Assembly: GCA_965214955.1 (NCBI GenBank)
Contig: CBDCCU010000014.1
Span: forward strand, 16,631-80,630
DNA length: 64,000 nucleotides
Origin: Aliikangiella sp.
GTDB lineage: Bacteria > Pseudomonadota > Gammaproteobacteria > Enterobacterales > Kangiellaceae
Reading direction: 5' to 3'
Position numbers and translations under genes: made by a program. Shown piece after piece: positions 1-64,000 of this stretch. How positions within the stretch are numbered: position 1 is the stretch's first letter; each line of letters begins with the position of its first letter. The notes under the pieces were generated by a model, which saw nothing but the letters and a program-made list of their open reading frames with translations, had not been told where the DNA came from and did no database searches.

Positions 1-566
1 AAGTTGAGTAATTTTGCGGTTTCGGTATAGGTAAAACCTTTTGACGCTAATTGCAGCACTTCGAGTTCACGCTCTGATAAAATTTCTTTTTGTGGAGTGT
101 TTTCTTGAGCGAGGGTGTTTTCAGTTGCTGAAGCTTTATTAGGAGCATGAAAGCGCTTGATTAAATGACGAGCAATTGAAGGAGAAATGGGAGAGCCACC
201 TTTTAAAAGCTCGTTTATTGACTGGTTAATTTGCTCGGTATTACTTTCCTTTAGCATATAGCCTTGAGCGCCAGCTTGAATGGCTTGTATAACATGCTGC
301 TCATCGCCAAATAAAGAAATCACCATAATGGGTAGGTTGGGATCTTTTTCGGCAACACTTTTAATGATGTCTATTCCATCACCGTCGGGAAGATGCAAGT
401 CCACCAGCAATACTTGAGGCAACTTTTCGCTAAGCACTTTCATTGCATCAGCAAAAGTGGGTTGCATTGAGCAAATCTCAAATTGAGGGTTATTTTCAAT
501 ACGGCTTTTTAGCGCTTGTGCTGTGATGAGATCGTCTTCAACTATCATTATTTGAGTGGCAGACAA
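1..566 (-). CDS. NarL/LuxR-family response regulator (REC + HTH), runs off the window edge
   Basis: Not in the ORF track. Manual translation from TTG at 566 (RBS AAGGAG about 573-580): MSATQIMIVEDD...LLVDLHLPDGDG...GAQGYMLKE...LSERELEVLQLASKGFTYTETAKLL. Confidence 0.88.
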   Translation of the reverse strand, partial: MSATQIMIVEDDLITAQALKSRIENNPQFEICSMQPTFADAMKVLSEKLPQVLLVDLHLPDGDGIDIIKSVAEKDPNLPIMVISLFGDEQHVIQAIQAGAQGYMLKESNTEQINQSINELLKGGSPISPSIARHLIKRFHAPNKASATENTLAQENTPQKEILSERELEVLQLASKGFTYTETAKLLN

Positions 567-604
567 TTAATTAACTCCTTTTTATTATTCCTTATTATTA
601 TGAC

Positions 605-1246
605 TTAAAACACAATTAAATACTGAGAAATTTGCCGCGCAAAATTCATTAAAAATGCAAAAATTGGTACGCCAAACATGCTCAATAATATTGCGCCCAT
701 TAGCACCATAGCGCCATATTGCTGATTCCATTGTAGGTATTTATAACCATTATTTTTTGATAGAAAATAAGGCAAAATATAGTGACCGTCTAAAGGACCA
801 AGTGGGATAAGATTAAACAGCATTAAAATTAAATTGATAAAAGTCATAAACTGCAAAAACACACTCATGCCATTTGATTGCAGCACTTCAATATTAAAAA
901 CATAACTAGCCGCCAGCAGGTTAATGCTAAAGAATGCCAAAATTAAATTCATGCCAGGACCTGCCGCGCTGATCCAAAGAGAAGCTTGAGGAGAATTAAA
1001 GTTTCTTGGATCGGTAGGTACCGGCTTAGCATAACCAAAACCAACCAGCGCAACCATTAATAATCCCATAGGATCTATATGAGCTACAGGATTTAAGGTT
1101 AATCTACCCATTCTTTCGGCAGTATTGTCACCAAACTTTTTAGCTGTCCACGCATGACCAAATTCATGAAAAGACAGTGAGATAATAATGGTTAACAGCA
1201 GCAGGATTGCTTCGTTTATTCGTCCTGCCATAATCATGCTTATCAT
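605..1246 (-). CDS. Site-2 protease family (peptidase M50) membrane metalloprotease
   Basis: HEFGH zinc motif, TLNPVAHIDP, AGPGMN and NLIPLGPLDG motifs; hydrophobic. Confidence 0.9.
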   Translation of the reverse strand: MISMIMAGRINEAILLLLTIIISLSFHEFGHAWTAKKFGDNTAERMGRLTLNPVAHIDPMGLLMVALVGFGYAKPVPTDPRNFNSPQASLWISAAGPGMNLILAFFSINLLAASYVFNIEVLQSNGMSVFLQFMTFINLILMLFNLIPLGPLDGHYILPYFLSKNNGYKYLQWNQQYGAMVLMGAILLSMFGVPIFAFLMNFARQISQYLIVF

Positions 1247-1268
1247 TAAAAATTACTCCCCAAAAAAA

Positions 1269-2000
1269 TTATTCACCAAAAGGTGCTGGCTCGGTTATAT
1301 AGTAGGTTATCTGATTATTGTCTTCTGACTTTTCTGATAATGTCATGCTTTTATACCAGCTTTGTTTGGTGAGTGAGGAATACAGCTTTTGCCAGTTTTT
1401 AGGATCGGATGAATTCACCTGTAAGCGACAATATCTACGATTACAAGTTAACTCGTCAACAAAGTGTAACCCATTAGGATCAGCTTGTTGAATGTGCTCA
1501 ATAATATTGGCTTCGTATTCGGCATTCCATTGTCCTTTAGCTTGCCCATTTTCAAATGTAGCTTTTATGGGTTTTAGTTCTCGCTCTGAAATTTCTATTG
1601 CCACACCTTTAAAACGGTTTAAAAACTGGCTTTGCATTTGCTTTTCAAAATCTTGCATAGAAATAGTTTCTAACGACTCATCAGGTGTAACTTTGCTGAG
1701 TTTGTTTGAATTTAATTGCTCAATTTGTTGAGTTAAGGCTTTTATGCGATTTTGTTGTTCGCTAATCGTTTGGCTTAGAGCGGCAATTTTATCGTCACTA
1801 TTGAGCGATTGATTAACCGTTAAAGGTGTTGTTGCTTGAGAGCTATCGGTTGGGATAACGGATACTGCTTCGGATAACGGCTCTAATATTTCAGTGGCAG
1901 GTATCGTTTGATTAGGGGCTGAATTATTGATGAATAGCGCATAACAAAGTACAAATCCAGCAAGCGCCGAGGCTAAATATTTAATTAAGGTAACAACCAT
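1269..2000 (-). CDS. Hypothetical membrane-anchored protein with coiled coil and C-terminal Cys-pair domain
   Basis: N-terminal TM segment, heptad-rich region, LTCNRRYCRLQV; co-oriented with neighbours. Confidence 0.7.
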   Translation of the reverse strand: MVVTLIKYLASALAGFVLCYALFINNSAPNQTIPATEILEPLSEAVSVIPTDSSQATTPLTVNQSLNSDDKIAALSQTISEQQNRIKALTQQIEQLNSNKLSKVTPDESLETISMQDFEKQMQSQFLNRFKGVAIEISERELKPIKATFENGQAKGQWNAEYEANIIEHIQQADPNGLHFVDELTCNRRYCRLQVNSSDPKNWQKLYSSLTKQSWYKSMTLSEKSEDNNQITYYITEPAPFGE

Positions 2001-2085
2001 ATTTTGTAATACTGATATTATCTTGAAAGCTTAACAATATCAGATTGTTACCCTAATAACATTGAGAAAATAAGTTGGTAATCGT

Positions 2086-2925
2086 TTATTCAGTAACAGA
2101 ATTTAACGGTTTTACGCTTTGGTAAAAAATAATTGAACAAGCAATATACCAAAGATCTTTAATTAAAAAGTGTCCACCTGTGGTAAGCAATGTTTCGGCA
2201 GATAATGCGCTAGGCCAGCTGAATAAAAAGGTTTGGGTTACCACAAATACCGCGCCAGACATTACAATAGCGGGTAATAATAATGGTTTAAACTTTAAGC
2301 TAGCAATCAGTAATACCACGGCAATTAAGTCATACACGCCAATAAGGTTTGATGTAGTTTGTAGATCCCAAATGCTGTACATCCATGACATTAATGGCGA
2401 GGTTTCTACCAATGCTTGAATGCCTTTGGCTTCAAGCAAGGTAAATTTCATGCCGCCAATCCAAATTAAAACTAAGGCGATAGGAAATAAAACAATCACT
2501 TTTTTAAAGCAGCGAGAAAACTGATCAGATATTAACAGAATGCCCAATGATAAAAGGGCAAAGTACTTTATTACGCCTTGACCACTACCAATTGCTGGAA
2601 ATCCGCCTAGCGAATCTATCCACATACTTTTACCTGCAAGGGCTAACAATGGAACAATTGAGCCTAGGGTTATGATAATGCCGCTAATTTTTTCGAGCGG
2701 CTTGCCCAATAAAATAGCTAACATCAATGCGGCCACAACTAAATAAAATATACCTGCAATGGCATTGGCAATGCTGGGTGATAAAACTTCACTGATGCCG
2801 TAAAAGTCGGTAATGAGCTTGATGTGCCCATGATGTCCCATTAGCAAAATAGATGCTCCTAGCAATAAGCTAGAAACTAGAATTAATGAAAGAGTGATCT
2901 TTTGATAGGTGTTATTTTCAGTCAT
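2086..2925 (-). CDS. DUF417 (RclC/YkgB-like) inner-membrane protein
   Basis: LIWIGGMKFT..EAKGIQALVETSPLMSWMY and GHFLIKD motifs; ATGA overlap with the upstream gene. Confidence 0.75.
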   Translation of the reverse strand: MTENNTYQKITLSLILVSSLLLGASILLMGHHGHIKLITDFYGISEVLSPSIANAIAGIFYLVVAALMLAILLGKPLEKISGIIITLGSIVPLLALAGKSMWIDSLGGFPAIGSGQGVIKYFALLSLGILLISDQFSRCFKKVIVLFPIALVLIWIGGMKFTLLEAKGIQALVETSPLMSWMYSIWDLQTTSNLIGVYDLIAVVLLIASLKFKPLLLPAIVMSGAVFVVTQTFLFSWPSALSAETLLTTGGHFLIKDLWYIACSIIFYQSVKPLNSVTE

Positions 2926-4163
2926 GGTTTGTTTTCTGTGTGTTTGTTTTTTTCTTCAATCCATTTCGACATAAATTGAGTGCTTTTCATCGAATGGTGA
3001 AGCAACATTGCTCCAATGAAATTATCGACTCGATGACTAGGCAAATTGTTACAAAGCTGTTCCATTTTTTTTATTAAGCTGCTTTCAAGTTGCGGCTTAT
3101 TGTAATAGCGAGTCAAAATGGGTGTAATATTATTTTGACAAGCTTCCCACGCAATTTTATTTTGATAAAGTTTAACTGCCGCATTGGCAATCGCTTCAAC
3201 ATTATTCGCTTCTATTCCCGGCCACTTAAAACCATCTGCCATTCCTTCAACCCCAATATTGGTGGTAATACTGGGTGTGCCATTTAACATGGCATCTATT
3301 AGCTTTCCTTTTATGCCGGCACCAAATCTCAGCGGAGCCAGTAGAACTCTGGCATTTTGTATCACACGGTTAGCATTTTCTGCCCAGCCTTTGACTAAAA
3401 AGCCTGTTTTAGGGTTATTAAGATGAGTGGCTTTTTTGGTCGGATAGGCACCATAAATATGCAGTTCGGCTTGTGGTAGTTGCTTACGAATATGCGGCCA
3501 TATTTGTTGTAAATATAAAACGGAATCCCAGTTAGGCGCATGACGAAAGTTGCCGATTGCGACAAAATGCTCTCGCTCATTAAAGCTTGGTAAATTGTCT
3601 GTGTTTTGTTTGGGTTCAATTAAAAATGGCAAATGGTGAATTAAGCTTTGATCAATCGCAAAGTGATTTTGCAATATATCCATTTCAAAACTCGAAATAA
3701 TTAAAGACAGATCACTACGATAAATAGCGGCAATTTCGCGTTTGGCTAAGTCACTGCTATTAAGCTGATCTAAATTGAAAGTTTGATTATTTTTTAACGC
3801 TTGTTGTCTTGTATATCGAAGGCATTGCAGATCTTCGGTATCTAAAACTCTTAAAGCATTAGGGCAGGCTTTTTCAACCCGCCAAGCAAATTGCTCTTCC
3901 ATCATAAAACGGTCGAATAACACAACTTGCGGGTTAAGCTCGGCAACCCACTTATCAAAGCAACTACTGTTTAAGGTGATTTCAACACTTTCAATGCCAA
4001 GGCTTTCTAAATTGATCATATGATCGGTTGGCTGAGAAGGTGTAGAAAACACTACCCGATAATTTTGCGCCTTAAACAGTTTAAGCAGTGATAGCATATG
4101 ACTACCCGCCGCAGAAGAGTTAGGCTCGGGCCAAACATAACCAATAACTAGCAGAGTTTTCAT
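2922..4163 (-). CDS. GT-B glycosyltransferase (GT4-like)
   Basis: IGNFRHAPN and LAPLRFGAGIKGKLIDAM..GTPSITT motifs. Confidence 0.85.
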   Translation of the reverse strand: MKTLLVIGYVWPEPNSSAAGSHMLSLLKLFKAQNYRVVFSTPSQPTDHMINLESLGIESVEITLNSSCFDKWVAELNPQVVLFDRFMMEEQFAWRVEKACPNALRVLDTEDLQCLRYTRQQALKNNQTFNLDQLNSSDLAKREIAAIYRSDLSLIISSFEMDILQNHFAIDQSLIHHLPFLIEPKQNTDNLPSFNEREHFVAIGNFRHAPNWDSVLYLQQIWPHIRKQLPQAELHIYGAYPTKKATHLNNPKTGFLVKGWAENANRVIQNARVLLAPLRFGAGIKGKLIDAMLNGTPSITTNIGVEGMADGFKWPGIEANNVEAIANAAVKLYQNKIAWEACQNNITPILTRYYNKPQLESSLIKKMEQLCNNLPSHRVDNFIGAMLLHHSMKSTQFMSKWIEEKNKHTENKP

Positions 4164-4171
4164 TAATTGAT

Positions 4172-6997
4172 TTACAACATCTCTCGCAAAAAACGCCCAG
4201 TATGTGACTTTTTGTTTTTAGCCACTTCTTCGGGGGTTCCTTCGGCAATAATTAATCCGCCTTTGTTACCACCCTCGGGGCCTAAATCAATGATCCAGTC
4301 GGCAGTTTTTATCACATCTAAATTATGCTCAATGACTAATATGGTATTGCCATGATCGCGCAATCTATGCAGCACCGACATTAATTGTTTTACATCGTGA
4401 AAATGTAGTCCTGTGGTTGGCTCATCAAGGATATAAAGGGTTTGCCCAGTATCGCGTTTGCTAAGCTCGCGCGATAATTTTACCCTTTGCGCTTCACCGC
4501 CCGATAAGGTTGTGGCGGCTTGTCCTAATCGAATATAAGAGAGTCCAACATCAATTAAGGTTTGCAGTTTGCGCGAAATAACAGGAATAGCATCGAAGAA
4601 TTCTCTGGCATCTTCCACGGTCATTTCTAATACTTCGTGAATATTTTTATGCTTGTAGTTAATTTCTAAGGTTTCGCGGTTATAACGCTTGCCTTTACAC
4701 ACATCGCAAGGCACGTAAATATCGGGTAAAAAGTGCATTTCTACTTTGATTACCCCGTCACCTTGGCAAGCTTCGCAACGACCACCCTTAACATTAAAAC
4801 TAAATCGCCCAGGTTTATAGCCGCGAGAACGTGCTTCTTGAGTACCTGAAAAAAGCTCTCTAATTGGGGTAAAAATACCCGTATAGGTGGCAGGATTTGA
4901 ACGCGGTGTTCGGCCAATGGGGCTTTGGTCAATATCGACAACCTTGTCAAACAAATCCATACCTTTACATTCTTCATAAGGCGAGGGGGTTAAGGTGCTG
5001 GCTCTGTTAAGTTCGGTGGCGGCAATAGGGTAGAGGGTGTCATTCACTAAGGTGGATTTACCCGAACCAGAAACACCCGTTACACAGGTAAAAACGCCAA
5101 CCGGCAACTTAAGTGTTACCGATTGCAGGTTATTGCCTGTGGCACCGGTTAATTCTAAATGTTTACCGTTTTTAGCCGTGTGTCTTTTAGTTGGGATTTC
5201 AATTGACTGAACCCCTGATAAATATTGCCCTGTGAGAGAGTTTTTATTATTTAAAATATCGTTAAGCTTACCTTCGGCAACTACTTGTCCACCATGAACA
5301 CCCGCACCAGGGCCAATATCTAAAATATGATCGGCAGTTTTTATCGCATCTTCATCGTGTTCAACCACTACCACGGTATTGCCTAAGTCGCGCAAATGGG
5401 TAAGAGTTTTTAATAATCTTTCGTTATCTCTTTGGTGCAGGCCAATAGAGGGTTCATCGAGCACATACATCACACCTACTAAGCCTGCGCCAATTTGGCT
5501 GGCAAGACGAATACGCTGTGCTTCGCCGCCCGATAAAGTATCGGCACTGCGCTCCATAGATAAATATTCCAAACCCACATTCACTAAAAACTCTAAACGC
5601 GCGCAAATTTCTTTTAATATTTTTTCCGCTATTTTTCCGCGCTTGCCTGGCAGTTTTAATTGTTGGAAAAAGTTTAATGCTTCATCTATTGGTAAGCTAG
5701 TAATGCTAGGTAGGTTTCGTTTTTTTATTAGCACGCTACGAGCGTCAGTTTTTAAGCGGCTGCCGTGACAGGAAGGACAAGCTTGAGTGTTCATATATTT
5801 TTGCAGCTCTTCGCGCACCGCCATCGACTCGGTTTCTCTAAATCGGCGCTGCATATTGGGGATAACCCCTTCAAACTTATGCGTGCGAGTCATTACATCG
5901 CCGCGATCATTAGCGTAGGTAAACTCTATTTTGGTATTGCCGCTACCATAAAGAATGGTTTTTTGATGTTTTTTACCGAGCTTATTAAAGGGCTTTTCTA
6001 TATCAAAATCATAATGCTCAGCAATAGAGTTAAGCATATGAAAATAATAAACATTGCGTCTATCCCAGCCGCGAATAGCGCCGCCAGCTAATGAAAGCTC
6101 GTTATTAACAATAATGCGGTCGGGATCAAAAAATTGATCTACCCCTAAACCATCACAAGTGCCACAAGCCCCCGCTGGATTATTAAATGAAAATAATCGA
6201 GGCTCTAACTCTGGCAAGCTATGTCCACATTCAGGACAGGCAAATTTAGCTGAAAATGTCATTGGCTCTAAATCAGAATTATCATCCATTGGTGCAATAG
6301 TGACTAAACCATCGGCAAGCTCTAAGGCGGTTTCAAATGATTCGGCTAAACGCTGTTTTAGATCGGATCGTACTTTAAAGCGATCAACCACCACTTCAAT
6401 GGTGTGCTTTTTATGCAGCTCTAACTTGGGGGCTTCTGATAATTCATAAGTTTCGCCATTGATTCTGGCGCGAACAAATCCTTGCGCTTGCAACTCTTCA
6501 AATAATTGAACATGCTCACCTTTACGATTGCGTACCACAGGCGCAAGCAATAATAACTTTGAGCCTTCGGGCAGTGCTAAAGTGTGATCAACCATTTGGC
6601 TAATGGTTTGAGCCTCTAGCGCTAGTTCATGCTCAGGACAATGCGGCGTACCAACTCGGGCAAACAACAACCTTAAATAGTCATAAATTTCGGTAATTGT
6701 GCCAACGGTTGAACGGGGATTATGCGAAGTTGATTTTTGCTCAATAGAAATTGCAGGCGACAATCCTTCAATATGCTCAACATCAGGCTTTTCCATTAAC
6801 GATAAAAACTGACGCGCATAAGCCGACAGCGATTCAACATATCGGCGTTGACCTTCGGCGTATAAGGTGTCAAATGCTAATGAGGATTTGCCCGAACCAG
6901 AAAGACCAGTAATTACAATTAACTTGTCTCTGGGCAGGGTAACGTCAATATTTTTAAGATTATGGGTTTTTGCGCCGCGAACTTCTATGTGATTCAT
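4172..6997 (-). CDS. uvrA: Excinuclease ABC subunit A
   Basis: Two ABC ATPase modules ([26 protein letters not shown] twice), zinc fingers, 941 aa. Confidence 0.99.
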
Positions 6998-7112
6998 AAG
7001 CTATCTTGTATAATGCCTGCCAGATTGATTGGCTAAAAGTGAACTCAACATAATAACTCAATTGAATTCATCAACACAGCCTAATTTGCGTTAAATTAAT
7101 ATAAGAAAAGTC

Positions 7113-8501
7113 ATGGAACAATCCTCACAAATGAACAAAACTGAAAAGCGAGCAGCATTAACATTAAGCAGTGTGTTTGCTTTGCGTATGCTGGGTTTGT
7201 TTATGTTACTGCCTGTATTTAGTATTGCTGGTGAAAACTTAAAAGATTACACCCCAGCGCTAATTGGTTTTGCCATTGGTGCTTATGGTTTAACCCAAGC
7301 GGTTTTTCAAATTCCCTTTGGTTGGATGTCAGATAAATTTGGACGCAAACCCGTTATTTTATTTGGTTTGCTCTTGTTTACCATTGGCTCATTAGTAGCA
7401 GCTTATTCTGAAAGTATTTATGGCGTTATTGTTGGTCGCCTATTGCAAGGTTGCGGCGCAATAGCCAGTGCAATTATGGCACTAGCGGCTGATTTATCCC
7501 GTGATGAACAGCGCACTAAAATTATGGCAAGCATTGGCATGAGTATTGGCGCGGCATTTACCTTAGCCATGGTGCTTGGCCCTTGGTTGACCCAGTGGTT
7601 AGGTTTAAGTGGTATATTTATGTCAATTGCAGGGCTTTCTATTATTGCCATGTTAGTGATTTATTTTTTAACACCCAATCCCACCCACCAATTTGTTCAG
7701 CGCGATGCCATTGCCAGCAAAGGAGAGTTTTCCAAAATATTTAAAGACGCTCAGTTAATGCGGCTTAACTTTGGTATTTTTTCGCTACACTTTTTACTCA
7801 CCTCATTTTTTGTGGTGTTTCCTCTGCGTTTAAAAGCAATGGATTTTGCCTTGGCTAATCATAGCTGGATGTATTTAACCACTATGGTGCTAGCCATTGT
7901 ATTGATGATCCCAATGATTATTGTGGCAGAAAAAAGACGTCGTCATTCGCAAATGATGTTAATGGGTGTGTTGTTAATTGCTTTTGTGCAACTGGCTTTT
8001 GGTTTTTCGGAATTTTCAATCTTATGGATTGGTATTGCCATGGTGCTTTACTTTGCCGGCTTTAATTTAATGGAAGCTTTATTGCCATCAATGATTTCTC
8101 GAATTGCGCCATTATCTTCAAAAGGTACGGCTTTAGGGGTTTATTCAACCAGTCAGTTTGCAGGTGCATTTTTAGGTGGACCTGCGGCAGGGTTAATTAT
8201 GCAATATTACGGTATGGATGGGGTTTATTTTGCGGGGGCAATTATGGCGTTAATGTGGGCGGCATTATTATTAGGGCTTAAAAATCCGCCAGTAGAAACG
8301 GCATACACATTAACCATGCCCGATGTAAACGCCGAAGCATTTCCCAGTATCATTGATGAACTTAAAGCCATAGAAGGTGTATCGCAAGCGGTTGCATTAC
8401 CCGAGGCTGGCGCGGTTTATTTAAAAGTTGATAAAAAGGTGCTTGATCCTAAAGCGTTAGATAAATTTCATCAAAAAAATAATGAAACCATAAAAGCGTA
8501 A
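7113..8501 (+). CDS. MFS transporter (YajR-like, with C-terminal soluble domain)
   Basis: GWMSDKFGRKP MFS motif, about 12 TMs; the uvrA-MFS-ssb arrangement is common. Confidence 0.9.
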   Translation: MEQSSQMNKTEKRAALTLSSVFALRMLGLFMLLPVFSIAGENLKDYTPALIGFAIGAYGLTQAVFQIPFGWMSDKFGRKPVILFGLLLFTIGSLVAAYSESIYGVIVGRLLQGCGAIASAIMALAADLSRDEQRTKIMASIGMSIGAAFTLAMVLGPWLTQWLGLSGIFMSIAGLSIIAMLVIYFLTPNPTHQFVQRDAIASKGEFSKIFKDAQLMRLNFGIFSLHFLLTSFFVVFPLRLKAMDFALANHSWMYLTTMVLAIVLMIPMIIVAEKRRRHSQMMLMGVLLIAFVQLAFGFSEFSILWIGIAMVLYFAGFNLMEALLPSMISRIAPLSSKGTALGVYSTSQFAGAFLGGPAAGLIMQYYGMDGVYFAGAIMALMWAALLLGLKNPPVETAYTLTMPDVNAEAFPSIIDELKAIEGVSQAVALPEAGAVYLKVDKKVLDPKALDKFHQKNNETIKA

Positions 8502-8629
8502 ATACGCTGCAACTAAAAGTTTTAACTCAACGCCTGCTGTTATATGATAGGCGATTATTTTATTCGGTTTGTCGCAAGCTCACTATAAGAGTAAAGGAAT
8601 AAACCATCGATTAAAAATTGGAGATTTCA

Positions 8630-9142
8630 ATGGCCACCAGAGGCATTAATAAAGTTATCCTAGTTGGCAACTTAGGACAAGATCCCGAAGTACGCTACGC
8701 ACCATCGGGTAGTGCAGTAACCAATATTAGCATTGCCACAAGTGACAGCTGGAAAGATAAAAATACAGGGCAAATGGTTGATAAGACCGAATGGCATAGA
8801 GTGGTATTTTTTGGCAAGCTAGCCGAAATTGCTGGTGAATACCTTAAAAAAGGCTCGCAAGTGTATGTAGAAGGCAAGTTGCAAACGCGCAAATGGCAAG
8901 ATCAACAAGGTCAAGATCGCTACACCACCGAAGTTGTCGTAGACGGCTTTAACGGCGTAATGCAAATGCTAGGCGGCAGAAACGAAGGCGGCATGGGTGG
9001 CGGCGGACGTCCTCAAAATCAAGGTGGCGGTTATCAGCAACAGCAAGCGCCGCAGGCTCAACAGCAGCAACAAGCCCCGCAACAGCCAGCGCCAATGGAT
9101 AGTGGGTTTAGTGATTCGTTTGATGATGATATTCCGTTTTAG
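8630..9142 (+). CDS. ssb: Single-stranded DNA-binding protein
   Basis: [23 protein letters not shown], Gly/Gln linker, DDDIPF tail; ATG at 8630 follows GGAGA. Confidence 0.99.
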
Positions 9143-9165
9143 GGTTGATCTGAATATCGTTATGT

Positions 9166-9193
9166 AAAAGGCTGCATTTATGTGGCCTTTTTT
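9166..9193 (+). terminator. Intrinsic terminator of ssb
   Basis: AAAAGGCTGCAT-TT-ATGTGGCCTTTT hairpin plus T-run. Confidence 0.8.
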
Positions 9194-9204
9194 GTTTGGT
9201 AAAA

Positions 9205-9446
9205 ACGTTTCATGTCTTGATTGATGCCAAAACAAAAGTCTATGCGACACAATAAAGCATAAGTGATAAAAGCCTAGGGTTTCATTATCAATTAATTCAG
9301 AGCTTTTGATTGTTATGGTTTGTGCTTAAATCAATTTAAGAGACTCACTATCATGCAAACAAAACCACTCAAACTCAATAAGCGAAAACAAAAAAGCGTT
9401 GAGAGAATGACTATTGTTGTTGTGAGTGATTGTGGATATAGTGGCT
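9205..9446 (-). pseudogene. Decayed 5' end and upstream end of a Y1/HUH transposase element, paralogous to 17750-18012
   Basis: Minus strand reads ..IKSSELIDNETLGFYHL versus MAIRRSELIDNETPGFYHL, then frameshifts. The terminal motif GTGATTGTGGATATAGTGGCTGTCTGG matches 17981-18007. Confidence 0.8.
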
Positions 9447-9476
9447 GTCTGGAATTAGTTTCTCAGGTAACTCTGG

Positions 9477-10770
9477 GAGACCGTTTAGAATTCTGTGTCA
9501 GTGAATGCTAAATATCTAAAACGTCGTCAAGACGACCTTCAAAATAAATAGCCAGTTGCGACAATGTCAAATTCCAATTTTGGATTGGCATTGTCCATTT
9601 CTTCGTCATATTCCCAATGCCAGAATACAATAATTTTAGCAGACTATTTTCATTAGGAAATGCGCCTTTGGTTTTGGTGAGTTTTCTAAACTGGCGGTGC
9701 ACCGATTCAATTGCATTGGTCGTGTAAATAACTTTGCGTATTGGCTCTGGATATTTAAAGAAAACCGACAAGTTATCCCACTTTCTGCGCCAGGATTTGA
9801 GCACAATAGGATATTGTTTGCCCCATTTAGTTTCTAACTCATCGAGCGCTTGCTCAGCCGCTTGTTTGGAAACAGCACGATAAACCGGTTTTAAGTCAGC
9901 CATAAAAGTCTTTTGATTTTTTGAAGCCACATATTTCATCGAGTTGCGAATTTGATGAATAATGCAAAGTTGTACTTCGGTATTAGGATAGCAACTATTA
10001 ATCGCTTCAGGAAAGCCTGTTAGACCATCCACACAGGCAATGAGAATGTCTTGAACACCACGATGGCTCATGTCGGTTAGCACAGATAACCAGAAATTAG
10101 CGCCTTCATTTTCTGATAAGTAAAGCCCTAATATCTCTTTTGTGCCATCAAGTTTTAGTCCGAGAACGGTATAGATGGCCTTGCTAACATAGCGTCCTTG
10201 GTCTTTCACTTTATAATGAATGGCATCGAGCCAAACAAAAGGATAGTGGCTTTCTAATGGCCGTTGTTGCCAGTTTTTAAGCTCAGGAATAAGCTTATCG
10301 GTAATATTGCTGAGTGTTGCAGTGGATATGTTGACACCATACAAATCGGTCAAATTTTGTGTAATATCTCGGTAACTCATACCATGAGAAAAAAGTGAAA
10401 GTATTTTCGTTTCGATTTCATCAGTGAGCGTTGTTTGATGCTTTTTAATGATTTGCGGCTCAAAATTACCTGCGCGATCACGAGGCGTATTGAGTTCAAA
10501 ATTACCATGAGAAGACTTAATTGTTTTGGCTGTAGTGCCATTCTTACGATTCGGTTGCTCATCATCGTCTAAATGAGCAACTAGCTCAGCATTGAGAGCC
10601 GCTTCAGTCAGCTGTTTAATCAATGGAGTAAGCACTCCACCTTTACCGGTTATTGGTTTACCTGACTGTAATTCTTTTAATGCTTTTTCTAAATCAAATG
10701 ATTTATCCATAATGTGTCATTCCTCTTTTTTAAGAGTTTAGTTGAATGACACAGAATTTCTAACACTCCC
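9477..10770 (-). mobile_element. IS256-family insertion sequence, 1294 bp, with 8-bp target duplication AACTCTGG
   Basis: Imperfect 26-bp TIRs (GAGACCGTTTAGAATTCTGTGTCAGT / GGGAGTGTTAGAAATTCTGTGTCATT). AACTCTGG at 9469-9476 and 10771-10778. Confidence 0.95.
9508..10710 (-). CDS. IS256-family (Mutator-type) DDE transposase
   Basis: WLDAI, IACVDGLTGF, VQLCIIHQIRNS and IYTTNAIES motifs; 400 aa, intact. Confidence 0.97.
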   Translation of the reverse strand: MDKSFDLEKALKELQSGKPITGKGGVLTPLIKQLTEAALNAELVAHLDDDEQPNRKNGTTAKTIKSSHGNFELNTPRDRAGNFEPQIIKKHQTTLTDEIETKILSLFSHGMSYRDITQNLTDLYGVNISTATLSNITDKLIPELKNWQQRPLESHYPFVWLDAIHYKVKDQGRYVSKAIYTVLGLKLDGTKEILGLYLSENEGANFWLSVLTDMSHRGVQDILIACVDGLTGFPEAINSCYPNTEVQLCIIHQIRNSMKYVASKNQKTFMADLKPVYRAVSKQAAEQALDELETKWGKQYPIVLKSWRRKWDNLSVFFKYPEPIRKVIYTTNAIESVHRQFRKLTKTKGAFPNENSLLKLLYSGIGNMTKKWTMPIQNWNLTLSQLAIYFEGRLDDVLDI

Positions 10771-11291
10771 AACTCTGGAGCAAGATGTTTTTCAATATAT
10801 CCCTTTCTCTTACACCAATGAATAAGTTCTCGCATGGCCTTTTGTCTATTTCGTAATGTGGTTTCGCCCATGGGACCAAGCTCTATAAAATAATCTTCGA
10901 TTCTATATTCGTTTAAATCCTTAACTGATGTGTTCTTAAAATAGGGAGCGATTTCGTTTTTTAATAAATTGGCATGTCTTATTCTATTCTTTGATGTTCT
11001 TTTTTCCTCAACAAATTCAGCCGCTTCGTAGCATGCTTTAGCTACCGAAGTACTTGCTTTAAATATATTGCTAACGATAAGACTACTTTCTTTTGATGCT
11101 TTATAAGGGATAATAAATTTTTCAATAGCTATGCGTTTAGCTTCCCCTAAATCGGAAGTGCCAAGTGATTTCTGTATATATTTTGCACGTTTACCGTTAT
11201 CAGGGTATGTCTTTAGTTTAATGTAATAGTTTTTTGACCCTGTTTGTTTATAAATATCGCCATATTCTTCAAAACCTTCGATCTTTTCCAT
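10771..11291 (-). pseudogene. Tyrosine integrase N-terminal and core-binding fragment, interrupted by IS256, catalytic domain absent
   Basis: YYIKL...KSLGTSDLGEAKRIA arm-like region and LKNEIAPYF...VKDLNEYRIEDY...TTLRNRQKAMRELIHWC SAM-like region. It lies next to a tRNA-derived att. The ORF-track C-terminus (LGVLEIL...) is read-through into the IS. Confidence 0.75.
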
Positions 11292-11376
11292 ATCCGTTTA
11301 ACCCCCTAATTTAACCATTGCGTTGTTATAGTTTATGTTATAGATGGCTCTAAAGCCAGGAATAATAAAGGGGGTA

Positions 11377-11434
11377 GGGGATTCAAAATCCCCCGCCTTC
11401 GGGTGTGAGAGTTCGAGTCTCTCCCCGGGCACCA
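11377..11434 (+). tRNA. 3' half of tRNA-Leu(CAA), truncated; att-site copy, not a functional tRNA
   Basis: GGGGA-TTCAAAA-TCCCC anticodon arm, CGCC-TTCG-GGTG variable arm, GAGAG-TTCGAGT-CTCTC T-arm, CCCGGGC-A-CCA end. No 5' acceptor strand or D-arm at the right distance. Confidence 0.88.
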
Positions 11435-11471
11435 TAACTTCATGAAAAATAAGAAGAAAATAAAAGTTGCG

Positions 11472-11495
11472 GCCGACCTTAATGTCGGTTTTTTT
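11472..11495 (+). terminator. Intrinsic terminator downstream of the tRNA fragment
   Basis: GCCGAC-CTTAAT-GTCGGT followed by a T-run. Confidence 0.75.
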
Positions 11496-11853
11496 GTGCC
11501 TGAAATTCATAGTCATGAAACTTTTTAGGCTGAATTATGTACAAATCCTTCCTTTTTCATAAGTAATAAACTTCTTCGAAAAACAGCTCCCCGGTCTATA
11601 CCCGGTCCTTTCGTCTGTGTGTATTCTGTGCGCATATGAATCCAAATTTATCCTATGAAATCCAACGTCTAAACCAAGTTGATACTATCTACCTCATCAA
11701 TTGAATATAACCAGAACCTGAGTATATTCTGGGACTCCGGTACATGTCGGTGACGTGTAGGTAATTATACTGTACCAGCCTTGTCTAATGTCTATTTTAA
11801 AGAATTACTAATTTGTGGTAATTTGTGTACAAAAAATTTAACGGGAAAGGTTG

Positions 11854-12276
11854 ATGGATCATAGAGCTGAAGCATGGGAAGAAATAAAAATTTTACAAGA
11901 TATTATTCATAAGCAAGAAGACTTGAGAACAAAGACCAAAAACTGGTGTATAGCTCTTTTCGGGGGATTATCAATAGCCTTTGCTAATTCAAATGGAAAG
12001 CTAGACTTCTTAGCTTATCTACTAGCTAGCATTATTCTTGTTTGTATATTTTGGCTTCTAGAAAATCTGCAACGCTCGATTCAAATGACAACAATTTGCC
12101 ACCGAAACTCCGTCGAAGAAAGTTTGTTAAGCGAACTAGAAAGCTACAAAGGTCCCAAAATTGGCAAAACATTCTCTGCTGGTTATAAATTCTTATCCCC
12201 TTTCAACCTTAGATTAAGTGCTGTCTATCTAGGCTTAATTATAATCGCTCTTTCTCTATCGTTTTTTCAACAATGA
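11854..12276 (+). CDS. Small membrane protein with three hydrophobic segments, first gene of the radical SAM operon
   Basis: ATG after GGAAAGG; hydrophobic segments at about aa 32-47, 53-71 and 122-139; ATGA overlap with the next gene. Confidence 0.75.
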   Translation: MDHRAEAWEEIKILQDIIHKQEDLRTKTKNWCIALFGGLSIAFANSNGKLDFLAYLLASIILVCIFWLLENLQRSIQMTTICHRNSVEESLLSELESYKGPKIGKTFSAGYKFLSPFNLRLSAVYLGLIIIALSLSFFQQ

Positions 12277-13115
12277 GAAATTTACCTAGATATATTGAAT
12301 TTGAGATCGGCTCTTATTGCAACAGACTATGTAGCTGGTGCCCGAATTCTGTAAGTGATAGAGGTCGGCTAAAGAACCACGTATCAGAGAATTTGTGGAA
12401 AAAAGTTATGAAGGAGCTAGGTGAGCTAGACTATAGTGGTTGGATTGCCCTGCATAACTATAACGAGCCTCTTCTAGATCCTTATCTATATGACAGAATA
12501 GCTGATATTCAATGTTATTCCCCAAAATCTCAAGTCGCTATTTATACGAACGGAGATTACTTAGACAAATCTGAGCTAGATAAACTCTGTCAAGTCGAAG
12601 TTAACGAAATTAGAGTTACTCTGTACCCATCAAAAAAAATGGTATCTGACAGCTCTGAATACAGGCTAAATAAATTTATTGCTAAGTTACAGATAGAAAG
12701 AGAGTTTTCTAAAAAGAAACAAACTCACCGGGGAATTGAGGTGGAAACAACTATTTTTAATACGTGCCTAAAAATAATTTCTCCTAAAATCGCAAACTAT
12801 AACAACAGAGCAGGCTCAGTTTTGGATACTAATTTTTTTCGTCATTCCCCTTGTTACCTACCAAATATTTCTGCAGCGATTGATTGGATGGGTAATGTTA
12901 AGCTTTGTTGTCAAGTATATAGCACTTCAAATAATCAAAATAATATACTAGGTAATTTAAATACTTCTAGTTTCGTAGATATTTGGCTTTCAGAGAAGTT
13001 TGCTCGCATTAGAGCCAAAATTAATCGAGGCGATTTCTCCGACACTCCGATTTGCAGGAAGTGTGATCATAAACTGAATTCGGAACAAGGGAAGATAGTG
13101 GTACATAAAGCATGA
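12273..13115 (+). CDS. Radical SAM protein with twitch/SPASM auxiliary Fe-S domain
   Basis: CNRLCSWC (CX3CX2C), NEPLL, TNGDYL; C-terminal PCYLP..DWMGNVKLCCQ..LGNL..SFVDIW..ICRKC. Confidence 0.92.
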   Translation: MRNLPRYIEFEIGSYCNRLCSWCPNSVSDRGRLKNHVSENLWKKVMKELGELDYSGWIALHNYNEPLLDPYLYDRIADIQCYSPKSQVAIYTNGDYLDKSELDKLCQVEVNEIRVTLYPSKKMVSDSSEYRLNKFIAKLQIEREFSKKKQTHRGIEVETTIFNTCLKIISPKIANYNNRAGSVLDTNFFRHSPCYLPNISAAIDWMGNVKLCCQVYSTSNNQNNILGNLNTSSFVDIWLSEKFARIRAKINRGDFSDTPICRKCDHKLNSEQGKIVVHKA

Positions 13116-13636
13116 CTATGTTTGTTCTATTGATAGGAGCTCCAGGCTCTGGTAAATCTACAATATCAAAAGAGCTATCAGAAGTATTGCCTTTTAAATG
13201 CGTAGATATGGAGCCATTTGTACGAGCAGAAAAGCGCAACCCTTTTGATTACAATGAGTTACTATCGGAAACGCAAATAGAAGGTGCGCTAATTAAGCAG
13301 TTAGATGAAGTAAATCGATTACTTTTAAAAGATAAAAATGTGATTGCATTGTTTACATATCATAGGCTTTCTTATGCTATCAGATTATTTAACGTGAAGT
13401 TAGATAAGAAACCCCAAATTTTTTTACTACATGCATCTAGAAAGGATTTGCTTGAAAGAAACTCCTCACGAGATGAAGTAGAACGAGTACCACAGAATTA
13501 TGTCAATAGATGTTATGAAGACCAAAAAACGTATCTAAATAAAAGTTCTTCGGTTGTTCATGTCCTTAATACGAGTCAACTAAATCAAAGACAATGTGTA
13601 AATCAAATAATCAAAATAATAAACCCTTCAAGTTAG
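13112..13636 (+). CDS. P-loop small-molecule/nucleotide kinase (NMP/PNK/gluconate-kinase superfamily)
   Basis: N-terminal GAPGSGKST Walker A, lid-like LLERNSSRDEVERVP, 174 aa; ATGA overlap. Confidence 0.8.
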   Translation: MTMFVLLIGAPGSGKSTISKELSEVLPFKCVDMEPFVRAEKRNPFDYNELLSETQIEGALIKQLDEVNRLLLKDKNVIALFTYHRLSYAIRLFNVKLDKKPQIFLLHASRKDLLERNSSRDEVERVPQNYVNRCYEDQKTYLNKSSSVVHVLNTSQLNQRQCVNQIIKIINPSS

Positions 13637-14907
13637 CTTTATTTGCAAAAGATCGAATTGATAAATATTTTCAAGCTGTACATGGCAAGATAGAAGATCG
13701 TTCTTATGATTCAGCAAAAGTTTTTTTCCATAAAGCGAGGTTTACAGAATTTCTACTAGGTAATGATGAAAAAGTAGTTCCTATCACTTATGAACTCTGG
13801 CCTAGCTTAAGTTGTGATGCTCGATGCGCAAAGTGTACATATAGTGTGAATCGTGCAAGGAAAGAAGCAGATAAGCTTAGCAGCTTAATTTTGGCAGATA
13901 CGAATAAACTAAAGTCACAACTAAATATTTTTAAAGAAGGGGGAGTTAATTCGATAATCATAACAGGGGGAGGCGAGCCTACTCTTCATCCTAATATCTT
14001 GGATATATGCAAATATATTTCAAATCTTGGTATGAAGTGGGGAATGTTTACTCATGGACTTCACATAAATGAAGAGCTTTCAAAGTCACTTTTACAAGCA
14101 TCACCCTCCTTCATAAGAATTTCACTTAATGCAGTAGGAGGTATGGAACATAACAAAGAGTATCGTCTCGGTGATTCAGCATACGAACTCGTAAAAAGAA
14201 ACTTGATTGAACTCGGATTGATGAATTTTAACATTGAGAGTAAAGCATCAATCGCAGCGGGTTTTTCACTTGACCCAATGTCCAATCAAGAACAATTAAA
14301 AAATATAGCAAATGAAATTGCTGATATTTTTTCTAGAAGTGAGGGGAGTGTCTCACGTTTCTCGTTTAGGCCAAAAGTTGTGTATTTTTATGCGGATGGT
14401 AGGCCAAAACATGCACAAAAACACCACAAGAGCTATTTAGATCTCTATGATTCTATTTTGAGTAATATCCAGAACCCACTAAAGGAAAAATTTGGTGACC
14501 AAATAAGAATCGAAAATAAAAAATTTCTATTTGAATCAATTGACGCTGTAAATATTCCAAAAACATGCTTATCTTTAGGCTGGACAGGACAAGTAAATCA
14601 TAATGGTGACGCATATGTTTTAAGCGAACTAAATGGTTCTCCTTGGAGTGAGTCAAGGCTTGGAAGTGTATTGGACTATTCCAATATAAAAGACTTTCTA
14701 GATAGTTCAGAAAGGATGAGTGTATTTGAGAAATACATGAGCGGCGAGCGTAGGTTGCCTGTCAATTCTAAGATTTCACACGTTGAAACTCTATTGTATG
14801 AAGTAAGGAATAGTTTTGGTGTATTTGACAAAAATGAAGTAAATGAGTTTTGGAGGTATTTGCAGATTGAGAATATTGAAAAGCCTTCAAACTGGGATTT
14901 TTTATAG
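13594..14907 (+). CDS. Radical SAM protein with degenerate (Cys-poor) SPASM-like C-terminus
   Basis: ELWPSLSCDARCAKC (CX3CX2C), IIITGGGEPTLHP, MFTHG, IRISL. Start codon uncertain (43-bp overlap). Confidence 0.9.
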   Translation: MCKSNNQNNKPFKLALFAKDRIDKYFQAVHGKIEDRSYDSAKVFFHKARFTEFLLGNDEKVVPITYELWPSLSCDARCAKCTYSVNRARKEADKLSSLILADTNKLKSQLNIFKEGGVNSIIITGGGEPTLHPNILDICKYISNLGMKWGMFTHGLHINEELSKSLLQASPSFIRISLNAVGGMEHNKEYRLGDSAYELVKRNLIELGLMNFNIESKASIAAGFSLDPMSNQEQLKNIANEIADIFSRSEGSVSRFSFRPKVVYFYADGRPKHAQKHHKSYLDLYDSILSNIQNPLKEKFGDQIRIENKKFLFESIDAVNIPKTCLSLGWTGQVNHNGDAYVLSELNGSPWSESRLGSVLDYSNIKDFLDSSERMSVFEKYMSGERRLPVNSKISHVETLLYEVRNSFGVFDKNEVNEFWRYLQIENIEKPSNWDFL

Positions 14908-16013
14908 TGAGGAAAAGAGTATTCATATATGCCGCTCCTTTTGGTTATGGACCGAGTGGTAAAGCTCTAACAATGGCAAAATACCTTTCTTCTGAAAACG
15001 AAGTCACAGTAGGTGTTTTTCAGGATGAGATTGTTGAAAGATACAATTCGGAGGCGGAAGGCTTTAAAGTTTTAAAATTAAATACGAGAGTTCCTAGTGA
15101 AACGATTAAAGCTCTAGGCTTGAATGCATATGATTATTGGATTTCTGTTATGGAGCCTAGGCTTGTCATTTATCTATCTTCAATTGGTCAACACAGCCGC
15201 ACTATATTTATTGATAGTTTAGCGCCATGGAGAGAAAAGCCAATCGATTATATATCCCCAATAAGATTGTATCTAGCGCAATATTTTCCTGGGATATTTA
15301 ACGCGATAAATGAGAATGTAGCCGAGCAAGTTGTTATTACAAAGCCTATTATTAACAATCATGGTCAATGTAAAAAAAATGACAGGCAAAAGGTCGTTTT
15401 GTCGTTCGGTGGAATTCAGTCACCTTATTGTAGCTATGAGACTTTCTCGAAATACATTGTAGATACAATAGATAGTGTAGCCAACGAATGTAATAAATTG
15501 GCTCTTGATGTAGTCGTTTTCGGTCATCAAAAGCTCATTGATGAAAGATTCGATTATAACAATATTCATATTATAGGGTGTGAAAGACAAGACGTATTTT
15601 TAGACTATTTGGCGGAGGCAAAAATATGTATATCAACACCAGGCGTAGAAACCTTTTATGAAGCCACTTCTCGTTCTACACCTATTTTCTTTTTGCCTCC
15701 TACTAATAGTACTCAGTTATTCCAATTAGTAACCTTTATGGAGTATCAGCTTAATTGTTTGATTAGTGAAAACACGTTACTAGAACTAAAAAATGCTTGT
15801 GCATCCATTGATTGGAAGCTACACCCCAAAATAATTGCTAGGATATATGACGCAAAGCAAAAACTGATTGCTTCAGAAATAAGACGAAGTATTAAATCGA
15901 TCATTTGTGATGAAAATACGTTTGTAAAACAGCTTCAACTTCAAAAGAATTTCATTCAACCGGAACTTCCTTGCGGATTGGAATGTATTCAAGAGCTACT
16001 CTGCGAACGATAA
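14907..16013 (+). CDS. GT-B fold glycosyltransferase-like protein (GT28-like C-terminus; possibly related to cytosylglucuronate synthases)
   Basis: N-terminal APFGYGPSGKA loop, LSFGG, ISTPGVETFYEA..TPIFFLP..NSTQ; TAG/GTG overlap. Confidence 0.7.
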   Translation: MRKRVFIYAAPFGYGPSGKALTMAKYLSSENEVTVGVFQDEIVERYNSEAEGFKVLKLNTRVPSETIKALGLNAYDYWISVMEPRLVIYLSSIGQHSRTIFIDSLAPWREKPIDYISPIRLYLAQYFPGIFNAINENVAEQVVITKPIINNHGQCKKNDRQKVVLSFGGIQSPYCSYETFSKYIVDTIDSVANECNKLALDVVVFGHQKLIDERFDYNNIHIIGCERQDVFLDYLAEAKICISTPGVETFYEATSRSTPIFFLPPTNSTQLFQLVTFMEYQLNCLISENTLLELKNACASIDWKLHPKIIARIYDAKQKLIASEIRRSIKSIICDENTFVKQLQLQKNFIQPELPCGLECIQELLCER

Positions 16014-16108
16014 CCAATCATAAACATTAAAAACGCTCTAATCTAACTTCTGAAAATAGGAAAACCTTCATCTAGATACCTCAAATAAAATGATAAGAAC
16101 ATGGAAAC

Positions 16109-16138
16109 AATAGATTGAATATTCACCAATCTATTTTG
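16109..16138 (+). terminator. Possible terminator of the radical SAM operon
   Basis: AATAGATTG / CAATCTATT 9-bp inverted repeat plus a short T-run; AT-rich and weak. Confidence 0.4.
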
Positions 16139-16144
16139 AGGCCT

Positions 16145-16350
16145 CACAATAAATTTAGACAGGCACTTTAAGAAAATGGATTAGTTCAACTTCGCTAGTT
16201 TTTAAATTTGGTCGTTAATTTAATGATTTACGGGCGGCTAAATCGTTGTTTCTGAACGAGTGGTGAGGTTTTTGTGGTCAATTTCTTGAATTTCAAGAAT
16301 ACCAATCCTTTGGAGTTTGCCAAGTCAGTATTTTTTTGATTAGTTTTGAT
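16145..16350. repeat. About 200-bp diverged direct repeat, copy 1 (copy 2 at about 16677-16885)
   Basis: Both copies start with AGACAGGCACTTT and share GGTCAA-TTCTTGAA-N-TTCAAGAA-TACCAA...CCAAGTCAGTATTTTT. Confidence 0.85.
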
Positions 16351-16366
16351 TGTGTGATTATTTAAG

Positions 16367-16459
16367 GACAGTTTCTAGACAGTCACTATACCCACGACAG
16401 TTTCTAGACAGTCACTATACCCACAATCACCCACACAAACAAAAATAGACAGTCATCGA
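16367..16459. repeat. 29-bp tandem duplication plus left inverted end of the Y1 element
   Basis: GACAGTTTCTAGACAGTCACTATACCCAC twice (16367-16395, 16396-16424). 16401-16454 is an imperfect inverted copy of 17960-18010. Confidence 0.88.
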
Positions 16460-16500
16460 AATTACAATATTCATTCAGAGCAAAAGTAACCCAAAAGAGA

Positions 16501-16659
16501 TTATTTTCCCTTAAAGCTAGGTTCACGTTTTTCAATAAATGCCGCTACGCCTTCTCGATAATCATGACTTCTACCTAAATGCTGCATGGCTAAACGTTCT
16601 TTTTCGAGCTGATCATTTAAACTAAAATCAAACGCGTTATGCACTAACAATTTGAATAA
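16501..16659 (-). pseudogene. 3' fragment (about 50 codons) of an enoyl-CoA hydratase/isomerase (PaaG-like crotonase)
   Basis: Manual translation: LLVHNAFDFSLNDQLEKERLAMQHLGRSHDYREGVAAFIEKREPSFKGK*. This is the crotonase C-terminal signature; no start or N-terminus. Confidence 0.85.
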
Positions 16660-16676
16660 AAATAGACAGTCATCGA

Positions 16677-16885
16677 TCTCAATAAAACGAGACAGGCACT
16701 TTTAAAAAAATAATTTTCAATTGAGCTAGGTTTTTACGCTTGGTCATTAATTTAATTATTTGTGAGGGTTAAACTATTGTTTTTGGGTGAGTAGCGAGGC
16801 ATTTTGGGTCAACTTCTTGAACTTCAAGAATACCAATTCCTTGGAGTTCACCAAGTCAGTATTTTTAAGATTTAGTTTGTTTTTT
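16677..16885. repeat. About 200-bp diverged direct repeat, copy 2, immediately 3' of the Y1 transposase gene
   Basis: Aligns by eye with 16145-16350; palindrome TTCTTGAA-C-TTCAAGAA at 16814-16830. Confidence 0.85.
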
Positions 16886-16895
16886 TATTGGTTAG

Positions 16896-17867
16896 TTAAG
16901 GACTAGCATACAACAACTTAGCTGACTTACCCCCTTTAACCCACCGCTGTTTAAGTTTGCTCGCCAAAGCCTGCATGGCTTCAATAGAGCCAACGGCTCG
17001 ATAATAGTTTTGCCGATAAGCTTTCACCTGACTCAGCCATTCATCTTGATTAAGATTAAGCCTTTGGAATATTGGGGTAAGATTGGTTGGAATACTGGCT
17101 TTGTTATCATGAACAATGGTTTTCCCCGTCCATTCCACTAATTCAATATAATCTTTTAGCTTAATGGATAATACCTTTTCTTTAATGCCCCCACTAATCG
17201 ATTCTACTGCTTGGTTTAATTGCGCTTGTGATAAGGACTTAATTCGAGTTTGAATGCTGGTATGCTCAGAATGTTCAAGCTTTTGATTAAGTCCTGCTCT
17301 AATCGGGTTTAAATCCACATAAGCCATACAAGTTAAAGCGGCTGATTCATCCAATAAAGCTTGAGAATGAAACCTAGACTCCCAAAAGTGGCCTTTCACC
17401 CCATCTTCCAAGTTACTGCGTTTAGCTAATGGCTCATTAATACAACTCATTAATCGAGAAATAGAGCCTAGCTTTTGTCTGCAAGCTTCCAGCTTGTCTT
17501 TATCACTTAAAATGGATAACCGTTTGGCTTGGGTTAAAGACTCAGCATTAGGTCGGTTTTTTCTAATCGGATATAACCTCAGCCAACGCTCAACCACTTG
17601 ACTATCAGACCATTGCCATGGAGCTTTGGGATTAAAATAAACCACTAGATGATAATGATTATGCATCACCGCATAGCTATAGACTTCAATGGCAAATAAC
17701 TCAGCTAAAAACAATATTCGTTTTTCAATCCATGCTCTTCTGTGCTCATAGGAAACTCCCGTTTCTTCATCCACGCCACACAAAAAAGCCCGTCTGACAC
17801 AACGAGACGATAAATGATAAAAGCCCGGGGTTTCGTTATCAATTAATTCAGAGCGTCTAATTGCCAT
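16896..17867 (-). CDS. Y1 HUH transposase (REP-associated / IS200-IS605 TnpA-like, long form)
   Basis: YHLSSRCVRRAFLCG, YAVMHNHYHLVV (HUH), FWESRF, YVDLNPIRAG (catalytic Tyr), DYIELVEWTG. Confidence 0.9.
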   Translation of the reverse strand: MAIRRSELIDNETPGFYHLSSRCVRRAFLCGVDEETGVSYEHRRAWIEKRILFLAELFAIEVYSYAVMHNHYHLVVYFNPKAPWQWSDSQVVERWLRLYPIRKNRPNAESLTQAKRLSILSDKDKLEACRQKLGSISRLMSCINEPLAKRSNLEDGVKGHFWESRFHSQALLDESAALTCMAYVDLNPIRAGLNQKLEHSEHTSIQTRIKSLSQAQLNQAVESISGGIKEKVLSIKLKDYIELVEWTGKTIVHDNKASIPTNLTPIFQRLNLNQDEWLSQVKAYRQNYYRAVGSIEAMQALASKLKQRWVKGGKSAKLLYASP

Positions 17868-18164
17868 GGTGGTTTGTCCTTAAACCGAGTAGTAGAGAGA
17901 TTAATCATGCTAGAACGCGCAAACAAACACAATCAGCTTATTCAGTAATTGTTGTGGGAGATTGTCTATTGTTGGTGTGGGTGATTGTGGGTATGGTGAG
18001 TGTCTGGAGATTTTAGTGCTAATTAAACCAAAGAGCGCATAGACAACTATCAAGAATAAAAAACTATTGTTGAGATTAATGTGAATTGAGTGGTATTGTT
18101 TCTTAACTTGGATGTTCCTATCATTCCCATAATTAAGAGTACATTAATGGAGAACTCTTTATAA

Positions 18165-19637
18165 ATGAGACATTGGATTGGTGCCATTGGCAGCTCGGTT
18201 TGGTTACGTAATATTACTTTAGTAGTTTTGTGGCTTGGTGTATGGCAAATTGCTCGTCTTGTTGAATTCACTGAGCATGCAAGTGTTTGGTTTCCTGCCT
18301 CAGGTTTGACATTTGCGGCTTTGTTATTCGGTGGGATAGTTGTTGTTCCTGCTATTATTTTCAGCTCAATAATTATTACTTTTTGGGCTGGCCATTATTA
18401 CAACTTGGCATTAGATACAACTGAGCTGTTAATTGGTGGTTTTTACTTTAGTTTAGCTCACATTTCTCCTTACTATCTTGGTGCTCGCCTGTTTAAGTGG
18501 AGTGTAAATTCAAAACGCTTAAATGTACCGCAATTAATTTTTATATTTATTCTTATTGCTGCTTTAAGCTCGTTGTTAACAACCTTTTTAGCCATTTCAT
18601 CTTTAGTTTATTCGAACATGATGCAGGTCGAGATGATACAGTCAACTTGGTTGCCCTTTTGGATTGGCGATTTGGCTGGTGTTATTGTTATGGGGCCTTT
18701 GTTTGTTGGTATATTTGCTTTGTTTTTTCCAAAGTCGGGAATAGATTTTAGAAAATTACCAGATATTATCTACACCCCTGCGGGTAAAAACTTTAAGTAC
18801 AAAGTATTATCAAATTTATTACTTTTAACTTTATGTATGTTGCTGGCGAAAATAGCAAATGTTCCCGAGGCACAATTTGCAATATTCTTTTTGTCGGTTA
18901 CACATATGTGGATAGCTTGCACTGAAGGACCATTTTTTAATGTGTTAAGCGTGGCTATTAGTAGTTTTTTTATTGCATTGCTAGTGCATGTTTTTGATCT
19001 GATGGAATATGCTATGGTCTACCAGTTTGCAATTATTATTGCTTCAGCTAACGCTTTATTTGGCATGGCTGTTCCTGCTTTAACAGCAGATAATCATAAA
19101 TTAAAAGAAATGATTAGTACTGATGCCTTAACCCAAGTTGCATCACATGGATATATTAAACAATGGGCAAAAATTGAAATACTAAATAGCTTAAAACTAC
19201 AACTGCCAATGGCTATGGTAGTTATTGATATTGATCACTTTAAACAAATAAACGACACGTATGGCCACAAAATAGGTGATGATACTCTTAAAAAGGTTAG
19301 CCAAAGTGCTTTGTCGTTACTGCGACCAACCGACTTAATCGGCCGTTATGGTGGTGATGAATTTGTTGTATTATTACCGAATACGACTAGTGAAGTTGGT
19401 GTTCTAATATCAAAGAGAATTTTAGAGGCTGTTAATCAGTTAGAGGTTGATGGTAACTCAATCACTTGTAGTTTTGGTGTTGCAGAAGTGCAATATAATG
19501 ATGATTTCGAAACATTGTTTGAGCGAGCCGACAGTGCTTTATATCAGGCAAAAAAAGCCGGTCGAAATTGTGTGAAATCTGCAACCGACACTGGTACATA
19601 TTTCCCTGTTGACTCAAACTTAAATCTTAATAGGTAA
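18165..19637 (+). CDS. Diguanylate cyclase with MASE1-like membrane sensor
   Basis: Multi-TM N-terminus (WFPASG, WIGDLAG), DIDHFKQIND, RPTD I-site, RYGGDEF. Confidence 0.92.
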   Translation: MRHWIGAIGSSVWLRNITLVVLWLGVWQIARLVEFTEHASVWFPASGLTFAALLFGGIVVVPAIIFSSIIITFWAGHYYNLALDTTELLIGGFYFSLAHISPYYLGARLFKWSVNSKRLNVPQLIFIFILIAALSSLLTTFLAISSLVYSNMMQVEMIQSTWLPFWIGDLAGVIVMGPLFVGIFALFFPKSGIDFRKLPDIIYTPAGKNFKYKVLSNLLLLTLCMLLAKIANVPEAQFAIFFLSVTHMWIACTEGPFFNVLSVAISSFFIALLVHVFDLMEYAMVYQFAIIIASANALFGMAVPALTADNHKLKEMISTDALTQVASHGYIKQWAKIEILNSLKLQLPMAMVVIDIDHFKQINDTYGHKIGDDTLKKVSQSALSLLRPTDLIGRYGGDEFVVLLPNTTSEVGVLISKRILEAVNQLEVDGNSITCSFGVAEVQYNDDFETLFERADSALYQAKKAGRNCVKSATDTGTYFPVDSNLNLNR

Positions 19638-20031
19638 GATTTTGCAGATGCATTAATTGTCAATAAAGCAAAGCGTTATGGTTAGTTAAATAAACAAATA
19701 GTCTCAGCTATTTTTACGTTTGATATAGCCGCGTTAGAAATTGATGGTACTAAACAGCCTTAACGATTAAAAAATTTTGTACGATAGGTTCGGAAAGCTT
19801 GTGCCAAATTGCTTTGTAATTTTTTGTAATTTTTTGTAATTTCGTCTATATATTCTTAGCAAAGATATTTTCTTTCTAAATATCATATGATTTATTAATA
19901 AAACTAAAACATACGTTATAGCTTGAGTGTCTTTTCAATCCTTGTGGAAAATTGTTTGCTTCAATTGACAGGCATTACACTATCTTTGCACTATCTTATT
20001 TTTTTGCACTACCTTATTTTAAAGAGTTACA

Positions 20032-22932
20032 GTGAGCGGAGCATACAGATCAATGAAATTCTGTAAGTATGGAGACTTTATGATACACAACAAAAGCTAT
20101 ATGTTACCTAGCCTTTGTATCAGAAGAGTGGTGATGCTTACGTTGTGTGTTTTTGGCTCCTTACTTTTTATCCTACCAAGTTATGCTTCTACAAATAATA
20201 GTGAAAGACTCTTACTGATATACTCATATCACCCAAATTTTGCTACAACCACAAAAGTTTATGATGGGTTAATGTCTCAAATTGATGGCTTAGAATTGGA
20301 TGTTGACGTTGAATTTATGGATAGCAAAGTTCTGTATACAGCTGAAAGCATGGCAAATTTTCATCAGTCATTAAGTTATAAAATTCGTAACAAAGAACCT
20401 TACGATTATATAGTAACCTCAGATGATAATGCTTTATTGTATGTTCTTGATCACCAGAATGACTTATTTGCAAATACGCCAATTATATTTCTTGGTGTTA
20501 ATAATAAAGAGCTTGCCAAGCAGCAAAACGATAACCCTTTGGTAACTGGCATTATTGAAGCGGCATCTTTCGAGAAAAACGTAACCTTAGGCAAAAAGCT
20601 TTTTCCTGATGCTGATACTATTCATTTGCTCACCGATGGTACAACTTCGGGCAAAGCCGATCTTCAAAAGCTGGCACTTATTCAGGAGCATTTTCCAGAG
20701 CTAAATTGGAATACGGTCGATTTATCAAAATACACCTGGAATGAGTTTGCAAAATCGCTATCTACAATAACTACTCAGAATGGTTTTGGTCTTCTTATTT
20801 CTGCTTATCGAGATAAACAAGAAGTACCACTAAGCTTTGATAGCTCACTTGAGCTGATAGTGAAAAATACAGCTCTGCCTATCCTTCACCCTTACGAGCA
20901 TGGAATGGGTGATGGCGTACTTGGCGGGGTGATGATCAGCCACAGGCAACAGGCTATTGAAGCAGGTAAAGTGGTTGTGGCGCTCACTCAAGGAAGTTTG
21001 ATTGCAGATATTCCAGTGCTTGAAACGAGTCCTAATGTGCCAATTTTTGATGTTCGCGAGTTAGAGAAACATTCTGTTAATCAAAGCTTTTTACCGCCTC
21101 AATCCCAGGTGATGTTTGAGAAACCCAGCTTTGCAAAACGTTATAGCTACGAAATTATCATTGCATTGCTAATCTTGCTGATGCTAATGGGCGGCTATCT
21201 TTTGAATCGCCATGTCAGAAATAAGGAGCTAAAAGCGGGAGAAAGAAAGCTCAGAGTCATCCTTGATAATATCGATAGCCATATATACCTTAAAGGTTTA
21301 GATGGTCGTTACTTGTTTGCCAATGAGGCTCTACGCAAAGAGTTTGGGTTAACGCTATCAGAGCTGATTGGTAAGACTGATTTTGATCTTTTTGAACAAG
21401 ATATTGCAGAGCAGATCACCTCCGTTGATAAGAAGGTTATTGAGAGTAACCACAAGTATTCAAACGATGAAACTTATGGCCACGGAGATGCAGAGAAAAT
21501 TGTCAGTACTACCAAAGTACCTTTAGTGAACGAGAATATGAGTGTGTATGCCCTTTGTGGAGTTTCAGTTGATATTACTAGAAGAAAACGCCGTCAGAAG
21601 CTATTAGAACAAGCTGCATACTACGATGAACTGACTGGGCTTCCTAATCGATTGAAATTTGTAGAGAGGCTTACCAAAGCAATGCGAAAGAGCCAAAAAA
21701 GCAATGAAAATATTTATATGGGCTTTTTTGATTTAGATGGATTTAAGTCTATTAATGATCAATTTGGTCATAAGGCTGGCAATGAGGTGTTGAGGATAAT
21801 TATGGGACGGGTTCACCAACAAATTGATGCGAATAAGATGGAAATGGCGCGCATTGGAGGGGACGAATTTTATATTCTCAATCAATGTTGTAAAGCAGAG
21901 CTTAGTCAGTTCGATGATATACTTGATATTGTCAAAGAGCCAATAGAGGTTCAGGGTGAAATTATTTCAATTACGGCAAGTGGAGGGGTAACAAATTGTT
22001 ATCAAGTGGGTGATGTTCAACCCGAGCAACTTTTTCGACATGCCGAACAAGCGCTGTTCTTCGCTAAAAGTCACGGTAAAAATCGAATTGAATATCACGA
22101 TATAGATGGTAAGGCTAAACAAGAAGAAGAACGAAAACAGTATATTTCTAAAGCACTAAGCAATAATGAGTTTGTACTTTATTTTCAACCAAAGGTTAGC
22201 TTAATTACTGGTGAATTAGTTGGAGCGGAAGCGCTAATTCGTTGGGAGCATCCAGAAGAGGGGTTATTGCCGCCAGCGGCGTTCTTGCCTGAAATTGAGT
22301 CTTTGGGTTTGATTAAACAGTTGGATGACTGGGTTCTTGAAGTGGCACTTAAGCACGCGGAATCTTGGTATAAGTTAGGGTTAGTTATTCCTGTTAGCGT
22401 TAATTTAAGTAATGTGTACTTTCGTCAAGCAGGTATCGACAAAATTCTTTCTAAAAAGCTGGCTCAGTTCCCTAAATTACCAACATGGATGCTTGAAATT
22501 GAAATCGTAGAAACTGGTCTCCTTGATAATTTAACTGATGTCGCTAGCATTATCGAATCATGTAAGCGGTTAGATATTCGGTTTTCACTAGATGACTTTG
22601 GTACAGGGTACTCGTCGCTTACTTATCTGCAACAATTACCAGTACATACACTTAAGGTAGATAAAAGCTTTGTTATGGATATGCTAGATAATCAAACCGA
22701 TCTAAATATATTAGAAGGTATTCTAGGGTTTTGTAAGGCGTTTGAGCTAACTTCTGTTGCCGAAGGTGTAGAAACGATTGAGCATGCCAAAAAGTTAAAA
22801 ACTATGGGTTATGAAGTTGCTCAAGGTTATGGTATTGCTCGCCCAATGCCTGTGAGCGAATTATACCACTGGATTGCTCAGTGGAAGCCTACAGAAGCAT
22901 TCTGCACAACCGAATCAGAGCATTTTTCTTAA
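20032..22932 (+). CDS. Periplasmic sensor-PAS-GGDEF-EAL protein (DGC/PDE)
   Basis: ABC-substrate-binding-like N-domain, TM, PAS, RIGGDEF, EALIRW, DDFGTGYSSL, AEGVE. Start codon uncertain. Confidence 0.92.
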   Translation: MSGAYRSMKFCKYGDFMIHNKSYMLPSLCIRRVVMLTLCVFGSLLFILPSYASTNNSERLLLIYSYHPNFATTTKVYDGLMSQIDGLELDVDVEFMDSKVLYTAESMANFHQSLSYKIRNKEPYDYIVTSDDNALLYVLDHQNDLFANTPIIFLGVNNKELAKQQNDNPLVTGIIEAASFEKNVTLGKKLFPDADTIHLLTDGTTSGKADLQKLALIQEHFPELNWNTVDLSKYTWNEFAKSLSTITTQNGFGLLISAYRDKQEVPLSFDSSLELIVKNTALPILHPYEHGMGDGVLGGVMISHRQQAIEAGKVVVALTQGSLIADIPVLETSPNVPIFDVRELEKHSVNQSFLPPQSQVMFEKPSFAKRYSYEIIIALLILLMLMGGYLLNRHVRNKELKAGERKLRVILDNIDSHIYLKGLDGRYLFANEALRKEFGLTLSELIGKTDFDLFEQDIAEQITSVDKKVIESNHKYSNDETYGHGDAEKIVSTTKVPLVNENMSVYALCGVSVDITRRKRRQKLLEQAAYYDELTGLPNRLKFVERLTKAMRKSQKSNENIYMGFFDLDGFKSINDQFGHKAGNEVLRIIMGRVHQQIDANKMEMARIGGDEFYILNQCCKAELSQFDDILDIVKEPIEVQGEIISITASGGVTNCYQVGDVQPEQLFRHAEQALFFAKSHGKNRIEYHDIDGKAKQEEERKQYISKALSNNEFVLYFQPKVSLITGELVGAEALIRWEHPEEGLLPPAAFLPEIESLGLIKQLDDWVLEVALKHAESWYKLGLVIPVSVNLSNVYFRQAGIDKILSKKLAQFPKLPTWMLEIEIVETGLLDNLTDVASIIESCKRLDIRFSLDDFGTGYSSLTYLQQLPVHTLKVDKSFVMDMLDNQTDLNILEGILGFCKAFELTSVAEGVETIEHAKKLKTMGYEVAQGYGIARPMPVSELYHWIAQWKPTEAFCTTESEHFS

Positions 22933-22989
22933 GAGCGGTTATAATAATATGTGTTTAAGTAAAAAATTAAGCAACAAGGTACTTTTATT

Positions 22990-23334
22990 ATGCAAGCAGA
23001 AAAAAGAGAGCACCCACGTTTTGCATCTTCTGATTTAAGTGCGGTAATTACTATTTCACCTCCACCGCCTGATGAACTCATTTCGCTTGAAGGCACTGTG
23101 TTAGATATGAGCCAAAAGGGAATTAGAATTAAGTTAAATGCTGCTATGCCATGTGATATTCCAACCAGCAAAATTCTTATCAATATTGTTATGCCAAAAT
23201 CGGGGTTACCTATAAAAATTCATGGTTTTATTCGGCATATGAGTAATGAGTCGGAATGTGGTATTAATTATCATAATGATCACAGCGATGATGAACTCGA
23301 AAATTTGCTATTTGAGTGTGTTAAATTGCATTAG
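22990..23334 (+). CDS. PilZ-domain c-di-GMP receptor
   Basis: RxxxR (REHPR) and DxSxxG (DMSQKG) motifs. Confidence 0.85.
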   Translation: MQAEKREHPRFASSDLSAVITISPPPPDELISLEGTVLDMSQKGIRIKLNAAMPCDIPTSKILINIVMPKSGLPIKIHGFIRHMSNESECGINYHNDHSDDELENLLFECVKLH

Positions 23335-23428
23335 TTTTTTAAACTTAGATAAAAATCAATAAGATTAGTGAATTTGATTTATCGCCCTAATTATTGGCTC
23401 TAGTGTGAGCAAGTAACCTTTAAAGTTA

Positions 23429-24868
23429 TTATGTTTGTTTATGAGCTAACTCGCCTAATTTTGCGATAGCTTTTTCAACCGTATCACTCCAAGGCAAACC
23501 AAAGCTTATTCTAAAACATCGCTTATATTTACCTGACGCAGAAAAAAGTACACCAGGTGTGATGCTTATTCCATTTTCAACCGATTGCTTAAATAGTTTT
23601 ATTGAGTCAAAACTTGGCGGTAGCTCTACCCACAGAACACAGCCTCCTAGAGGGTTTGATACGCGGGTTTTATCTGGAAAATGTTTGTTAATTAATATCA
23701 ACATTCTTTCCTTATTAGTACGCAATACTTGTAGTAATCGTTTTATATGACGATCAAAATCACCACTTCTTAAATATTCATGTAAAACCCATTGGTTGAG
23801 TAGAGAAGATGAACATGACATTGCACGTTTTAGCCCTTTTGCTTTTTGTTCGTACCTTTCAGTAAAAAGCCAGCCGACTCTAAAACTAGGCGCTGCGGTT
23901 TTTGAAAATGAATTGCAGGTTAGCACTAAACCTTTGGTGGAATAAGCTTGAAGTGGTAGGGCTTTTTGTTCTCCGAAATGAAGGTCGTCATATACAGCAT
24001 CTTCGATTAATGGAACCTTTTTACTTTCAGTTAAAGCTACTAACTTTGCTCTCTTTTCTTCTGGCATACATGAGCCTGTTGGATTATTGATAGAAGACGA
24101 AAAGATACAAGCTTTTACATCGTGTTCGTCTAGGCTTTCTTCAAGTTCGTCTAAGCAAATGCCATTTTCTGAACAACAAGGGATTTCCAAAGCCATCATG
24201 CCAAGGTTTTCTATAAGCTCTAAAACACCAAAATAAGTAGGCGACTCAACGGCAATGATGTCGCCAGTTTTTGCCACGGATTGGATCGCTATAGATAAAG
24301 CTTCTTGCGCCCCATTGGTAATAATAATATCGCTTGTAGAAGCCGTAATACCTTGCTCCAGATAGCGTTGTGCAAGTTGCCGCTTTAATGGTAGGTAGCC
24401 GTCCATTGGTCCATAAGACATAATTTTAGCCCCTGCCTGCGCTAAAACTCTTCTCATTATTCTAGCTAGGGTTTTATCTGGAGGCGATGCCATTACCGGG
24501 TTGGCAATACCCAGTGCAAGAGAGTTTGGGGCATGAACTGCCTGATAGACTTGCTCGATTAAAGTTTGGGTTCTGACAACAACAGGTCGCTTAACAAAAT
24601 TTGGCTTTTTTGGCATTGTTATCTGAGAGGACGATACACGAAGATAGTAGCCTGATTTGGGTCTAGCTTCTATTTTAGATAGACGCTCCAGTTCAATATA
24701 AGCTTGTTTAACTGTTGGAATACTCACATTTATTTGATTGCTTAATTTTCGAAGGGATGGAAGTTTATCACCTGGGTTTAGTGTTCCAGACTCTTGCATA
24801 TTTTCAATAAGATCAATGACCTGTTGGTATAAAAACTGATCTTTTTCTTTATTTATTGCAGCGGTCAT
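23429..24868 (-). CDS. MocR/GntR-family PLP-dependent transcriptional regulator
   Basis: N-terminal wHTH (LPSLRKL..VSIPTVKQAY) plus aminotransferase domain (SFSKT..PSFRVGW). Confidence 0.95.
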   Translation of the reverse strand: MTAAINKEKDQFLYQQVIDLIENMQESGTLNPGDKLPSLRKLSNQINVSIPTVKQAYIELERLSKIEARPKSGYYLRVSSSQITMPKKPNFVKRPVVVRTQTLIEQVYQAVHAPNSLALGIANPVMASPPDKTLARIMRRVLAQAGAKIMSYGPMDGYLPLKRQLAQRYLEQGITASTSDIIITNGAQEALSIAIQSVAKTGDIIAVESPTYFGVLELIENLGMMALEIPCCSENGICLDELEESLDEHDVKACIFSSSINNPTGSCMPEEKRAKLVALTESKKVPLIEDAVYDDLHFGEQKALPLQAYSTKGLVLTCNSFSKTAAPSFRVGWLFTERYEQKAKGLKRAMSCSSSLLNQWVLHEYLRSGDFDRHIKRLLQVLRTNKERMLILINKHFPDKTRVSNPLGGCVLWVELPPSFDSIKLFKQSVENGISITPGVLFSASGKYKRCFRISFGLPWSDTVEKAIAKLGELAHKQT

Positions 24869-25030
24869 AAAATTCTCTTAAAAATATTATAAAGCTAAAT
24901 GTTAATGTGCAAAACTGTATAGGTCGTATTTTTAAAATATTGTATATGTTAAGTATACATATTGAGCGTATATTTAAAAGTCTGTTTTGATAAAAAACTT
25001 TTTAATAGTCTTAAAAAGAATGAGGTCGTT

Positions 25031-26005
25031 ATGAAAAACACGCTCTTTTATGCGCTAACTGTTATTATTTGGGGATCGACATGGTTGGCCATAGAATATC
25101 AGTTAGGAGATGTAGCCGTTGAAGTTTCATTGTTCTATCGATTTTTAGCTGCGGCTGTTCTTGTTTTTATCATTAGTTGGGTTGGCGGGTTAAGTTTAAA
25201 GTTTAGTTTAAAACAACATGGTTACATAGCGCTTTTAGGCTTGTTAAATTTTTGCATAAACTATGTGACCTTATACGAAGCACAGAAATACTTAACATCG
25301 GCAATGACATCCATTGGTTTTTCTACCTTGCTATTAATTAACATTATTAATTCGAAAATATTTTTTGGACGTAATATTGTTGTTAAAACCTATATAGGGG
25401 CTTTGTTTGGAATTGTTGGAATTATTACATTGTTTTGGCCAGAAATTGTTAGTTTCAAAAATGGTGAAAATAGTGGAAGTATCGATACTGTTAAAGGAAT
25501 GGTTTTAGTTTTACTCGGTACAATATTTGCCTCATTAGGTAATATGGTTAGCATAAGAAATTCAAATCACTCTTATCCTATTCTTCAGTCAAGCGGCTGG
25601 GGAATGTTTTATGGTAGTGTTTTTTTATTGATATTTGCGCTTATTAATGGTGCTGAATTTAAATTTAGTTATAAACCAGAATATATGATCTCACTAGGCT
25701 ATTTAACAGTATTTGGAACTGTGATTGCTTTTTACAGTTACTTCTTTTTGTTAAAAAATATTGGACCAGAAAAAGCTAGCTATTCAATTGTAATGTTTCC
25801 TGTTGTTGCGGTTATTCTTAGTAGCTTTTTTGAAGATTTTGTGTGGGATATATACAGTATTTCAGGTTTTATTTTAGTGGGAGTTGGTAATTTAATAATG
25901 CTTGTTCCAGAAAATAAGTTCGTTAAATTAAAAGTATTTGTTATCAATCAAACCTTTTTTTATTTAAGGCTTATTAGAGATGGTAGCAAGAAAGTGAAAT
26001 CGTAA
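25031..26005 (+). CDS. EamA/DMT-family transporter
   Basis: IIWGSTWLAI, two EamA repeats, divergent from MocR; ATG at 25031 follows GAGG. Confidence 0.9.
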   Translation: MKNTLFYALTVIIWGSTWLAIEYQLGDVAVEVSLFYRFLAAAVLVFIISWVGGLSLKFSLKQHGYIALLGLLNFCINYVTLYEAQKYLTSAMTSIGFSTLLLINIINSKIFFGRNIVVKTYIGALFGIVGIITLFWPEIVSFKNGENSGSIDTVKGMVLVLLGTIFASLGNMVSIRNSNHSYPILQSSGWGMFYGSVFLLIFALINGAEFKFSYKPEYMISLGYLTVFGTVIAFYSYFFLLKNIGPEKASYSIVMFPVVAVILSSFFEDFVWDIYSISGFILVGVGNLIMLVPENKFVKLKVFVINQTFFYLRLIRDGSKKVKS

Positions 26006-26026
26006 GTGTAAACGATGTAAAAATCC

Positions 26027-26938
26027 TTAATTTGACAACCACTCTAAAAGATTAAGGATAAATTGCTTATTCTGTTTTGCTTCTGGGATATTAAATCCAA
26101 CTTTGCCAACTTCTTTGTCATTTTCTATGATTTTCTGAGCAGTAAACATTGCTGCTTCTGAAAAAATGGCGACCTTGCCTTTGCCAAAATTTCTGACAGC
26201 ACCTTGAGAAAGCCCGTGAGCATTTATTTCAGGTGTAGACTCGTTAAACTCCCATTCTTCTTCGGGAAAACGAACTTTAAAATTTTTAGGTAATGCTAAT
26301 AGATTAATTGCTTTTTTTGATGGTCTAAAGGCACTACCTGCAAAAGCAAACACTTTAGATATTTTATTTTGATCAGATGAGCCTTTAATAACAGGGTGGT
26401 TAAAATTGTTATTAAAATTAAATTGGTACGTTCCAACATGATTATCTAAATAAACAGCAAAACCATTGTACAAGTAAAAGTCAAACTGGGCGGCAAGGTT
26501 TTTAACAGCGCCAGGATAGGGCATATGGTCGGCAATAAGTAATAGACTTCCACCTTGAAGAACCCAGTCTTTTATTGATTGAATTTCATCATGAGTAAAA
26601 GCCTCTGTAGCGGGTAGTTTTCTTGAGGTTAGGTTAGCCTTTGATAAGGCATTAGCTATAACTAAAACCGTAGTATTTTTTAATAAATGATGGTCGATAG
26701 TGCTATTGGTGTTTTTAACCAGATACCCATTACAAGATAGAAGTTTTGAAAATGGGGAAAATCGACCTTCTTTTGTATGGTAATTATTATGAAAGTTGTC
26801 AATACGGACTGTGGTGATTTTAACAATTTTATCATTACAATCAGATATAGCATTTAAATCGGGTATTTGCTCAGAAAAAACATTCTTTGAACATAAAATA
26901 TTAAATAGAAAAAAACTAAAGATGATTAACTTTTTCAT
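26027..26938 (-). CDS. Exported protein with class-I glutamine-amidotransferase-like (DUF4350-like) domain
   Basis: Signal peptide; AFTHDEIQSIKDWVLQGGSLLLIADH and GKGKVAIFSE motifs. Confidence 0.6.
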   Translation of the reverse strand: MKKLIIFSFFLFNILCSKNVFSEQIPDLNAISDCNDKIVKITTVRIDNFHNNYHTKEGRFSPFSKLLSCNGYLVKNTNSTIDHHLLKNTTVLVIANALSKANLTSRKLPATEAFTHDEIQSIKDWVLQGGSLLLIADHMPYPGAVKNLAAQFDFYLYNGFAVYLDNHVGTYQFNFNNNFNHPVIKGSSDQNKISKVFAFAGSAFRPSKKAINLLALPKNFKVRFPEEEWEFNESTPEINAHGLSQGAVRNFGKGKVAIFSEAAMFTAQKIIENDKEVGKVGFNIPEAKQNKQFILNLLEWLSN

Positions 26939-27126
26939 TCAATAAAAAGACCTTTATGATTTTTAATAGTTAAATTTGTCTGCATTAGCGATAAAACTTT
27001 ATTATTAGGCAGATCTATTGCATTTAAGGTTTAAGCTGAGAAATATTACCAAAACTTAATAGTTTTGTAAGGCGCTGGAGAAATAAATTGAAAATCAATT
27101 TAAAATCACAAGGATAAGATCCTATA

Positions 27127-27441
27127 TTATTTTTTACAGTGGCTTTTATTATCCTTATTTTTACTCTCACTTTTGATTGGAATTTCTTTATCTTTTATCG
27201 GAATTCGATTCGGCACAATTTTTATTTCTTTTTTTTCATTTAAGTTTATTGGTTTAAGATCCGATAGCTTTTCTGAGGTTTTAGATTTAGATACGCTAAC
27301 TTTAGGTTTACAAGCTGGTTTTTTACTCATTTTATCAGTTTTCTGTTTATTGATAGGTTTTTCTAAAGCAAATACTTCTGTTGTCGGTATAGCAAAAAGC
27401 AATAGAAAAGAAAGCAGCAACTTTGTTAGTGTTAAAAGCAT
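27127..27441 (-). CDS. Small Lys-rich exported hypothetical protein
   Basis: Signal-peptide-like N-terminus, low-complexity body. Confidence 0.45.
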   Translation of the reverse strand: MLLTLTKLLLSFLLLFAIPTTEVFALEKPINKQKTDKMSKKPACKPKVSVSKSKTSEKLSDLKPINLNEKKEIKIVPNRIPIKDKEIPIKSESKNKDNKSHCKK

Positions 27442-27489
27442 ATGTTAATCCATTTATTTGCATTGGTAATAGTTAAACGAATAAGTAAT

Positions 27490-27524
27490 AAAAAAAGGGT
27501 TAATTTTAAAAAATTAACCCTTTT
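27490..27524. terminator. Terminator hairpin downstream of the OMP gene
   Basis: AAAAGGGTTAATTT / AAATTAACCCTTTT inverted repeat with flanking A/T runs. Confidence 0.75.
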
Positions 27525-27545
27525 AAGTACTAAAACAATTAGCGT

Positions 27546-28130
27546 TTAAAAGTTATATCGAACGCCAAAGGTTGCTCGCTCGCCTTCATCCTCATATTCA
27601 TAATCACCATATAGTGAGATTGAGTCATTAAGCCGGTATATGCCACCTAATGTAATATAGGTAGGGTCGAATTTACCAAAAGTGCTATCAACCTCTCTAG
27701 CATTTAAGTGCTTTAACTCAACAGAATAGGTAAAGTTTTCTACAAGCTCAGACTGATAACCAAAACTGATTTGGTAACCGGTTTGTTCAAAACTAGCAGC
27801 ATCATCGCGATCAAAATCAACTTTTGCAAAACCAGCCTTTGTATACAGAGTGCCATTTTCACTGGTATATAGAATGATCCCTAAGTCGATTGATTGACGA
27901 GTAAAATCCAAGTCACGATCTTCGTTAGTAGAAATATAGTCGCCAGATAGGAAAAAATCATCATTGAGCTTAATTACTCCAGAAAGTTCGAAACCTGTAT
28001 AGTCGCCTCGAAGAACGTCATTGTCTGATGAGGTATAGCCAACATCAACATAGTCATAAACTTTAGTTTCAGCAAAGCTAGCAGTAGAACAAAGGGCAAA
28101 CCCTAATCCGATTAAATATTTTAATTTCAT
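27546..28130 (-). CDS. Small outer-membrane beta-barrel protein
   Basis: Signal peptide, alternating beta strands, C-terminal GVRYNF. Confidence 0.85.
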   Translation of the reverse strand: MKLKYLIGLGFALCSTASFAETKVYDYVDVGYTSSDNDVLRGDYTGFELSGVIKLNDDFFLSGDYISTNEDRDLDFTRQSIDLGIILYTSENGTLYTKAGFAKVDFDRDDAASFEQTGYQISFGYQSELVENFTYSVELKHLNAREVDSTFGKFDPTYITLGGIYRLNDSISLYGDYEYEDEGERATFGVRYNF

Positions 28131-28159
28131 TTTATTACTCCTTACTCTTTGAAAGCTAA

Positions 28160-28194
28160 TAAACTCAAAGCAAGCAATGCCTACTTTGAGTTTA
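28160..28194. terminator. Hairpin downstream of the large surface-protein gene
   Basis: TAAACTCAAAG / CTTTGAGTTTA inverted repeat. Confidence 0.6.
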
Positions 28195-28200
28195 AGTGTG

Positions 28201-31200
28201 TTATGCAGCTTTCTTTAATTGTCTGCGTCTTACTAAACCAGCCATTGCAAACAATGCGAGCAATGAAGCCCCAAGTGAACCACCACTTTTAGGTACATCA
28301 GTAATAGTTACCGAAGCAACAACTTTATTACCTAAATTAGCGCCACCAACAGGATTTGAAATTACAACAGAGAATGTTTTATGTAAGTCCAAATCGCCAG
28401 TAGGAATAGTGATAGTTTTAGGTGCTGTATCAAAGTCAGCCCAAGTTAAAGTGCCTGAAGTTGCTGTATAATCAGTACCTGCAATTGCGCTACCATCTAC
28501 AGTGGTAAAATCAACACTCACACCATAATCAGAACCATTGGTTCTTTCAACGGTAAGTACTGCATTTTGCTTTTCATCAACATCAATATGAGTCACAGTA
28601 AAGTCTAATTGACCATATTGTGGCGCTTCTACAGTTAATGTTAATGGTAGATTATTTGATGGATATGGAGTATCACTTAATATAACCAGTGAAGCTTCAT
28701 TTACTCCAACTGGAGCGTTGGCATCAAAAGTAACATCAACTGTTAGAGAGCCGTCGGCCTCTAATGAGTTTGCACTTATTGTTGCTGAAGCCCAGCTTGG
28801 TTTCCAGTCACAAACACCTGTTTCGCCACTATCGATTCCAAAAATAAACTCGAAGTTCATTTCGTTCATCCATAATGTACCATCACAAGATAAATCTAAA
28901 CCTGCTTGACCATTGTCAGTACCAACATCATCAATATCTCCATCCCCATCAATGTCAAATTGAATATCGTAGCCGCCAACTTTGACAAAAGTATCAGAAT
29001 TAGCATCCATAATAACAACATCAAAACTACCATCTGAAGAAGCTGAATTTAAACTAGCAAATAAATGACCAGTTGATGGATTATAGGCTAAGCCAGCGAT
29101 AGGTAAACCAACATTGACAGAGCGTATTAACTCGCCTGATGTAGTGAACTGGTGAACCATACTGTCATTCCATGAACCTGCAAAGAATGTATCAGTAACT
29201 GGATCATAAGCTAATCCTCGTTGAGAAGTACCAAAGTTAGGACAGATAGTGTTACCTGTTTGAACTTTTGTTTCTACATCAAGCTCATAGATACAGTCAT
29301 CTCCACCAACATTAACTTGCCATAGCTTACCAGTACGCTGATTAAAGGCCATATCTGCCGAGAACACACCACCAAAATCAGTATCTATGGTGTCTTCAGT
29401 TGCTGTACCAGTATTGTCGTAGCGACGAGCTACATCTGCATCAGCATCTAGTAACTCTATCTCTCCGTTCCAAATATCACCTGTTTCTTTGTTAATAGCC
29501 ACACCGAAACCACCTTGAGCATCGATTATTCCAACTAGTTCGCCTGGTGCTAATCTTTCGATATAGCTTAGGTCAGGGAAGTAGCGAATTTTCTCAGCGC
29601 TTGTTTCGAAAAGATCTTTAGGTCCCATGTGTCGAGTTGCAGAATCAAATGGGCCATAAGTTAACTCAGAGCTACCATTAATTAATACAACATCAAAGTT
29701 AGCAGCTACGCCACCAGTATTAGATAACTCAAACGAATCAGTTCCTATACGACCTTGAGTAAGGGTTGCAGAAAGTGAGTCAGCAGAAGTTACTAATTGA
29801 CCAGCTTGTAGTTCAACTGGAGTTGCAAGCATTAGTTCAGCTAATTCAACTTCACTAGTTGCGTAATTAAATGCAGAAATGGAGATTTCTTCATCTTGAG
29901 GTACAAAGAAGTAAATAAACCCATCATCTAATGCTTCATCATCAGAAGTAGTGCCAGAAGTAGTCGCCTCTTCTTCGCCCACAGTAACGATTGCATTATT
30001 GACGGCTAAACCAGTATTAGCATCATTTACATAACTTGCTACAAAGTTACCTGTAATTGGTAGACAGCCAGATTCGCCAATTGTTATATCATCAACTAGC
30101 GCATACCACTCAAAATTAGCATCATAATATCTCCAACGTAACTGAAAGCTAGTTGCGCCATCGATAAATGTGCTGAGATCAATTTCATAAGATCGAATAC
30201 CTGTTGGTAAACCTTGAACATTTGTCCATGCTCCACCATCAACACTAATATCAACATCAACAGCGTCTGCGCCTGTAAATGTTCGGTAGTTAGCAGTAAA
30301 CCTTAAAATATTTGAACTAATATCAGTAACATCAATAATAGGAGTAACAAGTGAAGTGTCTACATCAACAGTTCCAGCATCGTCACTATCTGCTAAAGCA
30401 GCATCGCCTTCACTACCAACTAAGTTGCCTCTGCCTGCTAATGCACTTTGCCATACTGCGTCATTACCAGCATCATCAGTTACTGTCCAGCCTTCAGGAG
30501 GAAATACGCCGCTTTCAAAACGTTGAACAAATGAAGGTTCAATAAATTGAAACCCTGGTGCTATACATGAACTATCTACATCCAAGGTAAAATCTAATGC
30601 CATAGGAGCTGTAGCATCGGCCAATGGAAGCACATCTTGATTAGTCATTTGATAGCCAGATACACCTTCCGCTCTCACAGTTACATTGATAGTGGTTCCT
30701 TCAAAAACAGGCAATTCATACTCACCTGTCTCAGGATTAGAGTAGGTAACAATAGTATCGCCAGGCACTGATGCTGAGATCTTAGCGTAAAGTGGATGCT
30801 CACTACCTGTAGCTTCTTTTACTGTACCAACTAGCTCAACCCGTTCTGCTGCTGTTAGTGCGAAGTCATTAGTAAGTTCATCATCTTCATCTACGGTAAC
30901 ATCTGCTTGAGTTGCTTCTACCCAACCATAACGGAATACAGACAGATCATAATCACCCACAGGAAGAACCATAGTGTATTCACCATCTGCATTTGTAACG
31001 GTAGAAATATTACCTGCACTCACGGTGGCTCTTGAAATGCTTTCCCCAGTTACTGCGTCAGTTACAGTACCTGAAATTTCACCAGTTGGTCCCATAGTAC
31101 ACGAAGGAATTTTAAAGCTAGAAATACGAGTTGACCAAGTTAATGTATCGTTATTTTCTGCTTTATAGTATTCATTGGTATACCAGAAAGTACAATCATC

Positions 31201-32739
31201 AACAGGATCAATACTCATGCTTGCATAATCCGCCCAACGACCTCGATTTACAGCGCCTTGAGAACCAGTACCCTCTACTAGAACAAATTCATCAGTCATT
31301 TCACCCGCAGGATCAGTTGCTAGGCGAGTAGCAGCATGAATTGATGGAAAAATTTCATCACTAGAAACAGTATAACCTATAGCAATATTGCCTTGAGCAT
31401 CCATTGCACCACTAACCATCCAGCGTGCTGTAGAGGACGGTGCAAGATCTGAGTCAGGAGAGAATGTTCCTTCTTGAGCTAAGGTAACGGCATTATTGTC
31501 ATCGTGATCAACATTAAATTGATACCAGCGAGCTACAGGTTGTCCAGAAGGGCCTTCAATATTATGAGTAAATAATATTTTACCTTGCCCATCTATATTA
31601 CGATAAGATGTTCTGAACATTGAGCGAAGGCCAAGTGCATCAAGCTCTTCTCCGTTGGGCTGAGTTGCATTATCTGGTGCTGAATAGGGAGAAACATCTA
31701 CAGTTTCAACTTCTCTAAATTCCGCATTCTCAGGATTGCTCCAGTCTATATCCATTTCCCAAACATGTATGCGATCAGAACTACTTGAGTCTGCCCATAA
31801 GAAGTATTGATTCATATCAGCAGGAGGTTGAGCAATACCATCAACATCCAAAGGCATTGGAGTAAACACTGTTGGTGAAAAGCCTTCACCACTAATGATG
31901 ATTTGTTGAGCTTCAGCGCCCGAGAGCATTTTGTCTCGTTCATAAGCAACCATACCACCGCCAGCAAAAGAGTCACCAAATTGGTTTACACCCATGTAAT
32001 AAGCATCACCAAATATGCCAAAGTGTGGATAGTCATTAAAAAGTTCGCCATATTCAAATGCATACAGGTAGTAAGCCCCAGTAGGATCACCTGTTTGAGA
32101 AACGGCAATACACTGATGATGTGCTCCTGTTTGAATAGCAAACTGACTAATCATCCAGCGATCTGCTCTGCGATCATAGAGAACGATTGGATCACCGCTA
32201 TTGCTTGTTTCACAAATACCACCAAATCCATCCCATAAACTATTAATGTCAATAGGCTCAACTAATTGAGTACCATCTTTGTCCCAGATAGCAAGTGAAA
32301 CATTTACCGTTTGAACATAATGATTTGGACCTACGCTACCATTAGTATCTGGTGGCACAAATCCTTGAGGGTTGGTCATTCCATCAATATTCAGCCCAAA
32401 CTCAGGTACATTGGTTAAGTTACGGCGTTTTTTAAATGTCTTTTGTAAAACAGGATCAGAATATTTTTGCTTTTCTTGTGATTTTTTTGCAAATGGGAAG
32501 CGATTTGGAATGATTTTAACTAAATCTTCGCCTGGTACAGGCTCACCGCTTTGTTTTAATTTGATTTTTCTTTGAGGAGTGATCTCCTGCAAGGGTTTTA
32601 AATCTCTTAACGCCTTTGAAATTTTAACCTTAGAAGAAGTTGAAACTTTTTTCTTAACTAAGGGGGTACTCGAAGCGTTAACGCTATGGGCGCTAAGACC
32701 CAGCGATGCAATCAATGCAGTCACTATTACGTTTTTCAT
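28201..32739 (-). CDS. Large multidomain surface protein with GlyGly-CTERM anchor
   Basis: Signal peptide, PPDTNGSVGPNHYVQ propeller-like domain, carboxypeptidase-regulatory-like repeats, adhesin-like domain, Calx-beta (VDFTTVDGSAIAGTDY), and KSGGSLG-TM-RRR tail. Confidence 0.85.
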   Translation of the reverse strand: MKNVIVTALIASLGLSAHSVNASSTPLVKKKVSTSSKVKISKALRDLKPLQEITPQRKIKLKQSGEPVPGEDLVKIIPNRFPFAKKSQEKQKYSDPVLQKTFKKRRNLTNVPEFGLNIDGMTNPQGFVPPDTNGSVGPNHYVQTVNVSLAIWDKDGTQLVEPIDINSLWDGFGGICETSNSGDPIVLYDRRADRWMISQFAIQTGAHHQCIAVSQTGDPTGAYYLYAFEYGELFNDYPHFGIFGDAYYMGVNQFGDSFAGGGMVAYERDKMLSGAEAQQIIISGEGFSPTVFTPMPLDVDGIAQPPADMNQYFLWADSSSSDRIHVWEMDIDWSNPENAEFREVETVDVSPYSAPDNATQPNGEELDALGLRSMFRTSYRNIDGQGKILFTHNIEGPSGQPVARWYQFNVDHDDNNAVTLAQEGTFSPDSDLAPSSTARWMVSGAMDAQGNIAIGYTVSSDEIFPSIHAATRLATDPAGEMTDEFVLVEGTGSQGAVNRGRWADYASMSIDPVDDCTFWYTNEYYKAENNDTLTWSTRISSFKIPSCTMGPTGEISGTVTDAVTGESISRATVSAGNISTVTNADGEYTMVLPVGDYDLSVFRYGWVEATQADVTVDEDDELTNDFALTAAERVELVGTVKEATGSEHPLYAKISASVPGDTIVTYSNPETGEYELPVFEGTTINVTVRAEGVSGYQMTNQDVLPLADATAPMALDFTLDVDSSCIAPGFQFIEPSFVQRFESGVFPPEGWTVTDDAGNDAVWQSALAGRGNLVGSEGDAALADSDDAGTVDVDTSLVTPIIDVTDISSNILRFTANYRTFTGADAVDVDISVDGGAWTNVQGLPTGIRSYEIDLSTFIDGATSFQLRWRYYDANFEWYALVDDITIGESGCLPITGNFVASYVNDANTGLAVNNAIVTVGEEEATTSGTTSDDEALDDGFIYFFVPQDEEISISAFNYATSEVELAELMLATPVELQAGQLVTSADSLSATLTQGRIGTDSFELSNTGGVAANFDVVLINGSSELTYGPFDSATRHMGPKDLFETSAEKIRYFPDLSYIERLAPGELVGIIDAQGGFGVAINKETGDIWNGEIELLDADADVARRYDNTGTATEDTIDTDFGGVFSADMAFNQRTGKLWQVNVGGDDCIYELDVETKVQTGNTICPNFGTSQRGLAYDPVTDTFFAGSWNDSMVHQFTTSGELIRSVNVGLPIAGLAYNPSTGHLFASLNSASSDGSFDVVIMDANSDTFVKVGGYDIQFDIDGDGDIDDVGTDNGQAGLDLSCDGTLWMNEMNFEFIFGIDSGETGVCDWKPSWASATISANSLEADGSLTVDVTFDANAPVGVNEASLVILSDTPYPSNNLPLTLTVEAPQYGQLDFTVTHIDVDEKQNAVLTVERTNGSDYGVSVDFTTVDGSAIAGTDYTATSGTLTWADFDTAPKTITIPTGDLDLHKTFSVVISNPVGGANLGNKVVASVTITDVPKSGGSLGASLLALFAMAGLVRRRQLKKAA

Positions 32740-33035
32740 TTCTAGCTTTCCTTTTTAAATTTATGGATATAATGAAAGCGCTATAAACCAACAAAGATGA
32801 TTTATTTAAGAAAGACAATTGTTGATCAATAGAGAAGGGGGCTTCCATTTCCATAGTTATTTTTATACTTCCAAATTTACATGAAGTTGTTTTGCGTTTT
32901 ATCCGCTCACATACATTACTATATTGAATTATTATTGAAAAGTAGAAATAGACCATAAATGGCTATTTGGTAATATTACCAATTTGTATTTTTTTGATTA
33001 ACTCTAGAAGTAACCCAAAACTAAGCAGTAAATTG

Positions 33036-33978
33036 CTAAACAGCCCTAGCACCAAACCTATCTATCTGACAAACAGATACAAAACCATTTTCAGTCTGTA
33101 AATAGTTTGCTTTTAAAAAGTCACTTATTTGGGTGGCAATCTCTTTATCATCGGTAACCGAAAAAATTGTTGGCCCCGAGCCTGATATGCCTGTAGCTAG
33201 TGTGCCAATTTTTGCAAGTGATTGTTTAACAGACTTATAATTGGGGTAATAACGATTGCCTATAAGGTTCAGCAACAACATCTTTTAGTAAACTAAAGGC
33301 TTGTTGTTTATCTCTGCGATAACTTGCGTCGATAAATCCTGCTAAATTTTGTCCAAACTCTATTAATGTTTGTCTTGAATAATGATTAGGCAGAACTTCT
33401 CTTGCGGCTTTTGTGCTTATTTCGATATCAGGGTAGGCAATTATCCAATAGCAATCTTCAAAATAAGGAATAGATTGAGTAATTTTATTCGGATCTGCGA
33501 GCATAAGTTGTAAGCCACCTAGATAAAGTGGGGCAACATTATCATAATGTAAACTACCACTAATTTGAGATTCTAGCTCGCCCATTAACAATAACATTTC
33601 GGTTTGATTGAGCGGCTCGTTATAAAAATAGTTGAGTGCAACGGTTGCCGAAACAATAGAGCAAGCACTTGAACCTAAACCGCTACAAACGGGTATGTTT
33701 TTGTCGAGTTCAATTAAAACGGATTTTGGTGCTATTGACTTATTGATTAGTCGTTGATTAAAGGATAATAAAGCCTGCCAAATAATATTGGATTCTTTAT
33801 CGGCTGGTAGCATATGCTTAAAGTTGCCCGACAATTGAAACTCGTTAGTCTTATATTCAGAAACGGTGACGGTATCTCCAAGCTTATCGCCATTAATAGG
33901 AGAAGCACATAGACCTAATGTGTCAAAGCCGACGCTGATGTTGCCAATAGAAATTGGTGTGAATACTGAGATAGACAT
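33036..33978 (-). CDS. thrB: Homoserine kinase, split by a +1 frameshift at the G4 run 33243-33246
   Basis: GNISVGFD, KNIPVCSGLGSSACS, HYDNVAP, GISGSGPT. Removing one base gives YRQSLLPNYKSVK. Confidence 0.88.
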
Positions 33979-34124
33979 ATAAATTATTCAACAGGTTTTT
34001 GAGCGTATTTTAGCGGTTATTTTGATAATTTTCGCCAGTTATTTATACAAATTGAACTGGAATTGTCATTTAAGTTGATTATCTGGCATTATTCTGACAC
34101 CTCACATTTTTAGTAGAAAAAACA

Positions 34125-36929
34125 ATGCGCATAATAATTTTACTCTGTTTAATTGTAAGTACTCATGTTGCGGCTAAAAAGCCTTTAACCGTTGAAGATA
34201 TTATGAAATTTAGGCAAATTGAGCAAACTCAAATTGCTGAAAATGGTGAGTGGCTTGCGCTTACCGCAGAGCCTGATAGAGGCGATTCACAAGGTTTGGT
34301 TTATTCAACCACGGGTAACGCTCAATATTCGGTTGAGTTAGGTATTAAACCTCAAATATCTAAAACAGGTAATTTTGTTCTGTTTAAACAAGACATACCA
34401 ATCATCGATAAAGAAAACAAAAAAGCCAAAGAGCTTAAAAAGCACATTCCTAACTGGGTGCTAGTTAATACTCAAAATGGCGAGAAAACTCAGTTTGATG
34501 GCTACAAAAAGGCTCAACTGTCACCAAAAGGGCAGTGGTTAGGGTTATTAAAGGCTTATAAAAAACCTGATAACAAAGAAAAAGATAAGGAGCAAAAGCC
34601 AGAAGATAAAAAGGACAAAAAGAAGAATAAATTTACCTTAAAAGACAAACAAATCGGTGCAAACTTATCTATTCAATCTTTAAGCAGTGATAAAGAAACG
34701 ACTATTGAAAACGTGCTTAATTTTGAATTTTCGCCAACAGGAAATTATTTGGCCGCCTATCTGGCGACAGAAAAAGGTAAAAGCAACCAAGTTATTTTGC
34801 TGTCACTTATTGAGTCAAAAACAAACGATTTTAAAACAAAAAGATTTTGCAAGTAATACATGGTTAAACTGGCATGAAGATACTGATGTATTAGCATTTA
34901 ACTGGGGCAATTTAAAAGTTGAGAAAAAACAGCGCCAATATGAACTATTTGTTTGGCGCAAGGGTAAAGTTAGAAAAATAAGCTGGAAAAATAATGACTG
35001 GTCGATGAAAAGTCATAATAAAGTTCAATGGTCTAAAAATGCGAAACAACTTTATTTAGGCTTGTTTCCAGAAGAGAAAAAAGGTCAATGGGTTGAAAAT
35101 CAATCAGCTGATGATAAAAAGCAAGAAAAAACGTTAACCGAAATTTTATCAAGTGAGTCTTTAGTGAAAGATCGCGGTTTAACTATTTGGCATGGCAACG
35201 ATCCATACATTAAGCCCCATGAAAAAAAAGCTTTATAAACAATATGAAAAAAGAAACTATTGGTTTAGTTATAACCTTTCGTCTAAAAAAGTAATTCAAC
35301 TGGCGAATAAAACCCAATTTACAATCACACCTAACATCCATAATACTTGGCAGATCCTATTAGATACTTTGCCTTACAGCAAACAAGTTACTTACGATGG
35401 TTTTTATGCTGATCTTTATGTAATTAATAGCAAAACAGGTAAGCGCATTAAAGTTGCCGATAAAATTAGTCAAAGTGCCAGTAAACAAATATCGCCAGAT
35501 GGACGCTGGATAGCTTATTATTTTAACGAAGATCATTATCTTTTTGATATTAAGCGCGAGAAAAAATACAACCTAACTCAAAACCTTAAACTGTCATTTT
35601 CAAACGAATTACATGACTACCCAAGTGATCCACCAGGTTATGGCATAGCCGGCTGGTCAGATGATAGTGATGAAGTTTATATTTACGACCGCTTTGATAT
35701 TTGGCGTTTTAATACTTCAAACCGAAAAGCCAAAAATATCACTCAAGGAGAAGGGCGTAAAAATCAATTGGTTTTAAGACGAGTGCATACTGATCAAAAT
35801 ACGCCGTATATAAATGATGACAGTAACTGGTTAATTAAAGGCTATTATGACAATAAGAAAAATCATGGATTTTTTGATTTAACATTAAGCTCAGGTAAAT
35901 TAAAACCTTTGCTAGTTGATAACAAGGCGTTTAACTTTGTTGCTAAGCCTAAGGCGTCTAATAAATACTTTTTTACCCAGCAAGATTTTCAAGAGTTTCC
36001 TGATATTTGGGTGGCCGATAGAGGTTTTAAAAACAAACAAAAAATCACCAATATTAATCCGCAAATTAATGAATTTGCATGGGGACAAAAGCCAGAACTC
36101 ATTGAATGGACAAGTACAACAGGTAAACCGCTGCAAGGCGTATTAATAAAACCTTATGGCTATAAAGATGGTGATAAAGTGCCTGTGGTGGTTTATTACT
36201 ATCGCTATTTTTCCCAGCGTATGTATTTGTTTAATCGCATGGAAGTGAATCATCGTCCTAATTTTCCTTATTACACTTCTAATGGTTATGCGATATTTTT
36301 GCCTGATATAAAATTTGATATTGGCACACCAGGTCCATCGGCTACTCAAGCCTTAGTGCCAGGGGTGCAAAAATTGATTGATATGGGTATTGCTGATCCT
36401 AATGCCATTGGTTTGCATGGGCATTCATGGAGTGGTTATCAAACCGCTTTTGCGGTTACCCAAACCAATATTTTTAAAGCGGCTGTTACTGGTGCCCCCC
36501 GTTTCTAATATGACAAGTGCCTATAGTGGTATTCGTTTAAGAACAGGGTTGGCTCGTCAATTTCAATACGAAAAAACACAAAGCCGAATTGGTGGAAGCT
36601 TAAATGAAAAACGAGAGCTTTATATCGAAAACTCACCCGTATTTTTTGCTGATCGCATTGAAACACCCATGCTCATTATGTTTGGTGATGTTGATGGAGC
36701 CGTACCATGGGAGCAAGGAATAGAGCTTTATTTAGCCATGCGCCGTGAAGAAAAGGATGTGATTTTTTTGCAATATCATGATGAGCCGCATCATCTAAAA
36801 AAGTATCCTAATAAAGTGGACTACACCATTAGAATGCGAGAATATTTTGACTACCACCTAAAAGGAATGCCAGCTAAAGATTGGATTAAACAAGGTGAAA
36901 AATATAAGCCTAAGCAAAAGAAAAAGTAA
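34125..36929 (+). CDS. S9 prolyl oligopeptidase/acylaminoacyl peptidase, split into four ORFs by three +1 frameshifts
   Basis: Signal peptide, propeller domain, GHSWSGYQ nucleophile motif, GDVDGAVP, EPHH. Frames join after removing one base at about 34817-21, 35222-29 and 36495-500. Confidence 0.88.
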
Positions 36930-36941
36930 TTCTTACTCAAT

Positions 36942-36980
36942 AAAAACGCTCCAAGTTTTATACTGTGGAGCGTTGTCTTT
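36942..36980. terminator. Terminator between convergent genes
   Basis: AACGCTCCA / TGGAGCGTT inverted repeat. Confidence 0.65.
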
Positions 36981-36992
36981 GTAATACCAAAG

Positions 36993-37394
36993 CTAGCTAC
37001 CCGTTATGACAACAACTTTCTCTTCATTGCTTTCAATGCGTGGATTTTCTAAATTATCGGCAATTTCTTGGCGAATGGTAATGCTTGATTTAAGGTGACG
37101 GGCTAACATTTTTGTGGTTTTTTTGGCGCCATACTGGCTTGCGAACAATGCAATATTAGTATTGTTACAAGTTTGATGTTGAGCAACAATTCTTAATTTT
37201 ACCTGAGGTATAGTGCTACTTGCTTCAAGATAATTTAAAGCTCGCAAAAGTCTTATGGGTTTATCGCTTAGTGCGGCAAGGCATATTTTGGTAGCGCTTG
37301 TTTTATCTCCAGCTACAAATTTATAGTTAGTTGCTGAGGCTGAAAAAGAAAAGGCGGTAAATAATATTGCGCAAACTGGTTTTAATGCTCTCAT
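36993..37394 (-). CDS. DUF3718-like exported protein
   Basis: Signal peptide; KICLAA...CNNTNIALFASQYGAKKT pattern. Confidence 0.65.
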   Translation of the reverse strand: MRALKPVCAILFTAFSFSASATNYKFVAGDKTSATKICLAALSDKPIRLLRALNYLEASSTIPQVKLRIVAQHQTCNNTNIALFASQYGAKKTTKMLARHLKSSITIRQEIADNLENPRIESNEEKVVVITGS

Positions 37395-37789
37395 ATTCGA
37401 TCTCCATTTAATCTTTAATTGCTTTTAAAATAATGTATTTAAGATAATCTCAGCGGGCTTAAAAAAAATATTTAAAGTGCGTGGTTCCGCTTTAAAATTA
37501 GGTTAGCAAGAGCGCGCTTAATGTTCATATTGAATTTTTCTTTAAGCTATTTTGTTTATAGAAATACATTTTAATATTGTCGATTTGATTAAAAGGTTAA
37601 TAATTAGCAATGTTTGAGTGTTAAATTGTTAATATTCAATGATATTTAAACAAATAAGTAACAAATAAAAATTTAGTTACTCTAAAGTCATACAATAAAA
37701 CATACCATTGTTGCTTAATCTGGCTGTAGCACTTAGTATGTTCAACCTTTTTTAAATAATATTGATTCAATTTTGTGGTAACTATTGCA

Positions 37790-38818
37790 ATGAGAAATAC
37801 TTTTTTACAATTATTAACTAAGTTCAGCCTGTCGATCTTAATAATATCTTTAGGTTTTACGTTAGTTAAAGCAACTAATGATCAAGCTATTGTTGCTACG
37901 ATTAACGGTGAGTCAATATCATATTCTCAAATACGAGAAAACGATGCGTTAGAAATATTTAAAGCGCGCGAATCACTATATGAGCTTGAATATGCTGGGC
38001 TAAAGTCAATTTTAATTCCTAAACTAATTAAGCTCGATCCACGAAGTAGTAATTTAACTGAAAATCAATTTATATCTCAATTTGTGGTTACCCCACCTAA
38101 TATTACTGAGCAAGATGTTGATCGATTTATTCAAGAAAGACGTATTCCACAAGAAAAAATCAACCAAAATTTAAAGCAACAAGCACAGCGATTCTTAGCT
38201 CAGCAAGTTGTTACTCAACAACTTGATCAGTGGTTTAACGAACAGATCATTAAGCACAAAATTAAAATTAACCTTATTAAACCCACTGAGCCTCGTTTTA
38301 ACGTAAATATCGCAAACTCTGCTTATCGCGGTAACCCAAGTGCCCCTGTAACTATTGTTGAGTTTTCAGATTTTGAATGCCCATTCTGTGCCAGAGCGGG
38401 ATCTACTTTGAAAGAGTTAGAAAAAATTTATGGCAATAAAATCAAACTTGTTTATAAGCATTATCCCTTATCAAGCATTCACCCTGGCGCACAAAAAGCT
38501 GGTGAAGCATCGGAATGTGCTTTAGCCCAAGGTAACTCTTACTTTTGGCAATTACACGATAAAATGTTTGATAATTTCAGAAATTTATCAATTGGTCGGA
38601 TCAAAGATTTTGCCAAAGATGTTGGGCTAAACACAACTGATTTTAACCAGTGTTTAAATGAGGGAAGAATGGAGCAAAAAGTATTGGCTGATTTTAATGA
38701 AGGAACCCAGTTAGGTGTTAGCTCAACACCTGCATTTTTTATTAATGGCCGCTTTGTTAAAGGCGCATTACCTTTAAATGACTTTAAAAAAATCATTGAT
38801 GAAGAGCTAAGCCAGTAA
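37790..38818 (+). CDS. DsbA-family thioredoxin-fold protein with N-terminal SurA-like helical region
   Basis: VTIVEFSDFECPFC (CXXC), YKHYPL, GVSSTPAFFING cis-Pro loop. Start may be GTG at 37775. Confidence 0.88.
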   Translation: MRNTFLQLLTKFSLSILIISLGFTLVKATNDQAIVATINGESISYSQIRENDALEIFKARESLYELEYAGLKSILIPKLIKLDPRSSNLTENQFISQFVVTPPNITEQDVDRFIQERRIPQEKINQNLKQQAQRFLAQQVVTQQLDQWFNEQIIKHKIKINLIKPTEPRFNVNIANSAYRGNPSAPVTIVEFSDFECPFCARAGSTLKELEKIYGNKIKLVYKHYPLSSIHPGAQKAGEASECALAQGNSYFWQLHDKMFDNFRNLSIGRIKDFAKDVGLNTTDFNQCLNEGRMEQKVLADFNEGTQLGVSSTPAFFINGRFVKGALPLNDFKKIIDEELSQ

Positions 38819-38845
38819 TAATCATTACAGCAACCGAAAAATATT

Positions 38846-39109
38846 ATACCCGTTTTCCTTCAAGATGCTTGTTACAGTGTTCAGCCAAAAAGTTTGAACA
38901 AGGCGTAGCTTGCAGGAAATGGCAAGCCCTTTTCAAAAGCTGTAACACAGTGCAAGCTTTTTGGCTGAGCACCCGAAGGGCAAGACAGTAAGCCAACCTC
39001 TTTTTCGTTATCAATGCTTGAATTAGAATGACTAATCCTGCGCACTGATGCCTCAAATAGGATGGCTTGCTGTCTTGCTGAAACATGCATCTTGAAGGAG
39101 AACGGGTAT
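38846..39109. mobile_element. MITE-like structured element (264 bp)
   Basis: 28-bp TIR ATACCCGTT(T/C)TCCTTCAAGATGC(T/A)TGTT, TA-flanked, with two internal long inverted repeats. Confidence 0.8.
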
Positions 39110-39502
39110 ATATCTTCGGTTGCTTTATATAATACTCAACAACTATCAAAAGCATCATTCAGCAAATTGTGATCTCAAATAGAAATAGAGCAGATAGACA
39201 GACAAAAGCCATTATTTGCATGTATTTGCATCTCTTGTGCCAATAGTTTTAATAGTACAAACTTATTGATCTTGGTCAAAAAATCCACAAAACCCTGTTG
39301 GTATGTATCTAGTTTTTTATCATAATTGGTAAAAGCAAAAGATTGTGATTATTCGCAAAAAATTAAAAGCGTATTCACAAGCTTTAGTTTATATCCATTC
39401 TTCTTCAAAAATCATAACAAGCATTTTGAGGAAGAGGGGTTATATTAATTTAAAAATTCTAGTTATTTGAGTAATAGTTACTTAATTAAGGAGTGTTATA
39501 AA

Positions 39503-40135
39503 ATGTCTTCAAAAAAAACATCTCACTCACCAGGTATTTTTAGTCGGCTTTTTGGTAGAAAAAAAACAGAGTCATCAAATGCCGATCTTGAACATCATTC
39601 TCGAACTGCTTTTAAAGGTTCAACCGAGCAATCATTAAAGGTTACCGCAGGCAAAAATCATATTGCTTATGACTCTCAGCTTATTGATATATTAATGAAT
39701 GATCATAAAGAGATCATCAAATCATTTTTAAGCGTCGAAACATTAATGACAGAAAATAAGTTTGAATTGGCAACTCAAGAACTAGAAAACTTCTTACGAT
39801 TACTCAGAGATCATGTATTTGAAGAAAACTTTAAACTGTATGGTTATTTGCGATCACACGATCCCGATGATGATTGTGGCGTTATTGGAATGCAAGCAGA
39901 GATGCGCTCAATTCAATTAACGGTAAAAAAGTATATTGAACATCATTTAACTAATGGATTACATAGTGAAACGGCTCAAGGGTTTTTACATGGCTGGGTG
40001 GGTCGATCTGGTGATGATAATGATGCCATTAAATCAAGAAACGAATCAATAAAAAGTGCCTTGCTAGAGCGGGTGAGAACAGAAGAAAAGAGGCTTTATC
40101 CTGTTTATCATAGCTTAGCAAATATTGATCTTTAA
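39503..40135 (+). CDS. Hemerythrin-like domain protein
   Basis: LMNDHKEI..LRDHVFEENFKLY..RVRTEEKRLYP; ATG at 39503 follows AAGGAG. Confidence 0.55.
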   Translation: MSSKKTSHSPGIFSRLFGRKKTESSNADLEHHSRTAFKGSTEQSLKVTAGKNHIAYDSQLIDILMNDHKEIIKSFLSVETLMTENKFELATQELENFLRLLRDHVFEENFKLYGYLRSHDPDDDCGVIGMQAEMRSIQLTVKKYIEHHLTNGLHSETAQGFLHGWVGRSGDDNDAIKSRNESIKSALLERVRTEEKRLYPVYHSLANIDL

Positions 40136-40178
40136 CAAGCACTTTAAATGAGAACGGGGATAAAAAGGTAAAATAAAT

Positions 40179-41477
40179 TTATCCTGGCAACATAATCACA
40201 ACCGAAAGCCCGCCATGTTTTCGGTTGCTGATTAACAACTTTCCGCCGTGCGCTTCGATAATTTCTTTACATAAAGGCAAGCCTAAGCCCGTTCCTTTAC
40301 TTTTTGTTGAATAAAAAGGCAGTAGAGCGTTGGCTAAGTTTTCATTATTCATGCCTTTGCCTCTATCAAGTATATTAATTTCAGTTGTGCTATTTGATTG
40401 TTTAAGATTAACTTTGATCTCATCTTTTTTAGAGCCAGACTCATCAGCGTTTTTAATTAAATTAATTAGTACCTGCTGAAACTGTGACGGATCGGCTGAA
40501 AAATGAGCCGTGTTATTTAAAGTGAGTGTAAAGTGATATAACTTTTGCAAGCTACTAAAAAAATCATGGGTATCAATTGGTTTAATTTGAGGTTTAGGCA
40601 AGCGGGCAAATTTAGCATAGCCTTCAATAAAGTTTTGTAAATACTTGGCTCTCTCTTCTATGGTTTGAAATATATTGTCTAGCTTTTTGGTATCACCTTT
40701 TAAGCTCAATAACTGTCCAGAGTGAGCCAATGAAGAAATAGGCGCTAAGGAGTTGTTAAGCTCGTGACTAATTAGGCGGATCACTTTTTTCCAAGTGTTC
40801 ACTTCTTGCCGACTAATTTCTTTGGTTAGCAGTTTAAATAAATATAAATAATGATTTTTATTATTCAGTAAAAAGTGGTTTTGAGTAATGTGGTAAGTTT
40901 CTACATTGTCTTTTTCTTTTACCGTGAATAACCCACTTAATCCAGAATTTATTGCTCGCGAAAAAGGATCGGGCATGTGGATTAATAGTTGCTCAACATT
41001 ATGACCGTTGATCATTTTTCCAGCATTAAACAGTTTTCTTGCTTCACTATTGCTGTAAATAATATGTTTTTTTTCATCAACTAATAACAAAGAAAGCGGT
41101 GTTGATTGAATAACCGTGTCGAGCAATAGCTCTCTTTGATAAATGTAAAGCCTTTCGCTTCTTAGCGAGTCACTCACGCGATTATAAGTATTAACCAGCT
41201 CGCCAAGTTCATCGCTGCGAGTTTTTGCGAGTGAAACGCTAAAGTCATTATCAATAAAGTTGTGAAAGCCATCATTGAGCGCGATGAGTATTTTATTGAT
41301 AGGCTGTATATATAAGCGAATAGCGACAATACCAAGGGGGATAACAAAAGTTAAAGAAAGTAGGCTAGCTAAATAAACATGGTTTAACCAATAATTGAAT
41401 GCCGCAACACTGCCTGTGATTATGAGTATTAAAACAATCACAAAAATAGTGAGCTGAGCTTCAATTGATAATTTCAT
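40179..41477 (-). CDS. Sensor histidine kinase (HAMP-PAS-HisKA-HATPase, NtrB-like)
   Basis: ISHELNNSL H-box, NLIKNA, DRGKG, STKSKGTGLGL. Confidence 0.93.
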   Translation of the reverse strand: MKLSIEAQLTIFVIVLILIITGSVAAFNYWLNHVYLASLLSLTFVIPLGIVAIRLYIQPINKILIALNDGFHNFIDNDFSVSLAKTRSDELGELVNTYNRVSDSLRSERLYIYQRELLLDTVIQSTPLSLLLVDEKKHIIYSNSEARKLFNAGKMINGHNVEQLLIHMPDPFSRAINSGLSGLFTVKEKDNVETYHITQNHFLLNNKNHYLYLFKLLTKEISRQEVNTWKKVIRLISHELNNSLAPISSLAHSGQLLSLKGDTKKLDNIFQTIEERAKYLQNFIEGYAKFARLPKPQIKPIDTHDFFSSLQKLYHFTLTLNNTAHFSADPSQFQQVLINLIKNADESGSKKDEIKVNLKQSNSTTEINILDRGKGMNNENLANALLPFYSTKSKGTGLGLPLCKEIIEAHGGKLLISNRKHGGLSVVIMLPG

Positions 41478-41519
41478 CGACTTTATTATTTATTTTTAGG
41501 TTGCATGTTAACTAAAAGG

Positions 41520-42854
41520 TTATCTTGGAATGGCATATTTGTCCATGCGGCGATAAAGTGACTGCCGACTTAATCCAAGCTGATTAGCCGTTTGCGATAT
41601 ATTATGTTTGTTCGCTTCTAGTGCAGCTAAAATATCGTTTTTAGCTGGTTCTTTAGAGCGTTTAGTTTGTTTTAATGGGCTATATTCTATACCTAAATTT
41701 TCAGGTGATATTTGTCCATTTTGCGATAAGAGCGAAGCGCGTTTAATGACATTTTCTAACTCTCTAACATTGCCAGGCCACTGATAATTAAGCAGAGCTT
41801 CTTCGGCGCTGGAAGTTAATTGAAGTTCACTGGGCATAAAATGTAATGCTAAGGGAATAATATCTTCTGCTCTTTGCGCTAATGGTGCAACATTCACCTC
41901 AATAACATTAAGCCTGTAATATAGATCTTCTCTAAACTCGCCAGATTGAATGGCTTTTTTTAGATCAGAATTGGTTGCACTAATGATCCTAACGGTTACT
42001 TTGATGGTTTCTGAGCTACCCAGTCTTTCAAATTCACCCGTTTGTAAAACCCGTAGTAATTTTATTTGACCCGATAAAGGTAGGTTGCCAATTTCATCTA
42101 AAAATAATGTGCCACCATTGGCAGCTTCAAATCGACCCACTCTTTTTTTAGTTGCCCCTGTATAAGCGCCTGCTTCTGCGCCAAATAATTCTGCTTCAAT
42201 CAAATCAGCAGGTAGTGCGCCAGCATTTATGCGGACAAAAGGTTTATCTTTAACGCTAGAGTTTGCTTGAATAATTTCGGCTATTTTTTCTTTACCGCTA
42301 CCATTAGGGCCTGTAATTAAAACAGGCACATCGGCATGAGCAATTTGTGTTGCCATGGTGATGGTTTGTGTCATTGCGCTGCTGGAAAACACCGTACCGC
42401 AAAGATCAAATTGCTCATTTAATAAATTATTTTGATGATTGCTTTTTTGTATTAACTCGTTGGTTTGGTTGCGTAGCTCGGCTAGTTCAATTAAGTTTTT
42501 TACATTGGTTACTAATTTAACATCATCCCACGGTTTGGTTAAATAGTCGGCAGCACCTTCTTTAACCAATTTTACTGCCATTTCAATATTGCCCCAAGCG
42601 GTAAGCAGTATGATGGGTAAGTCGGGATATTGAGTATGTATTTGTTTAAATAATGTTTGTCCTTCATTGCCAGATGTGGTGTCTTCGGTAAAGTTCATAT
42701 CTTGGATCACCAAATCGACCGAATGATTTTGCAATAACAACAGTCCTTGCTCTGGCGAAGTTGCAGATAAGGTTTTTATATCATAAATAGAAAACAAAAC
42801 ATCGAGCGCAGTAGCAATACTTTGATTGTCATCAATAACGAGTATTTGACTCAT
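41520..42854 (-). CDS. Sigma54-dependent response regulator (REC-AAA+-HTH, NtrC family)
   Basis: GPNGSGKE, ELFG..GAYTGA (GAFTGA variant), FLDEIG, WPGNVREL, Fis-type HTH. Confidence 0.95.
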   Translation of the reverse strand: MSQILVIDDNQSIATALDVLFSIYDIKTLSATSPEQGLLLLQNHSVDLVIQDMNFTEDTTSGNEGQTLFKQIHTQYPDLPIILLTAWGNIEMAVKLVKEGAADYLTKPWDDVKLVTNVKNLIELAELRNQTNELIQKSNHQNNLLNEQFDLCGTVFSSSAMTQTITMATQIAHADVPVLITGPNGSGKEKIAEIIQANSSVKDKPFVRINAGALPADLIEAELFGAEAGAYTGATKKRVGRFEAANGGTLFLDEIGNLPLSGQIKLLRVLQTGEFERLGSSETIKVTVRIISATNSDLKKAIQSGEFREDLYYRLNVIEVNVAPLAQRAEDIIPLALHFMPSELQLTSSAEEALLNYQWPGNVRELENVIKRASLLSQNGQISPENLGIEYSPLKQTKRSKEPAKNDILAALEANKHNISQTANQLGLSRQSLYRRMDKYAIPR

Positions 42855-42939
42855 AATTAATTTCCAAATTTTAAGCCATACTAATGATCATTAATTAGTA
42901 TGACTGAGATTTAATGTACTATTCAAAAACAGATTAGTT

Positions 42940-44145
42940 TTAAATGGTTTGGGTTGCAACCGCAGGTGATACCTTTGAAGCTTTAAGCGCAGGAAACCAT
43001 ACCGCAATTAATCCAGTGAGCAGCATTGCTACCATTCCTATTGGAATATAATACCAAGCAATAGGTGAGAGCTGATATTCATTCACCAAATAAATATTAA
43101 AGCCCAGCGCAAATAAAGTGCCTAAAGCTATGCCTAGCCCGCTGAGTAAAATATTTTCGGTAAGAAAATATCGCTGAATATCTCCAGTGGTTGCGCCAAG
43201 TGCTCTGCGCGTACCAATTTGTTTGGTGCGCTGGCTAATATTAAAACTCACAATGCCAACAATACCCAGTGCAGTGATTAAGATTAATAATGAGATCACA
43301 ACAACCAAAATTTTAGTCATGGCGCTATCACTGCTATAACTTCTCTGCCTATAGTCTGCAATTGAACGTACCGAAAATAAAACACGATTAGGGTTTCGCT
43401 CAATCAGTAAATCTTCAACTTCTCCCATTATTCGGTTGAAAGATTCAGGCTCAACTCTTAACACATAGCGCTTGAATCTTTGTAGCTCTACAACGGGTGT
43501 GACTACCGTCATTTTATGGGTGGCAAATGAAACCCAAGGGCTTACTAAATGATCAATAACACCAATAATTTTAATTTCAAGATCGCCTTCATATAATATT
43601 TTTCCAACCGCGCTTTCATTTTCAAATAATCGTTCGGCTAAGGCTTGGGTAATTAAAGCGACTTTGGGGGAATCTTCGCCATTGGTGTAGTAAACATCAT
43701 CTTCGCTAAAATTACTGCCTTCGACTATGTTGACGCCAAAAGTGTTTACTATGTGTGAGTCGCCGCGATAGAAAGCAACATTTAAATTATCATGAGAGGC
43801 ATTGCCTTGCTCTGTTGCCGAAACTGAACTTGAGCTTCCCCCCATGCCTAATGGAATGGCATTAATCGCCGTTGCATCGACAACACCGGGTAGGTTTCTT
43901 AATAATGACATATCTTCACGAATATTTTGTTCAATATTATAGTTACTACCAAAAGGATTAACGTTTAACGCAATAATTTGCGATTCTTTAACCCCGCTGG
44001 GTGTGCTCATAGCGTCAAGCCGCTCATTGATAATAAATATGGCATTCACCACAACCGCAAGGGTTATTGCAATTTGAAGTACAATCAACAGTGAGCTACT
44101 TTTGTGGCGAAGTAGAGCGCTAAAAATGGGTCTTATTTCTAACAT
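42940..44145 (-). CDS. ABC transporter permease (MacB/FtsX-like)
   Basis: QRTKQIGTRRALGA motif with a periplasmic domain. Confidence 0.9.
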   Translation of the reverse strand: MLEIRPIFSALLRHKSSSLLIVLQIAITLAVVVNAIFIINERLDAMSTPSGVKESQIIALNVNPFGSNYNIEQNIREDMSLLRNLPGVVDATAINAIPLGMGGSSSSVSATEQGNASHDNLNVAFYRGDSHIVNTFGVNIVEGSNFSEDDVYYTNGEDSPKVALITQALAERLFENESAVGKILYEGDLEIKIIGVIDHLVSPWVSFATHKMTVVTPVVELQRFKRYVLRVEPESFNRIMGEVEDLLIERNPNRVLFSVRSIADYRQRSYSSDSAMTKILVVVISLLILITALGIVGIVSFNISQRTKQIGTRRALGATTGDIQRYFLTENILLSGLGIALGTLFALGFNIYLVNEYQLSPIAWYYIPIGMVAMLLTGLIAVWFPALKASKVSPAVATQTI

Positions 44146-44154
44146 GATTTTCTC

Positions 44155-45468
44155 CTATTGTACTTTTAAGTAGATGGATGGATTGGTGCGGCAAATAAGC
44201 CAAGCGGGGTACATGCCAGAAATAATGCTAGAGCCAATAGCGATAAAAACCGAGGCAAAAACCAATGTAGAGTCCATGTGCACAAGGTGTTCATAGTTGC
44301 TATAAAGGGTAGAAACACCTAATAATCCTAACTGAGCAAACAGTAAACCTAATATGCCGCCTGCAAAACCAATAAGCCCAACATCAACAAGATGTTGTAT
44401 AAATATTTGCTTTTTACTCGCACCTAAAGCTCTTCTAACACCAACTTCTGGCGCGCGACGTAAAAACTTAGCCAGTAATAACCCTATTGTATTAATCATA
44501 CAAACGGCTAAAAACATAAAAGCTAAGCCAATCAGCATTGAATTATCGTCACTAACCACTTGGTTGTAATCCATCCATTGCAATACATTTTTTATATCAC
44601 CGCTAGCCTCTGCTTTTTCAAATCGGTCAAATGATTTTTGCTCAGCAATATAATTGGCTAAAAAGTCTCGATATTCATTTTGTTTTTGCCTGTCATCAAG
44701 TTGTACCCAATATTGAAGCCACATTGCTTCAGAGCGAAGCAAACCGTCATAAGAGGTAATGGGCTCGGGGTTCCAACTTGAAGTATTGCCCCAGCTATAT
44801 TTTTTGAGTGTTGGTGTGAGAGAAAAAGGAATAAAAATATTTTCGCCACTATTAAAGGCGCCATTATTGACATCATAAAACCTTGGAGTGAGATCCCACG
44901 TGTCCATTACTCCTACAATGGTATAAAGTTGTTTATCAATGTTAATTGATTTGCCAATACTATCTACACCTTCAAATAATCGATCATTTAAAGTTTTAGT
45001 AATTACCGCGACTTTCTTAGCTTTATCATCAATACTACTTTGCCAGCTACTACCATATAAAAATGGCACGTTAAACATGGTAAAAAAGTCACTGTCGGTG
45101 AGCCGAACTTCTTGTAAAAAAGGGTTAATACCGGCTTTGTCTGGAATGACTGTTCCGCCAGCTAAATAGGAGCGGTTTTTATGCGATGGAATAGATGACT
45201 GATTTAAATTCATGACATCTTGATAAGTCATTTGATAAGGCAAACCATCTTGGGTGCGATTTTGGCTACCTTCATTATAAGTATCTAGTTGTACATGAAA
45301 TAACTGACGGCTTTTACTGGGAATAGGATCTTGCGACATTAAATAGTCAACTGTAAGAACCGTTGTGCTTACAGAAATTCCAAGTCCTATGGCTAAGATC
45401 ATTAGGCTTGTTAAAATGGGTGTGCGTTTTATGCTAAGCAGTGATAGCTTTAAATAATATTGAAACAT
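44155..45468 (-). CDS. ABC transporter permease (MacB/FtsX-like)
   Basis: RRAPEVGVRRALGAS motif. Confidence 0.9.
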   Translation of the reverse strand: MFQYYLKLSLLSIKRTPILTSLMILAIGLGISVSTTVLTVDYLMSQDPIPSKSRQLFHVQLDTYNEGSQNRTQDGLPYQMTYQDVMNLNQSSIPSHKNRSYLAGGTVIPDKAGINPFLQEVRLTDSDFFTMFNVPFLYGSSWQSSIDDKAKKVAVITKTLNDRLFEGVDSIGKSINIDKQLYTIVGVMDTWDLTPRFYDVNNGAFNSGENIFIPFSLTPTLKKYSWGNTSSWNPEPITSYDGLLRSEAMWLQYWVQLDDRQKQNEYRDFLANYIAEQKSFDRFEKAEASGDIKNVLQWMDYNQVVSDDNSMLIGLAFMFLAVCMINTIGLLLAKFLRRAPEVGVRRALGASKKQIFIQHLVDVGLIGFAGGILGLLFAQLGLLGVSTLYSNYEHLVHMDSTLVFASVFIAIGSSIISGMYPAWLICRTNPSIYLKVQ

Positions 45469-45480
45469 GGGTTTCTCCTT

Positions 45481-46182
45481 TTAAGCTTCTGCAACTTCTA
45501 AAATAGGTTCTAAACTCTGCAAATCAGAAACTTGCCCATCAACAATGTGAATATTTCTTTGTGCTCTGCGGGCTAACTCTTGATCATGAGTGACCATAAT
45601 AATGGTAGTGCCTTGCTGATTAATTTCTTCTAATAATGCCATCACTTGCCTTGCCATTAGTGAGTCGAGATTTCCTGTTGGTTCATCGGCGAGCAAAAAG
45701 CGAGGCTCGCCAGCTAGTGCTCTTGCAATGGCTACACGTTGCTGTTGTCCGCCCGATAATTGCGAAGGTAAATGTTTATGCCTTGCCGATAAACCCACAC
45801 GCTCTAAGGCATTTTCTATTCGCTGCTTTCTATCTTTAGCACTAAAGCCGCGATACCTAAGTGGTACGTCAACATTATCAAACAGGTTTAAATCAGGAAT
45901 AAGGTTAAAGCTTTGAAAAATAAAGCCAATTTTTTCATTTCTAAGCTTAGAGCGAGCATTATCATTAAGCGATTGAACATTACTGTCATCGAGCCAATAT
46001 TCTCCACTATCAAAAGTTTCTAGCATGCCAGTAATATTTAAAAAAGTAGTTTTGCCTGAGCCAGAAGGACCTGTAACGGCAACAAATTCACCTTCATCTA
46101 CTTGTAAGCTAAAGTCCCTTAAAGCATGAGTTTCAACTAAATCGGTGCGGAAAACTTTTTTAATATTGTTCATTTTTAACAT
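45481..46182 (-). CDS. ABC transporter ATP-binding protein (MacB/LolD-like)
   Basis: GPSGSGKTT, LSGGQQQRVAIARAL, LADEPTGNLD. Confidence 0.95.
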   Translation of the reverse strand: MLKMNNIKKVFRTDLVETHALRDFSLQVDEGEFVAVTGPSGSGKTTFLNITGMLETFDSGEYWLDDSNVQSLNDNARSKLRNEKIGFIFQSFNLIPDLNLFDNVDVPLRYRGFSAKDRKQRIENALERVGLSARHKHLPSQLSGGQQQRVAIARALAGEPRFLLADEPTGNLDSLMARQVMALLEEINQQGTTIIMVTHDQELARRAQRNIHIVDGQVSDLQSLEPILEVAEA

Positions 46183-46203
46183 GGCTTTTTCCTTTATGGT
46201 TAT

Positions 46204-46266
46204 GTTCTAAGTTCTAAGTTCTAAGTTCTAAGTGCTAAGTGCTAAGTGCTAAGTGCTAAGTTCTTA
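46204..46266. repeat. Heptamer tandem repeat (GTTCTAA)4(GTGCTAA)4 plus one degenerate unit
   Basis: Read directly; lies between the adaptor stop codon and the ATPase RBS. Confidence 0.95.
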
Positions 46267-47535
46267 GTTTTTAATTAATAGGGTTTCGGCTTTATCAACA
46301 AAATCAGTGTTTGAAATAATAATTTCTTCGCCTTCGCTTAATCCTGAAACTACTTCAATTTGGTTTACGCTATTAGTACCCAGTTTTATATCGGTTAAAT
46401 GGGCGACATTGTCATTAATAACAAATGCTTTTCTGCCGCCATGGTGCTGAACAAAAGAGCCGCGTGGTACAAATAAAATATTTTCTTTTTGCTCAATAAT
46501 CACTCGCCCAGAAATACGCTGGTTTTGCTTAATGCCCGGAGGAGGCTCTGCACTAAAAGCTAATCGACCTTTAACCACATTATTGGTTACCTCGGGAGAG
46601 ATACTAATAATATTAGCTTGATACTGTTGTTGGTTGTAGGTGATATTGGCTAACATACCAATACCTAGCTCATCAGCGTAAGACTCTGGAATGTCTATTT
46701 CTACTTGAAATGCCGACAAATCGACAACGGCGAGCAATGCCTGATTGAGTGCAACGGCGGCTTTTTGATCCACATACCAAGCGCCAACTATTCCAGTCAC
46801 TGGGGCAAGTATTTTTAGCTCACTAACTAAACGGGCGGTATTATCAACCTGTAACTTAAATTGGTTTTGTTCAAACTCTAAAGTTTTCAGCTCAAAGGCA
46901 AGGTTCTCTTTTTCTAGCTCAAATTGCTCAACCGAAAATTGATATTTAAGCTCGGCTCTTTTAAGATCATCAATGGCTTTTTCATAATCGAGCTGACTAA
47001 TGGCTTGAAGTTTTATCGACTCTTCTGCACGCCTCATTTCTCTTTTGGCGGCATCTAAAACTACTTTTTCTAATTGAATTTGTTGACGGCTTTTTATTTG
47101 TGCCTGCTTTGATTCAATTTTTTTTCGCTCTAAAGCAATTGCCAAACTGGCTAACTGAGACTCTTCTTGTTGAAGCTGGTTGGTTAGTTCAGGGCTATTA
47201 ATTTCTGCAATTAACTCACCCTTTTTAACTTGTTTACCTGGGTTGGCAATTAGGGTTACGGTGCCTATGGCTGGTGCATAAAGCTTAGGACTATTTGCCG
47301 CAACTATATTGCCTTGAACGGCAATATCTTTAATAAAGGTGCCTCTCTCAACTTTCGCAAGTCGCAGCCGTGAAGCATTGACTGCAATATCAGTATCTGA
47401 CCATTGCGCAAATGAGGGATAAGCAATTGCAACTAATCCAATAATGGCAATGAGTGGTAATCCAATTTTTAACCACAGCCCTTTAGCGCTTTTACTGTTT
47501 AATATTACATCTTGTGAAGAAGTGTCTTTTATCAT
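46264..47535 (-). CDS. Efflux periplasmic adaptor subunit (MacA/HlyD family)
   Basis: TM anchor, lipoyl halves (APAIGTV..GKQVKKGELIA; ILAPVTGIV), coiled-coil hairpin, GLSEGEEIII. Confidence 0.9.
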   Translation of the reverse strand: MIKDTSSQDVILNSKSAKGLWLKIGLPLIAIIGLVAIAYPSFAQWSDTDIAVNASRLRLAKVERGTFIKDIAVQGNIVAANSPKLYAPAIGTVTLIANPGKQVKKGELIAEINSPELTNQLQQEESQLASLAIALERKKIESKQAQIKSRQQIQLEKVVLDAAKREMRRAEESIKLQAISQLDYEKAIDDLKRAELKYQFSVEQFELEKENLAFELKTLEFEQNQFKLQVDNTARLVSELKILAPVTGIVGAWYVDQKAAVALNQALLAVVDLSAFQVEIDIPESYADELGIGMLANITYNQQQYQANIISISPEVTNNVVKGRLAFSAEPPPGIKQNQRISGRVIIEQKENILFVPRGSFVQHHGGRKAFVINDNVAHLTDIKLGTNSVNQIEVVSGLSEGEEIIISNTDFVDKAETLLIKN

Positions 47536-47590
47536 TAAAAATGCCGTCCAGTATTTAATCGTTATTACTTTATTACCCTATTACTTTAAG

Positions 47591-47607
47591 AGCATCTACT
47601 ATGCCAA
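47591..47607 (-). promoter_or_regulatory. Sigma54 -24/-12 promoter for the efflux operon
   Basis: Minus strand TTGGCATAGTAGATGCT = GG-N10-GC, about 55 bp upstream of the adaptor ATG. Confidence 0.65.
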
Positions 47608-47689
47608 CTTACAGAAAAAGGTCTAACCTATTGAAGTTAAAGTAATTAGTTGCAAGGCAAAGCTCTTCTTTAAGCTTGGTAGAGCTCTA

Positions 47690-47728
47690 TGGACAATGTC
47701 CGATTTATTTGTGGACACATGCGGACAG
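47690..47728. promoter_or_regulatory. Candidate enhancer (UAS) for the sigma54 activator
   Basis: GGACA-A-TGTCC palindrome at 47691-47701 and GGACA repeats at 47713 and 47723. Confidence 0.5.
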
Positions 47729-47813
47729 TGAAATTTTAAAATTTAATTCAAACTATTTAGCAAGCGCTAACGACTTAGTTTTCAAACTAATTAATGATGG
47801 ATAAAGGTGTGAA

Positions 47814-48467
47814 ATGAAAAAGTTAATTGCAGCAAAGAATACTAAAATGAAAGCCGCCACTAGTTTAAGTTTAATTATGCTACTGAGCGCTTGTCAGTTA
47901 ACTGCGACTGAGAGTTTGGTTAGTGAGAATGATGGCATTGTTAGTGAACTTTCAATTTCATCAAATGCTAGTACAGTTACTATGACCGATAATGAGCAAT
48001 CAACTTATATCAGCGTATCAGGAAAAAATGAAAATAAGGTTTATCGTGTTAATGGAAAAGCATTTACTTGGAATGATTTAACCGATGAACAAAAAGCAAG
48101 ATTAGGAAAGTTAGAAGAAAAAATTGCCAAGGCTGAAAAAACTATTCAAATTGATGAAGAAAAGTTAGAAAAAATTGAAGCTTTATTAGAGGTAAAAGAA
48201 GAGGCGCTAGAAGAGCAAGCGGCAAAACTTGAAGAAGCCGCTGAAAGAATCGCAAGTGTCACTTTAGAATCTAAACCCATGAAAGAAGCGATGAAAGAGC
48301 TTGAAGAAAAGGCTTTAGTGTTAGAAAAACAAGCTATGGCATTTGAAAAAGAAGCGCAACTGCTTGAGAAAGAGTATTCACTTGTAGAACTAGAAGAGAT
48401 AGAAAAAGTTGAGGCAGTAGCTCGCGAGCTAGAAAAGTTATTGATTGAAATTGCTGCAACAAAATAA
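47814..48467 (+). CDS. Hypothetical lipoprotein with long Glu/Lys-rich coiled coil
   Basis: Lipobox LLSAC; heptad-rich C-terminal half. The start may be the downstream ATG. Confidence 0.7.
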   Translation: MKKLIAAKNTKMKAATSLSLIMLLSACQLTATESLVSENDGIVSELSISSNASTVTMTDNEQSTYISVSGKNENKVYRVNGKAFTWNDLTDEQKARLGKLEEKIAKAEKTIQIDEEKLEKIEALLEVKEEALEEQAAKLEEAAERIASVTLESKPMKEAMKELEEKALVLEKQAMAFEKEAQLLEKEYSLVELEEIEKVEAVARELEKLLIEIAATK

Positions 48468-48477
48468 AAGATATTTT

Positions 48478-48520
48478 ATACCCGCTCTCCTTAAAGCAAA
48501 TCTTGAAGGAGAGCGGGTAT
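48478..48520. repeat. Internally deleted MITE derivative (fused TIRs) forming a hairpin
   Basis: ATACCCGCTCTCCTT...AAGGAGAGCGGGTAT matches the ends of 38846-39109. Confidence 0.8.
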
Positions 48521-48791
48521 CAATAAAAATTCCTACCATTTTACTTGTTATCTTTAAATTCATCCCCATCAAAGCTCAACCAAATAAACAAATTAATCGA
48601 ACAATCAGTATTCTTGCGCTTTTGCTGTAGTGTTGCGGCTTGTAACAAGGTACAATTTCGCGGTTTATTTGCTCTGTTAAATGCAGATAAAAACGAATTT
48701 TAAGTTTGGTTGGAAATCAGCTTGATTATTTAACCAAACCAACCCTAATGATTTAGATTTAAAACGATATAAAAATCAGGAAGTTAGCTCC

Positions 48792-51497
48792 ATGTTTGGG
48801 AATGTCCTTACAAAAATTTTCGGTAGTAGAAACCAGCGAGTTGTTAAGCAACTTAATAAACGTGTCGCACGAATTAATGCCCATGAAGAAGGTTTCCAAA
48901 GTTTAACTGATGATGAGCTAAAAGCTTACACCGAAAAATTTAAGCAGCGTTTAGAGTCTGGTGAAACACTCGATAATATTCTCGATGAAGCGTTTGCTGT
49001 TGTTCGTGAAGCAGGTAAGCGCTTCTTAAATATGCGCCATTTTGACGTGCAGCTAGTAGGCGGCATGGTATTAAACGATGGCAAAATTGCCGAAATGCGT
49101 ACCGGTGAAGGTAAAACTTTAGTCGCAACCTTATCGGCTTATATTAATGCATTATCGGGCAAAGGCGTTCATATTATTACCGTCAATGATTACCTTGCTC
49201 AGCGTGACTCCGACTGGATGCGTCCTTTATATGAAGGCTTGGGTTTAAGTGTTGGGGTGATTTTGTCAGGTCAAGATACCGAAACAAAGCGTGCCGCCTA
49301 TGCGAGTGATATTACCTTTGGAACCAATAACGAGTTTGGTTTTGATTACTTGCGCGACAATATGGCGTTTGATGTTGAAGAAAAAGTTCAGCGCGAGTTG
49401 CACTATGCCATTATTGACGAAGTTGACTCTATTTTAATTGATGAAGCCAGAACACCGCTTATTATTTCGGGTGCGGTTGAAGATAGCTCGGATCTGTATC
49501 GTCAAATTGACAAGCTTATCCCTGAACTTCAAGTTATGAGCGATGAAGAAGATCAAGAAAGTGGCGATTATTCGGTTGATGAAAAATCAAAACAGGTTCA
49601 TCTAAGTGAGCGCGGACAAGAAAAAGTAGAAGAACTTTTAATTGGTGCTGGCTTACTCACCGAACAAGCCTCTTTATATAGTGCAAGCTCAATTTCATTA
49701 TTACATCATGTTAATGCCGCATTAAGAGCGCATGTTTTGTTCAAAAAAGATGTAGATTACATTGTTAAAGATAACGAAGTGGTTATTGTTGATGAGCATA
49801 CGGGGCGTACAATGCCAGGTCGTCGTTGGTCAGATGGTCTGCACCAAGCGGTTGAAGCTAAAGAAGGCGTACATATTCAAAACGAAAATCAAACTTTAGC
49901 GTCGATTACTTTCCAGAATTTATTTAGGCTTTATGAAAAACTTTCGGGAATGACGGGTACTGCCGATACCGAAGCCTTTGAGCTTAATCAAATTTATGGT
50001 TTGGAAGTTATTATTATTCCTACCAACAAACCCATGCTACGTCTTGATCATGGCGATTTAATTTTCTTAACTAAACAAGAGAAATACTTAGCCATTATTG
50101 AAGAAATTGAAGAAAGAACTGCCAATGGTCAGCCAGTGCTGGTTGGTACAGCATCGGTTGAGTCATCAGAAATTTTATCAACGGTTTTAAAGCAAAAGAA
50201 AATTAAGCATCAGGTGCTTAATGCTAAGTTTCACGCTAAAGAAGCCGACATTATTGCTCAAGCGGGTCGTCCTGGCACAGTAACAATTGCCACTAATATG
50301 GCAGGTCGTGGTACCGATATTGTTTTAGGCGGTAGTTTAAAAGCCGACATAGATGCCCTTAAAAAGCCAACCGATGAACAAATTGCCAAACTTACCGAAG
50401 AGTGGGAACTTCGCCATCAAGCGGTATTAGATTCAGGCGGTTTAGCGATTATTGGTACAGAGCGCCATGAATCTCGCCGTATTGATAACCAACTTCGTGG
50501 TCGTTCTGGGCGTCAAGGTGATCCGGGTTCTAGTCGCTTTTATCTCTCATTAGAAGATGACTTAATGCGTATTTTTGCTTCTGACAGAATGGCAAACATG
50601 ATGCAAAAAATGGGCTGGGAAGAAGGTGAAGCCATTGAGCATAAATGGGTTTCACGCGCGATTGAAAATGCTCAGCGTAAAGTAGAAGGGCGTAACTTTG
50701 ATATTCGTAAAAACTTACTTGAGTATGATGATGTAGCTAATGATCAACGTAAGGTTATTTACGAGCAACGCGCCGATCTTATGTCTACTGATGATGTATC
50801 AGAAACGATTCATTCTTTAAGGTTTGACGTTGTTGCTAGTGTATTTGCTCAATATATCCCGCCGCAAAGTATTGAAGATATGTGGGATGTGGCAGGGCTT
50901 GAAGAGCGCTTAAAAGCCGACTTTGCAATTGAGCTGCCGGTACAAAAATGGCTTGATGAAGACGATAATTTACACGAAGAAAACCTGCGTGAAAAAATTG
51001 TTAGTGAACTGGATAAAACTTATCAAGAAAAAGAAGAAAAAGTGGGTGAAGTGGTTATTCGTCACTTTGAAAAATCAATTATGCTACAAACCTTAGATGG
51101 TGCTTGGAAAGAGCATTTAGCCGCAATGGATCACTTGCGCCAAGGCATTCATTTACGCAGTTATGCGCAAAAGAATCCAAAACAAGAATATAAACGCGAA
51201 GCTTTTGAACTATTTGCCGAAATGCTAGAAGGCATAAAGTTTGAAGTAATTTCTCTTTTATCAAAAGTACAAGTTCGTGACTCAGAAGATGTTGATGCGG
51301 TAGAAGAACAGCGTCGCCGCGAAGCGCAAGCTCATGGTGTGCAATATCAGCACGAACAAGAGTCGGCGATGCCTGCTAACCAGCAAGAAGAAGCACACAC
51401 ACCTTACAAGCGTGAAGGTGAAAAAGTGGGCAGAAACGAGCCTTGTCCTTGTGGCTCGGGTAAAAAATATAAGCAATGTTGCGGCAAGCTTAAATAA
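48792..51497 (+). CDS. secA: Preprotein translocase subunit SecA
   Basis: [56 protein letters not shown]. Confidence 0.99.
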
Positions 51498-51522
51498 TTT
51501 TAATCAATTTAAGTCGTACTCA

Positions 51523-51918
51523 ATGAATAAAACTATTGCCGTTGCGGCGGCAATTATTTTAAAAGACAACCAAGTGCTTATTGCAAAGCGTCCCTTAGAT
51601 AAGCACAAAGGTGGTTACTGGGAGTTTCCTGGCGGTAAAATTGAAGCTAGGGAATCAGCAGAGCAAGCGCTAGCGCGTGAAATTCAAGAAGAATTATCAC
51701 TTCAAATAAACGCTCCAATCCATTATCAAGATGTCACTTTTGATTATGCTGAAAAGCAAGTACAGCTAAAGTTCTATAAAGTCACTAAATTTTCTGGTTT
51801 TCCTCAAGGTTTGGAAGGACAAGAAGTTCGTTGGGTTAACCTTGCTGATTTATCAAAATATCAATTTCCAGAAGCTAATCAGGTTATTGTAACTAAACTA
51901 ATTAGTGAGTTTAGTTGA
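51523..51918 (+). CDS. mutT: 8-oxo-dGTP diphosphatase
   Basis: WEFPGGKIE..ESAEQALAREIQEE Nudix box, FPEAN; follows secA. Real start is ATG at 51523. Confidence 0.9.
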   Translation: MNKTIAVAAAIILKDNQVLIAKRPLDKHKGGYWEFPGGKIEARESAEQALAREIQEELSLQINAPIHYQDVTFDYAEKQVQLKFYKVTKFSGFPQGLEGQEVRWVNLADLSKYQFPEANQVIVTKLISEFS

Positions 51919-52063
51919 TGAAATCAAGCTAATTACTACCTGTCTTTTCTCGTTTGGCTGTCTTTATCTCACTGGTCTTTATCCTATTGGTCTCTATCCC
52001 ATTGGTCTTCACCCCATCGGATCCTGAAAAAACAACAAAATGTTGCTAAATTACCCATTTTTA

Positions 52064-52100
52064 TTGCGCTTTAATCCTCTTCTATGGTATAAAGCGCGCC
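52064..52100 (+). promoter_or_regulatory. rpsB-tsf promoter with extended -10 and GC-rich discriminator
   Basis: TTGCGC, then TG-G-TATAAA, then GCGCGCC. Confidence 0.7.
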
Positions 52101-52217
52101 GTGTTGGTCATGTGGGCTAACACCTAATTCACACACTGTTCGACACGACTATCAGGGTGCTTATGAATGAGCTTAATCATCATAGGTTGATAGTTGGGAA
52201 TAGTGGAGGCAAAACCC
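52101..52217 (+). ncRNA. rpsB 5' leader (S2 autoregulatory, t44-like)
   Basis: ACACAC..CGACAC..GGGTGC and TGGAGGCAAAACCC conserved blocks; GACTATCA/TGATAGTT stem. Confidence 0.75.
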
Positions 52218-52239
52218 TTAAAAATCAGGAGTTTACAAA

Positions 52240-53025
52240 ATGGCAAAAGTCACTATGCGTGATATGCTTCAGGCGGGTGTTCACTTTGGACACAGAACCC
52301 GTTTCTGGAACCCAAAAATGAAGCCGTATATCTTCGGCGCAAGAAACAAAATTCATATTATTAACTTAGAGCACTCGCTACCGATGTTTAACGATGCGTT
52401 AAACTACCTTAGCTCTGTTGCGGCAAAAAAAGGCAAAATCCTTTTTGTTGGTACTAAGCGTAGTGCTAGCAAAATTGTTCGCGAAGAAGCAATCCGTTGC
52501 GATCAGTTCTTTGTTGATAAGCGTTGGTTAGGCGGTATGCTAACTAACTATAAAACCATTCGTCAGTCGATTAACCGTTTAAAAGAGCTTGAAAAGCAAA
52601 GTGAAGACGGTACTTTCGAAAAGTTAACTAAGAAAGAAGCTTTATTATTAAGCCGTGAAATGGCTAAGTTAGAAGCCAGTATTGGTGGTATTAAAAACAT
52701 GGGTGGTCTTCCAGACGCACTTTTTGTTATTGACGCTGACCATGAGCACATTGCTATTTCGGAAGCACGCAAATTAGGTATTCCTGTTATTTCTGTGGTT
52801 GATAGTAACTCTAACCCAGATGGTGTTGATTATGTTATCCCTGGTAACGACGATGCTATTCGTGCCATTCAACTTTATCTTTCTGCTGCGGCTGACACCA
52901 TTATTGATGGTCGTCAAAGCGTGGCTACAGCACCAAAAGCTGAAGCTTCAAGCGATGATGAGTTTGTTGAAGAAGCTAAGCAAGAAAAAACTGAAGAAGT
53001 TAAAGAAGAAGCAAAAGAAGATTAA
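52240..53025 (+). CDS. rpsB: 30S ribosomal protein S2
   Basis: [29 protein letters not shown]. Confidence 0.99.
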
Positions 53026-53045
53026 TTCTGTAGCGCTTTATTAAT

Positions 53046-53074
53046 AATAGGGGGCTAATATTGCCCCCTATTTT
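53046..53074 (+). terminator. rpsB-tsf intergenic terminator/attenuator hairpin
   Basis: AATAGGGGGC / GCCCCCTATT plus a T-run. Confidence 0.8.
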
Positions 53075-53133
53075 ATATTTTCTCCCTAATTTTATATTAG
53101 GTGGTTAAGATTTAAATTCTGGAGACATTAAAC

Positions 53134-54015
53134 ATGGCAATTACAGCTGCATTAGTAAAAGAGCTGCGCGAAAGAACTGGCGCAGGCATGATGGAATGTA
53201 AAAAAGCATTAGTTGAAACTAATGGCGATATTGAAACCGCAATTGATAATATGCGTAAATCTGGCGCAGCAAAAGCGGCTAAAAAAGCGGGTCGTATTGC
53301 GGCAGAAGGTATTATTGTTGCTAAAGCTAGCGATGACGGTAAATTAGCGGCTATCGTTGAAGTAAACAGTGAAACTGACTTTGTTGCTCGTGATGAAAAC
53401 TTTGTTGCATTTAGTAACGCAGTGGTTGAAGCGGCATTATCAAATAAAGTTTCTGATGTTGAAGCTTTAAAAGAAACCACTTTAGCTTCTGGCGAAACCA
53501 TTGAAACGGCTCGTACTAACTTGATTGCTAAAATCGGTGAAAACATTGGTGTACGTCGCGTTCAGTTAGTTGAAGCAAACGATGGTGCTTTAGCTTCTTA
53601 TATTCACGGTGGTCGTATTGGTGTAGTTGCTGCACTTAAAGGTGGTAACACTGAACTAGCCAAAGATGTTGCTATGCACGCTGCGGCAACTAATCCACAG
53701 TTCATCAGAGAAGAAGATATTTCTGAAGATGTTTATAACCGCGAAAAAGAAATTTTTGTTGCTCAGGCAACAGAAAGCGGTAAGCCTGCTGAAATTGTTG
53801 AAAAAATGATTGTTGGTCGTATGCGTAAATTTGCGGCTGAAATTTGTTTATTAGGTCAACCTTTCATTAAAGATACTTCGATGAACGTGGGTACTTTAGT
53901 GAAGAATGCTGATGCCGAAGTTGTTTCTATGGTACGCTTGGAAGTTGGTGAAGGTATCGAGAAAAAAGAAGACGATTTTGCTGCTGAAGTAATGGCTCAA
54001 GTTAAAGGAGAATAA
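53134..54015 (+). CDS. tsf: Elongation factor Ts
   Basis: [26 protein letters not shown]. Confidence 0.99.
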
Positions 54016-54020
54016 TTCTA

Positions 54021-54752
54021 ATGCCAAGTTCTGCTCCCGAAAAAAATAGTAAACGTGTTTTACTGAAATTAAGTGGTGAAGCCCTTATGGGGGCAGAATC
54101 TTTTGGCATTGATCCTTCGGTACTTGATCGAATTGCGGCTGAAATCAAAGAGCTTATTGAAGCCAATGTTCAAGTGGGCATTGTTATTGGTGGCGGCAAT
54201 TTGTTTCGAGGCGAAAAGCTGGCAAATGCTGGAATGAATAGAGTTGCTGGCGACCATATGGGAATGCTAGCCACAGTAATGAATTCTTTAGCCATGCAAG
54301 ATGCTTTAGAAAGATTGCGCGTTGGAACTCGCGTGATGTCAGCGGTTTCATTAACGGGTGTTTGTGAAGATTATGACCGCCGTTTTGCGCTACGATTTAT
54401 GCGTGACGGACAAGTTGTTATATTTACGGCAGGAACGGGTAATCCATTTTTTACTACCGACACTGCGGCTTGTTTACGTGGTATTGAAATTGAAGCCGAT
54501 ACCATCTTAAAAGCCACAAAAGTTGATGGTGTTTATTCGGCTGATCCTAATAAAGTTCCTGATGCTGAATTTTACCCAAACCTCACTTATGATGAAGCAT
54601 TAAAAAAACAATTAGGCATTATGGATTTAACCGCCTTTTGTTTAGCGCGTGACCATAATAAGTCGATTCGCGTTTTTAATATGCAAAAACCTGGTGCGCT
54701 CATTGATGCTGTAATTAATGAGAGTGAAGGGACGCTAATTACGCGTGATTAA
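54021..54752 (+). CDS. pyrH: Uridylate kinase
   Basis: [27 protein letters not shown]. Confidence 0.99.
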
Positions 54753-54853
54753 TTCTTTTTATTGCTTATTTTCATGACATTTTAAATGACGAAATTTAGC
54801 GATAAATCATTTGATAAACAGTTAAAGCGAATATTTGATAACGGAGAATAACA

Positions 54854-55411
54854 GTGATTAATGATATCAAACAAGATGCCAATAGCCGCATGGATAAAAG
54901 TATTGATTCTTTTAAGTTGGCACTGCAAAAAATTAGAACGGGTCGTGCCCATCCTAGTCTTTTAGAGCATTTAACAGTTTCTTACTATGGTGTTGATACG
55001 CCTTTAAATCAAGCAGCAAATGTATCGGTTCAAGATTCAAGAACATTAACTATTCAGCCGTTTGAGAAAACCATGATTCAGCCAATTGAAAAGGCGATCA
55101 TGGAATCGGATATTGGTATTACCCCTAATACTTCGGGCAACTTAATTCGTTTGCCGCTTCCGCCACTTACAGAAGAGCGTCGTAAAGAGTTAATTAAAGT
55201 GGTTGGTAACGAAGCCGAAGGCGCAAAAGTAGCCATTAGAAACATTCGCCGCGATGCCAATTCAACGCTTAAAGATCTCGAAAAAGAAAAAGAGATCAGC
55301 GAAGATGAAGAAAGACGCGCGCAAGATGATGTGCAAAAGTTAACTGATGCACACGTTAAAAAAGTGGATGAAATTGTTGCCGATAAAGAAAAAGAGTTGA
55401 TGGAAGTTTGA
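54854..55411 (+). CDS. frr: Ribosome recycling factor
   Basis: [32 protein letters not shown]. Confidence 0.99.
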
Positions 55412-55435
55412 TTAGTTAATCGCTAACTCATTAAA

Positions 55436-55465
55436 ACGCCGTGTATTCTTTGGGATACGCGGCGT
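55436..55465. terminator. Hairpin downstream of frr
   Basis: ACGCCGTGTATTC / GGATACGCGGCGT. Confidence 0.6.
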
Positions 55466-55526
55466 CGTTATATTTATCAATATCGTTAAAATAGAAAATT
55501 AAATCCATTATTCCAATAAATATTCA

Positions 55527-56252
55527 ATGACTGACACACTGAAAAAAATCCCTCAACATATTGCCATAATCATGGACGGTAATGGTCGCTGGGCAAAAGC
55601 ACGAGGCAAAAAACGAACTAGCGGTCATAAAGTTGGGGTAGAAAGGGCGCGTGAAATAGTTGAAACCGCAGGTAAACTTGGGGTTGAATGTTTAACGCTT
55701 TTTGCCTTTAGTAGTGAAAATTGGCAACGTCCTGAAGAAGAAGTTTCTTTTTTAATGGAGCTTTTTGTATTGGCATTAAAGCGCGAAGTTAAAATGCTTA
55801 ACAAACACGGTGTTAAATTGAAGTTTTTAGGTGATATACAGGGCTTTAGTAAGACCCTACAAAAAAGTATTGCCAGTGCAGAAGCGTCAACTGAGAATAA
55901 TGATAAATTATTGCTGAATGTTGCCGCAAATTATGGTGGACAGTGGGATATTTGTCAGTCAGTGAATAAAGTGATTGAGCAAAGCCCTAATATTCCAGTA
56001 ACTCAAGATCTAATTGCTAAAAATTTAGTCACTGCAAATTTACCTGAACTCGATTTAATGATCCGCACTGGCGGCGAGCTAAGAATTAGTAATTTTTTAA
56101 TTTGGCAAGCGGCTTATGCTGAGCTTTATTTTACTGATTGCTTATGGCCCGACTTTGATAGTAGCGAGCTCAATAAAGCGGTTGAAGATTATAGCGAGCG
56201 GCAAAGGCGTTTTGGTAAAACTGGCGAGCAAGTTGAGTTACCTGAGTCTTAA
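55527..56252 (+). CDS. uppS: Undecaprenyl diphosphate synthase
   Basis: HIAIIMDGNGRWA, AFSSENWQRP, IRTGGELRISNF. Confidence 0.98.
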   Translation: MTDTLKKIPQHIAIIMDGNGRWAKARGKKRTSGHKVGVERAREIVETAGKLGVECLTLFAFSSENWQRPEEEVSFLMELFVLALKREVKMLNKHGVKLKFLGDIQGFSKTLQKSIASAEASTENNDKLLLNVAANYGGQWDICQSVNKVIEQSPNIPVTQDLIAKNLVTANLPELDLMIRTGGELRISNFLIWQAAYAELYFTDCLWPDFDSSELNKAVEDYSERQRRFGKTGEQVELPES

Positions 56253-56288
56253 AATTAACGGAATAGATGTACGGAATAATTACCTAAT

Positions 56289-57167
56289 ATGCTAAAACAA
56301 AGAATCATTACAGCACTGCTCTTACTTCCTGCGGTATTTTTCTTAATCTTTTTGGTTAAGTTAGATTTTTTTGCCATAGCAATCGCCATAATCACCTATT
56401 TAATGGCGCTTGAATGGGCTAATTTAGCAGGAATAAATAAAAAATTGTTTCATAGCTTCTTTGCCATGGCTGTTTCAGTTTTTAATTTAGGCATTCTCTA
56501 CCTTGAACCCAATATTATTATGTGGCCATCGTCAAGTTGGCCAAATTTTGTTGCCAACGATCTTCCCTTAATCATGTTATTGGTTGGTAGTATTGGAATT
56601 ATTATTGCCTCAATAATTGTTTTTACCTATAAACCTGCACCTAATTGGTGGGCAAATAAATTTGTTTGTAGTGTGTTAGGGGTTATTCTTTTGCCATGTT
56701 TTTTTGTAGCGTTAATTAGTATTAGAAAAATAGGCTGGATGGAAGATCAGTTCCGTGGTGGTGGCTTAGTTTTACTTATGTTTGGTTTAATTTGGGCTGC
56801 TGATACGGGTGCCTATTTTTCTGGTAAAGCGTTTGGCAAGCACAAACTTGCCCCTGTTGTTAGTCCTAATAAAACTTGGGAAGGGGTTATTGGTGGAGTA
56901 ATTTTGTCGGTGTTAATTGGTTTTTTGGGTGCCTATTTATTAGCGTTAGATATTCAAAATTATTTACTTTACACTGCGGTTTTAGTGGCATTGGCTTTAA
57001 TTTCGGTGGTTGGTGATTTATTTGAAAGTTCGTTAAAACGGGTGTCTGGTATTAAAGATTCTGGTCAACTTCTGCCAGGACATGGTGGCTTGCTTGATCG
57101 TTTAGACAGCACGATTGTTGTTGCGCCTTTATTTTTCTTATCTTTTAGTATGCTAGGTTGGTTTTAA
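56289..57167 (+). CDS. cdsA: Phosphatidate cytidylyltransferase
   Basis: SPNKTWEG, GDLFESSLKR..KDSG..LPGHGGLLDRLD. Confidence 0.97.
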   Translation: MLKQRIITALLLLPAVFFLIFLVKLDFFAIAIAIITYLMALEWANLAGINKKLFHSFFAMAVSVFNLGILYLEPNIIMWPSSSWPNFVANDLPLIMLLVGSIGIIIASIIVFTYKPAPNWWANKFVCSVLGVILLPCFFVALISIRKIGWMEDQFRGGGLVLLMFGLIWAADTGAYFSGKAFGKHKLAPVVSPNKTWEGVIGGVILSVLIGFLGAYLLALDIQNYLLYTAVLVALALISVVGDLFESSLKRVSGIKDSGQLLPGHGGLLDRLDSTIVVAPLFFLSFSMLGWF

Positions 57168-58349
57168 TGGTTGAGTCAGTTTGCATATTAGGCTCTACAG
57201 GATCAATTGGGCAGTCCACGCTTGATGTTATTGCGCGCAATCATGAAAAATTTAAAGCAACGGTTTTAACTGCCAGCACTAACTATAAAAAACTGTTTGA
57301 GCAATGCCAAGCCTTTGAGCCTGAACTTGCAATAATGGTTGATGAAAATGCCGCCAATGAACTGACTAAGCTTTTATCCAATACAAGGTTAAAAACTGAG
57401 GTTAAGTCGGGTGAAAAAGCATTAATAGATGCCGCTGCGTACCCAAATATCAATACCGTTGTTGCTGCTATTGTTGGTGCAGCAGGCTTGTTACCAACAT
57501 TTACTGCGGTAAAAAAAGGGCTCAAAGTATTATTGGCTAATAAAGAAGCGTTGGTGATGTCTGGTGAAATTATGCTTAACGCGGTGAAAGAGTCGAATGC
57601 TATTTTATTGCCAGTTGATAGTGAGCATAATGCGATTTTTCAAAGCTTACCAGTGAGTGATTCGGGTAATATCAACCTTAAAGGGGTTAATAAAATTTTG
57701 CTAACGGGATCAGGTGGACCATTTAGACAGTCACCATTGGAATCTTTATCGCAAATGACTCCTGACCAAGCCTGTGCTCATCCTAATTGGGATATGGGAA
57801 AGAAAATTTCAGTAGATTCGGCAACCATGATGAACAAAGGGTTAGAATTTATTGAAGCTTGTTTTTTTGTTTAATGTTGAGCCAGAAAAAATTCAAATTG
57901 TTGTACATCCTCAAAGTATTGTCCATTCAATGGTTTCGTATAATGATGGCTCGGTTATATCGCAAATGGGTAGACCCGATATGCGTACACCAATCGCGCA
58001 CACTCTTGGCTGGCCTGAAAGAATTAATGCCGGTGTAGAGCCGCTCGATTTTTTTCAAATGAAGTCTCTAGAATTTGAAGCGCCAGATTATAACCGGTTT
58101 CCATGTTTAGCTTTGGCACAAAAAGCAATGGCGCTGAAAGGAACGGCTCCTTGTATTTTAAATGCCGCGAACGAAGTTGCCGTTGATGCTTTTTTAAATC
58201 ATAAAATTCGCTTTACTGATATTGCTAAAGTTATTGAATATACGCTTGAAAACTTAAGTGCTGAAGAGTCGAGTAGTTTAGACATCGTTTTAACCGCAGA
58301 TAAAAAAGCCCGAGAAATGGCGCAAAGCTATATTGAGGCAAAGTGTTAA
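57167..58349 (+). CDS. dxr: 1-deoxy-D-xylulose 5-phosphate reductoisomerase, split by a +1 frameshift at T7 57862-57868
   Basis: GSTGSIG, LANKE, PVDSEH, HPNWDMGKKISVDSATMMNKG, then HPQSIVHS..DMRTPI in the next frame. Confidence 0.95.
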
Positions 58350-59692
58350 TGGCTGCGTTATCAAACTTTTTTTATTTTATAGTTGCCATTGGTATTTTAG
58401 TAACTTTTCATGAGTTTGGGCACTTTTGGGTAGCTCGCAAACTTGGAGTTAAAGTTTTAACTTTTTCAGTGGGTTTTGGTAAACCCCTATGGAAACGTAA
58501 AGCAAAAGATGGTGTGTTGTATCAAATAGGTATGATCCCGCTTGGCGGCTATGTAAAAATGTTAGATGAACGAGAAGGCGAAATTGACCCAAGTCTTGTT
58601 GATCAAGCTTTTAACAGGCAAGTTGTTTGGCGCCGGTTTGCCATTGTTTTAGCCGGACCTATGGCAAATTTTTTGTTAGCCATTTTATTTTATTGGGCAG
58701 TTTTTAGCTTAGGTATCACAGGCTTTAATACTAAAGTGGGAGAAGTTTCTAAAGACTCTATTGCCGCAAATGCGGGTGTTAAAAATGGCGTTATGATTAC
58801 CGCCGTAGATGGCGCTAGTGTAGAAACCAGTTCACAACTTATCCGCCGAATTGCACTTAGATTGGGTGATGATGACCATTTGGTTTTAACCACTAATAGC
58901 CAAGGGAAAGAAAAAGCTCATTTACTATCAATTGATGGCTGGCGTGTTCACCCTACAAGGCCGCAGTTATTGGAAAGTCTTGGCATAAAACATCAAAATT
59001 TGGTTCAGCAACCTTTGTTTAATTCGGTATTAGAAGGTGGTCCTGCTGATAAAGCCGGAATTAAAGCTGGAGACTTGGTTAAAGCCATTGATGATGAGCC
59101 TGTTTATTATTGGAACGACTTGGTTAAGATCGTGTCGGCACGGGCAGGAAAAATATCTAATTTTAAGATTGATAGAAATGGTGAACTGTTAGACATTTCT
59201 GTGGTCATAGGAACTCGTCAGCATCAAGAACGAAAAGTGGGTTTTATTGGTGTTGGTAGTGATAGCCGCGAATTGCTGGCTTTGCGTAAGGGCGATGATA
59301 TTTTCGACTCGTTTTCTATGGCTCTTACCGAAACCAAAGATATGATTTATTTAAGCGTAAGACTCTTTGGTAAGCTGTTGGTTGGAGACTTATCACTTAA
59401 AAGCTTAAATGGACCTTTTAAAATTGCTGAAGGAGCAGGCGGCAGTGCAAGAATAGGCTTGGTTTATTTTTTAAGTTTTCTTGCCATGATCAGTATTAAT
59501 TTAGGGTTTATCAATTTATTGCCCGTGCCACTATTAGATGGTGGTCACTTAATGTATTTTTCAATTGAAGCGCTAAGAGGCAAGCCTTTATCTGAGAAAG
59601 TACAAGAAATAGGCTTACAAGTTGGAATGTTACTAGTTTTTAGCATGATGACCATTGCTATTTATAACGACATAACTCAAACTCTCGGCTAG
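58349..59692 (+). CDS. rseP: RIP metalloprotease RseP
   Basis: HEFGH, PDZ domains, NLLPVPLLDGG; TAATG overlap with dxr. Confidence 0.97.
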   Translation: MAALSNFFYFIVAIGILVTFHEFGHFWVARKLGVKVLTFSVGFGKPLWKRKAKDGVLYQIGMIPLGGYVKMLDEREGEIDPSLVDQAFNRQVVWRRFAIVLAGPMANFLLAILFYWAVFSLGITGFNTKVGEVSKDSIAANAGVKNGVMITAVDGASVETSSQLIRRIALRLGDDDHLVLTTNSQGKEKAHLLSIDGWRVHPTRPQLLESLGIKHQNLVQQPLFNSVLEGGPADKAGIKAGDLVKAIDDEPVYYWNDLVKIVSARAGKISNFKIDRNGELLDISVVIGTRQHQERKVGFIGVGSDSRELLALRKGDDIFDSFSMALTETKDMIYLSVRLFGKLLVGDLSLKSLNGPFKIAEGAGGSARIGLVYFLSFLAMISINLGFINLLPVPLLDGGHLMYFSIEALRGKPLSEKVQEIGLQVGMLLVFSMMTIAIYNDITQTLG

Positions 59693-59755
59693 TAAAAAAA
59701 ACGTATTTTTGAGCGCTAATGTAAGTGCTTAAGTAGATTAAAAGATTAGGGGATT

Positions 59756-62263
59756 ATGAAGTACAAGTTAAAATCCAAAACAACCAAGCTTTTGCTTGCA
59801 ACATCAACGCTAATTTCTAGTGTATTTTGTCTAGCACCAACGCAAGCGGCTGAAGATGCCAGCACTTTTGTGGTTAAAGAAATAGAAGTGAATGGCTTGC
59901 AAAGAATGGAGCTGGGTAATTTTTACAATTTACTCCCCTTACAGGTTGGTGAAACGATTAATCCTGTTCGTGTGCCGATTATTATTCGTGCTATCTATGG
60001 CTCAAATAGCTTTGAAGATGTTCGAGTGTTTCGCGAAGGCGATAAATTAGTTTTTGATCTTAAAGAGCGCCCCACCATCTCTGATATTTCCATTGAAGGT
60101 AACTCTGATATTGAATCAGATCAAATACTCGATGCAATGCGCCGCTCAGGATTTGCCAAAGGTGAAGTGTTTGATCCTTCTGCCATTAAGAGCATTAAAT
60201 TAGGTATTGAAGAGCAATATTTTTCTCATGGTAAGTATTCTATAAAAATTGACGATAAAGTGATTAAGCAGTCGAGAAATCGTGTTTATGTGAAATTTAT
60301 TGTTAATGAAGGTGAGCCTGCAAAAATCCAAAAGATTAGTATTGTGGGCAATGAGTTGTTCGATGAGCAAACACTACTTGACCAATTTGAGTTATCGGTT
60401 GGTGGATTCTTCTCATTTTTCTCGGGTGAAGATCAATACTCTAAAGAAAAGCTCAGTGGCGATTTAGAAACTTTGCGCTCTTATTACTTAGATAGAGGGT
60501 ATCTCACCTATAACAACACCTCAACGCAAGTATCTATATCGCCTGACAGAAAAGGGATTTATGTCACCATTAATATTGATGAAGGTGAAAAATTTAAAGT
60601 GGATGATATTGTTTTTTCGGGCGAGTTAATTTTAACCCAAGAGCAATTAAAAGCCATAATGCCTTTAACTAAAGGTGATACATACTCTGCTGCTGCGGTG
60701 TCTTTTGCCGAAGAGCAAATTAAGCAAAACCTAGGGTATTTTGGTTATGCTTTTGCTAAGGTTGTTACTATTCCTGATGTTAAGGAAGAAGATAAAAAAG
60801 TTAACCTTACTTTATTTATTGAGCCTGGCAAAAAAGTATATGTTAACCGTGTTAACTTTGCGGGTAATGAGTCTACTAATGATGAAGTGGTGCGCCGAGA
60901 AATTCGTTTAATGGAAGGCGGCGCGCTATCTACTCAATCGGTTGAGCGTTCAAAAGTAAGACTACAACGATTAAGCTATCTAGAAGAAGTTAACGTAGAA
61001 ACACCAAAAGTAGAAGAGCGTGAAGATAGAGTTGATGTTAACTATCAGTTAAAAGAGCGTTCAGCAGGTACAATTAGTGGTGGTTTGGGATACAGTGAAC
61101 GATTTGGTTTATCGCTTAATGCCAATGTTAGCCACAATAACTTTATGGGCTCGGGTAAACGTATTCAGTTTGGTATTAACAAAAGTGACTTTATTGAAAG
61201 TTATAATGTGGATTATCAAGATCCTTATTTCACCATTGACGGCGTAAGTGCTGGAATAGGCGCTTATATTCGAGAAACTGACTTTGGTTCTATTAACCTA
61301 TCAACAGGTACATTAGACTCTGCGGGTATAGACTTTTCGATTGGCTATCCGGTTAATGAAGTAACGCGTTTAAATTTTGGGATAGGCTACCAAGATAATA
61401 CGCTTAAATCTGGTAATAACTCGTCACAACAAGTTATTGATTTCTTTGAGGAAAATGGTCAGGATGTTAGGGCTAATCCTGATTTTGAATATAGTTTATT
61501 TAGGTTGAATACAGGATGGAGTAGGAATACGCTTAATCGTGGTATTTTCCCCGACAGAGGTACTAGCCAGACATTATTCTTAAATGCAACCGCCCCAGGT
61601 AGCGATTTAGAGTTTTTCAAAATAGATTATCAAGTTCGCAACTACTTGCCTATTGCTCGCGGTTGGACTTTTATGAGTTCGTTTAGAGCCTCTTATGGTG
61701 ATGGATATGGAGATACTTCAAGATTACCTTACTTTGAAAACTTTAACGCAGGTGGTTCGGGGACTACTCGTGGGTTTGAAACAAACACCATTGGTCCTCG
61801 TTTAATTACTCGCCTGCCACGTTCAGTAAGTGGCCCAATAAATCCTGATACGGGTGAGCCTAGTTCAACCACTCTATTACCACCAGAATTTGACAGAATT
61901 AATGTTGATCGCCGCTCTGCTGGTGGTAACGCAAGATTATTGGGTACTTTGGAGTTGTTTTTCCCTATTCCATTTGCTGAAGAAAGTAATTCACTTAGAA
62001 CGAGCTTTTTTGTTGATGTCGGTAATCTTTGGGATACAGAGTTCGACTTAGAGCAATATCGTGATATTGAAGCGATTAGCCCTGAAGAATTTGCTAAAAT
62101 TTCTGATTATTCTCATCCAGGAACCTATCGTGTTTCGGCGGGTTTTTCGTTACAATGGCTTTCTCCTATGGGACCATTAACAATCAGTTTATCTAAACCG
62201 TTTAAAAGTGAAGAGCTAGATGAGACCGAAACTTTTTCATTTAATGTAGGTCAGACTTTTTAA
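59756..62263 (+). CDS. bamA: Outer membrane protein assembly factor BamA
   Basis: POTRA repeats, beta-barrel, RGF loop-6 motif, C-terminal FNVGQTF. Confidence 0.98.
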   Translation: MKYKLKSKTTKLLLATSTLISSVFCLAPTQAAEDASTFVVKEIEVNGLQRMELGNFYNLLPLQVGETINPVRVPIIIRAIYGSNSFEDVRVFREGDKLVFDLKERPTISDISIEGNSDIESDQILDAMRRSGFAKGEVFDPSAIKSIKLGIEEQYFSHGKYSIKIDDKVIKQSRNRVYVKFIVNEGEPAKIQKISIVGNELFDEQTLLDQFELSVGGFFSFFSGEDQYSKEKLSGDLETLRSYYLDRGYLTYNNTSTQVSISPDRKGIYVTINIDEGEKFKVDDIVFSGELILTQEQLKAIMPLTKGDTYSAAAVSFAEEQIKQNLGYFGYAFAKVVTIPDVKEEDKKVNLTLFIEPGKKVYVNRVNFAGNESTNDEVVRREIRLMEGGALSTQSVERSKVRLQRLSYLEEVNVETPKVEEREDRVDVNYQLKERSAGTISGGLGYSERFGLSLNANVSHNNFMGSGKRIQFGINKSDFIESYNVDYQDPYFTIDGVSAGIGAYIRETDFGSINLSTGTLDSAGIDFSIGYPVNEVTRLNFGIGYQDNTLKSGNNSSQQVIDFFEENGQDVRANPDFEYSLFRLNTGWSRNTLNRGIFPDRGTSQTLFLNATAPGSDLEFFKIDYQVRNYLPIARGWTFMSSFRASYGDGYGDTSRLPYFENFNAGGSGTTRGFETNTIGPRLITRLPRSVSGPINPDTGEPSSTTLLPPEFDRINVDRRSAGGNARLLGTLELFFPIPFAEESNSLRTSFFVDVGNLWDTEFDLEQYRDIEAISPEEFAKISDYSHPGTYRVSAGFSLQWLSPMGPLTISLSKPFKSEELDETETFSFNVGQTF

Positions 62264-62339
62264 TCGGTGTTAAAATCGGATTGATTTATGCCCAGATATT
62301 TTGGGTAAATATGAATTTAGTAAACAATAAGGTGTAAAA

Positions 62340-62843
62340 ATGTTAAAAAAATTAGTTGTTGCCGCATTGGTATTAGCAAGTTCAGTCGTAACTGCGGCAG
62401 ACATCAAAATTGGTGTAGTTGATATTGCAATGGTTGAATCAAAAGCGCCACAAGTTAAGACTATTGGTGAGAAACTAAAAGCTCGCTTTAAAGAGCAGCA
62501 AGACGCATTGGTTGGTCTTAGAGATGAATACCAAAAAATTGCCGATAAAGCTAAAAAAGAAGAAATGACTATGACATTTAGTCAAAAACTAGATGCGTCT
62601 AGAAAGCTAAAAGCATTAGAAGAGCAACTAAAAATGAAGAAAACATTTTTAGATGAAGACGTTTCTTATGCTCAAAAGCAAGAGATCCAAAATATTAGAG
62701 TAAAAATTCAACAAGCGGTGCAAAAAGTGGCGGCCGATGGTAAGTTCGATCTTATCTTATTAAAACAAAGCACTATGTATGCTGGCCCAAGTGTTGATAT
62801 TACTGAGCAAGTTGTAGCAATTATCAGTAACCCTGCTGGTTAA
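62340..62843 (+). CDS. skp: Periplasmic chaperone Skp/OmpH
   Basis: Signal peptide, KIGVVD, helical body, DITEQV; located between bamA and lpxD. Confidence 0.9.
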   Translation: MLKKLVVAALVLASSVVTAADIKIGVVDIAMVESKAPQVKTIGEKLKARFKEQQDALVGLRDEYQKIADKAKKEEMTMTFSQKLDASRKLKALEEQLKMKKTFLDEDVSYAQKQEIQNIRVKIQQAVQKVAADGKFDLILLKQSTMYAGPSVDITEQVVAIISNPAG

Positions 62844-62858
62844 TTTCTGGCTAAATTA

Positions 62859-63890
62859 GTGGTTACAGTTAAAGACATTGCCAAGTTATTAAAGGCTGAA
62901 TATGTTGGTGATGGTTCAAAGGTTATTACTAGTATTAACTCGTTAGAACTAGCTGATGATGAACAGATTTCTTTTTTAGCTGATAGTAAATTTCGTTCAG
63001 CCCTCAACACAACCCAAGCGGGTTGTGTTTTGCTTTCTGAGCAAGATGCCACTCACTATTCGGGCTGCCACATTATTGTTAAAGATCCTTATTTATCTTA
63101 TGCAAAAACAGCTCAATTGCTTGATACTACACCTATTCCTAAACCAGAAATTTCCAGTAAAGCGACAATTTCAAAGTCAGCAACCATTGGTAATAATGTT
63201 TCAATAGCCACCGGTTGCGTAATAGATGACAATGTAATTATCAGTGACAATGTTGTTTTAGGCGCTAATATTTGGGTTGGAGAAAATTCTTATATTGGCA
63301 AAGCAACACGCATTTTCTCAAATGTTTCTATTTATCATAACGTAAAAATTGGTGAATCTTGCTTAATTCATGCTGGTGCTGTTATTGGCTCAGATGGTTT
63401 TGGCTTTGCTAATGAAAAAGGCGACTGGGTTAAAATTCCCCAAATTGGTGGGGTTGAAATTGGTGATAATGTTGAAATTGGCGCCAATGCTTGCATTGAT
63501 AGAGGCGCGCTAAAAAATACCAAAATAGCCAATGGTGTTAAGCTCGATAACTTTTGCCATATTGCCCATAATGTAGAAATTGGTAAAAATGTTGCCATGG
63601 CTGCATACGCTGGTATTGCTGGTAGTACAACTGTTGGTGAATACTCTACCTTTAGTGGTCGCTCAACCATTTTAGGGCATTTAGATATTGCTCCTGGTAC
63701 TCATGTAACAGCGTGTAGTGTTATTAATAAGTCAAATAAAGAGCCAGGTGTGTTTTCGTCGGGTACTGGTATGCAAGACAATAAGTCTTGGCGTAAAAAT
63801 GTGGCTCGATTTAGGCAGTTAGATGATATGGCAAAGCAAATTAAAGCACTTGAAAAACGTCTTAAAAGCTTAGATTCTTCTCAAGATTAG
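62859..63890 (+). CDS. lpxD: UDP-3-O-acylglucosamine N-acyltransferase
   Basis: Hexapeptide repeats, IGSDGFGFA, VKLDNFCHIAHNV. Confidence 0.98.
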   Translation: MVTVKDIAKLLKAEYVGDGSKVITSINSLELADDEQISFLADSKFRSALNTTQAGCVLLSEQDATHYSGCHIIVKDPYLSYAKTAQLLDTTPIPKPEISSKATISKSATIGNNVSIATGCVIDDNVIISDNVVLGANIWVGENSYIGKATRIFSNVSIYHNVKIGESCLIHAGAVIGSDGFGFANEKGDWVKIPQIGGVEIGDNVEIGANACIDRGALKNTKIANGVKLDNFCHIAHNVEIGKNVAMAAYAGIAGSTTVGEYSTFSGRSTILGHLDIAPGTHVTACSVINKSNKEPGVFSSGTGMQDNKSWRKNVARFRQLDDMAKQIKALEKRLKSLDSSQD

Positions 63891-64000
63891 TGCTGTTAAC
63901 TTAACTGAGGATTAAATATTTTCTTTCGGTTTAATTCTCATCTATTCTTACTATTATATTTTTATCTGCGTTAAATATTTTAAAAGGTGATTGGTTTGAG

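Follow-up and report, generated by a model that had tools for sequence, protein, structure and literature searches.

A rare four-enzyme cassette in Aliikangiella sp. with resemblance to antibiotic sugar-tailoring enzymes

Five co-oriented, overlapping open reading frames occupy positions 11854-16013 on the forward strand of the analysed DNA, a stretch of 64,000 nucleotides from an Aliikangiella sp. contig, which we call the window. They are confirmed by the ORF listing and are referred to as g1 to g5. Their positions and those of the flanking features are:

9508-10710, - strand, IS256-family (Transposase_mut) transposase, Pfam E 5.5e-100
10689-11291, - strand, N-terminal fragment of an integrase, 200 aa, weak match to Phage_int_SAM_3
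11355-11434, + strand, 3' fragment of a tRNA-Leu(CAA), ARAGORN
11471-11490, terminator-like hairpin after the tRNA-Leu fragment
11851/11854-12276, + strand, g1, small membrane protein, 140-141 aa
12273-13115, + strand, g2, radical SAM plus SPASM/twitch protein, 280 aa
13112-13636, + strand, g3, P-loop kinase, 174 aa
13594-14907, + strand, g4, radical SAM protein, 437 aa
14907-16013, + strand, g5, GT-B glycosyltransferase, 368 aa
16014-18018, repeat-rich non-coding stretch (repeats D1-D3, D5 and I1) together with a Y1-transposase-like gene
16896-17867, - strand, the multi-copy Y1-transposase-like gene, weak match to Y1_Tnp, 50-nt inverted repeats on both sides

The g1/g2 and g2/g3 junctions both read ATGA, g3 and g4 overlap by 43 nt, and g4 runs into the GTG start of g5 in the sequence TAGTG, with an overlap of 1 nt. 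An earlier note on this DNA had described five overlapping genes with these junction types, all of which read back as stated, and its domain assignments for g1-g5 agree with Pfam, NCBIfam, Foldseek and hydrophobicity. Its proposal of a five-gene operon holds in that the five genes are real, but the conserved unit comprises four of them, with g1 as an accessory. The GC content of the cassette (0.33-0.36) is slightly low compared to that of core genes (0.388 +/- 0.021). A purine-rich GGGAAAGG upstream of the g1 start may be a ribosome-binding site.

Upstream, the IS256-family transposase abuts and overlaps the integrase fragment. Rfam reports no tRNA at 11355-11434, whether the gathering threshold or an E-value of 0.1 is applied, and by eye the 5' half of this segment is not tRNA-like; the tRNA-Leu(CAA) 3' fragment is probably an att remnant. 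Downstream, the Y1-transposase-like protein belongs to a 90% cluster of 10 members, which come from other contigs, apparently of this same assembly. With the tRNA fragment, the IS256-family transposase and the Y1-like gene, the flanks had thus been read correctly as an integrase/tRNA att remnant and transposon debris. The flanks of the cassette in the window also hold c-di-GMP genes, but no defence genes.

We located orthologues of g2-g5 together as a cassette in some 15 independent loci, which represent at least 8 bacterial phyla; blastp E-values are 1e-14 to 1e-120 in four loci, and further ones have HMM matches. Since these orthologues adjoin each other in ~15 unrelated loci, their association is far beyond chance. 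Overlapping cassette genes occur in the window, L004, L007, L010, L011, L012, L013 and L016, and further in L017, L096, L097, L098, L178, L179 and the cyanobacterial L001. Two gene orders, g2-g3-g4-g5 and g5-g2-g3-g4, are fixed across these distant genomes, which answers, for four of the five genes, a check suggested in the earlier note; in addition there is one rearranged cyanobacterial form, and the L178 cassette lacks the kinase. The family is very rare and sporadic across phyla, and we found no phage or plasmid copy. No PADLOC or NCBIfam model matches the cassette, Pfam does not describe it either, and we found no account of it in the literature searched, in agreement with the earlier impression that it corresponds to no known system. 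We conclude that the four-enzyme unit is real, that it is rare and has not been described, and that its enzymes resemble antibiotic sugar-tailoring ones.

The membrane protein g1 has an N-terminal amphipathic helix followed by about three hydrophobic segments. It weakly matches Pfam 8xMP over its full length (E 3.4e-4, below the cut-off) and PADLOC PDC-M50A (E 2.7e-5). No homologue was found by blastp in the four cassette loci compared, and the databases gave one relative, P0187 (61% identity), which has a g2 orthologue (54% identity) directly after it, just as g1 has g2; g1 is a lineage-specific accessory gene with one other occurrence. The first slot of the cassette varies, being occupied by g1 in the window and L093, by DUF4062 proteins in the equivalent position of L007 and L179 (36% identical to each other), and by other proteins in L004 and L010. 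A DUF4062/TIR-like protein and a 270-aa protein are among the variants.

BtrN, the 2-deoxy-scyllo-inosamine dehydrogenase of butirosin synthesis, is the founding twitch radical SAM dehydrogenase. In PDB searches, g2 matches it (4m7s) with an E-value of 1.1e-27 in two co-linear stretches. The two proteins are equal in size and in the position of the CX3CX2C motif (C16/C20/C23 in g2), and C194, C212, C261 and C264 align with the four auxiliary-cluster cysteines of BtrN, whereas the adjacent C213 is an extra cysteine of g2. The cysteines of the motif and of the auxiliary cluster are invariant across 14 orthologues, and Pfam matches are to Radical_SAM plus SPASM. g2 is a BtrN-type 'twitch' radical SAM enzyme predicted to oxidize a secondary alcohol of a sugar or cyclitol to a ketone. 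This match to a sugar/cyclitol dehydrogenase is the strongest single one we obtained and had not figured in the earlier expectations. With partners of the 2-deoxystreptamine pathway (BtrC and BtrS types) absent, g2 is unlikely to act on one of that pathway's aminocyclitols.

Pfam and NCBIfam place g3 in an AAA_18/AAA_33/shikimate-kinase-like family, and PDB searches give a weak match to PSTK. The Walker A residues G9, P11, G14 and K15 are invariant in 13 orthologues, and likewise the lid arginines R116, R120 and R133. Judged by family and motifs, g3 is a P-loop kinase of small molecules or nucleotides. Two orthologues, those in L013 and L016, form fusions with a class I SAM methyltransferase, and the ones in L097 (393 aa) and L098 (371 aa) are similarly long, a length from which alone we infer the same fusion.

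In desosamine synthesis, DesII acts on a sugar ring as the TDP-4-amino-4,6-dideoxyglucose deaminase/dehydrogenase; it is a radical SAM enzyme with a single cluster. BlsE and MilG are radical SAM enzymes acting on a pyranosyl nucleoside. DesII and BlsE are the only matches of g4 in single-sequence PDB searches and its best matches in profile searches (E 5.7e-10 and 1e-7, respectively). With the AF2 model of g4 (pLDDT 88) as query, DesII takes each of the first six Foldseek ranks (E 2e-13), and SuiB, anSME and ChlB rank after it. C74, C78 and C81 are the only invariant cysteines among 15 sequences (alignment A1). DesII and g4 are both single-cluster enzymes of ~440-490 aa, and g4, too, is predicted to act on a sugar ring, by elimination, deoxygenation or decarboxylation, as a DesII/BlsE-like enzyme. 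Yet its identity to DesII is only ~15% at a TM-score of ~0.56, it has a conserved C-terminal NWDFL of its own, kept in almost every one of the 15 sequences, and it is accompanied by no TDP-sugar pathway genes of the DesI and DesV types. The g4 family is rare, with 15 clusters among 5.8 billion proteins. Some archaeal proteins share a g4-like C-terminal half; a NAGPA-domain protein comes after them.

The acceptor of cytosylglucuronate (CGA) synthase is a nucleobase. The NCBIfam model of this enzyme (TIGR04467, CGA_synthase) matches g5 with an E-value of 3.8e-7, at 29.6 bits compared to an equivalog cut-off of 300, and matches 69 of the 73 g5-family proteins sampled, at best with E 2.4e-39. The AF2 model of g5 (pLDDT 94.9) has as top Foldseek matches GT1 enzymes of natural products and small molecules, namely SpnP, SpnG, CalG3, YjiC, plant UGTs and the macrolide glycosyltransferase 2iya; profile searches yield YjiC and UGT109A1. 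g5 is a GT1-type enzyme with GT-B fold from a CGA-synthase-like family, and we predict a small-molecule, nucleobase-type acceptor for it. Among its relatives (1310 representatives), four representative proteins fuse a g5-like domain to an adenosine deaminase, pointing to substrates of the purine or nucleoside kind, and P0081 fuses one to a radical SAM domain.

Defence or conflict genes adjoin the cassette in five to six loci, the window not being among them, which bears out the expectation that it often lies beside such genes. They include a type III R-M system in L010, a ThsB-like TIR plus caspase in L007, a DEAD helicase with SUKH, WYL, PIF1-TOTE and an AbiEii-like protein in L004, an RHS-RNase toxin in L017, and PDC-S39 (E 5e-154), Mrr-TPR and a DrmD/BrxH-like SNF2-kinase in L096, where the helicase matches DrmD/BrxH and, more weakly, the DpdE model. 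Mrr-like nucleases are found in L013 and L096. Tailoring genes lie inside the cassette or flush with it: an SDR in L016 and L097, TauD in L096 and L177, and an FkbM methyltransferase, an APH kinase and GT61 in the cyanobacterial L001. A divergent NodU-like carbamoyltransferase adjoins the cassette in L096, and L007 has a second one on the other strand, ~3.6 kb upstream. In cyanobacteria and Nitriliruptoraceae, the cassette is surrounded by housekeeping genes, and also by GT61 or GT2 genes.

This scatter over distant microbes, often beside anti-phage genes, suggests that the cassette probably makes an undescribed modified sugar or nucleoside for microbial conflict. On balance we favour g2-g5 being a compact cassette that moves horizontally and directs the biosynthesis of a small molecule, most likely used in conflict, either as an antibiotic or in chemical defence against phages. 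This molecule would be a phosphorylated glycoside tailored by radical chemistry, and probably a hexopyranosyl nucleoside. In a possible order of steps, g5 would link a hexose derived from a nucleotide-sugar to a small acceptor molecule, for which a nucleobase is most probable, yielding a hexopyranosyl nucleoside as BlsD and MilC do; g4 would take a hydrogen from the sugar, leading to elimination, deoxygenation or decarboxylation; g2 would turn a ring hydroxyl into a ketone; and g3 would phosphorylate a hydroxyl, giving either a product that resembles a nucleotide or a phospho-intermediate that is cryptic or self-protective. Acceptor and donor are guesses, as the window encodes neither a nucleobase-releasing enzyme of the BlsM/MilB type nor a nucleotide-sugar synthesis gene. 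In relatives, methyltransferase, SDR and TauD enzymes are added to the core, and such added tailoring enzymes are typical of biosynthetic clusters. g1 could serve in export, immunity or as an effector, and the product might, as the earlier note proposed, act as a chain terminator, toxin or messenger.

A possible though doubtful alternative is a strict antiphage system, in which a signalling or toxic nucleotide would be made only on infection and the variable slot-1 protein would be a sensor or an effector, for example a membrane-disrupting one. The defence-island surroundings of five to six loci agree with this, as do the conserved core with a variable slot-1 gene, a typical architecture of defence systems, and the weak matches of g1 to PDC-M50A and 8xMP and of g4 and g3 to the pVip and pVip-kinase models of PADLOC. 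However, g2-g5 reach no PADLOC model convincingly, the slot-1 genes are not mutually homologous, type B cassettes carry tailoring enzymes rather than effectors, and the window is devoid of defence neighbours. The pVip systems likewise combine a radical SAM enzyme with a P-loop kinase in defence islands, and a radical elimination on a sugar is plausible for both, but they have neither a glycosyltransferase nor a second radical SAM enzyme. g4 scores 33 bits, compared to the viperin-model cut-off of 180, and viperins rank 20th or lower in its fold search; the earlier note was right to exclude viperins, and the analogy it drew to their radical SAM and kinase pairing comes down to generic P-loop and radical SAM core similarity. 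It is improbable that the radical SAM enzymes tailor an NDP-sugar that g5 transfers to a glycan, lipid or protein of the cell surface. The substrates of DesII, top match in the g4 fold search, are nucleotide-sugars (TDP-sugars), and several surroundings would suit this reading: GT61 and the FkbM methyltransferase in the cyanobacterial cassette, nearby GT2 and NUDIX genes in L008, polysaccharide-type genes (a GT2/pyruvyl-transferase gene, an epimerase) near more distant pairs of g5-like and radical SAM genes, and the NAGPA-domain protein following the archaeal proteins. Yet no cassette sits in a Wzx/Wzy-type glycan cluster or in the O-antigen, capsule or flagellin-glycosylation loci raised earlier, and in ~13 of 15 loci neither the cassette nor its direct neighbours include Wzx/Wzy, a polyprenyl-phosphate glycosyltransferase, an ABC exporter or a nucleotide-sugar synthase. 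The small-molecule GT1 enzymes nearest to g5 in structure, its nucleobase-accepting family model and the adenosine-deaminase fusions also argue against a surface sugar, and extreme rarity in a defence-island or mobile setting better suits an accessory conflict trait.

Relatives of CGA synthase accept (hydroxymethyl)cytosine, as is known of MilC. Together with the type III R-M system (L010), the Mrr-like nucleases (L013, L096) and the DrmD/BrxH and weaker DpdE helicase matches, this might suggest a modified base or sugar incorporated into DNA or RNA as a self-mark with restriction-like partners. We consider it very improbable: the cassette has no conserved partner of a transglycosylase, DNA-binding or polymerase type, its neighbours change between loci, the window has no nuclease partner, and no copy was found in phages, which commonly carry hypermodification pathways. 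Least probable is the maturation of a ribosomal peptide (RiPP) by SPASM-type radical SAM enzymes, glycosyltransferase and kinase, for which the SPASM-family domain of g2, weak NCBIfam matches of g2 and g4 to peptide maturases, and SuiB, anSME and ChlB in the g4 fold search could be cited. But g2 is a BtrN-type twitch enzyme of 280 aa that has a single auxiliary cluster and lacks an RRE-type leader-binding domain, and g4 lacks auxiliary-cluster cysteines. Moreover, no conserved small ORF lies within 2 kb of 12 cassettes, the sole cross-locus pair being an antisense shadow of g2, in line with the earlier note, which recognised no precursor-peptide ORF.

Among known pathways, a small-molecule cassette can be compared with the early steps of those of blasticidin S and mildiomycin, where BlsD and MilC are cytosylglucuronate synthases. 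The scores are far under the equivalog cut-offs (28.5 bits compared to 400 for g4 with the BlsE model in NCBIfam), and g4 is nearer to DesII than to BlsE and has no auxiliary-cluster cysteines. The window has no BlsM/MilB-type hydrolase, aminotransferase, arginine aminomutase or peptide-ligation genes, whereas the cassette has an extra BtrN-like enzyme and a kinase; its hosts are not actinomycete antibiotic producers, and it is mobile and often located in defence islands. In both, nevertheless, a GT1 enzyme of the CGA-synthase family (BlsD/MilC) adjoins a radical SAM enzyme (BlsE/MilG), and the implied logic is shared: a hexopyranosyl nucleoside would be formed first and radical chemistry on its sugar would follow. 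The earlier lead to BlsD and BlsE stands, with nearly all sampled g5-family members matching the CGA-synthase model and BlsE being among the few solved relatives of g4.

Wherever enough flanking DNA exists, g4 is accompanied by g2, g3 and g5, and the cassette formed by these four genes is spread over at least eight bacterial phyla. In the window it is preceded by g1. ORF calling recovered, on the plus strand, all five genes that the earlier note had claimed, and the overlapping junctions it described from g1 to g5 (ATGA, ATGA, a 43-nt overlap and TAGTG) can all be read in the sequence:

11854-12276, plus strand: g1, 140 aa, small membrane protein; ATG start, with a TTG before it at 11851
12273-13115, plus strand: g2, 280 aa, BtrN-like radical SAM protein
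13112-13636, plus strand: g3, 174 aa, P-loop kinase
13594-14907, plus strand: g4, 437 aa, radical SAM protein
14907-16013, plus strand: g5, 368 aa, GTG start, predicted glycosyltransferase

The purine-rich GGGAAAGG immediately 5' of g1 may be a ribosome-binding site, and an Rfam search of 11000-17000 at E ≤0.1, including the region 5' of g1, yielded no riboswitch or other RNA element. In the compositional comparison proposed earlier, the cassette genes are slightly AT-richer than 14 other long window ORFs (GC 0.33-0.36 versus 0.388 ± 0.021) but undistinctive in GC3. An expression look-up returned the sequence in only three runs of unspecified type, available as assembled contigs, from one organism. 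Both g2 (internally, 12927-12948) and g4 (at its 5' end, 13603-13624) contain a copy of a TCAAATAATCAAAATAATAYAC-like direct repeat of 22 nt (95% identical), so that the peptide SNNQNN is present in both proteins; the repeat may be a scar of recombination or duplication, or a low-complexity sequence prone to slippage.

The earlier note had asked whether the five-gene order is conserved in distant genomes. This is the case for g2-g5, in the arrangements listed here, but not for g1, for which blastp found no homologue in four cassette loci.

Gene orders of the cassette in the window and in database loci (L numbers)
g2-g3-g4-g5: window; L004; L007; L179; L010 (Flavipsychrobacter); L008 and L011 (Nitriliruptoraceae); L017 (Anaerolineae; g2 and g4 broken)
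g5-g2-g3-g4: L012 (Armatimonadetes); L013 (Fibrobacteria); L096; L097; L098; probably L016 (Verrucomicrobia)
MT21-g4-g5-APH-GT61-g2-g3 (rearranged): L001-3 (cyanobacteria)
g2-g4-g5 (kinase absent): L178

The g4 clade is very rare: a set of 5.8 billion proteins contains 15 of its clusters, at 38-43% identity. At some 150 further loci, more distant g4-like radical SAM genes (<32% identity) stand without g2, g3 and g5, and these loci were left out of the inference. Several cassettes carry additional tailoring genes within or flush with them: an SDR gene in L016 and L097, and a TauD gene in L096 and L177. The latter, a Rhodovulum locus, contains a second paralogue of g4 as well. A NodU-like carbamoyltransferase gene lies divergently beside the L096 cassette and, on the opposite strand, about 3.6 kb upstream in L007. 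In the Anaerolineae MAG (L017, 6567-9125), g2 and g4 are each split into several ORFs, reflecting either frameshifts and pseudogenisation or an assembly error. A phage or plasmid origin of the cassette was dropped, as the searches revealed no copies: g4 and g5 patterns had no relatives in IMG/VR, there was no plasmid match, and phage records gave only distant matches to the radical SAM core.

The position directly before g2 is variable, being occupied by g1 in the window, by DUF4062 proteins in L007 and L179, and by unrelated proteins in L004 and L010. g1 has about three hydrophobic segments and matches the Pfam family 8xMP (PF24838) weakly (20.9 bits, E 3.4e-4, against a gathering threshold of 30 bits), in a co-linear alignment of its residues 10-134 with model positions 2-131 of 136; a weak match to the PADLOC candidate PDC-M50A (E 2.7e-5) was also obtained. 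g1 lies outside the conserved core; its single database relative (61% identity) again has a g2 orthologue directly 3'. The DUF4062 proteins of L007 and L179 share no more than 36% identity and show a weak TIR_2 match.

The strongest link of the cassette to a characterised enzyme is that of g2 to BtrN (E 1.1e-27, over two co-linear stretches). BtrN, a twitch radical SAM dehydrogenase from the butirosin pathway, oxidises a secondary alcohol of 2-deoxy-scyllo-inosamine and holds an auxiliary [4Fe-4S] cluster in a truncated SPASM domain. The CX3CX2C motif of g2 (C16/C20/C23) aligns with the BtrN cysteines, and C194, C212, C261 and C264 align with the four that hold the auxiliary cluster; all seven are invariant across 14 orthologues. 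With this motif, one four-cysteine auxiliary cluster and a size class of about 250-280 aa, g2 is by its sequence a BtrN-type twitch enzyme.

In g4, the three radical SAM cysteines are the only invariant ones, and a C-terminal NWDFL is conserved. Among proteins of solved structure, a single-sequence search retrieved DesII and BlsE only, and both were also the top matches in a profile search (E 5.7e-10 and 1e-7, respectively). The AF2 model (pLDDT 88) had DesII at Foldseek ranks 1-6 (E 2e-13). The match to the BlsE equivalog model TIGR04466 (28.5 bits, E 1e-6) did not reach the cut-off of 400 bits.

g3 belongs to the P-loop kinases (AAA_18/AAA_33/shikimate-kinase type); its Walker A motif and three of its arginines are invariant. 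In L013 and L016 the kinase forms one protein with a class I SAM methyltransferase, and the length of the L097 and L098 orthologues suggests that these are probably such fusions too.

No Pfam family could be assigned to g5. It matches the NCBIfam model of cytosylglucuronate (CGA) synthase, the BlsD/MilC-type enzyme (TIGR04467), with 29.6 bits (E 3.8e-7), short of the cut-off of 300, in a co-linear alignment of residues 70-273 with model positions 68-280. An exhaustive HMMER search gave 1310 representative relatives of g5, and 69 of 73 sampled ones matched this model, with E-values down to 2.4e-39. The sequences thus clearly point to homology with CGA synthase at the family level, g5 itself not being an equivalog. 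Its AF2 model (pLDDT 94.9) has a GT-B fold with two Rossmann domains, whose nearest structures (Foldseek E ~1e-10, TM-score up to 0.66) are small-molecule GT1 enzymes (SpnG, SpnP, CalG3, the macrolide glycosyltransferase 2iya, YjiC and plant UGTs). Invariant or nearly so are G15-P16, D103, G168-G169, P245-G246, E252 and L263-P264-P265-x-N267-x-x-Q270. As modelled, g5 fits the small-molecule glycosyltransferases of the GT1 family, which are marked by this fold and by conserved donor-binding loops.

Among the wider relatives of g5, four representatives of about 740-750 aa (P0107, P0128, P0166, P0182) combine a g5-like glycosyltransferase with a full adenosine deaminase domain, and another one is fused to a radical SAM domain. 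Fusions of this kind speak for a family that acts on nucleobases or nucleosides in partnership with a radical SAM enzyme. The deaminase fusions may represent an uncharacterised family of purine-glycoside enzymes; one of them stands alone in its locus (L090, 8001-10220), followed by a conserved 208-aa protein.

The three closest characterised relatives of the cassette enzymes, BtrN, DesII/BlsE and CGA synthase, all tailor antibiotic sugars. Together, the varying tailoring enzymes and the lack of a conserved precursor peptide point to a small-molecule pathway, and we regard the cassette as a compact nucleoside- or glycoside-type biosynthetic unit, possibly serving chemical defence. We infer as the most economical scheme the order g5-g4-g2-g3, in which g5 would form a hexopyranosyl glycoside on a nucleobase-type acceptor, g4 would perform a radical elimination, deoxygenation or decarboxylation, g2 would oxidise a hydroxyl to a ketone and g3 would phosphorylate the product. 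Since there is no gene for a nucleobase-releasing hydrolase or for nucleotide-sugar synthesis, central metabolism must supply both the donor and the acceptor, although in some lineages the DUF4062/TIR-like proteins before g2 might act as such a hydrolase.

This chemistry resembles the first steps of blasticidin and mildiomycin synthesis, an analogy already drawn in the earlier note, with BtrN-type and DesII-type sugar chemistry added. However, the equivalog cut-offs are missed widely and the partner genes are absent; we therefore do not count the cassette as a member of a blasticidin/mildiomycin-type or BtrN/DesII pathway. Within 11.3-16.9 kb of the window there are no genes for amination, peptide ligation or a hydrolase of the type of BlsM/MilB, the nucleotide hydrolase that supplies free cytosine, and the 2-deoxystreptamine partners of the BtrN pathway are likewise missing from the cassette. 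Prokaryotic viperins (pVip), which make phage-protective 3'-deoxy-3',4'-didehydro-NTPs and combine the viperin fold with a C-terminal nucleotide-binding extension, had been set aside from the motifs alone. Both the model scores and the structural ranking agree with this: the g4 matches to the NCBIfam viperin model NF038283 (33.2 bits, E 2.8e-8, residues 73-181, cut-off 180) and to the PADLOC pVip model (E 1e-10) are confined to the radical SAM core, and viperin-like structures appear in the Foldseek list only from rank 20 (TMq 0.42-0.45). Maturation of a ribosomally synthesised peptide (RiPP) was rejected as well, in view of the BtrN-like g2 and because an all-against-all comparison of ORFs of 18-130 aa within 2 kb of 12 cassettes showed none to be conserved, in keeping with the lack of a precursor-peptide ORF noted before; the sole cross-locus match was an antisense shadow of g2.

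Consistent residence in loci for O-antigen, capsule or flagellin glycosylation, which the earlier note had named as evidence against its interpretation, was not found. In the window, no genes for Wzx/Wzy, ABC export, initiating polyprenyl-phosphate transferases or nucleotide sugars were seen, nor were any beside the cassette in L004, L007, L010, L013, L017 and L096; L001 (GT61, with an FkbM methyltransferase) and L008 (GT2) have nothing of this kind beyond glycan-type glycosyltransferases. No PADLOC v2 system model was matched by the core, g2 and g5 being without any match and g3 and g4 having weak generic ones. The cassette is described nowhere in the PADLOC, NCBIfam and Pfam models or in the searched literature, where a paper on conflict systems (eLife 2020) contains only unrelated peptide-modifying SPASM enzymes. 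The earlier interpretation is partly supported: a conserved and undescribed g2-g5 unit outside glycan loci stands, but the inclusion of g1 does not.

At several loci the neighbours are defence or conflict genes. Immediately downstream of the L010 cassette is a type III R-M system; L007 has a ThsB-like TIR protein and a caspase, L096 has PDC-S39 (E 5e-154), Mrr-TPR and a DrmD/BrxH-like SNF2-kinase, L004 has a DEAD helicase with SUKH, an AbiEii-like protein, WYL and PIF1-TOTE, and L017 has an RHS-RNase toxin with a CdiA-type RNase A domain. An integrase fragment lies near the L098 cassette. Counter-examples are the window itself, whose flanks are described below, and the cyanobacterial and Nitriliruptoraceae cassettes, which are located among housekeeping genes. 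An EF-G paralogue 5' of the Nitriliruptoraceae cassette was considered as a ribosome-protection gene, but its score is that of an ordinary EF-G (714 bits against an EF-G subfamily model) and lies far below the tet-protection cut-offs, and so it was dropped as evidence for a ribosomal target.

The same four-gene module lies beside the cassette in L004 (147-7669) and on the contig of protein P0013, facing opposite ways relative to the cassette. It encodes proteins of ~320-350 aa, 483-485 aa (SUKH-like), 340-425 aa and 1278-1477 aa (DEAD helicase), and could represent an adjacent defence system or else work together with the cassette; the g4 proteins of the two loci are each only ~38-42% identical to that of the window.

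The window cassette itself is flanked by mobile-element debris and c-di-GMP genes, and the description given earlier, with an integrase and a tRNA att remnant to the left and transposon debris to the right, was borne out:

11355-11434: tRNA-Leu(CAA) called by ARAGORN, with a 5' half (acceptor, D-arm) that is not tRNA-like by eye
11471-11490: terminator-like hairpin 3' of the tRNA fragment
16014-18018: repeat-rich spacer to the right of g5
16236-16351 and 16767-16882: 116-nt direct repeats in the spacer
16367-16424: perfect 29-nt tandem duplication in the spacer
16393-16442 and 17969-18018: 50-nt inverted repeats bracketing a 323-aa Y1-transposase-like gene
18165-19637: MASE1-GGDEF gene
20032-22932: PAS-GGDEF-EAL gene with a periplasmic-binding domain
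22990-23334: PilZ gene

Rfam found no tRNA at 11355-11434, neither at E 0.1 nor with the gathering threshold, and the segment looks like a 3' tRNA fragment of about 57 nt left as an att remnant; a direct repeat of it 3' of g5 was not detected within 11200-20000. To its left is a 200-aa N-terminal integrase fragment, abutted by an IS256-family transposase. The Y1-transposase-like gene has about ten near-identical copies on other contigs, apparently of the same assembly. The last three genes listed form a c-di-GMP cluster just downstream of the spacer.

Because of its mobility, its rarity and its defence-island contexts, the cassette most likely has a role in conflict, directed either at phage or at competing bacteria; it is a rare four-gene pathway for which an immune function is plausible, though putative. 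We consider it rather unlikely that it constitutes a new class of chemical immune system in the full sense, in which infection would trigger the synthesis of a hexopyranosyl nucleotide analogue (a blasticidin-like ribosome blocker or a polymerase poison) by a nucleobase glycosyltransferase, two radical SAM enzymes and a kinase, with the interchangeable first genes (8xMP-like membrane or TIR-like DUF4062 proteins) as sensor, precursor supplier or effector. If this were true, viperins would no longer be the only known family of antiviral nucleotide-analogue synthases, and the cassette would tie nucleoside-antibiotic chemistry to phage defence.

If the biosynthetic prediction holds, the product would be a sugar-modified nucleoside or nucleotide not previously known, a new natural product scaffold from a minimal, easily expressed pathway. 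To our knowledge, such chemistry was hitherto confined to the antibiotic pathways of actinomycetes (butirosin, desosamine, blasticidin); here it would be mobile across at least eight phyla, often in defence islands, and possibly represent a second family of antiviral small-molecule synthases. New radical SAM reactions would be expected as well, g4 belonging to a family of only ~15 known clusters with a distinctive NWDFL C-terminus. The ~1300 g5-like clusters, some with adenosine deaminase fusions, suggest that nucleobase glycosylation is far more common than one would expect from the few antibiotic pathways known.

Two other modules were encountered around the g4 and g5 families. In DPANN archaea, a g4-like domain forms the C-terminal half of proteins of 793 aa (L014, 64-5367) and 752 aa (L015, 6981-12157) with N-terminal halves of no assigned family, each followed by a conserved 960-aa protein, which in L014 has a NAGPA (phosphodiester glycosidase) domain; this module is distinct from the cassette and possibly glycan-related. 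A distant g5-like glycosyltransferase is fused to a non-g4-like radical SAM protein in L174 (4518-10451) and adjacent to one in L175 (5373-10447), and in both loci this unit is divergently paired with a conserved ~615-aa protein and a Methyltransf_24 gene, making it a second conserved module around the g5 glycosyltransferase family. Elsewhere in the window, the SSB protein is without a database relative at 90% identity. An origin of the window from a low-GC gammaproteobacterium is probable in view of a t44 sRNA (Rfam RF00127, 69 bits) at 52112-52215, which lies just 5' of a 261-aa ORF (52240-53025) that we take to be rpsB, the following ORFs presumably corresponding to the usual tsf-pyrH-frr-bamA region.

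Follow-up and report, generated by a model that had tools for sequence, protein, structure and literature searches.

The locus analyzed here lies in a 64-kb stretch of DNA, to which we refer as the window. It contains an intact transposase gene (tnpA) with its 5′ untranslated region and 5′ inverted repeat, the 3′ module that follows this gene, a diverged second copy of that module, and the tail of a crotonase gene that sits between two copies of a short motif (Table 1). The first-pass annotation had read tnpA as a gene for a Y1/HUH transposase, and its translation bears this out. The protein contains the sequences AVMHNHYHLVV (NHYH), GHFWESRF (WE), and MAYVDLNPIRAG (YVDLNP), and these three signatures assign it to TnpA_Y1 subclass 2.3. 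In the survey by Quentin, Siguier, Chandler and Fichant (2018), members of this subclass are characterized by the HuH motif NHYH, the W motif WE, and the Y motif YVDLNP, by a median length of ~325 aa with core insertions and a long C-terminal tail, and by the occurrence of several diverged copies per genome in Chromatiales and Alteromonadales; no REP-like DNA was recognizable around these genes, and the ends of the elements were left undescribed (PMC6006769). With 323 aa the protein encoded at this locus has the expected length, and it aligns with its relatives over residues 1-322. Matches to general profiles are weak (Pfam Y1_Tnp: 19.7 bits, below the cut-off of 23; NCBIfam REP_Tyr_transpos: 37 bits versus a cut-off of 80). 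A PDB sequence search with the transposase gave no match, and exact look-ups of the transposase and of both flanking proteins in the contig collection returned nothing.

Table 1. Features of the locus, numbered from the first nucleotide of the window
Feature	Position	Strand	Basis or remark
Outer end of the older module B1: small palindrome AATAGATTG..CAATCTATT	16105-16143	-	AATAGA-type end motif
B1, diverged second copy of the 3′ module	16144-16369	-	78-84% identical to B2
Perfect 29-bp tandem duplication (GACAGTTTCTAGACAGTCACTATACCCAC, twice)	16367-16424	+	Repeat comparison
Distal inverted repeat (TIR-L), inverted copy of the 5′ end of the element	16375-16442	+	Pairing arms
Intact element	~16375-18008	-	Inverted-repeat-bounded unit
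Left 22-nt terminal motif	16438-16459	+	19-mer 16441-16459; core GACAGTCA 16448-16455
Non-element DNA (41 bp), presumed native 3′ flank of the crotonase gene	16460-16500	-	Unlike family copies
PaaG-like enoyl-CoA hydratase/isomerase relic	16501-16654	-	Profile matches; stop codon retained
Right 22-nt terminal motif	16655-16676	-	19-mer 16658-16676; core 16665-16672
B2, 3′ module of the intact element	16677-16895	-	Inner motif GACAGGCA 16691-16698; palindrome TTCTTGAAcTTCAAGAA
tnpA, intact 323-aa Y1 (HUH) transposase, TnpA_Y1 subclass 2.3	16896-17867	-	Signature motifs
5′ untranslated region and 5′ terminal inverted repeat (17955-18008)	17868-18008	-	Comparison with relatives and with the remnant at 9220-9460
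Short dispersed repeat, degenerate and inverted-repeat-like, outside the putative cargo	18019-18115	.	Depth

The closest relatives of the transposase (57-65% amino acid identity) are encoded by multi-copy elements in Aliikangiella marina and in Kangiellaceae MAGs. A. marina holds at least nine such loci, which are 57-65% identical to the query (best: 65%) and share 68-97% DNA identity among themselves. Sequencing depth in run X1 ranges from 36 to 149 over tnpA as compared to ~4-7 over the flanks, showing that this gene too is multi-copy. A further family copy (L026; 56% amino acid identity, 53-nt inverted repeats) occurs on a contig labeled as a Polaribacter sp. MAG (Bacteroidota), as the result of either horizontal transfer or a binning error.

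We compared ~23 close copies of the subclass-2.3 element among these relatives and mapped the ends from near-identical copies with different flanks. In almost all 23 copies a forward motif GACAG[TGC]CA is found at -127 to -134 before the ATG, and an inverted motif TG[ACG]CTGTC is found at +172 to +213 after the stop codon. Similarity between copies stops 9-10 nt beyond these motifs, and comparison of L001 with L004 and of L002 with L003 places the termini ~137 nt upstream of the ATG and ~214 nt downstream of the stop codon. The 3′ terminus of the relatives contains an inverted partner of the 5′ end that is 12-53 nt long. The 3′ (B) module, as we call the ~200 bp that separate the stop codon from the 3′ motif, is unstable. 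It is present in two to three tandem copies in L003, L009 (three copies), L016, and L030, and as partial repeats in L001 and L020. Each repeated module ends in TG[ACG]CTGTC, often having started a few nucleotides from the stop codon. The pair L009 and L011 shares 98% identity to a point ~24 nt beyond the stop codon, with a 3′ module that has diverged far more than the transposase gene. Since module arrays differ between copies with 97-98% identical transposase genes, we conclude that these arrays arise locally and are not inherited through transposition. The first-pass annotation had envisaged variable passenger fragments in other copies of the element. The survey of ~23 close relatives speaks against this idea: none carries an identifiable gene fragment between end motifs, and their own 3′ modules are duplicated instead. 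In L015 the motifs enclose 194 bp of non-module DNA, and the second of these motifs may be a chance 8-mer.

Tandem arrangements of whole genes occur as well. L010, L015, and L017 each contain two family transposase genes at a distance of 1.2-1.7 kb. The second copy in L010 has no normal 5′ end and begins ~50 nt after the 3′ motif of the first copy. This position suggests insertion or recombination at resident ends.

The element in the window follows the family layout at its 5′ end, where other copies in runs X1 and X3 diverge from it at 18008, and in its first module, B2, with the inner motif at +198 after the stop codon (relatives: +172 to +213). Read along the transposase strand, the locus consists of the 5′ repeat (18008-17955), the untranslated region, tnpA, B2, a 22-mer, the crotonase relic with its flank, a second 22-mer, an inverted copy of the 5′ repeat that extends to 16375 with its outer 29 bp duplicated, a transposase stop codon fused to B1, and a palindrome. 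The distal repeat pairs with the 5′ repeat through 50-nt arms (16393-16442 and 17969-18018) that are 84% complementary. The 29-bp duplication spans the outer end of the inverted repeat and 8 nt beyond, and similar terminal duplications are present in L001 and L020. Module B1 is spaced 531-534 bp from B2. It contains its own copy of the inner motif (GACAGGCA, 16158-16165) and, of a transposase gene, only the final codons with their stop (TTAAGGAC, 16362-16369), and it ends without a long inverted repeat. A contig from run X3 joins 16361 directly to 16896, which shows that a sibling element exists with a B1-type module after an intact transposase gene. B1 is therefore either what remains of another copy or an additional module in the stack. 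Both B1 (16283-16299) and B2 (16814-16830) retain a perfect 8+1+8 palindrome, TTCTTGAAnTTCAAGAA, which could be a protein-binding site or form a hairpin.

The relic is flanked by what had been described as two identical 19-bp motifs, and we could confirm this description at both coordinates. The 19-mer AAAAATAGACAGTCATCGA occurs exactly twice in the window, both times on the + strand, and a search of the entire 64 kb with up to three mismatches produced no further match. The chance expectation for this 19-mer is 0.01, and two or more matches were found in 0 of 100 shuffled sequences. The true repeat (TCGATGACTGTCTATTTTTATT in the right copy, read on the transposase strand) is 22 nt long with one mismatch, so that the two copies agree in 19 of 19 positions over the shorter and 21 of 22 over the longer unit. 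These 22-mers are direct repeats of each other. The left copy abuts the crotonase flank with its inner edge (..TCGA) and runs on its outer side into the inverted version of the 5′ repeat; it is the same TCGA edge at which the right copy borders on B2. Two IS ends that had inserted independently and faced outward would not be expected to show such a geometry. Seen from the left 22-mer, the relic takes the place of a module. On the transposase strand (16676-16655) the right 22-mer reads TGACTGTC TATTTTTATT. Since this sequence consists of a TG[ACG]CTGTC motif followed by ~10 T/A-rich nucleotides, as in L010, L016, and L003, the right copy corresponds in form to the 3′ terminus of the family, and the right 19-mer is the canonical proximal 3′ terminus of the intact element.

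Sequencing depth suggests that the two motif copies share one origin. In run X1 the depth is ~165 at the adjacent inverted-repeat core and 5.9 from 16448 onward, hence this version of the left motif is unique to the locus. The right 22-mer is likewise single-copy in this run. Other element copies in X1 share the inverted repeat from 16401 to 16442 and then diverge, continuing with TAGACAATCTC. Since the two 22-mers are nearly identical to each other and both unique to the locus, they point to one local event and not to independent insertions. An independent public assembly of run X1 (Logan) contains a contig that is identical to 16407-16908, and we can therefore eliminate the possibility that the arrangement results from misassembly of the window. 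When JGI metagenome contigs were scanned for exact copies of the 19-mer, only four unrelated chance matches were returned. A chance metagenomic match to the 19-mer in L089 (519-563) lies inside the near-palindrome AAAAATAGACAG..GCTGTCTATTTTT in an unrelated context of high GC content and is probably a coincidence.

The DNA between the motif copies amounts to 195 bp, made up of a crotonase tail and 41 bp of 3′ flank. This composition agrees with the C-terminal fragment plus about 40 bp of downstream DNA that the first-pass annotation had recognized. The minus-strand reading between the motif copies ends in ..LVHNAFDFSLNDQLEKERLAMQHLGRSHDYREGVAAFIEKREPSFKGK (also written ..GRSHDYREGVAAFIEKREPSFKGK) and a stop codon. 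This stop codon (16501-16503) and the last ~50 codons are retained, which corresponds to about 20% of the protein, and the catalytic part is absent. The translation matches positions 204-251 of 251 in Pfam ECH_1 (E 9e-5) and positions 207-256 of 256 in NCBIfam PaaG (TIGR02280, E 2e-12). In crotonases, which have a fold of ~255 aa, the residues of the oxyanion hole and of catalysis lie within the first two thirds from the N-terminus. Covering model positions ~204-256 only, the relic falls far short of the complete fold of a functional crotonase or PaaG. The fragment was said to be missing from the list of open reading frames, which in fact includes it as a 49-aa ORF with a TTG start (16501..16650, minus strand). 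The 41-bp flank showed similarity no better than that of shuffled sequence to all parts of the 23 family copies. For this reason we rejected the idea that the 41 bp after the left 19-mer represent a 5′ untranslated region of the element.

As noted in the first reading of this DNA, no parent gene is present in the window, and indeed no other crotonase or paa sequence occurs anywhere in its 64 kb. The closest crotonase homologue in the sample is located on a 3709-bp contig of run X1 (depth 2.9) that matches 16501-16647 at 86% identity. Similarity to this full-length homologue begins at the stop codon and fades at ~16650-16655, where the right 22-mer begins. Ten of the 11 listed differences fall on third codon positions, which shows that the relic derives from a gene that evolved under purifying selection. 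This pattern, together with the 86% identity, also identifies the homologue as an orthologue or paralogue rather than the donor. The full paaG-like parent gene was thus not found in the window or in the samples searched. A protein search with the 50-aa crotonase tail returned one 56-aa fragment (65% identity), which was of no further help. The foreign DNA is the dead relic of a gene that was once under purifying selection.

Is this relic inside or outside of the element? The 5′ repeat forms a duplex with 16370-16462 at a calculated -39.3 kcal/mol (shuffled sequences: mean -14, minimum -21.7). Pairing with the proximal 3′ end yields -9.4 kcal/mol, which is weaker than that of shuffled controls. 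The only good inverted-repeat partner of the element therefore lies beyond the relic, which places the relic inside the repeat-bounded unit. Deletion of the 217 bp would put this partner at +225 to +276, near its place in the relatives. By the measure of the inverted repeats, the earlier view that the fragment resides within the element holds. The proximal end by itself (inner motif, 26 nt, outer motif, 10 nt) is also a complete canonical 3′ terminus, comparable to that of A. marina L003, so that the relic can equally be read as flanking DNA outside the element. We therefore describe the relic as structural cargo of the repeat-bounded unit with moderate confidence only. This cargo would travel with the element if the distal end were used in transposition. 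We examined runs X1-X3 for a second copy of the composite (motif-relic-motif) or for a variant without the 217 bp. The locus is absent from run X3. In the runs that hold it, the composite is single-copy (relic depth of 5.9 in X1), and they contain no second insertion, relic-free variant, empty site, or circle junction of the composite.

The region between 9 and 18 kb of the window is a low-GC patchwork with an IS256-family transposase, a truncated integrase, and a Y1 element remnant. This remnant (9220-9460, minus strand), a dead member of the same family as the intact Y1 element, lies just downstream of ssb. It has preserved the 5′ inverted repeat, the untranslated region, and the first ~15 codons with a start codon mutated to ATA. 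Adjoining it are a transposase gene of the IS256/Mutator family (9508-10710) and a truncated ORF that resembles an integrase gene (10689-11291). From ~9500 to 16013, between ssb and the Y1 element, extends an island of low GC content (0.32-0.36) that encodes an 8xMP-like membrane protein, a radical-SAM/SPASM protein, a P-loop kinase, another radical-SAM protein, and an orphan of 368 aa. This orphan has homologues at 27-28% identity only, which lie next to a carbamoyltransferase in one contig.

Next to the element, the dispersed repeat at 18019-18115 has its core at 18059-18101 and reaches a depth of 58 in run X1, compared to 3.9 in the flank; the flanks of its other copies are unrelated. It resembles a degenerate version of the element's inverted repeat (CTATTGTTG..GTGAATTGAGTGGTAT), occurs in tandem in run X2, and is joined to a 5′ inverted repeat in a different arrangement in run X3. 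This sequence may represent a solo-repeat family that is derived from, or targeted by, the Y1 element. We also considered whether the composite had split a 5′ end, with 18009-18164 as its second part. This idea was rejected since the segment holds this different short dispersed repeat; its only match to the untranslated region of the element remnant is 16 nt long. Farther away, an intergenic pair of 33-nt inverted repeats (38845-38877 and 39078-39110; 91% complementary, 200 nt apart) may be a small MITE-like element.

How could a gene tail have arrived between two copies of an end motif? To the reading that motif-directed joining placed host DNA in the variable 3′ module stack of the element we assign an even chance. 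Elements of this family carry a forward GACAGTCA-type motif at the 5′ end and, at the 3′ end, at least one inverted copy (TGACTGTC plus ~10 nt) that closes the ~200-bp 3′ module. The 3′ region changes fast by duplication, exchange, and stacking of modules. At the present locus, the stack consists of, going outward from the transposase, B2, a 22-mer, 195 bp of foreign DNA, another 22-mer, the inverted 5′ repeat, and the older B1. The two motif copies would be sisters produced by one local event that used the motif as a joint. The most likely agent of this event would be the element's own Y1 transposase, cleaving and rejoining a strand at its end motif. That the transposase may act at the 19-mer is suggested by joints that lie at the motif edges and by the conservation of the motif at element ends. 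We could derive no single-step Y1 pathway to the order motif, foreign DNA, motif, unless the foreign DNA already adjoined a motif; the history of the locus therefore probably comprises more than one step.

Two claims of the first-pass annotation bear on this proposal. The suggestion that the motif marks the site of joining is in accord with its conservation as a family end motif and with both crotonase joints, which coincide exactly with motif edges. The broader claim that the locus is a snapshot of host DNA capture stands in part: the joints at the motif edges and the position of the relic inside the inverted repeats agree with it, while the single-copy composite, the missing donor, and the relatives without fragments do not.

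A rival history, which we consider possible though rather unlikely, is that the relic is still in place. A crotonase gene resident at this site would have been interrupted by the element near codon 205. To the left, the inverted-repeat unit and B1 would be debris of other copies or a dispersed repeat in the 3′ intergenic region of the gene, and the 5′ four-fifths of the gene would have been lost later by IS-mediated rearrangement. The likeness of the two 19-mers would merely reflect their common nature as family end motifs, or conversion of one by the other. The junction between element and crotonase has the form of a normal junction between 3′ terminus and flank, and an A/T-rich stretch is present at the equivalent place of the homologous gene. 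The single-copy composite also agrees with this history, as does the mobile-element debris that fills the region, including the 9220-9460 remnant, the IS256-family transposase, the truncated integrase, and the low-GC island. Furthermore, inverted-repeat cores far outnumber transposase bodies in the sample, which indicates that solo repeat units exist. The pair of 22-mers speaks against an insertion in place. They are direct repeats, and it is the inner edge of the left copy that is turned toward the relic, not an outward-facing terminus as expected from two independent insertions. Their identity (19/19, or 21/22) is unexpected given that other 5′ ends differ clearly at this point and that both versions are unique to the locus. 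Ordinary gene conversion is a poor explanation for this identity because the normal 5′ inner motif is too dissimilar to the 22-mer. A random deletion would have had to end exactly on a motif edge. Finally, the right flank contains no missing part of the gene or of element Ea: tested as the missing transposase C-terminus of Ea or as the crotonase head, it encodes neither.

Comparison of gene order had little to offer on the former location of the crotonase gene, as none of the collections searched contains a relative with conserved synteny. The nearest homologues of the MASE1-GGDEF gene (64% and 53% identity) have entirely different neighbors and no crotonase, and the same is true for the distant homologues (27-28%) of the 368-aa gene.

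Another scenario is true 3′ transduction, which we regard as distinctly improbable. In this case an element inserted in a crotonase gene elsewhere would have bypassed its proximal end and moved together with the gene tail as one unit, using a second end motif downstream in the manner of IS91/ISCR elements and Helitrons. The position of the relic between a proximal and a distal end, of which the distal one is the better partner of the 5′ repeat, is consistent with such a move. So is the fact that the window contains no other crotonase or paa genes and that the nearest available homologues of the flanking genes have no crotonase neighbor. However, the composite is single-copy in all runs that hold the locus, and the split-target test failed, as the sequence to the left of the composite does not find its second half in the right flank. 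In addition, near-identical copies among the relatives do not inherit one another's arrays. Bypass of an end is a documented behavior of Y2/rolling-circle HUH elements but is not known from Y1 enzymes. As to a chance repeat or an assembly artefact, the expectation of 0.01, the 0 of 100 shuffles, and the exact Logan contig (16407-16908) leave these explanations with a negligible probability.

Motif-directed joining into the 3′ module stack, the reading that we favor, leads to a more general conjecture. Transposases of subclass 2.3 might handle as a cassette whatever DNA is enclosed by two direct copies of their end motif, cutting and rejoining it at the motif and so building the stacks of 3′ modules found in the family. 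We think this generalization unlikely to hold. If it does, host DNA would occasionally be taken in, and the process would amount to integron-like shuffling by a HUH enzyme. The question matters because Y1 transposases of subclass 2.3 are common and multi-copy in marine gammaproteobacteria. The locus and its ~23 relatives provide a concrete end motif, approximate termini, and a fast-changing stack of 3′ modules, and the relic between sister motif copies points to a specific candidate site at which DNA may be cleaved and joined. Joining by the enzyme at this motif would enable the family to rearrange or acquire short segments of host DNA. Should the enzyme lack this activity, the crotonase tail is a common gene remnant among clustered insertion sequences.

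Several known systems offer points of comparison. In IS91/ISCR/IS1294 and in Helitrons, which are HUH elements capable of one-ended or read-through transposition, a missed 3′ end causes adjacent host DNA to be carried along up to the next end-like site; this would produce the order of element, host fragment, and second end found at this locus. These elements use Y2 rolling-circle, Rep-like enzymes and ori/ter ends, and their captured segments occur in several copies and lengths. The locus resembles them in that a host fragment lies between a proximal 22-mer (16655-16676) and a second 22-mer with a distal repeat (16375-16459). It differs in that there is a single composite copy and no split target, and in that the transposase has one catalytic tyrosine motif (Y1 class) instead of two.

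Elements of the IS200/IS605 family (IS608, ISDra2; TnpA_Y1 subclass 1.1) encode enzymes of ~150 aa with a Y...Q motif and end in subterminal hairpins of the same orientation. They transpose as single strands by "peel and paste", without inverted repeats or a 3′ module, and DNA between the left and the right end is movable in principle. Capture of flanking DNA by end bypass is, to our knowledge, not a documented property of this family. Common features are the Y1 HUH enzyme and the recognition of ends as sequence-specific sites; the protein described here is larger (323 aa), contains a Y...NP motif, and belongs to an element with inverted repeats as ends.

RAYTs are typically single-copy, domesticated, and vertically inherited, and the associated REPs are palindromes of 20-40 nt. 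The locus shares with REPtrons (REP, BIME, REPIN) a Y1 gene amid clusters of short repeats with a presumed recognition motif, and repeats that often lie just downstream of stop codons. Unlike in REPtrons, the gene is multi-copy and the repeats consist of ~55-nt inverted-repeat units and ~200-bp modules.

The likeness to TnpA_Y1 subclass 2.3 extends from the length of ~325 aa and the NHYH/WE/YVDLNP motifs to the several diverged copies in marine gammaproteobacteria. Relative to the survey of this subclass, the present comparison defines ends, in the form of the inverted GACAGTCA/TGACTGTC motif, a ~200-bp 3′ module, and stacks of such modules, and it includes one copy that carries foreign DNA (PMC6006769). 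In overall architecture the element is similar to TIRtrons (TIRYTs), in which a RAYT-like tyrosine transposase gene is flanked by terminal inverted repeats, the units of which are also dispersed as dimers or clusters and are not REP hairpins (Di Nocera et al. 2013, PMC3733652). The majority inverted-repeat motif of TIRYTs is GGGGWSAS, and most of them belong to subclass 2.1 and are low-copy (PMC3733652). The element at this locus likewise has a tyrosine transposase gene between inverted repeats (50-nt arms, 84% complementary), but its motif is GACAG[TGC]CA instead of GGGGWSAS, and its family is multi-copy and insertion-sequence-like. The locus is thus a variant within known kinds, namely TIRtron-like Y1 elements and IS-associated gene remnants.
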